The translations under genes and the position numbers were made by a program. The notes under the pieces are model-generated. The model did not search any database and was not told where the DNA came from. It saw nothing but the letters and a program-made list of their open reading frames with translations. Shown here piece by piece: positions 1 to 64,000 of a stretch of 64,000 nt of DNA (position 1 is the stretch's first letter; every line of letters begins with the position of its first letter). The stretch is from the NCBI GenBank assembly GCA_964035545.1, contig OZ037771.1:8673408-8737407 (forward strand), written 5' to 3'. Source of the stretch: Bugula neritina. Taxonomy: Eukaryota > Animalia > Bryozoa.

Positions 1-169
1 TCAATACAATATATATATAAAGCCATATGAACAAAAGAGTTAGATCTACAGCATAGATGTATGTATATAACACACTGAAGTTAAAAACTTTTTCATATAG
101 CCTATGCCATTATAGCACTGCAGTAATATTTGTCAAAACATTAAGGAGACAATAAAGAAGATTACATTG

Positions 170-596
170 AATAGAGGGGTTTCAAACATCCCTCTATTGG
201 AACTTGTATTTTAAAGTTGTCTCCCCCTACAGGTATTGGGGGCAGTTTCCATGGTATATAGAAGGCCCATAAAATAAGTAGAAATGTAAGGTTTGAGTGA
301 TGACTACTACTAGTATAGGTTTCATTTTTTCTGAGATTAATATTTTTGCATAAGTACACATATGAGCAATTTCAAAAAATTTCAAAAATTTTGAAACTGC
401 TCATATGTGTACTTATGCCAAAATATTAATCTCAGAAAAAATGAAACCTATACTAGTAGTAGTCTTCACTCAAACCTTACATTTCTACTTATTTTATGGG
501 CCTTCAATATACCATGGAAACTGCCCCCAATACCTGTAGGGGGAGACAACTTTAAAATACAAGTTCCCGTAGAGGGATGTCTGAAACCCCTCTATT
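170..596. mobile_element. Foldback/palindromic MITE (~427 bp, arms ~205 bp) in intron 2 of gene A
   Basis: 170-~378 is the near-perfect reverse complement of ~389-596 (aatagaggggtttc...gaaacccctctatt). TA flanks GAGGGG/CCCCTC. The paralogous site at ~30826-30845 lacks it. Confidence 0.85.
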
Positions 597-859
597 AGTA
601 GGCTAAAACTTTGTCATCAAACTCACTCTAGCAGAAGAGTTGAACAGTCTGACATACATAAATATTCTAGTAGCTAGGTTGATTTTATGGAGACCCAAGG
701 TCACACTCTTCAAGAAAGATATAGTGTTAAAATGTAATAAATGGGTGTGGTTTTTAATTAGCTAAAACTTCCTCCAAGTGTGAAGCTGCTGTACATCCTC
801 TGCAAATTAGATTAGGTCCCTGTGAATCTGCCATTTAAACTGCTGGCATACTTTAGTCC

Positions 860-938
860 ACGCACATGCACACATGCACACATGCACACATGCACACACG
901 CACACACGCACACACGCACACACGCACACACGCACACA
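860..938. repeat. Compound (GCACACAT/GCACACAC)n microsatellite
   Basis: Direct reading. Confidence 0.9.
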
Positions 939-1124
939 GTTACGTGTGTGTTCGTGTTCGTGCGTGTGCATGTGTTTTACAGGCCTATGTCAGGTATGCT
1001 GGTGGTCTGAGGCGCCTTCTGTGATGGCTGGTATAGCATTTTGAATTTGATAGCAACTTAGAAGAAAAGCAAATAGCAAGGATGCTTGATCAGAATAAAA
1101 TTTTAATACTGAAAACTACTTTAC

Positions 1125-1202
1125 CTTCTGACTGATTGGCACATTTACAGAGTTGAGCTAGCTTGTCATCTGTACCAACTGGACATCTGTTCACTACATA
1201 TC
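1125..1202 (-). CDS. Gene A exon 2 of Cys-rich family-B GPCR paralogue (GYVVNRCPVGTDDKLAQLCKCANQSE); not in the ORF track
   Basis: atgcag|GA...GAAG|gtaaag, 78 nt, phase 1-1, in frame with exon 1. Conserved with 31413-31490 while the flanking introns diverge. Confidence 0.85.
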
Positions 1203-2189
1203 CTGCATTAGAATCAGTAACATATTGATACTGCTTAGACAGGTATAAGATTCTAATGCATGAATTAAACAGCTATAGTCATATACTCATGATACTTCAT
1301 ACAGTGTCTTTAGTTTGATTGCATTTCATCATACAGATAAAAAACACCATGTAGAGGTGAAACTCTCGGAGACCTCCAAGACAGAAGAAGATAAAAAGTA
1401 ACTTCTACAAACACAGCCAATCAACGGAATATCTGTATCTATATAGAAAGGGTAAGTTGTTTTTGTTTAGAAATCTTTCAGAATGAGTTGCGTTGCTTAT
1501 TACATGGACCTTTCAAGGAATGCTGCTTTGCTATAATCTGCCAGACATGGGAAAAGAGGGTGTGTTTAGGAGATTTCAAAAAGCACCAAATGTCTAACTG
1601 CTGCACACACACATTTCACATAGTTTACCCATATTTTGCTGTAGTTCCAATCACAGAGCAGCATTTGGTTTAACTTTTACCAATTTTATTTGCAACTATA
1701 TGCTTTAAGTTGTATATATTGTAGCTGTGTAACAGCATAACCTTCATTAGCTGCGTTCAAGTCATTCTATTAAAAAGAAAGTTTCTAAACTTTAAGAATA
1801 AACCTGTTTGTCAAAACCCTGGCAGTCATAAATAGAAATAATATTATACTAGTTTCTTTACAAGTATATGGATTAAGTTGATATAAAATCTAAAACCAAG
1901 TAAACCATATACCTGTTTGGAAATATCTAATAAATTGGTGAGCTGTTGAGTGCTCACCATGTAACCTAATGCTGTTTCAAAGTCTCTCTGGTTCCTTTCA
2001 TAAGAACCATAGTTTATACACGGAATCTGCAGACCTTAACTGGTGGCGCAGTAATGGAAAAATTAAGAAAAGCTTGTGTGATGTAAAATATAGCGACATA
2101 AATTACGACCTCAAACCAAAATTCCTGTACAAGAAAATTAAAGAATTTAAATCATTGAAAATTACAGATTACTTTGTTTAAATGGGAAA

Positions 2190-2620
2190 TTGTGCTACTA
2201 GAAAATTTTCAGAGGTCACTGATATCTATTTTGCAGTTGAGAGTTGTGCCCTCTCAAAGTGAATAGGTTGAATCTTTGTATAAAGAGCAAGTTCATTAAA
2301 AGTTTGAAGTTTGGCTGCTACTTAAAATTCTAATTTTGCTATAGAATTGTTTCTTTAAGAGATAGGCATTTTAGTATAAGCAAATATATTAGCAGTTCAA
2401 TTAAAAATATTTTTTGTGAAAAATTTTGAAGTAAACTTGAACGCATTTTCATGGTTTTGGTTACTGAGAAATGCTGAAGTAGCACTTCAGCATTGCTCAG
2501 CAAACAAAATCACAAAAATGCGTTCAAGTTTATTTTGTTCAAAAATTTCCATTTTGGGAGGACACAACTCTTAATTCTAAGAGGGATCTAAAGAACTTCT
2601 GAAAAGGTCCTATTGCTCAA
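2190..2620. mobile_element. Degenerate palindromic (foldback) element in intron 1; internally deleted paralogous copy at ~39451-39640
   Basis: Inner hairpin centred ~2481 (aacttgaacgcatttt...gctgaagt / acttcagc...aaaatgcgttcaagtt). Outer arms ~2190-2260 and ~2550-2620 are approximately complementary. Confidence 0.55.
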
Positions 2621-4054
2621 GATTTGGAATATTGGAAACAATGGATACAGAACTAGGGTTAACATTAAACTTTTAATTTTAGGTGATTTTATTAACCAAT
2701 TATTGAATCAAATCAGGAGGATTAATAGAGATGTAGTCAGGTGTGGCTTAATATTACTGCATGTAACCTGCCAGCTAATACTATACTAGGATACATAACT
2801 TTATTATAGTAGTTATTTCCCCATTAAGGCAGAGTATAATGTAACCAGCACATCATTACCTGATTGGGTTTCTCACTCCTTTACACAGCCATAATAAACA
2901 TCTTTGATATATAAGTTGCTACTAAATAATATAACATAGTGCATATAATAACTACCTTAACTACCAGAGAAAAGCACATTATACTAACAATTTATGAGTT
3001 CAAAGTGATCAATTAAATGTGGAAATGGAGATTTGGCAGACTAATGCAGTTTGCTACAAGCTCACAGCTCACACCCTTCTGTTAGATTAGCCATGTCAAC
3101 ATTTGCTGTTGTAAGGCCTATGTGTAGAAAACTTTGGATACAACTTGGGGAAGTGTTAGATAACACACCCCAAAACTATTTCCAAAAAGTGTACTAGGAT
3201 GTACAAGAAATGTGCTATGTAGTTATATTCTACTACTTAAATAAATTATTCAATGCCGCTATAACTCACTAAAGACTTGCATAAATCAACTGCAACAAGT
3301 TGTTCTGTAGCTGCACTCTAATTGGCTAGTAAATTACTTCTCAGATAATGAAACTTTCTTGTTCAAAAGTATTAAACAGGAATGTGTTCATAGTAGAACT
3401 TATAACCAAATATTTATTAGCAAAAACAAGCTTTTCTATTAAGATACAGGCTAGATAACAATCAGCCAAGGAAGTTGACCAGCTTTGCTTATTTAACCTT
3501 TACCTGCCACATATTTAGCTGCTAAAAATAGATCTAGCAGCAAAGCCATGCTCATACTGTAACATTTAGACAGGTATATTTAGACTAGTGTAGGATATGC
3601 AACCACTGCAACTACAATAATGCTTATGTTGCCCAGGAGCTTTCAGTTACAGAGTTTTATATATTATTTTTCAAAAGTTCTTTTACTATCTGGTTTCATA
3701 CTTCATTAGGGCTATCAATTTTCAAAAAGCCAAGACATGTTATGTAAGCAAATGGAAAAGGCTTAATTTATACATGCATGTGTTTTATAATATGTGCTCT
3801 GTTACCTGCAAGAACTAAAATGATGAGAATAATTTATAATATGGCTTCAAATTCAGAGAACAAATCTGTACAACTAATGATCCCACTTAAAATATCACAA
3901 ACCACTACTTGAATGCTTTACAATATTCTGTCAGTAAAAATTACAATATTTCACTCAGCTTTGGTTTATATTAAGGAGTATATTTTATTATGCTATCCCT
4001 GCATGTTTTCCCTGAGTAAAATACTGCAGTAACTGAGGTGGAATTGAAACTAAC

Positions 4055-4337
4055 CTTGAGTGTTTCCTACGTTCATACATTGATAGGTCCCACGTTCCAG
4101 CCTCTCTCTAATCCTCACCACATCTCCACAACATTCGCCATAGTACTTGCACTCCTCTGATCTATCAATGTAGAAATCATTGCAGAACCTATCATTCTCA
4201 TTGTAGATTATCTTTGTTATGCTTCTGTTAGTCAAATTCTTACTAAACATGCCAATGTTTAGCTCTAACGACTCCACACTGTCCAAAACTGACAAGAGTA
4301 TTGGTAAGTAAACCAGGCAGTTGTATATCTTCATCAT
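4055..4337 (-). CDS. Gene A exon 1: signal peptide plus somatomedin-B-like half motif (CKYYGECCGD)
   Basis: ATG start, hydrophobic leader, donor CAAG|gttagt (phase 1). Paralogous to 41504-41786. Confidence 0.85.
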
Positions 4338-6686
4338 CTCCAGGATAGTGAGTTCTAGTAGTAGTCAGTCTGTTTCAGCCACTCTCCCTCTTCTCTATAG
4401 TAAAACATGCAAAGTATTCTGTTCAAGATGACATCATAATTCCCTAGCTTTTAATCTTGATTCATGGCGTTGGTTTGCCAACAAAAACGACTATGTTGAA
4501 ATACAATAATATAGCAGATTAGCCTATTAATGAAGCTGGCAAATATTTTGGCCCAGATAAAAAAAAAAACAAATTGCAATACTTATAAAGAAATGGCTTA
4601 AGCTGCAATGAGCATGAAGGTTGTTGAACAAGGTACACCATTGCACTTTCAATAGGGCTACTTGGTTTACTACTATAGTGTAAGATTCAGACACACATTT
4701 AATCTTTGTTGGAAATACCAGAAAAAATAAAATGTTCTATGTAAAGTTCTGTTCTCAATATGCAAAGTAAACTTGGGGCGTTTTAATTCTATCTTAACTT
4801 TGAAATATAAGTTGTTAGCCATGAAGGTTATAAAAAATCTTTTAACAGAAGAAACATCTTGTTCATGTGCCCTAAAGCAACTTAACTAACTCTTTCAATA
4901 TAGAGAGAAATGATGCATGTTGAGATCTGATGCCGGAGTTTTTTATTAGTTTTTAGAATAATATATGTATCAAGGTACAACATCTTTTTTGACAAACGTT
5001 ATGTAATAGTTTAATATCATGAATTTATTTTATGAAAAACAGCAGCTCTATCACTTTTAGAAATGCATATCTCTATATACTATGATACGCCTATATTGCA
5101 TATATTATATAACTTTAGTTTCACAGTTAAAGGAAAGTATTGAAAACATGCTCCACAGTTTAAAGTGATCTAGGCCAGGTTGACTGAAGGAAAAAGCTAA
5201 TAACGTATATAAACACAAAAATGAGTTATGTAGCACTAGTTGAAACATAAACTTTAGATCTTTTTTGTTTACTATAGTGCAGGGCTCAATTTTCATACAG
5301 TAATCACTGGTATCCATTATCTGTTATTGTTATCTGCGAGAATGAATGCCCATTAGATTAAATGTGGTCTGTGGTTTGTATTAATTTATATTTGTGGTTT
5401 CATCTGATGTAACTATTTTCATTAGCCTAATAAAAAATCCATTCCCATAATGCACGGTAGAAAGATGATAGAAAGATGATGAAAAGATGATGATAATGTA
5501 GTGAATAAAACACTTGCAGAATAGACTCTCCTGATACACCCGACACCACTCAAATATATGGCATTACGGACACAAGTCAACACGCTCTAAAAAAGTTTGA
5601 ACATTCTTATGAATTCTCATAAAATTATGCATTTTTTACTGTAAACGGTGTGAATGGCATTCTTTTCAGGTTGCTGGCTTATTTGGTTGTTTTAAAACTT
5701 TCAATATTTTTTTAGATATTATATTTTAGTTCACGCTGATACCACTGTAGATGTTTTAAGAGTTGCAAGCCATTGTTGATGCTGATTGCCATGTACATGT
5801 ATATCATATTAACTTTACCCATATTTATGCAATCAAAGGATGTAACGAGTAAATTTGACGGTAGGCACAGGAGTGCAGGGCTACAGCTATCTAAGTAAGA
5901 AAGTTGGCACGGAAGCTCTGTAACGGAACTGATGTTGCAAGTTGTTATGTATATAATTACTTTGTCACTGGCATTAATATTGTTGTTCAATTTAACTTAC
6001 TTGCACCTTGGAAACTGAAAAAGCCAATGGAAAAATCTTCATTATCCAGCAATTTTAAATACCACTAAACATGCAAGGAAAATTTAATGATCAGAAAAGC
6101 TAACCATTTAATAATAATTACTGCCAACATTACTAAGCTATTAAACTAGACATTACTTACAAGATATGAGCCACAGTTTACAGTCTATAAGATTGTTACT
6201 AACTAATAGTAAGAATAATGTATACAATCAATCACATCTTCTTAGAAGTATTCCTGCCTGAATTCTAGTAAAGCCAATAAATTTGCATACATTTTCCTAT
6301 GTCGTTATAGATAAACAACACTATACCTGTTTATGTTAAATTATACCTAGTAGAGCAAACTCTGTGTATGATATTTAAATATAGCTGTCTAAGGCAGCAA
6401 CCATTTGATCATGTTACTTTGCAGCCAATCGGAGACAGCTTAAAGATATAATTGAGCAGTGCACGTAAGACCAATAATTATGCTAATAAAATAATATAAT
6501 CTGTAAGCCACTACTAAGTAAACATGGCAACTGTGGTTTCTTTGTGAGTTAAACACTGCCATGAATCTTAGATCAAAGCCAGATGATGCTAACTTACTGT
6601 AGAGTATCAGTGCAGTCATTGTACTGTAATGGCATTGCTATATACACCTACACCTATACATTAAACCCATCATATTATATATACTG

Positions 6687-6688
<2 letters not shown>

Positions 6689-6769
<81 letters not shown>
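6689..6769. repeat. (AT)n microsatellite
   Basis: Direct reading. Confidence 0.95.
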
Positions 6770-7587
<818 letters not shown>

Positions 7588-7866
7588 TATTTCGGGTACC
7601 ACTGTACCCATCTTCAGAGTAGCAATGAATGAAATTAAAAAATTGTTACGTTACGTTAGACGTTATGCATGACACAAAGAATAGAGAGTGGCAGTTATTG
7701 TGAATTATTTAAACTTAGGGAGATAATCTTATTTTATATATTATGCAGGTCAAAAATTATACTGTTTTTTGCATAAAAAATAAATTAGAGTAGACAAAAA
7801 AATAGATATCCAAATATAAAAACAGCAAGAATTAGTGAAACTATGTGAGAGTTGAGTAGTGTGGAG

Positions 7867-8390
7867 CTATTGATATAGTTTCAGTGGTATGGAGTAATTT
7901 TGTTTATTGAGTTGCAGTTTCATTTGTTTAATGTAGAGAGCTTCGGCTACTTTTTGATGGTGGATTCCTTTAAATGAATGATTTAAAACTGTTACATTGT
8001 CTATTAATATGTTTCCATGATTAGTGGTGGAGATGTGTTGATAAATTTTGGAATTGATGTCTTGACAGTGTTCATGTATTCTGTGTGATAGGCGGCGTCC
8101 GGTCTCGCCTACATATGTTTGTTGACAGGTAGCTTCAGGGCAGGTTATTTTGTAGACTAGGTTGTGAATGTGTTCTTTATTGATTTTATCTTTGAGATTA
8201 AAATGTGAACTTAAGGGGGTTCCTTTAAATAAAACCCGGGCATTGAGTTTATTTGGAAAAGAGTCTGTAATTAAATAATTGAGGGAGCGGATTAGTTTTT
8301 CTCCTGTTACTCCTTTATAAGGCAGGTGGAGTAAAATGTGTTTCCTGTTGTCTTTTTCACTGAGTAGTCCGTCACCAATGTTGTTAATAA
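7867..8390 (-). mobile_element. 5'-truncated Penelope-like retroelement, C-terminal GIY-YIG endonuclease region
   Basis: Manual translation is open for ~175 codons: LHLPYKG...LSSHFNLKDKINKEHIHNLVYKITCPEATCQQTYVGETGRRLSHRIHEH...EALYIKQMKLQLNKQNYSIPLKLYQ*. This matches the PLE VYxIxC...YVGETGR...EALYI pattern. Confidence 0.85.
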
Positions 8391-9819
8391 AACAATTTGA
8401 TTTATGGTAAGACTATGCGTAATAAAACAATATTACAATAATAAGAACTAATGTTGCAGAAGTAATATTACCCTATGTAATATATGTATATGTTTGTTGA
8501 TACATTAATCTTCGTATAATGGTGGCGTAAAATATGTGTAGCATATAGCAGTAGTATAATATAATATTCTATTAGTAATTACAGTTTATACTCCTTTATT
8601 TATGTCAATGACCTGTTTATGCTTCTTGGCAGTCAGTATATATAAAGCCAAAGTAATTACTCAGTATCTAATGAGATTCCTGTAAACAATTTGTGTTATC
8701 AACAGCTTTGTAAGAGTCTCTATTACTAAGTTCCCAATGTTTTGCATGGGTTTTTTTTTAATAAATGTTACAGAACAAAAAAGACAACCAACAGTTAATG
8801 GAAACAGCGACTACAAATTCATTTGTAGGAGCTCTATTTGAAATTCAGTGGGTAGCAAAACATTTTAAACTCATACTGTGTTGTTACAACAAATTGCAGT
8901 GCTTTGTAAACTGTGAGCTAAATAAACGTTCCTTTGGTTGTGCAATGAAATTTATATGATGCCAAAAATGTTTCCCAGTCTCTATGGGTTGGTTGGTTCA
9001 ACTAACTTTTTTAGCAGGTGACCTTTAATATAGCACAGTCCATATCCCATAAAACACAATCCACAAGCATTTTAGTAAAAATAAAGTTCTATAGCTTAAC
9101 TGGTAAGAGTTTTATTAGTGTTTGGTATAAAGAGGCAAAGGAATTTTCTAATACAAAAATTGTGTAATTATAGTATATAATGAGAAAGAACCAATACTTA
9201 TGTACATATTTAAAAACTTTTATAAACAACAGTTTCATCTGTGCTGGTTCACAATCAACATTTTTGGAGTTGTGTCATGTCATGCATTTAGAGAAGACAA
9301 CTTTGTATACTGTATTTTGTAACCAATTTCTCCACCAATTTTATTTTATGAGTAAATATGACTGGAGTAGTATATTGTTTGTTCTACTTACCACACAAAT
9401 CATCACAGCGCACTTCTTTATACCAGTACACTCAAAATTCATTATCAAACCAGTATTAAATGTTAATAGGTAGCTATTCAAGAGATGAAGTATTTTATGC
9501 ACATGCTCCATGTGTTTGAAGCAGCATTTCCTCTAACTGCCCATTGGAATTGAGCCATGATCAGCTGATAAAAAAAGGTCAAGCTTCAATTTTTACAAGA
9601 ATGATATCAGCCCAATAAATAAAGAGCATTGATATTGGGTGAAAAAGCCTTTTTCTTAAAGCAGAGGGATGACTCCGATTTTGATTTTTTTAATTTTCAA
9701 GACTAAAAATATAATGTTGATCGGAATAAACTAACAATTGATATGAACTATAAGAACACTGAAAATTAACATTTTAGATTCTATAACAATAAAGTGACGG
9801 TTTGAGGAATCTCAAGGAT

Positions 9820-10285
9820 ATCTGAAAATGCAATACATCATCCAATAGGCTTTGCCCACCAGTTCAATTCTCACCAGCAATCTCCCACCACCAGCTACAA
9901 TTTCCTCTTGTTGAAAATGCAGGCAACTTAAATTTTATTGTCTAAATAAGTGTTACTGTATCAGCACAAATGCTAAATGGCAGGGATGCCTCTCTTAGTT
10001 CTTGAGCTGTACTGCCTTCTTAAACAAAAACTACCAGTAAAAAGCTATTGCAAAAGCTTTCACCAAAAACTTTCATCACACAATACTTTTCTTACAGCTA
10101 GAGCTAAAAGCTTCTGCAACAAGCATCATGAAATTTTAAATAAGCAATTATTTGATCAACTTATGCTTGATATTTAAAATTTTTTCTAAAACTGTTTTAC
10201 ATCCATAAAACTATCTCTCAAAAATTTGTGAGAAAAAATTGACATGTGGGTGAAGCCTATGGCATGATGTATTGCATTTTTAGAT
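9820..10285. mobile_element. Probable MITE remnant with ~40-bp inverted repeats
   Basis: atctgaaaatgcaatacatcatccaataggctttgcccac (9820-9859) versus gtgggtgaagcctatggcatgatgtattgcatttttagat (10246-10285). No clear TSD. Confidence 0.55.
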
Positions 10286-10399
10286 GGGCAAAAGCAGCAG
10301 CTCTAAGAATCAGTCTTAGTAGTGCATATTTGACTGCATAAAACCATATGTTCACACCAGCCTAATTCCTATGAGCGACAGTGAGATAAGCTGGATAGA

Positions 10400-11700
10400 A
10401 ATTACAGGGACGTGCGTTTGTGTGTGCAAAACTTTTTATGAGAAGTTGATCGGATCAAAACCAGAATTGGGTTAGGATCACAGAACGCTAGTTAATAATG
10501 TAGGAGATAATTAAACCACTGTCAATGTTAAAGGCAGCGAATGGGTTTCTAATGAAGCTCGTAAACTTCAAGTACAAGGCAATATTGGAACTTGTGAGAA
10601 CTTAGAATTATTGCGAGAAATGCTGCCTAAGCAATACAAAGTTGCAGTGGGCTTGATGACAGTAGTAAAGTTAGTCACTCAGTATCTGGCACAAGCTCTA
10701 GCCAATCAACTGGATCTCAGTTAAGTCTCTCGCAAGTGAAACAAGAAGAAGGCAAAGGTGACGCTGACTTCGCTAAGCATCAAACAAAGTTGTTGCTGCA
10801 GTCTTCAGATAGTTCAGCAGATGAGCATGACCTCCAGTCTAATGATGGCAACCAACCCCTTATTCCTTCTACAGTGGAAATAGACGAGTTCAACAAACCA
10901 TTAAATTATAAAGAACATACTGCTGAAACTTTTAACTTTTTTTGGAAGTGTAAAAAACTTCAGAAAGAACTAGAAAAAAAGTTGAAAGAAGTCACTCCTC
11001 AAGATATACACCAACAAGTAGTCTTCACAAATTCAGTGTTTGATAAATTTCAAGCCAGTACTGCAAGAAATTTTTACCATACTAAATTAGGAGAAATTCA
11101 AAATGCTATGGAAGGTAATAGAAGTAGGTAGTGGTGGATTAAGGGCAGTACAGTGTAGTGGATTGGGTCAGCAGGACAAAGAGCCCTGCAAAGATTATAC
11201 TAATGACAAGAGTTCCAAGCAGCTTAAAATCTGTGACGTTCCAACAGAGTTACAACATTCTTTAGCAACCTTGGTAAAGTTAGTGCAAGCCAAGATGCGT
11301 CTGGAGAAACGTGGGCACGGAAGTTGAAAATCATCATAGTGACATCCAGGGAACAGAAAGAAAAGTGGAAACAGTTGTTCATCTTAACAATGCTGGCTCT
11401 AACTATAGCAAAACAGAAAAAAAACATTCAAAAAGATTAGGAAATCTAAAAGTTGGAGATGTAGTGGCAGTAGCAGACCGGAGCGCTCTACATTGCTAAT
11501 ATTATGTTGCAAAAGTTGGCCAAACATTTCCAGGAATTAGTGATAGAGTCAGAACAGTTGCAGTAAAATACAAAAAAATTCAGAGCTGGCTTAACGGTGG
11601 GGGATTGTACAGGGCGCAAAGAGGCCAGGGTTACTTGTGCGGTGCAGAACTTTTCATTCCTTGCAGCTTGGTCAATTAGGTGCGCTTTTAAGCTCGTATC
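10400..11700 (+). mobile_element. Degenerate, internally deleted BEL/Pao LTR-retrotransposon remnant
   Basis: ~11430-11580 reads NLKVGDVVAVADRS...VAKVGQTFPGISDRVRTVAVK, resembling the BEL/Pao pol C-terminus (DUF5641-like). Upstream ORFs are broken and possibly gag-derived. Confidence 0.5.
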
Positions 11701-14700
11701 GGTGCCAGCTGACCAAATAAACATATTACACAAAATTTAACAGTGAGGTTTGCAATATATTTTGTTGGTTACTATTATGTTTTTGTTACATTCTAATGTT
11801 ATAATATGTTTTTTTTGGTTACTGTTAAGTTTTTGTTGCATTCTGGCGTTGTGTTTTTTGGTTGCTGTTAATGTTTTTTCTTGTTGGATTGTTTATCACA
11901 AAGGAGTGAAGTTTTATTTGGTTCACTACAAGACTCATATGTTAACATAACTTGAAAGCAAGATTATAATAATAGTAATACAGTAATGCTGTTGTAATTT
12001 TGTGCACTATTTATTTAGGTATTATCGTGCGCTGGTATTTACTGCATATCTACTTGGAGGTTATAGAAATGACCGAGCTAATTGAGCGTTTTAAAGATAA
12101 CTGCATTAAATAATCAATTACATACGACAAACAATCACATAACATGAGTATAATGCGTTGCAAGTAGTCAACCAATTATCTACTACTACTGTCCAAGACT
12201 GCCGTGGGTGCCCCAATATGATTTCAAGCAAACCTCATTTTAGATAGACACCTGTTCTGAGCGTTCTATCTTGTACTTATGATTGGGCAGCGCCTTGACT
12301 ACCAGATAAGGCCACACGAACTTTGGCTGTAACTTAGCCGCTTGTCCGTGGCGCCTGCGGTAGTTGATCATCAAAACCAAGTCCCCTATCTGATAAAGGG
12401 GAAGCTCAGCAGAATTCTCAGTCCGTACTTGCTTTTGCCTCTTTCGAAGCGTTTTGTGTGCGGCTCTCATGTGCTCTACGAACTCCCCCACCTACTCATA
12501 AACAGAGTTATCATGGTCGAGAATGTAATAGGTCGGGTGGTCAGGAATCCTGGTTTCTCGACTGAGGATTAAGAAGTTGGGAGTCTCACCAGTACAGGTG
12601 TGAGGGTTACTGCGGTAGGCCCGCATGATTCGCGGGAGTACCATATCCCATTCTTCTTGGCCACGGCCGAGGAACAGGCTCCAGAGTGCATCTCCTAACA
12701 TGCGGTTTTTGCGCTCCACAAACCCATTACCTTCAAGGTGGTATGGGGTGGTCCTGCTCCGGTTCATTTCCCAAAGGCGACAAAGGTTGCTCATCAGCTG
12801 TGAATGGAACTGAACACCTTGGTCCAAGTGTATCTGTTCTGGGAGGCCGAGATAACAGAAAGCATTCTGGGCGAGCACCCGGGCCACCAAGTAAAGTGGT
12901 CTGTGAGCACCAAGATCCAGCTGTTGCCTTGGGGTATCAGGGGCATGGGCCTACTAGATTAACAGCGACCACCTGCTAAGGACGACCAGCATACAGCCTT
13001 CGCCGCCCCGAGTTACCTGGGAGTTGGCCATGCTTACTGGCCGGGCAGATTTCATACTGCTTCACTTTGAACCACACATTACTCCTCAACTTCAACAAAT
13101 ACCACCGAAGTTGCAACTTTGTAAAAACACGCTAGACCCCCTGCGTGGGCCTGCTTGTGAGTGGCTCAAATTACGTCTTGGCAGATGACGGAGGAACAAA
13201 TCACTCGCTCTCGTTCCGGGTGCCTGTCATTGACGGTCAACGTGATGGTCAGGAGCCTATCCTTGTTGAGCCGCAGGGAGTCCCAGTGGCGGCAGAACAT
13301 CCTGAATTCGGCGCACCCTTGCTGCTGCTGTTTCTTGCTGGGTCCCTTGCCTTCCTTCTTGGCTTGATACATGTCAGCCACTACTCTAAACAAAGCTTCT
13401 TAGAGTTTCCTCAGCTCAGTGATGTTATCAGCCAAAAGGGGGCTGGCGCGGAAGGCGCACACAGAATCTACAGATTTATCAGGTGACAATGCTCCCAGCT
13501 GTACCCACTTCTGTTTCCTGGCAGTGCCTCTGACTCGAAGCACAAGAGGCCTTTGTCCCTCTTCTCAATGCCAAGGCACTGCCTACATCTTTCACTCGGT
13601 CACCGGGTAAGCCTGTCCGCATTGACGTGTTTCTTCCCGGATCGATGTTTGGTCCGGTAGAAGAACTCGGCCAGAATTTCAAGCCACCATGCAACCTGGT
13701 TAAAAGGTTCAGCTCTCCTACACAACCAAATCAATGAGGCATGGTCCGTTCACAGCCAGAATATTCTGCCGTAAAGATAAGGTCAAAAGTGTTTCACAGC
13801 TTTGATTACTGCCAGGAGCTCCTTCCTGGTGGTGCAGTAATTCTTCTCGGCAGCGGAAAGAGCTTTGCTGTAATGACCAACGACTACCTCCTGACTCTCC
13901 TGGATCTGCGACAGTACAGCACCCACATTGTATTCCCGTGCAAGATCGGGGTAGGCCAAGATGGGCGCTCTGAGCAAGCAAACCTTGAAGAGATTGAATG
14001 CCTGCTGTTCATCCAGAGTCCACTGCTATTAAGCCCCCTTTGAGTTGAGTCGATTTAACGACTGCACGATCTCTGCAAAGTCTGGTATGTAATGTCTATA
14101 GTACCCTACCAGGACCAGGAATGCTGGGAGTCTGGTCAAATACTGGAGTGTGACCAGTCTTCTACTGCCAATACCTTGTCAGGACTCATCGTCACGCCGT
14201 TACGGCCCATGATGTGACCCAGGTACTTGACCTCCGGTGGTAACAGAGTGCACTTGGAAAGTTTCAGCTTTAGACCGGCATTTCTGAGTCAATCAAAAAC
14301 TTCCCTCAGGGGGCTGACATGAGTCACGAAGTCTGGAGAGATCATGATGACATCATCAAGGTAGATGAGCAGCATCTTTCAGTGGAGCCCACTGAGGACC
14401 TGCTCCATAAGCATCTGGAAAGTTGTCGGGGGGGGGGGGGGGAGAGGTCAACTCAAACTGCAACACCTTCTATTTCCAGAACCTGTCCCGCATTATAAAT
14501 GCAGCCTCATCCTGGGCGTCAAGATTATGGGGGACTTGCAAGTACTCGCTAAGCAAGTTCAGAGTGCTGAAGTATTTGCTACCGGCCAGACGGCCCAGGG
14601 ACTCATCAACACAAAGAAGAGGATATGCGTTTTTTATAGTTATGCTATTGAGTTAGTGCTAATCTACACAGAATCGCCAACTCCTGTCTTTTTTTAGACT

Positions 14701-15598
14701 AAAACAACCAGCGAGCTCCACGCATTATGTGCTGGCTCCAGAAGATCCCGGACTTGTCGACTTATCTCCTTCTTTTTTACTAGCCCAATCTATGAGTAAG
14801 TTGACAAATAAAGACCGTTCCCTTAGCTTGAGTCAGACCCACATCATGGTTCTCACTGCTAAACACGTCCTTGTACTCACAAAGTAACTTCGCCATGACC
14901 AGGCATTCGTCGTCATTCATGCAGCCCTGACAGGCTTCTTTGTACAAGTCCCTGACATCACTCGAGATTGGTTCCCGACCTTCCTCAAGGAATTAACGGG
15001 GATTCTCCATTATCTTCCCCTAACAACGGCCCCACATCTCCTTCCTGGACTGAGTGAAATTGGCACACTTTAGAACCAGCCAATAACTCCACTGGCACCG
15101 TGAAGAGATTTACACACTGCACTAAGATCTCTCCTTGCGCATTCAGCTAGTTTAGGCTGCTGGCGAGTTGGATCCTTTTGTGAGTGCTTTTCATCACTCC
15201 TAGTTTGGAGATCTGCCTAGTATTCACTTTGCAGTGAATGGTGGCGCGGGAGCGTCCAGGTATCGTACAGCTCTATACTACCTGTAAGCCCTCCACAAGC
15301 GGACGGCCAAACATGTCGACACAGGTGAACTCCCGCCCAGCCACAACCACTGCAGACTTGCTAAAGTAAATATGGCATTCGTGTCTTATCAAGAATGGCA
15401 TCCCAAGGATAGCATCTTCCTTGAGTTGACTGACTACAAAATATCTTGGATTGCTTGATCTCGGACTCTGCCAATCAACTAAACTATGCTGTAGAAGGGA
15501 ATACACGACCCATCCGCCAGCGTGCCGTGTTTCCCATTGTAGGGCTCCAGGCCAGCCTTGTGTCTAGCGTTAAAGGTGTCAAAGATCTGGCGACTTAA

Positions 15599-16281
15599 CC
15601 TTTATGTGATCAACTTTAAAGTTACGCAATTTTATGGCTCGTTAGAGTTTATCGCGAAAATTGCCAACAACTTTTGCATAAGTTTTAATTTCATTATTAA
15701 AAAGTTACACTAAATTTTGGCCTCATATAAACTAAGTATTATAATTTTAGAAATATTTTTTATTATAAAAAACTATTTAAAGTGACAGGAGATCGCATTT
15801 CTAGCTAAAATCAAGCATTTTGATATGACCTCTCAAAACCGCCATCTAAAAAATTGAAAATTGAAAAAGATAAAATAAATTTATAAGATAATTCAAAATA
15901 TTGTGACTTCAACATTTCTGTTTATATAAATGTTCTTTTAAATGTAATCTGAATAAATTAAATTGGCTCCGTATAATTTGACAGCAGTTTGTTGTATTTG
16001 AAAGTAGCGTCAAATTTTACAGCTAATTTTGAAACTTAGGGATCAAATTGAAAAGCAAATGGCTGGCTTAGTAGCTATTTATTTAATCAAATTTATTGAC
16101 TATTATTATCTAAAAATCACCAAGCCGCACCATCAACATTAATTATAAAAACTTTTAGGCTAAAAACTGGAAGTTTAAAGTAAGCGCTATTGTTTGTATA
16201 CGTAAAAGAGCATATTTGGTCTATTGATCTGTGGATGGTGTCCCGTAAAGGAACATATATGGTTCATTGATTGTTTAAGGA
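15599..16281. mobile_element. piggyBac-type non-autonomous element inserted in the Gypsy protease
   Basis: TTAA at 15595-15598 and 16282-16285. Removal restores NTNL-LSRQIFD. Degenerate TIRs cctttatgtgatcaa / ttgattgtttaagg. Confidence 0.75.
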
Positions 16282-17628
16282 TTAAGAGGTTAGTGTTACA
16301 CCTTGAATCCAGCAGGAAGGTGACAGCTTTACTGGCTCTCGTCCCAGGTAAGAAGTAGCTGCCACCGTAGAGTTGTACCCATACTTTCCTAGTGCGTCAG
16401 TCTTTGCAAGGGACACCCCTCTTGTTTAAGTTTGAGCTGGGACTGCATCCGACGGTTGCGGACAGGTTTTTGAGGGGCGGTTTGGAGTGGCACAGTGAAG
16501 ATAGCAGATTGGCCGTAGGGCTTGGTTGTCCTTCTTGACACTTGCCGCTCCGGTAGGAGTGCCCATCTTGTTTGCACAGACTGCCGGCGGCTCTCCCGCC
16601 GGAGAAGTCTTATCTCCGGCCTGCAGCTGGCAGAAGTTCTTGCGAGCCGGGAGAGTTCAACTTTTTCCGCATTGAAGGGCACTCTCTGCAAAGGTGCCTG
16701 CAGCTACCGCATTTTTAACGGGTGGTTACCTGCTTCTTTAGCAGCCCCTCCCGCGATCTCAAAGCTCTGTGAGTGGGTCCAGCTGCTGAAAACTGTGTAA
16801 GTGCTTCCACTAGTCTTGCTATCATGTCGGTCATTTGCGCCACCTTAGAGGCGGTCGAAGACTTGGTGAAGGGGACAACGACAAGGGTCGCCGCTTCAGC
16901 CTTGCTATAAGTAGTTGCCAACTCTGCTTTAATTTGGCCGGACCTCACATGGCTCCTGTGTAGCTTGGTGGCCAAGAAATGGGTCTCACTTTTATGCAGT
17001 GCGTCTTCAACCGTCACGGCTCCTCTAGTTAGAAACTAGCGATGGAGGCCTAGGTCATTCATTGGCTGCACAAGAGCGTCAAAAGTGTACCATTTACGGT
17101 TAACGGGTGACAGGCTATTATGCGCAATTTGCGCTAACCGTTTAACTGTGGCAGCAGATTCTTGCAGGGAGGTGCCCGGATCACGCTGCAACCCTTGCAA
17201 GCGAACTCGGGCGTATATAGGCAAGATTCCAAATTGAGTCCGTAGTGCAGCAAAAATGCTATTGACATCAGGTTCTAACTCATGGGCTTTGGCTACCCCT
17301 GGTAAAGCCAGCCTTATTTTCAGCAAGGCCACGCAATGTGGCCATTGAGTGACTGCTACCATGTCACTAAATTCTTGAACAACTTGTTCTACGTCCTCAT
17401 TGCCGGTGAAGACAGAGGCTTTCAGGCGGTACCTATCACCAGGTAGTTCTCTGTGAGTTTCCTCGCCTCCTGGCACCGGATTTTTCAGAATAATATTAAT
17501 AACAAGCTTATCTTTATCCTGCCGCAGAGGTTGCGCAGGTTCTTCTGCCATGACGAGGACTCCCGCGTTGTGCTCTGCCATTATAACCCCGATTTATTGT
17601 CCAGATAGCAGTTGCGTTGCACACAACT

Positions 17629-17646
17629 ATCTCACCGCTGCCACCA
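17629..17646 (-). promoter_or_regulatory. Primer-binding site complementary to the tRNA-Leu 3' end
   Basis: Minus strand TGGTGGCAGCGGTGAGAT, 1 nt from the LTR. 17/18 match to the recalled tRNA-Leu 3' end ATCCCACCGCTGCCACCA. Confidence 0.8.
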
Positions 17647-19727
17647 TTGCTGTAGTTTTGTGCACTACTACTTTGGTTATTATTACATGCTAGTAAATAC
17701 TACATATTTACTGTGAGGTTATGTGCAGAATCGTACGAGTTGATCATTTAACAAGAGAACTATATTGTTTATGAGTTACGCACGATCAGAAATTAGTATA
17801 AGTACAAAAGAGAAAAGAGTACAATAGCCAAAACAATTACATAAAGTCAACCTAGTTATTTACTATTACTGTCCAAGATTGTTGTGGGTGCTGGAAGGCA
17901 TTGCTTCTATACATGGAGTGGATTCAGATTGGATGACACAAGATTCCAGCGGCGTCGTCCGCAGTTGCTGGGGGTGTCGCCCGTAATTATTAGTAGGGTA
18001 CCGCATAGAAATGCGGCATGACTTGGAGTTGTCGTCTTTGACCATAATCTATAGAGTTGCGTGTAGTAGGGGATATACTGGAGGGTATATTTCCCCTAAC
18101 CATTACACCATGTAAATTATGCCTGCGCTTTTTGCTTTTTGAAATAAGCAGTTGAAACCTTGCTTGGTCAGGTTCCAACAATATTTTAAAAAGTCAATCA
18201 CGTAATCTAAAACGAACAAACTCATCTACCAGCAGACCAATTAAAGTTGCTCGTTTGGCGCAATTGATGCAGTGGTTTGATCACGCGGTCCAAAACTAAC
18301 AAAATTTGCATTCGTGTATGTTTGGTTTGATATTCGTCCAATTTGTTGACTGTTTGAATAAGCTATTGGAGTGGCTCCAGTGAGCTGTACAGGATAGAGG
18401 GAAGAACAGTGTGACAATGCAAGTTGTTAGTATGCCTTGTTAGTTTTCTTATATAGGTACCGGTATATGTATTAATAACATATAAAATAAGATATCCCAA
18501 TTATGTATTGATCAGAAATAAAATGACTATATCAATGTTTTCTTCCTATACGAAAGCCCAAAAGTTCTTTTGTACAAATCATGCTTATTTCTCTCTCGAA
18601 GCTAGCTTTGCAACAGTAAAGTAAATATTTCAATATTTTCATTAGATCTCCTTTTTAAAATTTAGTTTTACAGTTTACTAAATTTCAGAATTAGCTAATC
18701 TGTATAGAAAATTGTAAAAATTGAAATGAGACTCTTTGTTAAAAGAAATATTTGCATGATTAATTTTTCCATTTGCCATCTTTATTAAAATAAGTAACTT
18801 GGAAGTTTCACTGCCATGGTTTAGTCACTCAGTGAGTTATTGCTCAAAAATTATCAAATGTAAAATATTTTTTTAATGAGCAAGTCAAAGCTTTGCAGCA
18901 GCAGTTGGTCCTGCTTTGATTCATACATGTGTGTGACCCACTAAGGGGATGCTCGTTTTATACTGTAGGTTTCAGGAGCTGGATGCCCACAGATCACCAC
19001 TCATTTATTGCCATGCATTACTTTGACTACACTTGTCCACTTACTCAAAGTGTGTACACAGTGTGGGGATTGACTGCTAGATTACTGATACTTATATCTT
19101 CTCTTGCTTTTCAAACTGTCCCACAATTTAATTTATGTAATTCTAAGCAGTTTTATTATAGTTTCCTTGATGAGTCACATATGGTACAGATAAATCATAT
19201 ATGGTACAGCTTTTCGTGTCCAAACTTTAGTAATGACATCCAGGAAAGCTTTATATTTGTTTAAAAGTTGGTGACTTTTATAATGTTTTCTGACTTATAA
19301 ATTTTTGTTGTATGTAATAATTACTTACAAGTGCAATTATAGTGTGAATATATTGTTTCTAATTTTTATTTTATTGATTTATTCCAGAAAAATAATCATC
19401 AGTAATTACAATAAATCTTCATGTAAGTCTTCAAGTTATTGGTAACATCAGAGTATAGAAAGAACAGAAAAAATACGAAAAACAATTATATATATATATA
19501 TATATATATATTTAATGTATAATATTTAATGTTTATATGATGTATATATGATGTATATATAATATAATACATTCAAATATTATACATGCATACATACATA
19601 TACACAGTCCATGTATACAAAGTAACAGCCTCTGAGTCAAGGAGTGCACCTGTAATCATGATTATCTTTTGCTGGAAATCCTCATAACTTTTATAAACAA
19701 TTACAAACTATCTAAGTTCACAGCTGA

Positions 19728-20642
19728 CTACCTTATTTCTATGTTAACAACAGATGTTGTTACTGTTGATGAAGTAGCTTTGCTCTCTGAAGTAGTTATT
19801 TTAAATTTACTCCATGTTTTAACTGAAGTTACACAATTCCAACTAATGAGATTTGCACCAGTGATTAGCACACCTTGAGACTCTACGAAAATTTGCATGA
19901 TTAGCCACACTAAGTCATCATTGCTTGCCGTAGCTGCGAAAAGCATGATCCAGCCTAAGCCCAGACAAATAGAAACCTTGAAGCATGTAATAATGTTCTT
20001 TTTTAGCCTCACTTTATCCTGTTTTAAAGCAGCTGCACCTGCCCTGAATATTTTTACCATGACGACAATGCCTATTATACAATTTGTAACTATCAATATG
20101 TATATAGGCACAAGGTACAAAGCTAAACGTATGGTAGTGTCACCAAGAAAGCATACACCTGCACCACTGTAAATATCCTGGCTAATAGAGAGTTGACTAG
20201 TAGAGAGTATATATGTTATCATAGTGCAAACCAAAGGCAGTCCTAATGCATATACACTGAACAACACAAAAGGTTTATGTGACCTTGACACAAGTCTCAT
20301 GGAATATAAACTGCGCACTATACTAATTGCCATGCAGTTGCTCCACGTGAGTGATGCAAGAAAGAAGAACTGCGTAATGGCTGCTATAGCTTGACAACCA
20401 GCTTCGTCTCTCCCGATCGGTAAGTTTATAAGTGAAAAGCACAAAAGAGCCCCAAATAAGCAAATCAGAAGTGAAACCATCATAGTATCAGGTAAGCTGA
20501 GAGGCTTTTTCTTTCTCAGCATAATTAGAATAATGTTACAGACTATGGCAAAAAGGGAGGCACCCAGAAGAACATAGTCGTGAATTCCAAAAGTTAATTT
20601 TGGTCCAGGATTCAATGCTGTTGTGTTGATCACTTCAAGGAC
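19728..20642 (-). CDS. Gene B exon 10: whole 7TM domain and Ser/Thr-rich tail
   Basis: ttttag|GTC CTT GAA, phase 0; seven hydrophobic segments; family-B motifs. Confidence 0.92.
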   Translation of the reverse strand, partial: VLEVINTTALNPGPKLTFGIHDYVLLGASLFAIVCNIILIMLRKKKPLSLPDTMMVSLLICLFGALLCFSLINLPIGRDEAGCQAIAAITQFFFLASLTWSNCMAISIVRSLYSMRLVSRSHKPFVLFSVYALGLPLVCTMITYILSTSQLSISQDIYSGAGVCFLGDTTIRLALYLVPIYILIVTNCIIGIVVMVKIFRAGAAALKQDKVRLKKNIITCFKVSICLGLGWIMLFAATASNDDLVWLIMQIFVESQGVLITGANLISWNCVTSVKTWSKFKITTSESKATSSTVTTSVVNIEIR

Positions 20643-23600
20643 CTAAAACCACAAAGTATAGTGTTCTAGCGGTAACGTACATATTTAAATTGAATTGCCA
20701 TTCCAAATGACTTGAAGTTGTAATCTATGAATAGAAAGAACTTCAATATACACATATGTAAATAAAGGAGTGAAATGTTATATTAACATAAACAAGCTTT
20801 ATAAATAAAACTAAATATTTATCTCAAATAATTTCACTGTCGAAACTGATAAAATAATCTTGTAGCTATATAGTAGCTACAGGTAGGTTCTTGCTGTTAC
20901 ATTATAAAATACTTACGAGTGAGTGTGACAAAAGAAAGAATAAAAAACCTACCCGAAGCCCATTGGCTGAAAGTTGGATTTGTCTATATGCTTGGTTTGA
21001 CAACTGTGAGATTATGGATTTGTTGGAGCAGAACATAATAGAGTCATTTGAGCTTCTCCACATTGGAACTGAAGTTGTTTTTTCTTCTAGTGGATATCTT
21101 GCAATACCGAAAACTGCACTTCCAACACTGTGACCCGAAGAACCTGGCACATATACATTATCAGTTGGCAGTTTAGAGCTAGCATTCATTCCACCAGTTT
21201 CATTTGGAAAACACTGGTGCATTTCTTCGCCGCATAAGTCAGTGATAAGAAAGCCATTTGTGAAGACCGTACTATTTACCAATTCCTCCAAAATAAGTTC
21301 ACGTAAGACACTAGTTGAGTTGTCTATTTTACTGCACACAGATTGAGGGTCCTGTACACATCTTCCGCAACACTGCCAAGAGCTCAGTCTAATGGTTGTG
21401 ATATAACTACGCAGCGACACTTGAACTGATTCAGCGAATAAATCTTCTAGGGAGCCACCAGTCACAATTTCACCGTATTCTATTGGGTACTTTGAATCGC
21501 AGATGGCACAGAAGTAGTTGCGGAATACTATGTTATTGAAATATACAAATGAAACTGGTCCCCTCTCACAGTCCTCACTCAGCTTCCATTCTGAGTACAT
21601 GTCAGGACATTTGTTCCTATATGTTTTGCCCATTGGACATTCGTAGAAGTAGTCTGAGTCATCCAGTGACAATGTGTATGAGTCAAAATGACATTCTCCT
21701 CTGAAATACAAAAAAACCAATTTTAAAGTAATAATATAGATCTAGCAGCTTCAACTGATAATAAAAAAAACAATGGCGCCTAAAAAGGTGGTGTACATGA
21801 AGCACCAAAAAAGGTGCTAAATTTATGCAACAACTCACTTATTAACTACATTAATTTATTAACTATGTTAGCATGCACATAGTGCATTATATCATTAAGT
21901 TATTGTGTAGAAAAAGTATAACGTGAAACATTTTTAGCATTTCATGAAGTTTAACTTACACGATGTTACCAAGTTGATCCTGCTCACATTTCACTGCTAC
22001 ATCCCAGAATGTGGTGTTTGTGGCTTTATTGCATCTTGCACAGTGTATATTCTTATATCTGAAAAAATTATCAAGAAAATGGCAGTATTTTACTTTATTG
22101 ACTATACTAAAATAAGATTAAGAGCAAATGCTTTGTTTGCACTGAATATATTACTGTACTTGTAAGTCCCTACACAATAATAAATTAAAAAGATCAGTAA
22201 GTTTTGCTGAATAAGGTGTGCATCACATAGCTAAACAACTTCGCTGGTCAATTACAACAGTATAACTTGCCTAAGTATTTGAAATTTCATGATTTATTCA
22301 TTTGTAAATAACCCCACGGTGTTCCGTTACTCAACCACAAAGTCCAAATATATACATTAGACAACATACGTCAAACGAGTGTTCATGTCAAGGACGAGCC
22401 AGCCATAGAGACTCCATTCCCCAACATCCCCCATGGAACACTGAGATTTCTCTTCAACACTGGCTTCCTGTGGGCAAGAGGTGACAACTACTGTCCCTGT
22501 TATAGCAGACCTGTATACATCATAACAAACCCAGTCCATTCTCTCGTCAGGGTCACGCATTTCCACTTCAACATCTTGGCAGCAGGTTCCAAAATATTGA
22601 CATCTTTGATCACACCTTTGAAACAGAGCAATACAAACTACACTCACCTGTCTATTGGTGCATGTCTATAAACTGGGAAACCATCACCATAAAACAATCA
22701 TATTTCAAGTATTTCTGTAAAATAAACGCCAAACTATGTTGTTACATGGTGAGATTGATAAAAAATATGTAGGTGCCAACACTTACTCGCAGTTTTTGTA
22801 TTGAGTCGTTACACCACATAAACTAAAATATTTAGCTATTTCAGCTACAGTCCATAGAAACGTTCTCTGCATCTGAACTTGAGGATCATAGGAGAAGTCC
22901 TCAACTCTCACACAAGAATTGGACAAGTCTTGGACGTGGTTGTAAGCACAGCCAGGGCCAGAGCATTGAATGGAATCTGTTGCTTCGGGGAACATAATTA
23001 GTTTTCCACACACGCTGCTGTAGTCACTCAAGCAATACATACTTCCTAAGTCCCACATCTTTGGTACCTCTACTGTCAAATTATAATTATTTACAGATTA
23101 TTATATTATAAACACACTGTTTACATCATGAGCAGCAGTGTATGCATATACACTAGAGAACCAAATAGTTCAACATTGACTCATCGTTGAGATTTTGTGC
23201 TCACAACATTATTTACTAGCAGCCCATGTTTCAACATTGAGTGAATGGCTTTAAGAGAGCAAATGATAAAATACATAATAACACATAATAAATTCATATA
23301 TTTGGGAGTTTTTTCTTATATTGGATTTAAGGCCCTTTGTTTATAATGTTGGGAGACAAGCAGAAATGAGGCTAGGATATCAGACATCTTTTAGCATAGC
23401 TTGGTATGCCTCAAAGACTGTTTCTAGCTTTTTATTTGCTGAAAATAGTCACTATGTTCCCACTGCCTCACATTATGGAAATGAATGTTTTTTCTATGTT
23501 TGGGAACAGTTGCATGGAATGAAATCACAACCATAGGTTAATGCAAACCGCAACTACAAATCCCTTCATGTAGGATCAATTCGTTGTTATGGGAACTCGT

Positions 23601-26600
23601 GGTGAATGTGAAGCCTTTGCAGCTTCAAAAAATAAAAAAGCCATATTGAGAAGAATTTATATAACATTACCATTACTTTACGCGTGATTGCATTGCAATA
23701 TTTTATACTAAGTATTATCACACGACTCACTAGGTATCTAGTGATCAGTTGGGATTAGGACATAATGAAACCTGCATAATTGAGTTTTCGTATAACACCT
23801 TCTATAAACCTGTGCCTGTAACAACGACCAATCACCTTTAACACTTGAATACATTAACCTATTAAACTATTCTTATATACTATTGCTACAGGTTTCTATA
23901 ATAAAGGTAACGAGGGGGGCACAACGTTCACAGGGCTACAAAAAGTAGGTCAAATTGTGAGAGAACGTATTGACTTAGAGTTGTGATTTTCTAAATAAAA
24001 GTGTAATGACATAACTATTCAACCATTGTAGTTTCAACACTTGCGGAGCATACATGTTGAAGAGGCAAGTCAAAAACTGTTTTTACCTACTTTTTGTAAA
24101 TTTTTAAGATGTCACTAAAGCTTTATAACTTTTTACCCTCAAAGGTAACAACTAACAAGCCTAGTTTTACTGATATTGTTGTCATTGTTGTCTACATTGA
24201 TTAAATAGCATAATAGCAAACTCTAAAATAATTTTTCCTCGAGCCACATTTATTTTTAACTCGGCCACACGGGGCACAATGGGCCATGCTTACCATTGCA
24301 CCCTGATTACTGTTATTAATCTGTTTGCCCGAAAAACTATTTGAAATGTTAATAAAATCTATATTTATACCCATTTCTGACCTTCTTTTTGTGAAATATC
24401 AAACTGACCTAATATATATACATCTGGTGGGGTTATATATTTGCCATTTTATACATCATACAAAACACTCTGTTGTTGCTACTAATAGATAGTTATGATA
24501 TTCATTATACATTATATCATTGTGGAAGTATACATTTAAATCTGACTAAAATAGATTGTGATTTGCTCATTTTCTCCCCCCTCCCTTTCGCACTCCTGCC
24601 ACAAACTTCAGCCACCTTAGCTACAGTTCATAGAAGAAAGTCTACTCGGAATTTCGTAGTACGAAAGTTTTTTCTGATGAAAGTTCTTGTGAAGTGAAAA
24701 TATAAAAAGCATTTTTAGTTCTACAGTCTAAAGAGTAATGATGATGGCGCCGTAGAAATGAATGATGTGCGTTTGATTTTGCTTTCCCCTGCTTTCTGTA
24801 GTAGTACAAACTGTACAGCTAAAACATGATGTTTGCTGCAGCTCTGAAAGAGTATTTTTATTTACTTGTGCATATTAAAAAAGTAAAAATCAGATGCAAC
24901 CAAATTTATAATGTTTCAATTTATTTGTTGTGTAACGTTTGCCCCAGTTTATAGTAACAGGTTGCACTGGTGGAGTTTTAATGATGTTTATTAAACCAAT
25001 GTGAAACTGCAATAATACAATAAAACTATCAGATAATAAAGGCATTAATGAAAAAAAAATGAAACATAAACATTACAAAATTGTTGTATAACAATATTCA
25101 ACATACCTCTATTGCCCTTCCTGAGGAAAGTTAGAATTAAATATATAAAGTTGTAATATTGAGAAGTCAAATATATATCATGCATAGAATGCTGTTACTC
25201 AATCAGAAAATGACTAGTGAGAACTCTAACACAAGTCTTATAGTCAGTGGAATTAATACACCAGCCTGGAATGAAAGCATAAGGCAACAGAATGCTATAA
25301 TCTTTGGCTACGAGTTATAAAAAAGCTGACAGCTATTGTGGTTACAAAAATCATTGCTTTGTAACAGTGAACTCAAAGCTATCTGTGGTTTGCAAAGCCG
25401 TAGCTAAGTGAGTAGCTGAGTGATAATATAAATGAATGATGATGAATGGTCCTATGCTACTGCAGGTAATGCTTTGAATATATTGTGCAAACAAGTTAAA
25501 GAAACTGTAGTAATGTGTAATACTACACTCCATCTAAAATTTAGAATGAAATTTTACTATTTATCACCAAAGACACTGCAGACTGAGTGATCTCGGCTGG
25601 CTACTCATGGGAAATACTACTCAACATAATGGTCACAAGAACCCGCGCAATTCGCTTGCGATAGTAAACCTTAGTCTTACAACCCACAACCAGAGAAAGC
25701 ATTTCATTCAAGATACAGGCAGACAGTCACAATAAAAATGCCAACCTCGAAGCCAAAATTTTAAAGATTCTAAGTTCTGACTTTCATTCAGATCCGTCCG
25801 ATGAAAATTCAAAGATTTCAATCGATGACATCAACTTCCTGAAACTCATGAAGGAGCAAACATACAAAGATATAAAGGGTCACATCACTATGCCTCTTTC
25901 ATTAAAACTTCATCCTGGTCCGAACAAATTTAAATACATGGCACTCAATCGATTCAAAAATCTTCAAAAGAAATTAACTGATTCTACTTTCTCTGAGCAT
26001 TATCACGTGCTAGTTCAAAAATAAAAGCTCTGCAATTGAAAGCTAAAGCAAAGTCTGCAGCTTTCAAACAAAAGCTTGAGTCATCAAAAAGTACTCATGC
26101 ACTAGAAATGCAAGCCAAACAATTGGCAATGGCTATAGAGCAAAGCAAAATTCAAGTGGAACTCGATGCTGGTAAAGCTAAAGAAAAGGTCCTTTCTGAG
26201 GCTAGGGAAGATGAAGGCAGTGTTTCACTTTTTTATTCGCTACCTCAACCTAACTTCACACAGTCACATGCCAAACTTGATAACCCAGCCAAATCTTCCC
26301 CTATTGTGCTTCCAGCACCTGCACCTAACTTTAAACAATCGCATGTCAAGACCCATAATCCGGTCAAATCTTTCCCTATCATACCTTTGGTATCTGCACC
26401 TAGGACTCAGGCTAAACATCCTATCACCAACCTTCAGCTTTACCAAGCACCAGTCGACCCCACTCAATACCCTACAAAGAGCCCTGTAGATGTCACTCCA
26501 TCATTGAACATCAGCTCTGATTTTGATCAACAAGCATTTGCTAACACACTAGCACAAGCTATCCACACAATAAAACTGAAACCTGCCTAGCCCACTGTGT

Positions 26601-29476
26601 TCTCTGGTGAGCCCCTCGAATATTTGGATTGGAAAGTAGCATTTGAAGGTCTCATTGAGAGTGGTAGTTACAATCCCCTCCAAAAGATAGCTCTTTTTCA
26701 ATAATATTTAAGTGGTAAAGCCAAACGGATGGCAGCAAATTTGTTCCAAATTGACACTGAAGAAGCATTTAAAGAAGCATAACGCAAGCTAAATGATACA
26801 TTTGAAAAACCCCGCATACTCACTGAGGCATACCGGACCCATTTAGAACAGTGGCCCCTTATTAAAGAACACGACGGGGAGGCTCTGGACAAACTGGTCA
26901 ATTTTTTAGAATTTTGCCAAACCGCCATGAACAAGCTTCCCGAACTCAACTGCCTTAATGATCAAAGAGAAAACGAGAAGATTCTTGCAAAATTACCAAT
27001 ATCGGTAGGCAATCGTTGGGTCAAAATGGCAATTGAAATAGAATCAGCAACAGACCGGTTTCCATCAATATTTGATTTTGTTTGGTTCTTGTCTAAAAAG
27101 GCTGGATGTAGCAAGAAACAGTCTAAACAAAGCCATAGCCAAAAGAGTCGTGTCAATTAGAAACCATGATAACAGCCATAAGCGGAATTAACCTACTCGC
27201 AAGCCTGATAAGCAGACAGCAACATTTCTTGCCTCAGAAAATCAAGTCACACCAGCTAACATACCACATGGCCTCTCAAAACCTAAGTGTGGGTATCCAT
27301 GCCTGATGTGTAACATGGACAACCATGGCATTGGCATCTGTTTCAACCGTGAAAAATTACCTCATTCAGACATAGAGACATTCTTTGACAATAATAACCT
27401 TTGTTATTCTTGTGCAAAGCCGGGACACAAAATAGATAAATCTCGCCACCCTGCGATATGCACTAAAAAGGACTGTGAACAAAAACATCTTGCTGTGTTC
27501 CACAAGTACTACAATAGAGGCAGTGAAAATAAGACCTTTCAACCAAATAAACAATCCAATAACAAACAAATTTGTGGCAGAAAAAATAAGCCCTCCACTC
27601 AAAACTCAACTTCCAATACAGGTATGGTGAATAAAAAACCTTTTAACTAAACAAACACAATAATCCAAACTCAAATCAAAGCAACGAAAATAAGCCAACA
27701 CCAGCCACTGCATGTAACTGCGCCGAAAATAAGACAGCATACCTCGCCTCATGGACCATTCCAATGTATGTATCATCAATAGAAAATCCCGACCATGAAG
27801 TCCTAATATATGCTCTACTAAACTCTGGTTCTAACCACACATTCATTACTCATGACACTATTCATACACTCAATGCTACTACTCATGATATCAGGTACCA
27901 GGGCGCAATGCCCCAGTTTTTTCATCACAAAAATTTCGTTATTTTAAGGGTTGTGTAAGAGATAGAAACAACAAAGTGATACCTATAATAGACAATAAAG
28001 AATGACTTACATGCCCACAGATAAGTCTTGTTATACGCGTAGGTCATGTTGAAGTTGTTTGGCCATGATATATACATGTGGGAAAGCTTGTTGGGAATTC
28101 TGAAATTTTCATCTGACAGCTGGTCTTTTAATATACTTTTTAAAACAGGTTTAACAATTGCCAACCACACTCCTACAACATGATGGGTCAACTTTTGCTA
28201 TGAGAATAATTTTCATCATTTTGAAGAAAAGAATTAATAATCTAGATAAGTAACATGTTGCACATCTATTGAGTAATATAATTATGTTGTATATCAATTA
28301 GATATTATATTATTATATGTCATATGTTAAAAGCTACAATCAAGTTGTTTTTAGATGCAGATATCGTAAGCAGAGGAACAGTTGAACCAGTATATATAAC
28401 ATATATATAACATACATACCAGTTGGAAACTCTGGGAAAATAAGATTTGGAACACCCAGCTCATCAGATTCTCTCCAACACCATTCACAAAATACGTTTC
28501 TATAGAGGTATGCATCAGAGGACTGATTCTGGTAATTATAAACTGGTCCAAACTCGCACAGCCGTCTAATCTCTTCATTGCCATAAGTTTGTGGACATTT
28601 GTTAATATAGTGACTACAGTCTGCTCTGTGGACATCAATTTCTGTAGCAACATGCTTCACCCAACAGTCTCTATATCAAATAAACCAGTTATGTTAACGG
28701 CACCAATCAGGGACTAGATATCATATCAGCAGCACCAATTAGGGTTTAAGTACAAAACTTGTCTTCATTAAAAACAATAATTGATTTCACAGTGCCGTGT
28801 TGTTAATAATGTAAAAAAATGTAAAATATGCAGAACTTCATCTTACTTAAAAAGTTACTAAGTTTGATTTTGATTTCAAGTTTGTAAAATATTGTTGCTG
28901 TGCCAAGACTTAGGACCTAGATCTCAGCATAGCCTGCGCTTTACAATATTTTATACTATGCTGAAAACTAATTAGAAAACTTATGATAGTCACAAAAATG
29001 CATTTCTAACCCCATTAGCATAAAATTATTCTATATAAATGGTATATTATACTTGCACATCTTACGTATGTTTCTATAATATGTGTAATGTATAATATAT
29101 GTGTAATAGAATAAATTAGGCAGAGAACATAACTGTTCGTATGAAGAGAGATAAGAGAAGTTTTTTAGTGCTAGTAAAGTGGTATTTATTGTATTATGTG
29201 TAGATGCTTCTGCCAAGAGCTCACAGTTGTAGAATGAACTAAAACTGAGAGCATGTCTCTCTATATAGTGCAAAAACATTTGTTCCAGAAAGTTCAGCAG
29301 ACATTAGGTCCTGGTCCTGGTTTCTAATCGAAAGTCAATAAACTATTCACTACTCTAAGAGCTTAACTATAATTACAATATTTAAGGCATTCAGAAAGCT
29401 ACCCCAAGAGTTAATTATAATAATGATAACAACAACAACAACAACAACAACAGCAGCAGCAACAGCAACAACAAAC

Positions 29477-29507
<31 letters not shown>

Positions 29508-31229
29508 CGCAAATAGTTACTAGAACTTTTCAGAACACCTTATTCAACTTCAAAACACTTTATGTGATAAAAACTTTCAAGAGCCATTACACTATGTGTG
29601 TAACTTGACATATAATATGTAATGTCTGTCAAATGTCACTATAAAAGACAGGAAAGTTGTCAACTTCTATTAATAAATTGTAATTAAAAGTTCTAACTTT
29701 AAATAATATTTAGAGGACTTGCTCCGTACTTGCAGTTACTGATCAGCTAGGAACAAGCCAAAAATACGGAGGTAGGTGCAGTAAAATTTATTGAGAATAA
29801 ATATTTAAGGCTATTGGGAAGGTAAAATATGTTCAAAAGATAGTTTCAGACCTGTACAATTTATCATATCAAAGGAGTTGTGCCCCCAACTATGTTGGAA
29901 TCCTCAGAGCTTATATAACAATGAGCTCCACAATAAAAGCTCACCTTTGTCTCAGCAAGTTTTGCAACATAAGAACGTCAAATTTATTGTTCTCTATTTC
30001 TTGAATAGTCTCGTTGGTGCAGTAAATCTGTGTGGTCCAAAACTCTATGGCAAGCAGAGGGTCAAATGGAAGCATAGGACCACCAAAATTTGGGTTTAAT
30101 GCTCCATTACATATTGCACAGTACATGTTACTGTAGGTAATACCAGTGAATGTTCCAGTCACAGGCCACTGCTCTATAATGGCTTTCTTTGGTGAACAAC
30201 CTAAAATATAACATTATTCAGGCTACATTAGCTTTGAATCAAACTATTTAGAGAAGAATACTGCATTAATAACAAATGGGTCTGATCTCTATATTTAATA
30301 TTAATTATAATGTGTGATTCATTCAGTAGCATACATAACCATTATCATATGACACTAAAACAATAAGTGTCATCAAAGATAAAGAAGCAAAATTATACTC
30401 AGGCACCACAAATATAAAACCCCTCAAAAAGGCATAAGCAACGTAAGGGAAGGAACATGCGCAACTAAATTCAATACAGTGATGTGATGGGTTTAGGTTG
30501 GCAGTGGTTGGAAAATACCAAAATCGTTTGCAACAGCAGTAGCTTTGCAGTTTGCGTAGAAAGTTTATGCCCCAAATGGCAAGATAACAAGAGACATCTG
30601 TAATATATTTCATGTTATACAAGATTATTATATATTATATTGTTAATACCTACTGCATATTCAATACCATATATCTATGATCTAATGAACAAAAGAGTTA
30701 GTTAGGTCTACAGCATTAATGAGCATAAAACACTGAAGTTAAAAACTCTTTTCTTTAGCCTATACTATAGCCATTATAGCACTGCAGTGTTATCTGCCAA
30801 AACGATAAGGAGACAACAAAGAGGATTACATTGGATTAGTAGGCTAAAACTTTGTCACCAAACTCACTCTAGCAGAAGAGTTGAACAGTCTGACATACAT
30901 AAATATTCTAGTAGCTAGGTTGATTTTATGGAGACCCAAGGTCACACTCTTCAAGAAAAATATAGTGTTTAGATTTAATAAATGAGTGTGGCTTTCTGAT
31001 AGCTAAAGTTTCCTCCAAGTGTGAAGCTGCTGTACATCATCTGCAAATCAGATTAAACCCCTGTGAATAGTTATTCAACTTGTTGGCCTACTTCAGTCTA
31101 TATTATATTAAAACGCTTTGGGCAGGTTCTTTGTTAAATAGTATTTAGATTTTAGAGGATAGGAATGTGAGCCCCTTGTGCTTTGGTGCCTCTGGAGAAA
31201 ACTATTATGTGGCAGATTGTGTTGTGAGA

Positions 31230-31277
<48 letters not shown>

Positions 31278-34200
31278 TTGCAAGTCTGTTTCAGGTACAC
31301 TTGTGGTCTGAGGTTCCTCTTGTAAATGCTAGTATATTGAATTTGATAGTAAATTAGAAGAAAAGCAGAATGTCTGATCAGAATAAAATTATAGTACTGA
31401 AAACTACTTTACCTTCTGACTGAGTAGCACATGTACAGAGTTGAGCTAGCTTGTCATCTGTACCAACTGGACATCTGTTCACTACATATCCTGCATTAGA
31501 ATCAGTAATATTTTGATGCTGCTTAGACAGGTATAGGATTCTAATGCATGAATTAAACAGTTAGTCATATACTCATAATACAACACCATGCAAATGTCAA
31601 ATTTTCGGAGGTCTCCAAGACAGAAGCACCGAGAGAAAGTAACTCCCACAAACACAACCTGACAACAGAATATCTATAGCTAAAGTTGTTTTTGTTTACC
31701 AATCTGTCAAAATGTTTATAATATTATAGACTTTTCAAGGAATTCTGCTTCGCTATAATCTGCCAAACATGAAAGGAGAGGGTGCATTTAGGAGATTTTA
31801 AAAAGTACTAAATGTCCAACTGTTGCACACATACATTTCACGAAGTTTCACTCACATTTTGTAGTAATTCTAATCTGCACAGAGCAAAATTTGGTTCAAC
31901 TTTTATTAATTTATTTTGCCACTATATGCTTAAAATTGTATATATTATAACTGTGTAACATCATAAGCTTAATTAGCTGTGTTCAAGATACTCTATTAGA
32001 AGGAGAGTTTCTAAACTTTAAGAATAAATCTGGTTGTTAAAACCCTGGCTGTCACATAAATATAAACAATATTATACTAGTTTCCTTACAAGTATCTGGC
32101 AAGTTGAAATAAAACCTAAAACCAAGTAAACTATATACCTGTTTGGAAATATCTAATAAATTGGTGAGGTGTTGAGTGCTCACCATGTAACCTAATGCTG
32201 TTTCAAAATCTCCCTGGTTTCTTTCATAAGAACCATAGTTTATACACTGAGTCTGCAGACCCTAGCTGGTGGTGCAGTAATAGAGAAATTAAGAAAAGCT
32301 TGTGTGGTGTAAAATATAGCGACATAAGTTAAGACCTCAAACCAAAACTCATATATATAAGAAAACTGAAGACTTTAAACCAGGGCTGTCCAACAGGCGG
32401 CCCGCGGGCCGGATCCGGCCCTCCAGCTATATTTGTGTGGCCCCCCAAGGTATAGCAAGTTACAAATTTTTGTTTATCAAATTTGCTAACTAGCCTGTAA
32501 CAGCAGCACATGGGATAGTTGAGAGCATCCCACTAAGAATTTCTATTAAAATGTAGTTCAAGTTCTTCTACAATATTGTTCTGTGGGTGGCATGCGTGTT
32601 GCCTACTTGTCATCGTTTAGCCTGAGATTAAACTACAACTAATAACAGCAAGCTAGTCATTATAGTCTGTTAGCTAGCAAGCCTGTGACTTATAGTAATG
32701 TAGACGCCTATATTATATTCTCAACTCTACGTGTTCACTGAAGTGTGAAGGGATGCACAGTGCTTACTACTTAAAAAGAAATATACCATTTCCAGTATAT
32801 AAATCCATAACTTATATAAAATCTAAAAGTCATTGCTTTTTTTCAGATATCATGTTTTCCTGCTAAGATATTTTACTGGTGCTAAAAATAAACTTTTGAG
32901 GCAAAATTAACCAAAACTGTGCAGTTTTTTTTCTATAGCTTTGCAAAAGAATGAAAAAACTCCAAAAATGTTGCACTGAAAAAAAAAGATTCACAACATA
33001 GTTTTTAAATTTTAATTCTAGTAGCCTACAATTAAATGAGATTATTTTTACTGGTACTGAATTTGTACACAGTTACAATGCAAACCTCAGCAAGGCAGTT
33101 GCAGCTAAAAAATTACCTGTAACTATCCTGTGCAGACAGATATTTTAAAGACATTTAATCAGGACTGGCCATATAGAGACAAGACTTTTTTGAAAGTATA
33201 ACTAAGATATCATTTTTATTGATTGTAATGTGAAAGATAAGTAGTTGAAGAATCTCTGACACACTTCACTTATGCAGTACTAAAGTATTATTGTGTATTT
33301 GTTCGTTTTCATTTACACTCTGTTTTAAGGTTAGATGCCTAAACAATTTTGTTTTTGTTACCTGCAAGTGCAAATTAATACGAGAGTCAGACTCAAAAAC
33401 AAATAACGGAGACTAGCAGTAACTTATAATAATGATTATAATAATAATTATAATAATAATACGAATAATAATATATGAGTATATCGACAGCCCCAAGCTG
33501 TCACCGTGACCTCCAAACCACCCCTTAGTCACCCCAATCTCCACCCGTGATCTGCCCAGCAAATCACCGTATTCGCCCAGAATACAATGACTAGAAACTT
33601 GAATTTGCTAAACTCTCTAATAGATATAAACGTTCTCAGTCGAACACTGTCACACGATTCATTGAGGCTTTTGTTTCGCAGCGCAGCACAAGGAGAAATC
33701 CTTGACCCCTGCTGTGTACCTAAGCACTCTATCTTGCTACGCCGCTAACGGCATCGGCATACTTACAGCCCACATCTCCCCTAGCTTCTTACAAAGCTAC
33801 TAGGGAAACGCCACGACCTCTGGCCAATCAACATAATCAGCCAAGTACGCAGGTCGCCGCCGCACACGTTGCGGCCGTCCATGATGGAGCAGCGGCACAT
33901 CTGCATTCTCGCTCTCCTCAGCATCAACTCCAACCTGTTCGGTGGGGCGTTCTGGACACCTTACATCATTCACATCGGCATCGGGTTGGGCTGGGTCTTC
34001 CCGAACAGCATACTGACCCGCATTGGCCTCCTCGCCATGCTCCTCGCTCAACACTAACGGTAGATCCCCTGGAGGCCCAGCATAGCGTATATGCTGATCA
34101 TCAACACGAGCAGAGAGGCCACCCTGATGGCGCCTTCCACCGTGCTGAGCAAGCTCTCCACCATGGCGACGCTTTCGCACGTCTCTGACATGCCGTGGTA

Positions 34201-37200
34201 CCCCATTCACACACACTGTGTGTCTTGATACAACCCCGGTGACCTTACCGAGTGCCCACTGCCTGGTGCACGAGGGTGTTGGTGGCTTCAGCCAGACTTC
34301 ATCGCCAATGGCGAAGTTACAGTCACCACAAACGCCAGCTTCTGGGGCATTAATATCAAATGGTACCCGCCAAGGGTATCGAAAGAGTACGTTAGAAGGC
34401 ACCGAACCTTCATCTGCGTCCTTCCTGGGTGTCACATTATACCAGAATGTGGCTTCTTCGGGAGAAATCCCCCCTCTCTCCGCAATCCTTTTGATTGTCC
34501 GGTGGTTTCTCTCTACAATCCCGTTGCCGCTCGGGGCGTAAGCGGCTCTGAATCGAAGAGATATTCCCCACTCGTCAGCAAACTCCTCAACAGATGCTGA
34601 CCTGAATGCCATGGAGTTGTCCAAGAGCAACTCTTCACATGGCCCTCGCTCAACCACAACGCTGCGCAATTGAGCAACAATTTTCTCTGCAGACTCACTC
34701 TGAAGGCGTCGCCAGATGGCCAGTCGCGACGGACCACAGTCGACCATCGACAGAAACAGTCTGCCATCGTAGTGGGTTACATCAATCGCAACTCTCTGCC
34801 AATTTCCTTCTACTGACAAGCTTCCTGTCGGGACAATGTTCTCAGACCTTAAGGCAGGGTCGACCCTCTGGCATGTCTCACACCCAGCCAACTCACGCTT
34901 CACTTGCTCTCTGGACAGATCTCTACGAATTTGTCGAGCAAGGTAAAGCGTCCGATCAACGCCTAAATGATGAGGCAGGTGCGCCGCCCAAATGGCATCT
35001 TCCACACTTTCCCCTGTTGAAAGTGCTGCAGTCACCTGCATGTCGGTGCTGCCAAGTCCACGGCTCCCAAGCCACTGCTTAGCCACCCTAGTCATGCAAT
35101 CAGCTTTGTTTTCTGCCGTCGGCACAAAACGAACTGATATTTCAAGGTCGAACTCGGTGATCGTGTCTCGGATTACACCCAAACGACGCTTTGTGAGCAT
35201 CTCTGCAGCACTCTTTGTTCTTACGCGACTACGAGCGTCAACAGTGTTACCCATCCAGTTGACGACCGTGAGCGAGTCGATTGCTAGCGTGAAGGTTTTA
35301 AACCCCCACGTGACCGCCAGGTTGATTCCTCTAGCCACAGCCTCCAACTCGGCAACATTGATATGGGAATGATCGGACTCCTTCCGTAGCCATGACGCAT
35401 CCTCTACAACATTGCCATCTACCTCCAGGACCATGCCTATCCCTATGGAGCTAGCATCTGTCCACACTGTAACAGATCCCCCTGGATTCACTCGCCAGCA
35501 CCCCCGCACAGGGTCCTCTCGCTTAGCTCTGTTCAGCAACTCTGCAGCCAGATTGCTGACAGCATCTCCAACAGGAGCATCCCAACCCCCACCACATCCT
35601 AATCGTTTGAGGAAGCTGCAGTGCATACGGAGCCATCCAGCCACCGGATAGTGACCGACCAACCGACCACAAAGGGAGAAGAGGCCACGCTTTGTGAGGC
35701 TTTTTAGCTTCAAGTGGATCTCTGAGAGGGCTGTTGCCCTCATCATTCGTAGTTCTCCGCGACTGTCGCTTTTAAGGGCAATTCCCAACAGTCGACCTCC
35801 ATCAAGACTTTCCGGCTCTTTAGTCTCGAACCCATACTTGGCTAGATGCTTTCGTACTTCCTCAGCACCGACAACAGACTCCTGCAACACTATGTCATCA
35901 ATGTAGTGGTCCGTTGCCCGACGAACCCGGTCGTCCATCGACAGTACTTTACCAAGAATCGAAGTCATAATTCTGGGAGCGCACGACAGTCCAAAACCGA
36001 GCCGAGTCAGGGCGTAGTGCACCCCCTTATGTCTAACGACCTGGTACTTCCACAGATCTTTGGCTATGTGAATCTGAAGATAGGCTGACTTCAGATCCAC
36101 AACTCGGAGGTTACCCTTCAACTGTCTCCACTTTCTAATCTTTTCACTACACACCGCAACCTTGTCATCGCCAGTGTGAGATTCCACGTAGTTGTTCAGC
36201 TCACGGTAGTCCATGACCGGCCGCACCTTGTCCTTAGTTGGCTGGAACACTGCAAGCAAAGGGATAACCCCTTCAACTGGGCCCTCCCATCGCTTTAACC
36301 AACCCTTGGAGATCCAGCTCTCCAGCTCTGCGCAGTAGCGTTCATGAATCTGAGGCGCCTGAGTACACCTGTACTCTGACACACGAGTTTGGAGCTTTGA
36401 TGGAGACTCCCCGGTCCACCGCCAACTGACGGTCCATCGACCATTGTCGAAATTGGCCACGAAATCGGGATCCTCCACTTGCAGCGACCCCAAGTCACTG
36501 CTACGATTATCATTGACAGCTGTCGTAGCCCCACAGGCCAGGCCTGGGCTGGCAACTTTCTGACGAGGAAAGTCACAGCAGCCAGCTGAACTCTGCTTCC
36601 CCCAGACAACTGAGTATCGCGAGTCAGAGCCTCTCCTGACAGTCACACCTCCCATATGGTCGATGGCATCACCACCAATGAGGCAATCAACGCCAAGGTT
36701 CCCCAACTCGCTCATGACAGGAGCCGAGACACTGAAGCAGTGTCCCTGCAGTCCAACGGTAACTCGGCAAGTGCCCTCCACGTGAGAGGCACTGCCATCA
36801 GCCGTTAATAACGGCCGGCCTGCTTTGAGCCGTTTCCCACCAACCACCCGCGGACTTACCAGAGTCCGCTCGCTTCCAGTGTCGACAAGACACGAGAAAC
36901 AACGGCCGTTCAGCACTGCCTGAATGACGGGCATACGGCTACTTGTGGTAGTCCTACTAATTGCCCCAGATAGCGCCAAGCTATCCCGCGGTACGCATGC
37001 ACCGCTCAGAACCTCGCTCATCGATAAAGAGCAAGGCCCTCGGCGGTTAACGCCTAAACTGTGGTATCCATGTTGGAGGATGCGGCGCCCCGAGTTGCAT
37101 CCTCCGCCTGAAAACCCGGCTGGTTACCTTCCAGCCCTGCAGCTACTGCAGGCGGTTTCGGGCAGTCCCGAACCCAGTGGTCGATGCCTCCGCACCGGAA

Positions 37201-40200
37201 GCATCCAGCTCTCTTCCCAGAAGAGTTTCTCACGGGCCGCTTGTTGAAAGAAGCCCGCCTGCTCTCGGTGCAATCCTTTACCCGGTGTGCACCGCCACAC
37301 CGATAGCAGGAACTGGCACCTGACTGCTGCTGCGCTCTTCCAGAAGCAGCAGCGACTTCCCCCGACTGTTGCCCAGATCTAGAACGGCGTGCAACAGCCC
37401 TGCGCGAGACCACTCTTTCTCGCACACGTGCCAAAACTGACCCAAAGTCGGCCTTGTAGGCACTTTCGAGGGTTACTGCCCACTCGTAGACAGAGGCCGG
37501 CAAGCCTTCATAAAACTGAGCTCGAAAACTCAGATCATTGCAGGTCATGCCGACTCGCCCACCGAACCGCTCCAAGCGGTCCAGGTACACGTCAATCGTG
37601 TCCCCGTCTTCCATGCGGCAGGTAATGAACCTACGCCATGCTTCCTGCATAGGCATGGCGTACTCGGCCACCAAGGCCGCTTTTACTACATCCCATTGGG
37701 ATGCTTCGGCCACACGCATCCTGCTATAGACACGAGCAGCATTGCCACCCAACATGTAGATGAGGATTTCCGTTGGGGCAATCTGTTCTACCTCGCAGAG
37801 TCCCTCAAACTCCCTGATCCACGCAGTGACATCTACACTGCCATCGCCAGTAAACTGGGGCGTGGCCTGTCGAATTCTCGACAGAATCGGGCCCTTTGCC
37901 TGATTGAGGATGCTAGCCAAAACCCTCGCATCCAACAGAACTGGAGCTGCAAGCCCAGTTCCCGCAGATGATGGCCCGCCAAGGTCGGAAGCGCCACCAA
38001 CTGCCGAACTCTCCCCAGGAGAGTCCTCGCCTTCAATTTTCTCTCCTTCCCGTGACATTCCGTTCTCCACAGTCAACAAGTATGAGTAATAAACTATTTG
38101 ACTGAGAACCAGAATGCACAAGCTTACTAACTACGTTTAAGTAGTAGTAAGAAACAGCAGTAATATTATGATTATATCACGTTGTTACTAACCATAAAGT
38201 AATAATAGTAATAATAGTAATAATAGCAATAATAATGATAATGCTGCCGAAATAGCTTGTTACCTGCAAGTGCAAATTAATACGAGAGTCAGACTCAAAA
38301 ACAAATAACGGAGACTAGCAGTAACTTATAATAATGATTATAATAATAATTATAATAATAATACGAATAATAATATATGAGTATATCGACAGCCCCAAGC
38401 TGTCACCGTGACCTCCAAACCACCCCTTAGTCACCCCAATCTCCACCCGTGATCTGCCCAGCAAATCACCGTATTCGCCCAGAATACAATGACTAGAAAC
38501 TTGAATTTGCTAAACTCTCTAATAGATATAAACGTTCTCAGTCGAACACTGTCACACGATTCATTGAGGCTTTTGTTTCGCAGCGCAGCACGAGGAGAAA
38601 TCCTTGACCCCTGCTGTGTACCTAAGCACTCTATCTTGCTACGCCGCTAACGGCATCGGCATACTTACAGCCCACAGTTTTATAATGAATTTTGTGCGAG
38701 TATGTACTGAGATGATTTGCGATTTGTAATCGCCTTGACCTTTGACCTTTAACTGCTTGTTAGATGCTGCACAGCATTATCACTGAGACAGCTTGAAGGT
38801 TTGAACTTTCAACTTTCAGTCAAATGAAATACACAAAAAATAGATACTGCATTTCACTCACTAATCAGCACTTAGTCCAGCAACTAAGGGTTGCATATTC
38901 TGATACGAAACTAGATATTAACAGAGTTGTTCAAGGCAAACAGTACTCATTGTGTACTCACAAGTGTTTCACTGATGGTTGTAAACTATAACTATACTGG
39001 TATGAGTACAGACTCTTAGCATTGGCGCATCTTGTTTAAATTTGCATGAGCAATCATGAATATATACTTTGTATGTGTATATGTATAATTTTTTATGGAC
39101 AAACATAATTATTGATTATTAAAGTAATAAAAATGAAATGTTTCTTGTTTACCTATTTTAATTAAATGCATATATACGCACATACACACACATAAGTAAT
39201 ATATATATATATATCTATTTAAATATGTTATGATTTTAATAAACATGCAAAGCCTAGCCATCGCTTATAATTATAATACATATAGCCTGCAGATGTTTAA
39301 TGAATCTTGAAAATTGATTTTAAAAACAACAAAAAAATTTGTGGCCCTCGGCCCAAGCTGAAACTTGCAGACTGGCCCTCGGTCTGAAAAGGTTGGACAC
39401 CCCTGCTTTAAACCATTGAACATTCTCGATTACTTTGTTTAAATGAGAGGTTGTGCTACTAGACCCTTTTCAGAGGTCCCCGATGTTTTCTTTGCAGTTA
39501 AGAGTTGCGTCCTCTCAAAGCACTTCAGCATTTCTCAGCAACCAAAACCACAAAAATCCGTTCAAGTTTATTTCGAGAGGACACAAATCTTAATTGTAAG
39601 GGAGATCTTGGGGACCTTCGAAAAGGGTGTATTGCTCAAGATTTGGAATATTGGAAACAATGGATGCAGAGCTGGGGGTTGACATTATGCTTTCAAGTCT
39701 AAGTGATTGTATTAACCAATTATTGAATCAATTCAGGAAGGTTAATAGAGATGTTGTCATGTATGGCTTGATATTACTGCATATCACCTGCCAGCTATAA
39801 TTCAATACCAGTATATAACCTCCTAGCTAACTCTATACTAGTATATAGCCTACCAGCTAATACTACTAGTATATAACCTACCAGCTGATACTACTAGTAT
39901 ATAACCTACCAGCTAATTCCATACTAGCATATAACCTGCCAGCTAATACTACTAGTATATAACCTACCAGCTAGTTCCATACTAGTATATAGCCTACCAG
40001 CTAATTCCATACTAGTATATAACCTACCAGCTGATACTACTAGTATATAACCTCCTAGCTAATTCCATACTAGCATATAACCTGCCAGCTAATACTACTA
40101 GTATATAACCTACCAGCTAGTTCCATACTAGTATATAGCCTACCAGCTAATTCCATACTAGTATATAACCTACCAGCTGATACTACTAGTATATAACCTC

Positions 40201-41786
40201 CTAGCTAATTCCATACTATCATATAACCTGCCAGCTAATACTAATAGTATATAATTTTATTATAGTACTTTATTTCTCAAGTAAGGTGGAATACAAGATA
40301 CCTAGCACATCATTACCTGATTGGGCTTCTCACTCCTTTACAATGTCATAATAAACACCTCTAATACAATTGCTACTAAATAATATAATATAGTGCATAT
40401 AATAACTACCTTAACTACCAGAGAGAAGCACATTATACTAACAATTAATGAGTTCAAAGTGATCAATTAAGTGTGGAAATAGAGATTTGGCAGACTAATA
40501 CAATTTGCTACAAACTCACAGCTCACACCCTTCTGTTAGATTAGCCATGTCAACACTTGCTGTTGTGTGTGTAGAAAATTTTGGGTACAACCTAGGGAAG
40601 TGTTAAATGACACGCCCTAAACCATATCCATAGAGTGTTGGGTTTTCATGTTTGATAATATATATTTATATATATATATATATATATTTATAAATATATA
40701 CATATCAATATTTTAAAGATTTTGAAGTTATTCTGTAGCTGTACTCTAGTTGGCTAATAAATTACTTCTCAAACAATAAGACTTTCTCGTCCAAAAATAT
40801 TGCAGAAATGTTGTTAGTAGAACCAACCAAGTATTTACTGGCAAAAACAAGCTTTTCTAAGACCATGTAAATAACTTATGAACATGTTAGACAAAAATCA
40901 GCCAAAGAAATTGACCAGATTTGCTTATTTAACCTTTACCACTTACCACATATTTATTTGCTAAAAATAGATCTAGCAGCAAAGCCATGCTTATACTGTA
41001 ACATTTAGACAGGTATATTTAGACTAGTGTGGGATATGCAACCACTGCAACTCCAAGAATGATTATAAAGCCAAAGAACTTTCAGTTAGCTACAATTTGT
41101 TTTTCTATATTATTATTCAAGAGTTATCTTTCTTGACGAGCTAGTTATATAATTTAATAGGGCTAAGAATTTTAAGAAGTCAAGGCATATTATACAAGCT
41201 CATGGAAGTGTTTCAATTTATACTCAACCTAATATTTATAACATGCCCTGTTACCTGCAGGGACTAAAGTGAGAATAATTTAAAATATGGCTTTAAATTC
41301 AGAGAACAAATCTGTGCAGCGAATGGTCCCACTTATGGTATAACAAAGCAACTACTTGGATACTTTATATTATGATTGTAATTAGAGTAACAATATTTTT
41401 CCTCAGTTTTGGTTCATATAGAGATTTCTATTTTAAAATGCCTCAAGTTTACTCTTCAATTTGAGTAAAATATTGCAATAACTGAAGTGAGATTAAAACT
41501 AACCCTGAGTGTCTCCTATGGTCATACACTGATAGGTTCCATGTTCCAGCCTCTCTCTTATCCTCACCACATCTCCACAACATTCACCATAGTACTTGCA
41601 CTCTTCTGCTCTACTAATGTCTAAACTATTGCAGAATCCACCATTCTTGTTGTAAATTATAGTTGTCATGTTTCTGTTAGTCAAATTCTTACTAAACATG
41701 CCAATGTTTAGCTCTAGAGACTCCACACTGTCCAAAACTGACAAGAGAATTGGTAAGTAAACAAGGCAGTTGTATATCTTCATCAT
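19728..41786 (-). CDS. Gene B: complete adhesion/Methuselah-like family-B GPCR, 1107 aa; join(41786-41504,31490-31413,30200-29945,28670-28420,28172-28011,23072-22787,22615-22370,22058-21960,21700-20953,20642-19728)
   Basis: All introns GT-AG, phases match (1,1,2,1,1,2,2,2,0), total 3324 nt. Signal peptide, SMB-like motifs, four CP..C..YxNxxCxxC modules, and 7TM with 7tm_2-like motifs (CQAIAAITQFFFLASLTW, LGLP, VPIYILIVTN, LGLGW, SQG). Confidence 0.85.
20953..21700 (-). CDS. Gene B exon 9 (Cys module 4 and stalk)
   Basis: tttcag|AGGA...CGG|gtaggt. An alternative in-frame donor exists after 20917. Confidence 0.85.
21960..22058 (-). CDS. Gene B exon 8 (TYKNIHCARCNKATNTTFWDVAVKCEQDQLGNIV); not in the ORF track
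   Basis: ttttcag|A...GT|gtaagt, phase 2-2; completes the YxNxxCAxCN motif. Confidence 0.85.
22370..22615 (-). CDS. Gene B exon 7 (SMB-like CDQRCQYFGTCCQD and start of module 3)
   Basis: caaag|GTGT...AC|gtatgt. Confidence 0.88.
22787..23072 (-). CDS. Gene B exon 6
   Basis: gacag|TA...GA|gtaagt; joins exon 7 to give KNCECDQRC. Confidence 0.85.
24931..27897. mobile_element. Rearranged BEL/Pao remnant in gene B intron 5 (LTR 24931-25580 minus; pol piece 25581-26008 plus; gag/PR 26010-27897 plus)
   Basis: PTVFSGEPLEYLDWK (DUF1759-like), zinc knuckles CMCNMDNH / CYSCAKPGH / CTKKDCEQKH, PR-like YALLNSGSNHTFIT. Paralogous to 56040-62778. Confidence 0.85.
28011..28172 (-). CDS. Gene B exon 5
   Basis: ttgtag|GA GTG TGG...GCA T|gtaagt, phase 1-1; conserved in gene C. 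Confidence 0.75.
28420..28670 (-). CDS. Gene B exon 4 (Cys module 2)
   Basis: atatag|A GAC TGT...ACT G|gtatgt. Confidence 0.87.
29428..29508. repeat. (ACA)n trinucleotide microsatellite
   Basis: Direct reading. Confidence 0.9.
29945..30200 (-). CDS. Gene B exon 3 (WPVTGTFTGITYSNMYCAICNG)
   Basis: ttttag|GT TGT...CAA AG|gtgagc. Confidence 0.87.
31234..31271. repeat. (GT)n microsatellite
   Basis: Direct reading. Confidence 0.9.
31413..31490 (-). CDS. Gene B exon 2 (GYVVNRCPVGTDDKLAQLCTCATQSE)
   Basis: atgcag|GA...GAAG|gtaaag, 78 nt. Confidence 0.85.
33800..37111 (-). CDS. pol: Gypsy Pol (PR-RT-RNaseH-IN), probably expressed by -1 frameshift from gag
   Basis: LVDTGS, RPVMDYRELN, DLKSAYLQI, YIDD, WTDAS, HHCC zinc finger, D-D-E. 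The frame is open upstream of the ATG at 37021 as far as the slippery site. Confidence 0.93.
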   Translation of the reverse strand, partial: SGGGCNSGRRILQHGYHSLGVNRRGPCSLSMSEVLSGACVPRDSLALSGAISRTTTSSRMPVIQAVLNGRCFSCLVDTGSERTLVSPRVVGGKRLKAGRPLLTADGSASHVEGTCRVTVGLQGHCFSVSAPVMSELGNLGVDCLIGGDAIDHMGGVTVRRGSDSRYSVVWGKQSSAGCCDFPRQKVASPGLACGATTAVNDNRSSDLGSLQVEDPDFVANFDNGRWTVSWRWTGESPSKLQTRVSEYRCTQAPQIHERYCAELESWISKGWLKRWEGPVEGVIPLLAVFQPTKDKVRPVMDYRELNNYVESHTGDDKVAVCSEKIRKWRQLKGNLRVVDLKSAYLQIHIAKDLWKYQVVRHKGVHYALTRLGFGLSCAPRIMTSILGKVLSMDDRVRRATDHYIDDIVLQESVVGAEEVRKHLAKYGFETKEPESLDGGRLLGIALKSDSRGELRMMRATALSEIHLKLKSLTKRGLFSLCGRLVGHYPVAGWLRMHCSFLKRLGCGGGWDAPVGDAVSNLAAELLNRAKREDPVRGCWRVNPGGSVTVWTDASSIGIGMVLEVDGNVVEDASWLRKESDHSHINVAELEAVARGINLAVTWGFKTFTLAIDSLTVVNWMGNTVDARSRVRTKSAAEMLTKRRLGVIRDTITEFDLEISVRFVPTAENKADCMTRVAKQWLGSRGLGSTDMQVTAALSTGESVEDAIWAAHLPHHLGVDRTLYLARQIRRDLSREQVKRELAGCETCQRVDPALRSENIVPTGSLSVEGNWQRVAIDVTHYDGRLFLSMVDCGPSRLAIWRRLQSESAEKIVAQLRSVVVERGPCEELLLDNSMAFRSASVEEFADEWGISLRFRAAYAPSGNGIVERNHRTIKRIAERGGISPEEATFWYNVTPRKDADEGSVPSNVLFRYPWRVPFDINAPEAGVCGDCNFAIGDEVWLKPPTPSCTRQWALGKVTGVVSRHTVCVNGVPRHVRDVRKRRHGGELAQHGGRRHQGGLSARVDDQHIRYAGPPGDLPLVLSEEHGEEANAGQYAVREDPAQPDADVNDVRCPERPTEQVGVDAEESENADVPLLHHGRPQRVRRRPAYLADYVDWPEVVAFP
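37054..38058 (-). CDS. gag: Gypsy Gag with two CCHC zinc knuckles
   Basis: CYRCGGAHRVKDC and CFRCGGIDHWVRDC, FTGDG..WIREFE. Start could be the ATG at 38058 or at 38121. Confidence 0.9.
   Translation of the reverse strand: MSREGEKIEGEDSPGESSAVGGASDLGGPSSAGTGLAAPVLLDARVLASILNQAKGPILSRIRQATPQFTGDGSVDVTAWIREFEGLCEVEQIAPTEILIYMLGGNAARVYSRMRVAEASQWDVVKAALVAEYAMPMQEAWRRFITCRMEDGDTIDVYLDRLERFGGRVGMTCNDLSFRAQFYEGLPASVYEWAVTLESAYKADFGSVLARVRERVVSRRAVARRSRSGQQSGEVAAASGRAQQQSGASSCYRCGGAHRVKDCTESRRASFNKRPVRNSSGKRAGCFRCGGIDHWVRDCPKPPAVAAGLEGNQPGFQAEDATRGAASSNMDTTV
37075..37117 (-). promoter_or_regulatory. -1 programmed ribosomal frameshift signal (G GGU UUU plus 9-bp stem-loop)
   Basis: Slippery heptamer in gag frame, 5-nt spacer, GGAGGATGC-13nt-GCATCCTCC. 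Pol is in the -1 frame. Confidence 0.85.
39785..40255. repeat. 28/30-bp minisatellite with 146-bp higher-order period
   Basis: Units ctagtatataacctaccagctaatacta / ...aattccata. A variant unit recurs at 39924, 40070 and 40216. Confidence 0.9.
41504..41786 (-). CDS. Gene B exon 1 (signal peptide, SMB-like half motif)
   Basis: ATG...CAG G|gttagt; first 38 aa identical to gene A. Confidence 0.87.
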
Positions 41787-44631
41787 GTCCAGGATAGTTC
41801 TTCTAGTAGCAGTCAGTCTGTTTCAGCCACTCTCACTCTTCTTTCGCTTCTGTCTAGTAGACTGTAGAACATACAAAATAATCTCTTTAAGATGACATTA
41901 TGGTTTTCTAGCCTTTAATCTTGATTCATGACGTCGGCTTGCTAACAGGAACAACTATTTTGAAATACATTTTTCTAGCAGATTACTAATGAAGCCATTA
42001 AATATTTTGGCTGAAATACAAAAATGTGTTTTATGGCTTAAGGACACGTTTAAACTGCAATAAGCATGACAGCTGTTGAACAAGGTGCACAACTATGTGC
42101 TCAATAGATTTACTCCGGTTACTACTACAGTGTAAAATTCAAAAACACAAATCTTTGTTGGAAATAATAGACAAAATGAGCTATATAAAGTTCTGTTGCC
42201 AATCTGCAATGTAAGCTTGAGCTTTTTTTAATTCTATATTAACTTTGAATTAGCCGTTAGCCATAAAATCTACGAAAAAATTTTCAACAGGAGAAACGTG
42301 TCTTTGAAAATCTTGTTCATATGCCATGCATTAAAGCAACTTAACTCGCTCTTTGAATATAGAGAGAAACAATGTATGTTGTAATTTGACACCAGAGTTT
42401 TTATTAGTTTACAATAATAAGTGTATCAACTATCATGGTATGACATCTTTTTTGAAAAAGGATTATGCAATTGTTTAATATCATGGATGTTTTTTAAAAC
42501 AGCCCTATAACTTGTTAACTTTTAGAAATGCATATATCTATTTACCATGACGCATATGTTGTATATATTATCTTTGTTCATAGTTACAATAAAAAAATAT
42601 ACAATAAAATTTAACACATTTAGCACAGGATTGCAGGAGGACAGCCATCTATGTAAGAAAGTTGGCTCAGAAGCTCGGTAACAGAATTAATGTTGCGAGT
42701 TGTTTTATATAATTACTTTCTATCTTGCAATAATATTGTTAATCAAATTAATTTGCCTGCTCTTTGAAAACTGAAATAAAGAGAAATTTTTCCTTATCCA
42801 GATATTTTAGATACTAAAGATAAAGATAATTATTTATTATGCATGCAAGGAAAATATACTCAAGTATATAGACTGACTCTTTCATAATAATTACTGCCAA
42901 CATTACAAAGTTATTAAACTAGACTATACTTACACGATATGAGCCACAGTCTACAGTCTATAAGATTGTTACTAACTGATAGTAAGAATAATGTATACAG
43001 TCAATCACATCTTCTCACAAGTATTCCTTCCTGTGTATGATAGTGAAATATAGCTGTCTAAGGCAGCGACCGTTTGATCATGTGACCTTGCAGCCAATCA
43101 CGTGTGCACACACACACACACACACACAATTGTCTAGCATTATAATGCCTACTCCTATTTAGCCAATACTAACTCATCCCTTCACTTCTATAATTTGAAT
43201 ACAGTCAAATAAATCTAGTAGTTGTTTGTTTTTCTTTTTAATGATACATGCATATTACAAAACTTGCTTCTTTGTTGTACCACTATTTTTATCTTTCCAG
43301 CTTTTTTACTTTTTAAAAGAGTTTTTTTTCTTATTTTTGATCAATTATATACAATATACGTACTTTCCTAGGCTTGCTACTTTTACCAACAGCCTTTAAT
43401 ATCTTCTCAGTAGTTTTGGAACTATATAAGAAGTTAGAAATCTGTTTTTAGCACTACGTCTTATTCTGTGACCATTATTAGGTATACACGCGCAAGAGTT
43501 CTATTTAGATGACCAATATTATATAATATTACCCAACAATATTGCCTAATTTTCTGACTGCTAATAGCAAGAGCTGATCACTTGTTTGGGGAAATGTTTG
43601 TTGATATGAAATAAAGTCTGGCGTTTGGTGACTCATTGAAATGTAGCTGCAAGGCTTGATTTCTGTGGGCACCTGCTTTTAATTTTTAAGTGCACTTTTA
43701 CAAAAACATAACCAATAATGCAGGCAGCTGACCTTTATACCAGTCTTTTACAAGCTTGATTCTTCAACCAATCAAAAGTAATTACATTAGTTAAACATCT
43801 TTCTTATAGTGACACTTATATTTTAAATCTAATTTCCATGTTCTGTGCAAAAATCGTTTTGCTTGAGCTTCATGTGATTTGTATTTTGGTGGTTAAATTT
43901 GGATACTGTGACTGTTTGTTAGACAATTTCTCATTCTACAAACTTCTTTTAGAACCCAGGCTATGAAACCCCAACTCCACACCTATCTCTTCTTTCTTTA
44001 TACACAGAAGCAGCGTATGTGTTGCTATAAGTGGTGAGATCAGAGTCTACATTATTTCTCTGCTTTCACTTGAAGTATTAAGTGAGCTATTTAACAGTCT
44101 ATAATCCCCAAAGTGAAGGGGATTCGTTCTAATTATGTTCAAGTATATAGCCTCATTTTCTCATAGCTGATAGTTTCATGTCTTAAGGCTAAAAATAGTT
44201 CTCAGGTTTCAGTAAAGCTGGCAGGTTAAAAAATTAACACCCAAGGTGACAAGAAGAAAACCTAGTGACTAGAACATCAACAGAGACCTGGAGATTAAGC
44301 AAGCCGGCCGGTGCCACTAGAAGTAGCTGATCCATCAGCCATGCAGCTATACATATAAACTGAGTAGCATGTATTCTACTATAAGCAACTAATTAATAAA
44401 GTATATTATCTGACAGTTAGAAATGGTTAAACTTTATTGAGCTAAACATATTTGAGTGGTGCATTTGTGCAGCTGTTAAAACTTGTGCCATGTGAATTAT
44501 GGAATTATGCAAATGAATGCCCATGGTTTCATTTACGTAACTATTTTCATTAACCGATTGAAAAACTCCATTCCCATAATTTGATAATGGAAATGTAGTG
44601 ATACTCTATGTCAACCATACATATGTGCTAC

Positions 44632-45435
44632 ACCAACCATATACTATACCAACCATGTGCTATACCAACCATGTGCTATACCAACCATATACTATACCAA
44701 CCATATACTATACCAACCATATACTATACCAACCATATACTATACCAACCATATACTATACCAACCATATACTATACCAACCATATACTATACCAACCAT
44801 ATACTATACCAACCATATACTATACCAACCATATACTATAACAACCATATACTATACCAACCATATACTTTACCAACCATATACTTTACCAACCATATAC
44901 TATACCAACCATATACTATACCAACCATATACTATACCAACCATATACTATACCAACCATATAATATACCAACCATGTACTATACCAACCATATACTATA
45001 CCAACCATATACTATACCAACCATGTGCTATACCAACCATATACTATACCAACCATATACTATACCAACCATATACTATACCAACCATATACTATACCAA
45101 CCATATAATATACCAACCATGTACTATACCAACCATATACTATACCAACCATGTGCTATACCAACCATATACTATACCAACCATATACTATACCAACCAT
45201 GTACTATACCAACCATGTACTATACCAACCATATACTATACCAACCATATACTATACCAACCATATACTATACCAACCATGTACTATACCAACCATATAC
45301 TATACCAACCATATACTATACCAACCATATACTATACCAACCATATACTATACCAACCATATACTACACCAACCATATACTATACCAGCCATGTGCTATA
45401 CCAACCATATACTATACCAACCATGTGCTATACCA
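44632..45435. repeat. 16-bp minisatellite (CCAACCATATACTATA), about 50 copies
   Basis: Direct reading; variants ccatgtgctata and ccatgtactata. Confidence 0.95.
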
Positions 45436-45608
45436 GCAAAGTCTTATGTCAATACTGTGCTATAAGAACTCTGTACTTTACCTAAATATGCAGGTAAAAT
45501 TATAGTAACCAGCCAAGAATAGCAAAGATTACCTGCAAATCTTCCAATTTAATTATATTTAGCAGCAGTACAATGCTTATAGACATCATGACCACAGGCT
45601 AAAATTTC

Positions 45609-48261
45609 AAAAAACTATTTAAAGTGACAGGAGATTGCAGTTCTAGCTGAAATCAAGCATTTTAATATGACCTCTCAAAACCGCCATCTAAAAAATTGAA
45701 AATTGAAAACGATAACATAAATTTATAATATAATTTAAAATATTGTGACTTCAACATTTCTGTTTATCTAGATGTTTTCTTAAATGTAATCTGAATAAAT
45801 TAAACTGGCTCCATATAATTTGACAGCAGTTTGTTGTATTTGAAAGTAGCGTCAAATTTTACAGCTAATTTTGAAACTTAGGGATCAAATTGAAAAGCAA
45901 ATGGCTGGTTTGGTAGCTATTTATTTAATCAGATTTATTGACTATTATTATCTAAAAATCACCAAGCCACACCATCAACATTAGTTATAAAAACTTTTAA
46001 GCTAAAAACTGGAAGTTTAAAGTAAGCGCTATTGTTTGTATACGTAAAAGAGCATATTTGGTCCATTGATCTGTGGATAGTGTCCCGTGAAGGAACATAT
46101 ATGGTTCATTGATCGTGTAAGGATTCGGAGGTTAGTGTTACCCCTTGAATCCAGCAGGAAGGTGACAGCTTTACTGGCTATCGTCCCAATTAAGAAATAG
46201 CTGCCACTGTAGGGTTCTACCCATACTTTCCTAGTGCGCTCGGTCTTTGCAAGGGACACCCCTCTTGTTTAAGTTTGGGCTGGGACTGCATCCGATGGTT
46301 GCGGACAGGTTTTTGAGGGGCGGTTTGGAGTGGCACAGTGAAGATAGCAGATTGGCCATATGGCTTGCCTGTCCTTCTTGACACTTTCCACTCCGGTAGG
46401 AGTGCCCGTCTTGTTTGCACAAACTGCCGGCGGCTCTCCTGCCGGAGAAGTCTTATCTCCGGCCTGCAGCTGGCAGAAGTTCTTGCGAGCCGGGAGAGTT
46501 CAACTTTTTCCGCATTGAAGGGCACTCTCTGCAAAGGTGCCTGCAGCTACCGCATTTCTAACGGGTGGTTACCTGCTTCTTTAGCAGCCCCTCCCGCGAT
46601 TTCAAAGCTCTGTGAGTGGGTCCAGCTGCTGAAAACTGTGTAAGTGCTTCCACTAGTTTTGCTATCATGTCGGTCATTTGCGCCACCTTAGAGACGGTCG
46701 AAGACTTGGTGAAGGGGACAACGACAAGGGTCGCCGCTTCAGCCTTGCTATAAGTAGTTGCCAACTATGCTTTAATTTGGCCGGACCTCACATGGCTCCT
46801 GTGTAGCTTGGTGGCCAAGAGATAGGTCTCACTTTTATGCAGTGCGTCTTCAATCGTCGCGGCTCCTCTAGTTATAAACTAGCGATGGAGGCCTAGGTCA
46901 TTCATTGGCTGCACAAGAGCGTCAAAAGTGTACCATTTACGGTTAACGGGTGACAGGCTATTATGCGCAATTTGCGCTAACCGTTTAACTGTGGCAGCAG
47001 ATTCTTGCAGGGAGGTGCCCGGATCACGCTGCAACCCTTGCAAGCGAACTCGGGCGTCTATAAGCAAGATTCCAAATTGAGTCCGTAGTGCAGCAAAAAT
47101 GCTATTGACATCAGGTTCTAACTCATGGGCTTTGGCTACCCCTGGTAAAGCCAGCCTTATTTTCAGCAAGGCCACGCAATGTGGCCATTGAGTGACTGCT
47201 ACCATGTCACTAAATTCTTGAATAAATTGTTCTACGTCCTCATTGCCGGTGAATACAGAGGCTTTCAGGCGGTACCTATCACCAGGTAGTTCTCTGTGAG
47301 TTTACTCGCCCCGTGGCACCGGATTTTTCAGAATAATATTAATAACAAGCTTATCTTCATCCTGCCGCAGAGGTTGCGCAAGTTTTTCTGTCATGACGAG
47401 GACTCCCGCGTTGTGCTCTGCCATTATAACCCCGATTTATTGTCCAGATAGCAGTTGCGTTGCACACAATTATCTCACCGCTGCCACCATTGCTGTAGTT
47501 TTGTGCACTACTACTTTGGTTATTATTACATGCTAGTAAATACTACATATTTACTGTGAGGTTATGTGCAGAACCTACGAGTTGATCATTTAACAAGAGA
47601 ACTGTATTGTTTATGAATTACGCACGATCAGAAATCAGTATAAGTACAAAAGAGAAAAGAGTACAATAGCCAAAACAATTACATAAAGTCAACCTAGTTA
47701 TTTACTATTACTGTCCAAGACTGCTGTGGGTGCTGGAAGGCATTGCTTCTATACATGGAGTGGATTCAGATTGGATGACACAAGATTCCAGTGGTGTCGT
47801 CCGTAGTTGCTGGGGGTGTCGCACGTAATTATTAGTAGGGTACCGCATAGAAATGCGGCATGGCTTGGAGTTGTCGTCTTTGACCATAATCTATAGAGTT
47901 ACGTGTAGTAGGGGATATACTGGAGGGTATATTTCCCCTAACCATTACACCATGTGAATTATGCCTGCGCTTTTTGCTTTTTGAAATAAGCAGCTGAAAC
48001 CTTGCTTGGTCAGGTTCCAACAAAATTTTAAAAAGTCTATCACGTAATCTAAAACGAACAAACTCATTTACCAGCAGACCAATTAAAGTTGCTCGTTTGG
48101 CGCAATTGATGCAGTGGTTTGATCACGCGGTTCAAAACTAACAAAATTTGCATTCGTGGTGTCATTTTGGTTTGATATTTGTCCAATTCGTTGACTGTTT
48201 GAATAAGCTATTGGAGTGGCTCCAGTGAGCTGTACAGGATAGAGGGAAGAACAGCGTGACA
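45609..48261 (-). mobile_element. Duplicated 5' part of the old Gypsy (truncated piggyBac MITE, gag, tRNA-Leu PBS 47472-47489, LTR 47491-48261)
   Basis: Near-identical to 15767-18416. Confidence 0.9.
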
Positions 48262-49338
48262 ATGCAAGTTGTTAGTATGCCTTGTTAGTTTTTTTATATA
48301 GGTACCGGTATATGTATTAATAACATATAAAATAAGATATCCCAATTATGTATTGATCAGAAATAAAATGACTATATCAATGTTTTCTTCCTATACGAAA
48401 GCCCAAAAGTTCTTTTGTACAAATCATGCTTATTTCTCTCTCGAAGCTAGCTTTGCAACAGTAAAGTAAATATTTCAATATTTTCGGTAGATCTCCTTTT
48501 TAAAATTTAGTTTTACAGTTTACTAAATTTCAGAATTAGCTATTCTGTATAGAAAATTGTAAAAATTTAAATGAGACTCTTTGTTAAAAGAAATATTTGC
48601 ATGATTAATTTTTCCATCTGCCATCTTTATTAAAATAAGTAACTTGGAAGTTTCACTGCTATGGTTTAGTCACTCAGTGTGTTATTGCTCAAAAATTATC
48701 AAATGTAAAATATTTTTTTAATGAGCAAGTCAAAGCTTTGCAGCAGCGGTTGGTCCTGCTTTGATACATACATGTGTGTGACCCACTAATTGGGGATGCT
48801 CGTTTTATACTGTAGGTTTCACGAGCTGGATGCTCACAGATCACCACTCATTTATTGCGATGCATTACTTTGACTACACTTGTCCACTTACTCAAAGTGT
48901 GTACACAGTGTGGGGATTGACTGCTAGATTACTGATCGATACTTATCGATACTTACTCTTGCTTTTCAAACTGTCCCACAATTTAGTTTATGTATTTCAA
49001 AACAGTTTTATTATAGTTTCCTTGATGAGTCACATATGGTACAGATAAATCATATATGGTACAGCTTTTAGTGTCCAAACCTTAGTAATAATATCCAGGA
49101 AAGCTTTATATTTGTTTAAAAGTTGGTGACTTTTATAATGTTTTCTGACTTATAAATTTTTGTTGTATGTTATAATTAGTTACAAGTGCAACTATAGTGT
49201 GAATATATTGTTTCTAATTTTTATTTTATTGATTTATTCCAGAAAAATAATCATCAGTAATTACAATAAATCTTCATGTAAGTCTTCAAGTTATTGGTAA
49301 CATCAGAGTATAGAAAGAACAGAAAAAATACGAAAAAC

Positions 49339-49341
<3 letters not shown>

Positions 49342-49422
<81 letters not shown>
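49342..49422. repeat. (AT)n microsatellite; paralogous tracts at 19486-19510 and 50338-50453
   Basis: Direct reading. Confidence 0.9.
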
Positions 49423-49427
<5 letters not shown>

Positions 49428-49640
49428 ATGTATAATATTTAATGTTTATATGATGTATATATGATGTATATATAATATAATACATTCAAATATTATACAT
49501 GCATACATACATATACACAGTCCATGTATACAAAGTAACAGCCTCTGAGTCAAGGAGTGCACCTGTAATCATGATTATCTTTTGCTGAAAATCCTCATAA
49601 CTTTTATAAACAATTACAAACTATCTAAGTTCACAGCTGA

Positions 49641-49745
49641 CTACCTTATTTCTATGTTAACAACAGATGTTGTTACTGTTGATGAAGTAGCTTTGCTCTC
49701 TGAAGTAGTTATTTTTTATTTTTAAACCATGTTTTAACTGAAGTT
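49641..49745 (-). pseudogene. Orphan copy of the gene-B-type C-terminal coding tail downstream of gene C
   Basis: Matches 19728-19830 (ITTSESKATSSTVTTSVVNIEIR*), but its upstream junction is non-coding 3' flank sequence. Confidence 0.85.
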
Positions 49746-50333
49746 TAGCAGCAGCAGCTGGTCCTGCTTTGATTCATACATGTGTGTTACCCACTAAGAG
49801 TATGCTTGTTTTATACTGTAGGTTTCAAGAGCTGGATGCTCACAGATTACCACACCACTCATTTATTGCCATGCATTATACTTTGACTACACTTGTCCAC
49901 TCACTCAAAGTGTGTTCACAGTGTGGGAATTTACTGCTAGATTACTGATACTTATATCTTCTCTTGCTTTTCAAACTGTCCCACAATTCAGTTTATGTAT
50001 TGCCAATCAGTTTAATTATAGTTTAATTGAAGAATAATTTGCTGATAAATCATATATGGTACAGCTTTTCGTGTCCAAACTTCAGTAATAATATCCAGGA
50101 AAGCTTTACATTTGCTTTAAATTTGGTAACTTTTATATTGTTGTCTGACTTTTTATTTTTTTAAAATATTATGATATATTTAGTTCAAGTACAATTATAG
50201 TAAGAATATATTTTTTCTAATTTGATTTATTGCTTCATTCCAGAAGAATAATAATAATTATAATTAATCTTCATGTAAATCTTCAAGTTATTGATAACAT
50301 CGCATTATAGAAAAAGCAGAAAGAAATGCAAAA

Positions 50334-50457
<124 letters not shown>

Positions 50458-50603
50458 CATATATATGACATATATATGGCGCAGATATGATGCATATATG
50501 ATGTATGGAATATATATTCAAATTATATACATACATATAAATACATATAGAGAAATTTTATAATTTTTATAAAAAATTACAAACTCTTTAGATTCACAGC
50601 TGA

Positions 50604-51509
50604 TCATGTCATTTCTATGTTACCAGCAGATGTTGTTGAAGTAGTTTTGCTTTTTGAAGTAGTCATTTTAGATTTACTCCATGTTTTGATAGAAGTCACA
50701 CAACTCCAACTTATGAGATTTGCACTCGCTATTAGCACGCCTTGAGATTCTACGAAAATTTGCATGATTAGCCACACTAAGTCATCATTGCTTGCTGTAG
50801 CTGCAAAAAGCAAGATCCAGCCTAAGCCCAGACAAATAGAAACTTTGAAGCATGTAATAATGTTCTTTTTTAGCCTCACTTTATCCTGTTTTAAAGCAGC
50901 TGGGCTCGTATTGAATATTTTTACCATGACCACAATGCCTATTATACAATTTGTAACTATCAATATGTATATAGGCACAAGGTACAAAGCTAGACGTATG
51001 GTAGTGTCACCAAGAAAGCATACACCTGCACCACTGTAAATATCCTGGCTAATAGAGAGTTGACTAGTAGAGAGTATATATGTTATCATAGTGCAAACCA
51101 AAGGCAGTCCTAATGCATATACACTGAACAACACAAAAGGTTTATGTGACCTTGACACAAGTCTCATGGAATATAAACTGCGCACTATACTAATTGCCAT
51201 AGAGTTGCTCCACGTGAGTGATGCAAGAAAGAAGAACTGTGTAATGGCTGCTATAGCTTGACAACCAGCTTCGTCTCTCCCAATCGGTAAGTTTATAAGT
51301 GAAAAGCACAAAAGAGCCCCAAATAAGCAAATCAGAAGTGAAACCATCATAGTATCAGGTAAGCTAAGAGGCTTTTTCTTTCTCAGCATAATTAGAATAA
51401 TGTTACAGACTATGGCAAAAAGGGAGGCACCCAGAAGAACATAGTCGTGAATTCCAAAAGTTAATTTTGGTCCAGGAATCAATGCTGTTTTGTTGATCAC
51501 CTCAAGGAC
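50604..51509 (-). CDS. Gene C exon 10 (7TM)
   Basis: Paralogue of 19728-20642. Confidence 0.92.
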   Translation of the reverse strand, partial: VLEVINKTALIPGPKLTFGIHDYVLLGASLFAIVCNIILIMLRKKKPLSLPDTMMVSLLICLFGALLCFSLINLPIGRDEAGCQAIAAITQFFFLASLTWSNSMAISIVRSLYSMRLVSRSHKPFVLFSVYALGLPLVCTMITYILSTSQLSISQDIYSGAGVCFLGDTTIRLALYLVPIYILIVTNCIIGIVVMVKIFNTSPAALKQDKVRLKKNIITCFKVSICLGLGWILLFAATASNDDLVWLIMQIFVESQGVLIASANLISWSCVTSIKTWSKSKMTTSKSKTTSTTSAGNIEMT

Positions 51510-54500
51510 CTAAAACCACAAAAAATAGTGTTCTAGCAGTAAAGTACATATTTAAATTGAATTGCCATTCCAAATGACTTGAAGTTGTAATCTATGAATA
51601 GAAAGAACTTCAATATACACATATGTAAATAAAGGAGTGAAATGTTATATATTAATTTTACCCAAAGTAATTTATATGAGAAATGGTTTGATTGCATGTA
51701 TAAGAATTACCACACTTACACATCACAAAAATAAAACCCATCTTTCAATACATTTTAGTTACTATAAAGAGTTGTCTCTCACACTTTATAAACCTAACCG
51801 ATAAACAAAAACTACCTTAAATGGTTATAGTTCAGTAAACCAAACATAGTAAATTTGTAATACTTCGGTTGTAGCAGCAGTTGATTATAGTCAGTAAACA
51901 TAAACAAGCTTTATAAATAAAACTAAATATTTATCTCAAATCATTTCACTGTCAGAACTGATAAAATAATCTTGTAGCTATATAGTAGCTACAGGTAGGT
52001 TCTTGCTGTTGCATTATGAAGTACTTACGAGTGAGTGTGACAAAAGAAAGAATAAAAAACCTACCTGAAGCCCATTGGCTGAAAGTTGGATTTGTTTATA
52101 TGCTCGGTTTGACAACTGTGAGATTATGGATTTGTTGGAGCAGAACATAATAGAGTCATTTGAGCTTCTCCACATTGGAACTGAAGTTGTTTTTTCTTCT
52201 AGTGGATATCTTGCAAGACCGAAAACTACACTTGTACCACTGTGACCTGAAGAACCTCGCCTATCAGTTGGCGGTTTAGAGCTAGCATTCATTCCACCAG
52301 TTTCATTTGGAAAACACTGGTGCATTTCCTTGCCGCATAAGTCAGTGATAAAAAAGCCATTTGTGAAGACCGTACTATTTACCAATTCCTCCAAAATAAG
52401 TTCACGTAAGACACTAGTTGAGTTGTCTATTTTACTGCACACAGATTGAGGGTCCTGTACACATCTTCCGCAACACTGCCAAGAGCTCAGTCTAATGGTT
52501 GTGATATAACTACGCAGCGACACTTGAACTGATTCAGCGAATAAATCTTCTAGGGAGCCACCAGTCACAATTTCACTATTTTGTATTAGGTACTCTAAAT
52601 CACAGATGACACAAAAGTAGTTGCGGAATACTGCGTTATAATAATATACAAATGAAACTGGTCCCCTCTCACAGTCCTCACTCAGCTTCCATCCTGCGTA
52701 CATGTTGGGACATTTGCTTTTATATGTTCTCTCTTTTAAACATTTGTAGAAGTAGTCTGAGTCATCCAGTGATAGTGTGTATGAGTCAAAATGACATTCT
52801 CCTCTGAAATACAAAAACAACCATATCATTAATTTTAAAGTAACAATATAGATCTAGCAGCTTCAACTGATAATAAAAAGAACAATGGCGCCTAAAAAGG
52901 TGGTGTACATGAAACACCAAAAAAGGTGCTAAATTTATGCAACAACTCACTTATTAACTACATTAATTTATTAACTATGTTAGCATGCACATAGTGCATT
53001 ATATCATTAAGTTATTGTATAGAAAAAGTATAACGTGAAACATTTTTAGCATTTCATGAAGTTTAACTTACACGATGTTACCAAGTTGATCCTGCTCACA
53101 TTTCACTGCTACATCCCAGAATGTGGTGTTTGTGGCTTTATTGCATCTTGCACAGTGTATATTCTTATATCTGAAAAAATTATCAAGAAAATGGCAGTAT
53201 TTTACTTTATTGACAATACTAAAATAAAATTAAGAGCAAATGCTTTGTTTGCACTGGATATATTACTGTACTTGTAAGTCCCTACACAATAATAAATTAA
53301 AAAGATCAGTAAGTTTTGCTGAATAAGGTGTGCATCACATAGCTAAACAACTTCGCTGGTCAATTACAACAGTATAACTTGCCTAAGTATTTGAAATTTC
53401 ATGATTTATTCATTTGTAAATAACCCCACGGTGTTCCGTTACTCAACCACAAAGTCCAAATATATACATTAGACAACATACGTCAAACGAGTGTTCATGT
53501 CAAGGACGAGCCAGCCATAGAGACTCCATTCCCCAACATCTCCCATGGAACACTGAGATTTCTCCTCATCACTGGCTTCCTGTGGGCAAGAGGTGACAAC
53601 TACTGTCCCTGTTATAGCAGACCTGTATACATCATAACAAACCCAGTCCATTCTCTCGTCAGGGTCACGCATTTCCACTTCAACATCTTGGCAGCAGGTT
53701 CCAAAATATTGACATCTTTGATCACACCTTTGAAACAGAGCAATACAAACTACACTCACCTGTCTATTGGTGCATGTCTATAAACTGGGAAACCATCACC
53801 ATAAAACAATCATATTTCAAGTATTTCTGTAAAATAAACGCCAAACTATGTTGTTACATGGTGAGATTGATAAAAAATATGTAGGTGCCAACACTTACTC
53901 GCAGTTTTTGTATTGAGTCGTTACACCACATAAACTAAAATATTTAGCTATTTCAGCTACAGTCCATAGAAACGTTCTCTGCATCTGAACTTGAGGATCA
54001 TAGGAGAAGTCCTCAACTCTCACACAAGAATTGGACAAGTCTTGGACGTGGTTGTAAGCACAGCCGGGGCCAGAGCATTGAATGGAATCTGTTGCTTTGG
54101 GGAACATAATTAGTTTTCCACACACGCTGCTGTAGTCACTCAAGCAATACATACTTCCTAAGTCCCACATCTTTGGTACCTCTACTGTCAAATTATAATT
54201 ATTTACAGATTATTATATTATAAACACACTGTTTACATCATGAGCAGCAGTGTATGCATATACACTAGAGAACCAAATAGTTCAACATTGACTCATCGTT
54301 GAGATTTTGTGCTCACAACATTATTTACTAGCAGCCCATGTTTCAACATTGAGTGAATGGCTTTAAGAGAGCAAATGATAAAATACATAATAACACATAA
54401 TAAATCCATATATTTGGGAGTTTTTTCTTATATTGGATTTAAGGCCCTTTGTTTATAATGTTGGGAGACAAGCAGAAATGAGGCTAGGATATCAGACATC

Positions 54501-57500
54501 TTTTAGCATAGCTTGGTATGCCTCAAAGACTGTTTCTAGCTTTTTTTTTGCTGAAAATAGTCACTATGTTCCCACTGCCTCACATTATGGAAATGAACGT
54601 TTTTTCTATGTTTGGGAACAGTTGCATGGAATGAAATCACAACCATAGGTTAATGCAAACCGCAATTACAAATCCATTCATGTAGGATCAATTCGTTGTT
54701 ATGGGAACTCGTGGTGAATGTGAAGCCTTTGCAGCGTCAAAAAATAAAAGGGCCAAATTGAGGAGAATTTCTATAACATTGCCATTACTTTACGCGTGAT
54801 TGCATTGCAATATTTTATACTAAGTATCATCACACGACTCACTAGGTATCTAGTGATCAGTTGGGATTAGGACATAATGAAACCTGCATAATTGAGTTTT
54901 CGTATAACACCTTCTATAAACCTGTGCCTGTAACAACGACCAATCACCTTTAACACTTGAATACATTAACCTATTAAACTATTCTTATATACTATTGCTA
55001 CAGGTTTCTATAATAAAGGTAACGAGGGGGGCACAACGTTCACAGGGCTACAAAAAGTAGGTCAAATTGTGAGAGAACGTATTGACTTAGAGTTGTGATT
55101 TTTTTAATAAAAGTGTAATGACATAATTATTCAACCATTGTAGTTTCAACACTTGCGGAGCATACATGTTGAAGAGGCAAGTCAAAAACTGTTTTTACCT
55201 ACTTTTTGTAAATTTTTAAGATGTCACTAAAGCTTTATAACTTTTTACCCTCAAAAGTAACGAGCCTAGTTTTACTGATATTGTTGTCATCGCTTGTCTC
55301 TACATTGCTTAACTAGCATAATAGCAAATTCTAAAATAATTTTTCCTTGAACCACATTTATTTTCAACTCGGCCACACGGGGCACAATGGGCCATGCTTA
55401 CCATTGCACCCTGATTACTGTTATTAGTCTGTTTGCCCGAAAAACTATTTGAAATGTTAATAAAATCTATATTTATACCCATTTCTGACCTTCTTTTTGT
55501 GAAATATCAAACTGACCTAATATATATACATCTGGTGGGGTTATATATTTGCCATTTTATACATCATACAAAACACTCTGTTGCTGCTACTAATAGATAG
55601 TCATAATATTCATTATACATTATATCATTGTGGGAGTATACGTATGTAAATCTGACTAAAATAAATTGTAATTTGCTCATTTTCTCCCCCTCCCTTCCGA
55701 ACTCCAGCCACAAACTTCAGCCACCTTAGCTACAGTTCATAGAAGAAAGTCCACTCGGAATTTCGTACTACTAAAGTTTTTTCTGATGAAAGTTTTTGTG
55801 AAGTGAAAATATAAAAAGCATTTTTAGTTCTAAAGTCTAAAGAGTAATAATAATGGCGCCGTAGAAATGAATGATGTGCGTTTGATTTTGCCTTTCCCTG
55901 CTTTCTGTAGTAGTACAAACTGTACAGCTAAAACATGATGTTTGCTGCAGCTCTGAAAGAGTATTTTTATCTACTTGTGCATATTGAAAAAGTAAAAATC
56001 AGATGCAACCAAACTTATAATGGTTCAATATATTTGTTGTGTAACGTTTGCCCCAGTTTATAGTAACAGGTTGCACTGGTGGAGTTTTAATGATGTTTAT
56101 TAAACCAATGTGAAACTACAATAATACAATAATACTATCAGATAATAAAGGCATTAATGAAAAAAAAATGAAACATAAACATTACAAAATTGTTGTATAA
56201 CAATATTCAACATACCTCTATTACCCTTCCTGAGGAAAGTTAGAATTAAATATATATATAAGGTTGTAATATTGAGAAGTTAAATATCTATCATGTATAG
56301 AATGCTGTTACTCAATCAAAAAAATGACTAGTGAGAACTCTAACACAAGTTTTATAGTCAGTGGAAAAAATACATCAGCCTGGAATGAAAACATAAGGCA
56401 ACAGAATGCTATAATCTCTGGTTATACAAGTTATAAAAAGGCTGACAGCTATTGTGGTAACAAAAATCATTGCTTTGTAACAGTGAACTCAAAGCTATCT
56501 GTGGTTTGCAAAGCCGTAGCTAAGTGAGTAGCTGAGTGATAATATAAATGAATGATGATGAATTGTCCTATGCTACTGCAGGTGATGCTTTGAATATATT
56601 GTGCAAACAAGTTAAAGAAACTGTAGTAATGTGTAATACTACACTCCATCTAAAATTTAGAATGAAATTTTACTATTTCTCACCAAGGACACTACACTCC
56701 CACCTAAAATTTCTTAAGTTTTCAGCAAAGTTTACTCATTACCCTTTGAAAAATTTTCAATTAGCGTCACCAGCTTTGAGACAGGTCGGTGTAGGTACTT
56801 TTTGGAGTTTACAGGCTGGTTTCTATTACCAATTAGAATTTTGACTGATCTGACTCTACCGTCTTTAGATTTCATACATTCTACCACCTTTCCCATAGAC
56901 CACTCATTTCTATTACTATTGTCATTTACAATAATGACTATGTTTCCGGTTTTTATTTCTTTTCCTGTTTGATTTACTTATTTCTGGCAAGGTTGGAGAC
57001 AGCACAAATACTAAGTACGCCAGTGCTCCCAGAAGTTATTTGCCAGATGCTGCACAGCACGCCAGCGCTTGTGGCTGTAAATATCACTGTCAGTGAATTC
57101 AGATGGAGGTGAAAGTATAATGTCTGATTTCATAATCAGCAGAAGATTTAGAGTGAGAGGATGATGCTCTTCAGTAACTGTGGATTTATGATAGCCATAA
57201 CCTCATACATGAGGGTTCGGAGGTTACTGGTGTCGAGTCTTCCGCCATGTTTTCACAGAACGTGCTGAATAATGCTTCTGGCTGAACAGATCATCCTCTC
57301 CCAAACACCACCCATGTGACTGGCTGCAGGTGGGTTTAGCCTAAACTCTAAGACACTTTTTTAGTTAGTTCAGGAACAGCACCAATAAAGTGGGTACCCT
57401 GGTCACAACAGATTTCTCTAATGGGGCCGCGAATAGTGATTACGTTGCGAATGGCATTTATGAAGGAAGAAGTGGTCATGTCATCAAGTAGCTCGATGTA

Positions 57501-60500
57501 GACCGTTCGACTGACCAAGCAAGTAACCATTATATCATAAAGTTTCAGTTCAATACGTCTATCCTTGACTTGGAAAGAGCCAAAACAGTCAATCCCACAA
57601 TAAGTAAAAGAGGGCGACCCTGTAACTCTTTCTGCAGGAAGCGAAGACATATTCGGAATGATTGGCTTGTCGCGATCACGACAGCGGTCTACACAATGAT
57701 AAATGAGAGAAGTAACTAGCTGTCTAGCACCTATGACCCAATACCCAGCTGTTCTCATTTGAGCTAGAATCATTCCACGACCTGGATGCTTAGCTGCTTC
57801 ATCCTCAGGCTCAAGAGTTTGGATGTTTCGTACATTTCTTTCAGAGGCGGAAATGGATTCGAGAATAGCAGATGAGTAAGATGAGAATCTATGAAGACAT
57901 TAATTGCTTTCTTGGACCGCATTAATTAATGGCATATGGATATGGCGTCTTGGACCACACTAATTGCAGAGTCAGTATCAGGAAAGCTCATTAAACCATC
58001 ATCTACATAAAAGTTGTTTCTGATGAATGATTTAGCAAGTGTGTTTAGATTAATACTAGTGTCACAGAGTGACTGCAAACCGTATGTTCTGCATGCAAGG
58101 GATAACGTTGCACTAAAGAGATGCACTTTCATTCTGTAGAGAACTATTGCACTCTGTTTGTCATACTAAAGAAACCTGAAGAGATCTCTATGTTCAGAAA
58201 AAAACTCGGAACTGTTGGAACATCCTACCAATTTCGCAGGTTACTCCTACCATGTCTTTCCTGAATCTCATCAAGATACCTATCAGATTATTCATTTGAT
58301 CTGAACTCTGGAGCAGATAGTCATTGAGACACATCCCTCCCACCTTGGTGGCTCCATCAAAGACAATCCAGATTTTCCCAGGCTTTTTTGAATGGTAAAC
58401 ACCAAAGTGAGAGATGCACCATGCGTTTGCATTGTCTTTTTGGTCATTTGGCACAAGCTCAGCCTCACCTTGTGTTATGATGTAATTCGTGAAGTTGTGA
58501 TAATGCTCAGAGAAAGTAGGATCAGTTAACTTCTTTTGAAGATTTTTGAATCAATTGAGTGCCATGCATTTAGATTTGTTTGGACCAGGATGAAGTCTTA
58601 ATGAAAGAGGCATAGTGATGTGACCCTTTATATCTTTGTATGTTTGCTCCTTCATGAGTTTCAGGAAGTTGATGTCATCGATTGACATCTTTGAATTTTC
58701 ATCGGACGGATCTGAATGAAAGTCAGAACTTAGAATCTTTAAAATTTTGGCTTCGAGGTTGGCATTTTTATTGTGACTGTCTGCCTGTATCTTGAATGAA
58801 ATGCTTTCTCTGGTTGTGGGTTGTAAGATTAAGGTTTACTATCGCAAGCGAATTGCGCAGGTTCTTGTGACCATTATGTTGAGTAGTATTTCACATGAGT
58901 AGCCAGCCGAGATCACTCAGTCTGTAGTGTCTTTGGTGATAAATAGTAAAATTTCATTCTATATTTCAGATGGAGTGTAGTATTACACATTACTACAGTT
59001 TCTTTAACTTGTTTGCACAATCTATTCAAAGCATTGCTTGCAGTAGCATAGGACAATTCATCATCATTCATTCATATTATCACTCAGCTACTCACTTAGC
59101 TATGGCTTTGTAAACTACAGATAGCTTTGAGTTCACTGTTACAAAGCAATGATTTTTGTAACCACAATAGCTGTCAGCCTTTTTATAACTTGTAGCTAAA
59201 AATTATAGCATTATGTTGCCTTATGCTTTCATTCCAGGCTGGTGTATTTTTTCCACTGACTATAACACTTGTGTTAGAGTTCTCACTAGTCATTTTTTTA
59301 TTGAGTAACAGCATTCTATACATGATAGATATTTAACTTCTCAATATTACAACCTTATATATATATTTGATTCTAACTTTCCCCAGGAAGGGTAATAGAG
59401 GTATGTTGAATATTATTATACAACAATTTCGTAATGTTTATATTTCATTTCTTTTTCATTAATGCCTTTATTATCAGATAGTATTATTGTATTATTGTAG
59501 TTTCAGGTTGGTTTAATAAACATCATTAAAACTCCACCAGTGCAACCTGTTACTATAAACTGGGGCAAACGTTACAGTAAAACTCTATACATTTGCTGCT
59601 AGCAAGTGAAACTCTAACTCAAGAAAGCAAGTGAAACTCTTCTTACTTGCCATTGACAAGTGAGACTGACCAACAGTCGAATGATAGCCAAACTATCAGC
59701 CTACAGTCGTACCGAGCCAGCGCCAATCAGCCAAGAGCCAGAGCCACAAAGCCAAAGCCAAGAGCCAGAGCCAGCAGCCATCAAGACTCCAGGGTGATAA
59801 GTTTAGTTATATCTATACTGTATAAGTTTTTACCCAATTGACACATTGTCCTAGGTGATTAAGATTTACTCCTTGGGCTACATAGCTACCAAATTTTACA
59901 CAACCTTTAAGCCAATAACTCATTCATTTATATATCACAATTCGTGATCATCTTTATTTTCTTTTGTCCTACCTTTTTATTACTGTAACATTGCTCTTGT
60001 AATAGTGACAACACAGCGTCCTGTGTTTAAATACCAGACATTAACTGGTTCAAAACAATAATTTAACATTCAAATCATTACGATTTCTTTTTGCCTACTG
60101 TGGTTACATGCGTTATCTTTGAATTTAATGTGCGCTTTGTGCCAATAAGCCAACTGACCAGAAACATTATATTTTTAAAAAAATTACTTAGGAGTTGTGT
60201 TTTCTCCTCCATATATTCGACACTACACTCCCACCAAGTTCAACGCTTAACATACATTGAATTCTCTCACATTCTGCTAATTCTTTTTGTCAACCATGTA
60301 TAAACAAAATACCCAATCAGAAAATGCTGCTACTAGCGACACTCTTCAGTTTGACCAAAATATGACTGAAAATCACAAAATTCTAGAACAGGAAATTTCA
60401 CCCACACAAGGATATGTTGAAACACATGAAGAAAATCCAACTCATGCCAAATGCCTTGAAATCAAACTAGTGGCAGATAAATTAGAAGAAATATTAAAAA

Positions 60501-63500
60501 ACTGCAGTGTGTTTCATCAGTCCATTAGGAAGAAAATCTCTTCACAAGAAGAGATATCGTTTGAGAATTTAGAAAGGTTAAGGATGCAGCTCATTGAAGA
60601 AAAAGCCAATATAATTAAGGATTTTGAACAATTGTGCAAAGCTTGCGTGGCAACCTTAAGCCAGATCTAAAAATTAGAAATCAAATTGACCGCGTAGGAG
60701 CAGATAATAAAAATTGTCTGCAGCAAGCCTTAGGGCTGATGCATGTCTTTACAACGCATTTCTAAAACTATTGTATCAAACCAGCCAGGTGCATCATTAG
60801 CTGCTTCTCTCCAAACCACATAATCCACCAGGTTCAATTATTTCAAATCAATCTCAATCCCATCTCACATCAGCTTCCAAATCGTCACCTGCTAGTTCAA
60901 AACTAAAAGCTATGCAATTGTAAGCTAAAGCAAAATCTGCAGCTTTCAAACAGAAGCTTGAGTCATCAAAAAGTACTTATGCACTAGAAATGCAAGCCAA
61001 ACAATTGGCAATGGCTATAGAGCAAAGCAAAATTCAAGTGGAACTCGATGCTGTTAAAGCTGAAGAAAAGGTCCTTTCTGAGGCTATGGAAGATGAAGGC
61101 GGTGTCTCACTTTTTCATTCGCTACCTCAACCTAACTTCACACAATCACATGCCAAACTTGATAACCCAGCCAAATCTTCCCCTATTGTGCTTCCAGCAC
61201 CTGCACCTAACTTTAAGCAATCACATGTCAAGACCCATAATCCGGTCAAATCTTTCCCTATCATGCCTTTGGTACCTGCACCTAGGACTCAGGCTAAACA
61301 TCCTATCACCAACCTTCAGCTTTACCAAGCACCAGTCGACTCCACTCAACACCCTACAAAGAGCCCTATAGATGTCACTCAATCATTGAACATTAGCTCT
61401 GTTTTTGATCAACAAGCATTTGCTAACACACTAGCACAAGCTATCCACACAATAAAACTGAAACCTGCCTAGCCCACTGTATTCTCTGGTGAGCCCCTCA
61501 AATATTTGGATTGGAAAGTAGCATTTGAAGGTCTCATTGAGAGTGGTAGTTACAATCCCCTCTAAAAGATAGCTCTCCTTCAAAAATATTTAGGTGGTAA
61601 AACCAAACGGATGGTAACAAATTTATTCCAAACTGGGACTGAAGAAGCATTTAAAGAAGCATAACGCAAGCTAAATGATAAATTTGAAAAACCCCACATA
61701 CTCACTGAGGCATACCAGACCCATTTAGAACAGTGGCCCTTTATCATAGAACACGACGTGGAGGCACTGGACAAACTGCTTAATTTTCTAGAAACCTGCC
61801 AAACCGCCATGGACAAGCTTCCGGACTCGATTGCCTTAAGGATAAGAAAAAAAACGAGAAGGTTTTTGCAAAAATTACCAATATCGGTAGGCAATCGTTG
61901 GGTCAAAATGGCAACTGAAATAGAGTCAGCAACAGACCGGTTTACATCAATATTTGATTTTGTTTGGTTCTTGTCTAAAAAGGCTGATGTAGCAAGAAAC
62001 AGTCTAAACAAAGTCATAGCCAAAAGAGTCCTGTCAAATAGAAACCATGATAACAGCCATAAGCGGAATTCACCTACTCGCAAGCCTGATGAGCAGACAA
62101 CAACATTTCTTGCCTCAAAAAATCAAGTCACACCAGCTAACATACCACATGACCTCTCAAAACCTAAGCGTAGGTATCCATGCCTGATGTGTAACATGGA
62201 CAACCATGGCACTGGCATCTGTTTCAACCGTGAAAAATTACCTCATTCAGACATAGAAAAATTCTTTGACGATAATAACCTTTGTTATTCTTGTGCAAAG
62301 CCGAGACACAAAATGGATAAATCTCGCCACCCTGCGATATGCACTAAAAAGGACTGTGAACAAAAACATCTTGCTGTGTTCCACAAGTACTACAATAGAG
62401 GCAGTGAAAATAAGACCTCTCAACCAAATAAACAATCCAATAACAATCAAATTTGAGGCAGCAAAAATAAGCCCTCCACTCAAAACTCAACTTCCAATTC
62501 AGGTATGGTGAATAAAAAACCTTTTAACTGAACAACCACAATAATCCAAACTCAAATCAAGGCAACGAAAATAAGCCAACACCAGCCACTGTACGTAACT
62601 GCGCCGAAAATAAGACAGCATACCTCGCCTCATGGACCATTCCAATGTATGTATCATCAATAGAAAATCCCGACCATGAAGTCCTAATATATGCTCTACT
62701 AAACTCTGGTTCTAACCACACATTCATTACTCATGACAATATTCATACACTCAATGCTACTACTCATGATATCAGGTACCAGGGCGCAATGCCCCAGTTT
62801 TTTCGTCACAAAAATTTCGTTATTCTGAAGGTTGTGTAAGAGATAGAAACAACAAAGTGATACCTATAATAGACAATAAAGGATGACTTACATGCCCACA
62901 GACCAGTCTTGTTATACGCGTAGGTCATGTTGAAGTTGTTTGGCCATGATATATACATGTGGGAAAGCTTGTTGGGAATTCTGAAATTTTCATCTGACAG
63001 CTGGCCTTCTAATATACTTTTTAAAACAGGTTTAACAGTTGCCAACCACACTCCTACAACATGATGGGTCAACTTTTGCTATGAGAATAATTTTCATCAT
63101 TTTGAAGAAAAGAATTAATAATCTAGATAAGTAACATGTTGCACATCTATTGAGTAATATAATTATGTTGTATATCAATTAGATATTATATTATTATTAT
63201 ATGTCATATGTTAAAAGCTACAATCAAGTTGTTTTTAGATGCAGATATCGTAAGCAGAGGAACAGTTGAACCAGTATATATAACATATTTATATATAACA
63301 TACATACCAGTTGGAAACTCTTGAAAAATAAGATTTGGAACACCCAGCTCATCAGATTCTCTCCAACACCGCTCACAAAACATGTTTCTGTAGAGGTATG
63401 CATCAGAGGACTGATTTTTGATATTATAAGATGGTCCAAACTCGCACAGCCGTCTAATCTCTTCATTGCCATAAGTTTCGGGACATTTACTAATTAAGTG

Positions 63501-63558
63501 ACTACAGCCTCTTCTGTGGACATGAATTTCTGTAGCAACATGCTTCACCCAACAGTCT
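50604..63558 (-). CDS. Gene C: family-B GPCR paralogue, exons 4-10; join(63558-63308,63053-62892,54184-53899,53727-53482,53170-53072,52803-52065,51509-50604); 5' end is beyond the window
   Basis: Same splice sites and phases as gene B, open frames, in-frame 9-nt deletion in exon 9. Confidence 0.85.
52065..52803 (-). CDS. Gene C exon 9
   Basis: tttcag|A...CAG|gtaggt. Confidence 0.85.
56040..62778. mobile_element. BEL/Pao complex in gene C intron 5: LTR 56040-56696 (-), PPT, pol remnants 56750-58922 (-), LTR 58923-59576 (+), gag/PR ~60290-62778 (+)
   Basis: ~655-bp inverted TGTAGTG...GTTACA repeats, PPT AGGTGGGAG, HFGVYHSKKPGKI, FYVDD, GIDCFG, DQGTHF motifs; stops and deletions. Confidence 0.9.
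63308..63558 (-). CDS. Gene C exon 4
   Basis: Paralogue of 28420-28670, same splice sites. Confidence 0.85.
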
Positions 63559-64000
63559 CTATATCAAATAAACCAGTTATGTTAACGGCACCAATCAGGG
63601 ACTAGATATTATATCAGCAGCACCAATTAAGGTTTAAGTACAAAACTTGTCTTCATTAAAAACAATAATTGATTTCACAGTGCCGTGTTGTTAATAATGT
63701 AAAAAAATCTAAAATATGCAGAACTTCATCTCACTTAAAAAGTTACTAAGTTTGATTTTGATTTCAAGTTTGTAAAATATTGTTGCTGTGCCAAGACTTA
63801 GGACCTAGATCTCAGCATAGCCTGCGCTCTACAATATTTTATACTATGCTGAAAACTAATTAGAAAACTTATGATAGTCAAAAAATGCATTTCTAACCCC
63901 ATTAGCATAAAATTCTTCTATATAAATGGTATATTATACTTGCACACCTTACGTATATTTCTATAATATGTGTAATGTATAATATATGTGTAATAGAATA

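What the first reader, a model, noticed from the sequence alone, without database searches (positions are those of the whole stretch)
21474..21645. Hypervariable patches confined to modules 2 and 4 of near-identical paralogues
Seen: B versus C differ at 20 of 57 aa in module 4 (exon 9; C ~52577-52748) and at 12 aa in module 2 (exon 4), with every Cys retained. Exons 6-8 (~210 aa) differ at only about 2 aa and the adjoining introns are almost identical. The variable modules occupy the same position (second module) in each half of the ectodomain. Inference: diversifying selection or exon-scale gene conversion at a ligand-binding surface, as expected of an immune, allorecognition or chemosensory receptor repertoire. 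This is the best candidate for an undescribed system here.
Basis: partly seen in the sequence, partly recalled or inferred. Interest (0 to 1): 0.8.

Follow-up and report, generated by a model that had tools for sequence, protein, structure and literature searches.

The report
Gene-conversion mosaic in bryozoan receptor genes
Two neighbouring, almost identical copies of an unstudied moss-animal (Bugula) surface-receptor gene differ sharply in a 200-base stretch, most likely because that stretch was copied in from sister genes and so has a different ancestry; a burst of adaptive mutation is not demonstrated.

Summary
The core observation is real. Copy B (21474-21645) and copy C (52577-52748) differ at 19 of 57 residues, all Cys are kept, and the flanks are about 99% identical (P about 1e-28 against the local rate).

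Two details are wrong. The stretch is not an exon; it lies inside a 748-nt exon (21700-20953). Divergence spikes are also not confined to modules 2 and 4.

The genes are five clustered paralogues of a roughly 1053-aa orphan family-B (7tm_2-like) GPCR. Its ectodomain holds four Cys-rich modules of the uncharacterised DUF8401 type. Full-length relatives were found only in bryozoans (Bugula, Watersipora).

Synonymous divergence in the patch rises in step with replacement divergence: dS is 0.28 against 0.018 next door, and omega is 0.62. None of the 18 informative sites groups B with C. Instead they form runs that join C with E, C with D, or B with D. The AU test rejects a B+C clade in the patch (p 0.024). 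The 7TM exon shows a stronger exchange (p 6e-6).

The best reading is a mosaic made by interlocus gene conversion on loops under relaxed or type-specific constraint. Diversifying selection is not shown.

The parts
21474..21672 (-). Hypervariable tract in copy B, inside exon 8. It covers the loops of Cys-rich module 4: the C2-C3 loop, the hairpin turn and the tail after the last Cys.
   Evidence: 32 B/C mismatches in 199 bp against about 1% in the flanks. dS 0.276, dN 0.171.
52577..52775 (-). The same tract in copy C. It is composite: E-like at B coordinates 21672-21628, D-like at 21539-21530, A-like in places, plus about 10 private changes.
   Evidence: Site table, split patterns, trees.
20953..21700 (-). 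Exon 8 of gene B: module 4 (DUF8401-like) plus a stalk of about 170 aa.
   Evidence: AG acceptor at 21702-21701 and GT donor at 20952-20951, conserved in five paralogues. tblastn with Watersipora proteins.
52065..52803 (-). Exon 8 of gene C, 9 nt shorter in the stalk.
21105..21170 (-). Third coding divergence cluster between B and C, in the poorly structured stalk. The changes are mostly private to C and include a 9-nt deletion.
   Evidence: Stalk Nd 12 against Sd 1. pLDDT below 50.
28420..28670 (-). Exon 4 of gene B (module 2). The variable tract is 28434-28636.
   Evidence: 23 mismatches in 203 bp.
63308..63558 (-). Exon 4 of gene C (module 2), with 12 aa differences from B. Eight codons are private to C, four of them changed by adjacent-doublet substitutions.
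19728..20642 (-). Exon 9 of gene B: seven-helix domain plus tail. From about 20080 downwards it is D-like.
50604..51509 (-). Exon 9 of gene C. Its 3' third and 3' flank are A-like (1-2% divergence from A).
   Evidence: Tree (A,C) 99/98; B+C rejected at p 6e-6.
49641..49745 (-). Left-over B-like copy of the 3' end of exon 9, downstream of C's A-like end. This is the footprint of the exchange.
41504..41786 (-). Exon 1 of gene B: start codon, signal-peptide-like N-terminus and the first SMB-like CC motif.
31413..31490 (-). Exon 2 of gene B (first half of module 1).
29945..30200 (-). Exon 3 of gene B (second half of module 1).
22787..23072 (-). Exon 5 of gene B (Cys-rich linker).
22370..22615 (-). 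Exon 6 of gene B (second SMB-like motif and first half of module 3).
21960..22058 (-). Exon 7 of gene B (second half of module 3).
53072..54184 (-). Exons 5-7 of gene C with their introns (54184-53899, 53727-53482, 53170-53072), 99.1-99.5% identical to B.
1125..4337 (-). Exons 1 (4337-4055) and 2 (1202-1125) of gene A. The rest of A lies to the left of the window.

Best explanation
**The genes.** The window holds parts of three tandem genes (A, B, C). Two more copies (E, D) lie about 150 kb away on the same contig. All five encode a roughly 1053-aa, nine-exon orphan family-B GPCR. The ectodomain is built of two halves, each with an SMB-like CC motif and two Cys-rich DUF8401-type modules. A stalk without a GPS motif and a 7TM domain follow.

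**The duplication.** B and C come from a tandem duplication of a unit of about 30-38 kb. They are now 93-96% identical overall and about 99% identical around exons 5-8.

**The patch.** The 200-bp tract in module 4, and a similar one in module 2, have a different ancestry from their flanks. Short-tract interlocus gene conversion among the clustered paralogues has shuffled old, paralogue-type-specific loop variants. C's tract therefore carries E-like, D-like and A-like runs. It also carries changes that are seen in another species' copies or in none. These tracts fall on the loops that vary across the whole family. Constraint there is weaker (omega about 0.5-1 against about 0.3), so imported differences persist.

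**Shown versus inferred.** Shown here: the gene model, the mosaic ancestry, the raised dS and the intact reading frames. Inferred: that conversion is the mechanism, its direction, and that the loops contact ligand.
For: - **Gene model.** Nine exons, all GT-AG, sum in frame, intact in five paralogues. The model is collinear with Watersipora subatra RefSeq proteins.
- **Patch rates, B against C.** Sd 7.5 of 32.5 sites and Nd 22.5 of 147.5 sites give dS 0.276 and omega 0.62. The rest of exon 8 has dS 0.018 and exons 5-7 have 0.025. Fisher p is 2e-5.
- **Differing sites.** Of 34 sites in 21672-21474, 19 are shared with A, D or E, 11 are private to C and 4 are private to B.
- **Informative sites.** All 18 in the patch contradict B+C, and they fall in runs: CE against AB, then BD against ACE, then CD against ABE.
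- **Trees.** The patch tree joins C and E at 93/92, and the AU test rejects B+C (p 0.024). B and C are sisters 200 bp downstream. The B-C path length is 0.19 in the patch and 0.01 downstream.
- **Recombination tests.** PHI-type test: exon 8 p 0.005, exon 9 p below 0.0005.
- **Independent exchange in the 7TM exon.** C's 3' part groups with A (99/98) and B's with D (93/90). B+C is rejected at p 6e-6. A duplicated remnant lies at 49641-49745.
- **Old variants.** Several 'C-private' bases (21626, 21538, 21511, 21474) occur in copies from another bugulid sample.
- **C is constrained elsewhere.** Outside the patches its private changes give omega about 0.32.
Against: - No single donor for C's whole tract exists among the five copies in this assembly.
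- About 10 changes are private to C and about 9 of them are replacements. This is compatible with neutral drift or with positive selection acting on top of conversion.
- With ten sequences the AU test weakens to p 0.08. For the module-2 patch it is p 0.052.
- Counts are small: about 33 synonymous sites in the patch.
- Import into C cannot be told apart from homogenisation of the flanks with the patch left out.
- No reads were available, so expression, splice junctions and the reality of the tandem duplication rest on sequence alone.
Confidence: 0.7

Rival explanations
1. Diversifying (positive) selection on new point mutations since the B/C duplication created the patches at a ligand-binding surface, without any sequence import.
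For: - Replacements cluster in homologous loops of modules 2 and 4 while every Cys and the core motifs are kept.
- C-private changes are nearly all replacements: about 9 N to 1 S in the module-4 patch, and 8 codons to 0 in module 2.
- Patch omega is about twice the background.
Against: - dS in the patch is about 15 times that of the flanks (Fisher p 2e-5).
- Omega is at or below 1 in all ten paralogue pairs in the module-4 patch, and 0.33 in the D/J50 orthologue-like pair.
- More than half of the differing sites are shared with other paralogues in runs.
- A spike of the same size lies in non-coding intron 4.
Confidence: 0.1
2. The patches are old divergence that escaped homogenisation. B and C are older duplicates whose exon 5-8 region was recently homogenised by B-C conversion, and selection kept the module loops from being overwritten.
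For: B/C divergence is 3-4% over most of the unit but only 0.9% across 21701-23600 and 1.0% just downstream of the patch. This suggests a recent homogenising tract around it.
Against: - Patch divergence (16%) is four to five times the 3-4% age of the unit, so more than escape is needed.
- In the patch C groups with E, not as an early-diverged sister of B.
- This is a sub-scenario of the same conversion process rather than a true alternative.
Confidence: 0.12
3. B and C are two haplotypes of one locus wrongly laid in tandem by the assembler, so the patch is allelic polymorphism.
For: - Flank identity of 99% is within the range of marine-invertebrate heterozygosity.
- A 16-bp satellite (44463-45437) sits at the B/C unit junction, which is a place where assemblies can go wrong.
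- I could not test this with reads.
Against: - There is no gap in the window, and A, B and C form a periodic array with homologous spacers.
- The two units differ by at least five large insertions and deletions. Among them are a 5.3-kb LTR element in B's intron 1, a 4.2-kb insert in C's intron 4, a 3.4-kb insert upstream of C, and an intron 2 of 9.3 kb in C against 1.2 kb in B.
- C's 3' end is recombinant with A.
- The other pair, E and D, is also tandem.
- No haplotig copies of any of the five genes exist in the assembly.
Confidence: 0.06
4. A local mutational process, such as clustered multi-nucleotide mutation from error-prone repair, hit these stretches.
For: Four of the eight C-private codon changes in module 2 are adjacent-doublet substitutions. 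Clusters also occur in non-coding DNA.
Against: This does not explain the runs of sites shared with E, D and A, or the variants shared with another species.
Confidence: 0.04

Closest known systems
Mosaic evolution by interlocus gene conversion in clustered receptor genes (for example the plant RPP8 NLR family, bioRxiv 10.1101/694240, abstract seen; from my own knowledge, vertebrate MHC and KIR clusters)
   Same: Tandem paralogues; short exchanged tracts; variation concentrated in the recognition part; incongruent trees along one gene.
   Different: This is a seven-helix receptor with only five close copies. No omega above 1 and no population polymorphism data are available, and a recognition function is not shown.
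Family-B (7tm_2) GPCRs, adhesion/secretin type (for example ADGRL3 and ADGRG6 structures)
   Same: The seven-helix exon aligns to ADGRL3 (E 3e-5) and ADGRG6. Language-model neighbours are 7tm_2 clusters. The intronless paralogues hit Pfam 7tm_2 at E 8e-12.
   Different: B's own 7TM exon gives no Pfam hit at E up to 1. No GPS/GAIN, HRM or other known ectodomain family is found.
DUF8401 (PF28443) proteins of molluscs and arthropods, often joined to 7tm_2 and Somatomedin_B
   Same: Module 4's nearest Atlas clusters, by features (0.89-0.90) and by shape, carry DUF8401. hhalign to the N-terminal domain of Bugula receptors, one of which is annotated PF28443, gives probability 92% and E 6e-7.
   Different: Here there are four modules in two duplicated halves on a protein of about 1050 aa, an architecture I found only in the bryozoans Bugula and Watersipora. 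The function of DUF8401 is unknown, and no paper mentions it.
Diversifying somatic gene conversion from pseudogene cassettes (review PMC3924843, abstract seen)
   Same: Short templated tracts change a receptor's variable loops.
   Different: There are no stand-alone donor cassettes: the genome has exactly five copies of the tract, each in an intact gene. Nothing points to a somatic process.

Membership tests
Family-B GPCR (Pfam 7tm_2) | The seven-helix domain matches the 7tm_2 profile | tested here: inconclusive
   B exon 9 alone gives no Pfam family at E up to 1. It aligns to ADGRL3 7TM chains (E 3e-5). It aligns to intronless paralogues (tblastn E 1e-30) that do hit 7tm_2 (E 8e-12). Atlas neighbours are 7tm_2 clusters.
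Adhesion GPCR | GAIN domain with a GPS autoproteolysis motif before TM1 | tested here: not met
   No GPS or GAIN hit in the exon 8 or exon 9 translations. The stalk is poorly modelled (pLDDT 40-60) and has no structural match.
DUF8401 (PF28443) | Match to the PF28443 profile | not testable with these tools
   The profile is absent from the local Pfam copy. Indirect support comes from Atlas feature and shape neighbours and from hhalign to a domain of a PF28443-annotated protein.
Receptor surface under diversifying selection | dN/dS above 1 in the variable patch, with dS not raised | tested here: not met
   B/C omega is 0.62 with dS 0.276 against 0.018 in the flanks. The module-4 patch gives 0.28-0.99 over ten pairs. 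D/J50 gives 0.33. Only pairwise NG86 counts were made; site models were not run.
Interlocus gene conversion / ectopic recombination mosaic | Tree topology changes along the gene with sharp borders | tested here: met
   AU tests; the sliding distance table; informative-site runs.
Interlocus gene conversion / ectopic recombination mosaic | Significant clustering of compatible sites (PHI- or GENECONV-type tests) | tested here: met
   PHI-type permutation test: exon 8 p 0.005, exon 9 p below 0.0005. Sawyer-type runs: A-B 20 sites at 21670-21623 (p 0.009), A-C and B-D at the 3' end (p below 0.001). These are my own implementations, not the published programs.
Interlocus gene conversion / ectopic recombination mosaic | An identifiable donor for the tract | tested here: inconclusive
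   There are E-like (21672-21628) and D-like (21539-21530) runs, but no copy matches C's whole tract. Only five copies exist in the genome.
Cassette-templated somatic diversification (Ig/VLR-like) | An array of partial donor cassettes near the expressed gene | tested here: not met
   DNA and protein searches of the whole genome find the tract only in the five intact genes.

The most novel reading that the evidence does not exclude
The DUF8401 loops of modules 2 and 4 are the ligand-specificity determinants of a bryozoan-specific GPCR recognition repertoire, serving for example settlement cues, symbionts or colony self/non-self. In this reading, short-tract conversion shuffles loop variants that selection keeps for longer than the species have existed. 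That would be an MHC- or NLR-style diversity mechanism on a seven-helix receptor.
Probability: 0.15. Interest if true: 0.7.

Novelty: new member of a known kind. Interest (0 to 1): 0.35.

Why it matters
The result turns an apparent hypervariable immune-type patch into a documented case of short-tract exchange between clustered paralogues. It also shows that a replacement-rich patch between near-identical copies is not evidence of positive selection unless synonymous sites and the other paralogues are checked.

It gives a first gene model and domain map for an uncharacterised receptor family, built of SMB-like motifs, four DUF8401 modules and a 7TM domain. In this form I found the family only in bryozoans. 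It points to the loops that distinguish paralogue types as the place to look for ligand specificity.

No function is shown, so the practical value is as a lead for expression and ligand studies in Bugula.

Tried and rejected
- **Pfam on each exon translation:** nothing significant, including for the 7TM exon.
- **PF28443 as a genome-search family:** not in the library.
- **The look-up of sequencing runs:** Expression, splice junctions, depth and polymorphism are therefore untested.
- **Fold searches with the exon-8 model and the module-alone model:** no Foldseek hit at E up to 0.001, and best VIA Z of 3.8 and 2.4 (weak Kazal-like rows only). This does not show that the fold is new.
- **Literature:** nothing on bryozoan family-B GPCR expansions, Bugula adhesion GPCRs or DUF8401.
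- **A possible 18-nt mini-exon (22665-22648) and an upstream alternative acceptor for exon 7:** both are in frame, but neither is used in the Watersipora proteins, so I left them out of the model.
- **First long MAFFT run:** it timed out. The automatic alignment that replaced it has doubtful intron columns, so I rely on the per-exon alignments for the tests.
- **Codon-level lineage-private counts:** too small for significance.
- **Joined protein:** the spliced protein was never joined for any search or fold. Every search was made exon by exon, by reference. dN/dS was summed over per-exon codon alignments with split codons dropped.
Full report
**What is there**

The window is eukaryotic, about 35% G+C, and intron-rich. 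It is G000:C7:8673408-8737407 of a 216-Mb genome. An intronless relative of the gene found elsewhere in this genome is 79-94% identical to Bugula neritina proteins. The organism is therefore B. neritina or a close bugulid; earlier notes of this scan say the same.

A self-comparison shows a tandem duplication. B (15762-29113) matches C (45604-64000) at about 96%. The homology continues to B 44139 and C 83448 at 93-95%. A third, older unit (A) starts at the left edge of the window.

**Gene model**

Each unit carries a minus-strand gene. I defined the B model from three sources:
- open frames;
- five-way alignments of the paralogues;
- collinearity with full-length Watersipora subatra RefSeq proteins of 1085-1157 aa, all named 'uncharacterized protein'.

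B has nine coding exons:

| Exon | Window coordinates |
|---|---|
| 1 | 41786-41504 |
| 2 | 31490-31413 |
| 3 | 30200-29945 |
| 4 | 28670-28420 |
| 5 | 23072-22787 |
| 6 | 22615-22370 |
| 7 | 22058-21960 |
| 8 | 21700-20953 |
| 9 | 20642-19728 |

All introns are GT-AG, and the exons sum to 3162 nt in frame. The same exons are intact, with conserved splice sites, in A, C and two further copies, E and D, at 8.50-8.54 Mb on the same contig. An LTR retrotransposon (33355-38676) lies in B's intron 1.

The joined protein was never handed to any tool. All searches were exon by exon, by reference.

**What the protein is**

- **Seven-helix part.** Exon 9 aligns to the 7TM domains of ADGRL3 and ADGRG6 (E 3e-5 to 2e-4). 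Its language-model neighbours are 7tm_2 clusters. The exon itself gives no Pfam hit, but about 20 distant paralogues exist, many of them intronless genes of about 700 aa, and two that I scanned do hit 7tm_2.
- **Ectodomain.** It has no Pfam match and no GPS motif. It consists of two halves, each with an SMB-like CC motif (weak Somatomedin_B hit, E 0.024) and two Cys-rich modules.
- **Modules.** Modules 2 and 4 are homologous. Module 4 is homologous to the N-terminal domain of the intronless receptors (hhalign probability 92%, E 6e-7). One of those receptors carries the precomputed label PF28443. Atlas neighbours by features and by shape name that family DUF8401, found in molluscs and arthropods, often with 7tm_2 and Somatomedin_B.
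- **Range.** An exhaustive HMMER search with exon 8 found only 36 representatives at E up to 0.001 among 1.84 billion. The named ones are all from Watersipora.
- **Structure.** AlphaFold2 models the module well (pLDDT 85-93 over residues 21-70) as a small helix-plus-hairpin disulfide fold. It has no convincing solved relative.

**The observation**

- 19 of 57 aa differ, or 20 of 58 with the next codon;
- 12 aa differ in module 2;
- 2 aa differ in the 207 codons between the two modules;
- all Cys are kept.

The tract 21474-21672 has 32 mismatches in 199 bp, against 0.9-1.0% on either side (P 1e-28).

Two points do not hold:
- 21474-21645 is not an exon. It is part of exon 8.
- The spikes are not confined to modules 2 and 4. 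They also occur in the stalk (21105-21170), in the 3' third of exon 9, in exon 3 (7 aa), and in non-coding intron 4 (26700-26999, 11.3%).

**Selection or mosaic ancestry**

NG86 counts for B against C:

| Region | dS | dN | omega |
|---|---|---|---|
| Module-4 patch | 0.276 | 0.171 | 0.62 |
| Rest of exon 8 | 0.018 | - | - |
| Exons 5-7 | 0.025 | - | - |
| Module-2 patch | 0.188 | - | 0.66 |
| Rest of the coding sequence | - | - | 0.29 |

- The excess of synonymous differences in the module-4 patch is significant (Fisher p 2e-5).
- Over all ten paralogue pairs, omega in the module-4 patch is 0.28-0.99.
- I also compared exon copies from another bugulid, taken from JGI samples 3300002729 and 3300003318. 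The orthologue-like pair D/J50 has omega 0.33 in the patch, lower than in the next 87 codons.
- Constraint in the loops is nevertheless weaker than elsewhere. The replacement fraction exceeds the background expectation (p 0.048) and does not differ from the neutral expectation (p 0.23).

**Evidence for exchange between paralogues**

- **Site sharing.** Of the 34 sites that differ between B and C in 21672-21474, 19 are shared with A, D or E, 11 are private to C and 4 are private to B.
- **Runs.** None of the 18 parsimony-informative sites groups B with C. They form consecutive runs: C with E (21672-21628), B with D (21604-21603), C with D (21539-21530).
- **Trees.** The ML tree of the patch joins C and E (93/92), and the AU test rejects B+C (p 0.024). 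The next 330 bp of the same exon place B and C as sisters. With ten sequences the B-C path is 0.19 in the patch against 0.01 downstream, although the AU p rises to 0.08.
- **Permutation tests.** A PHI-type test is significant for exon 8 (p 0.005) and exon 9 (p below 0.0005).
- **A cleaner case in exon 9.** Its first 560 bp give B+C (100/99). Its last third gives A+C (99/98) and B+D (93/90), with B+C rejected at p 6e-6. C keeps a duplicated B-like remnant of the exon end at 49641-49745.
- **Old variants.** Several bases that looked private to C occur in the other species' copies, so at least part of C's tract is old variation rather than new mutation.
- **No cassettes.** The genome has only five copies of the tract and no stand-alone donor cassettes.

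**What remains open**

- No sampled copy matches C's whole tract. About ten changes stay private to C and are almost all replacements. In module 2, four of the eight private codon changes are adjacent doublets. This could come from an unsampled donor, from relaxed constraint, or from some positive selection on top of conversion.
- The very low divergence around the patch (0.9% against 3-4% for the unit) suggests that B-C homogenisation also took place. Import and escape cannot be separated with one genome.
Against the artefact stand the periodic A-B-C array, at least five large insertions or deletions between the units, C's recombinant 3' end, and the absence of haplotigs.

**Verdict**

This is a real feature. 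It is best explained as a gene-conversion mosaic on the family's variable loops, in an uncharacterised receptor family whose four-module architecture I found only in bryozoans. It is a new member of a known kind of process. A recognition-repertoire role is possible but untested.

Noticed in passing
window 33355-38676: An LTR retrotransposon lies inside intron 1 of gene B. It is G+C-rich (53-57%). Its 420-bp LTRs differ at one base, so the insertion is recent.
   Followed up: partly
window 44463-45437: A satellite of about 54 or more copies of a 16-bp unit sits exactly at the junction between the B and C duplication units.
   Followed up: no
window 6869-7538: A perfect 6-bp microsatellite of about 670 bp with strong C-over-G skew, upstream of gene A.
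   Followed up: no
window 48733-50631: C carries a tandem duplication of about 1 kb of the region downstream of exon 9: an A-like copy next to the gene and a B-like copy beyond it. It appears to be the scar of the A/C exchange.
   Followed up: partly
window 56040-60885: C's intron 4 has an insert of about 4.2 kb that includes an inverted duplicate (59576-58497) of sequence present once in B (24931-26006).
   Followed up: no
window 26036-27650 (+): Intron 4 of B holds transposon-like open frames, one with a zinc-knuckle-like Cys/His pattern. The B/C divergence spike at 26700-26999 lies here.
   Followed up: no
window 22665-22648 and 22105-22059 (-): Two optional pieces keep the reading frame: an 18-nt candidate mini-exon between exons 5 and 6 (splice sites kept in all five paralogues) and an upstream alternative acceptor for exon 7. 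Neither is used in the Watersipora homologues.
   Followed up: partly
G000:C2:6.30-6.39 Mb (L011, L012): A cluster of at least nine intronless genes of about 700 aa for receptors with one N-terminal DUF8401-type domain and a 7tm_2 domain. Two carry an in-frame stop.
   Followed up: partly
window 12000-18000: A G+C-rich block (44-50%) between genes A and B with retro-element open frames that look integrase-, RNase H- and gag-like. Its right part (from 15762) belongs to the B/C duplicated unit.
   Followed up: no
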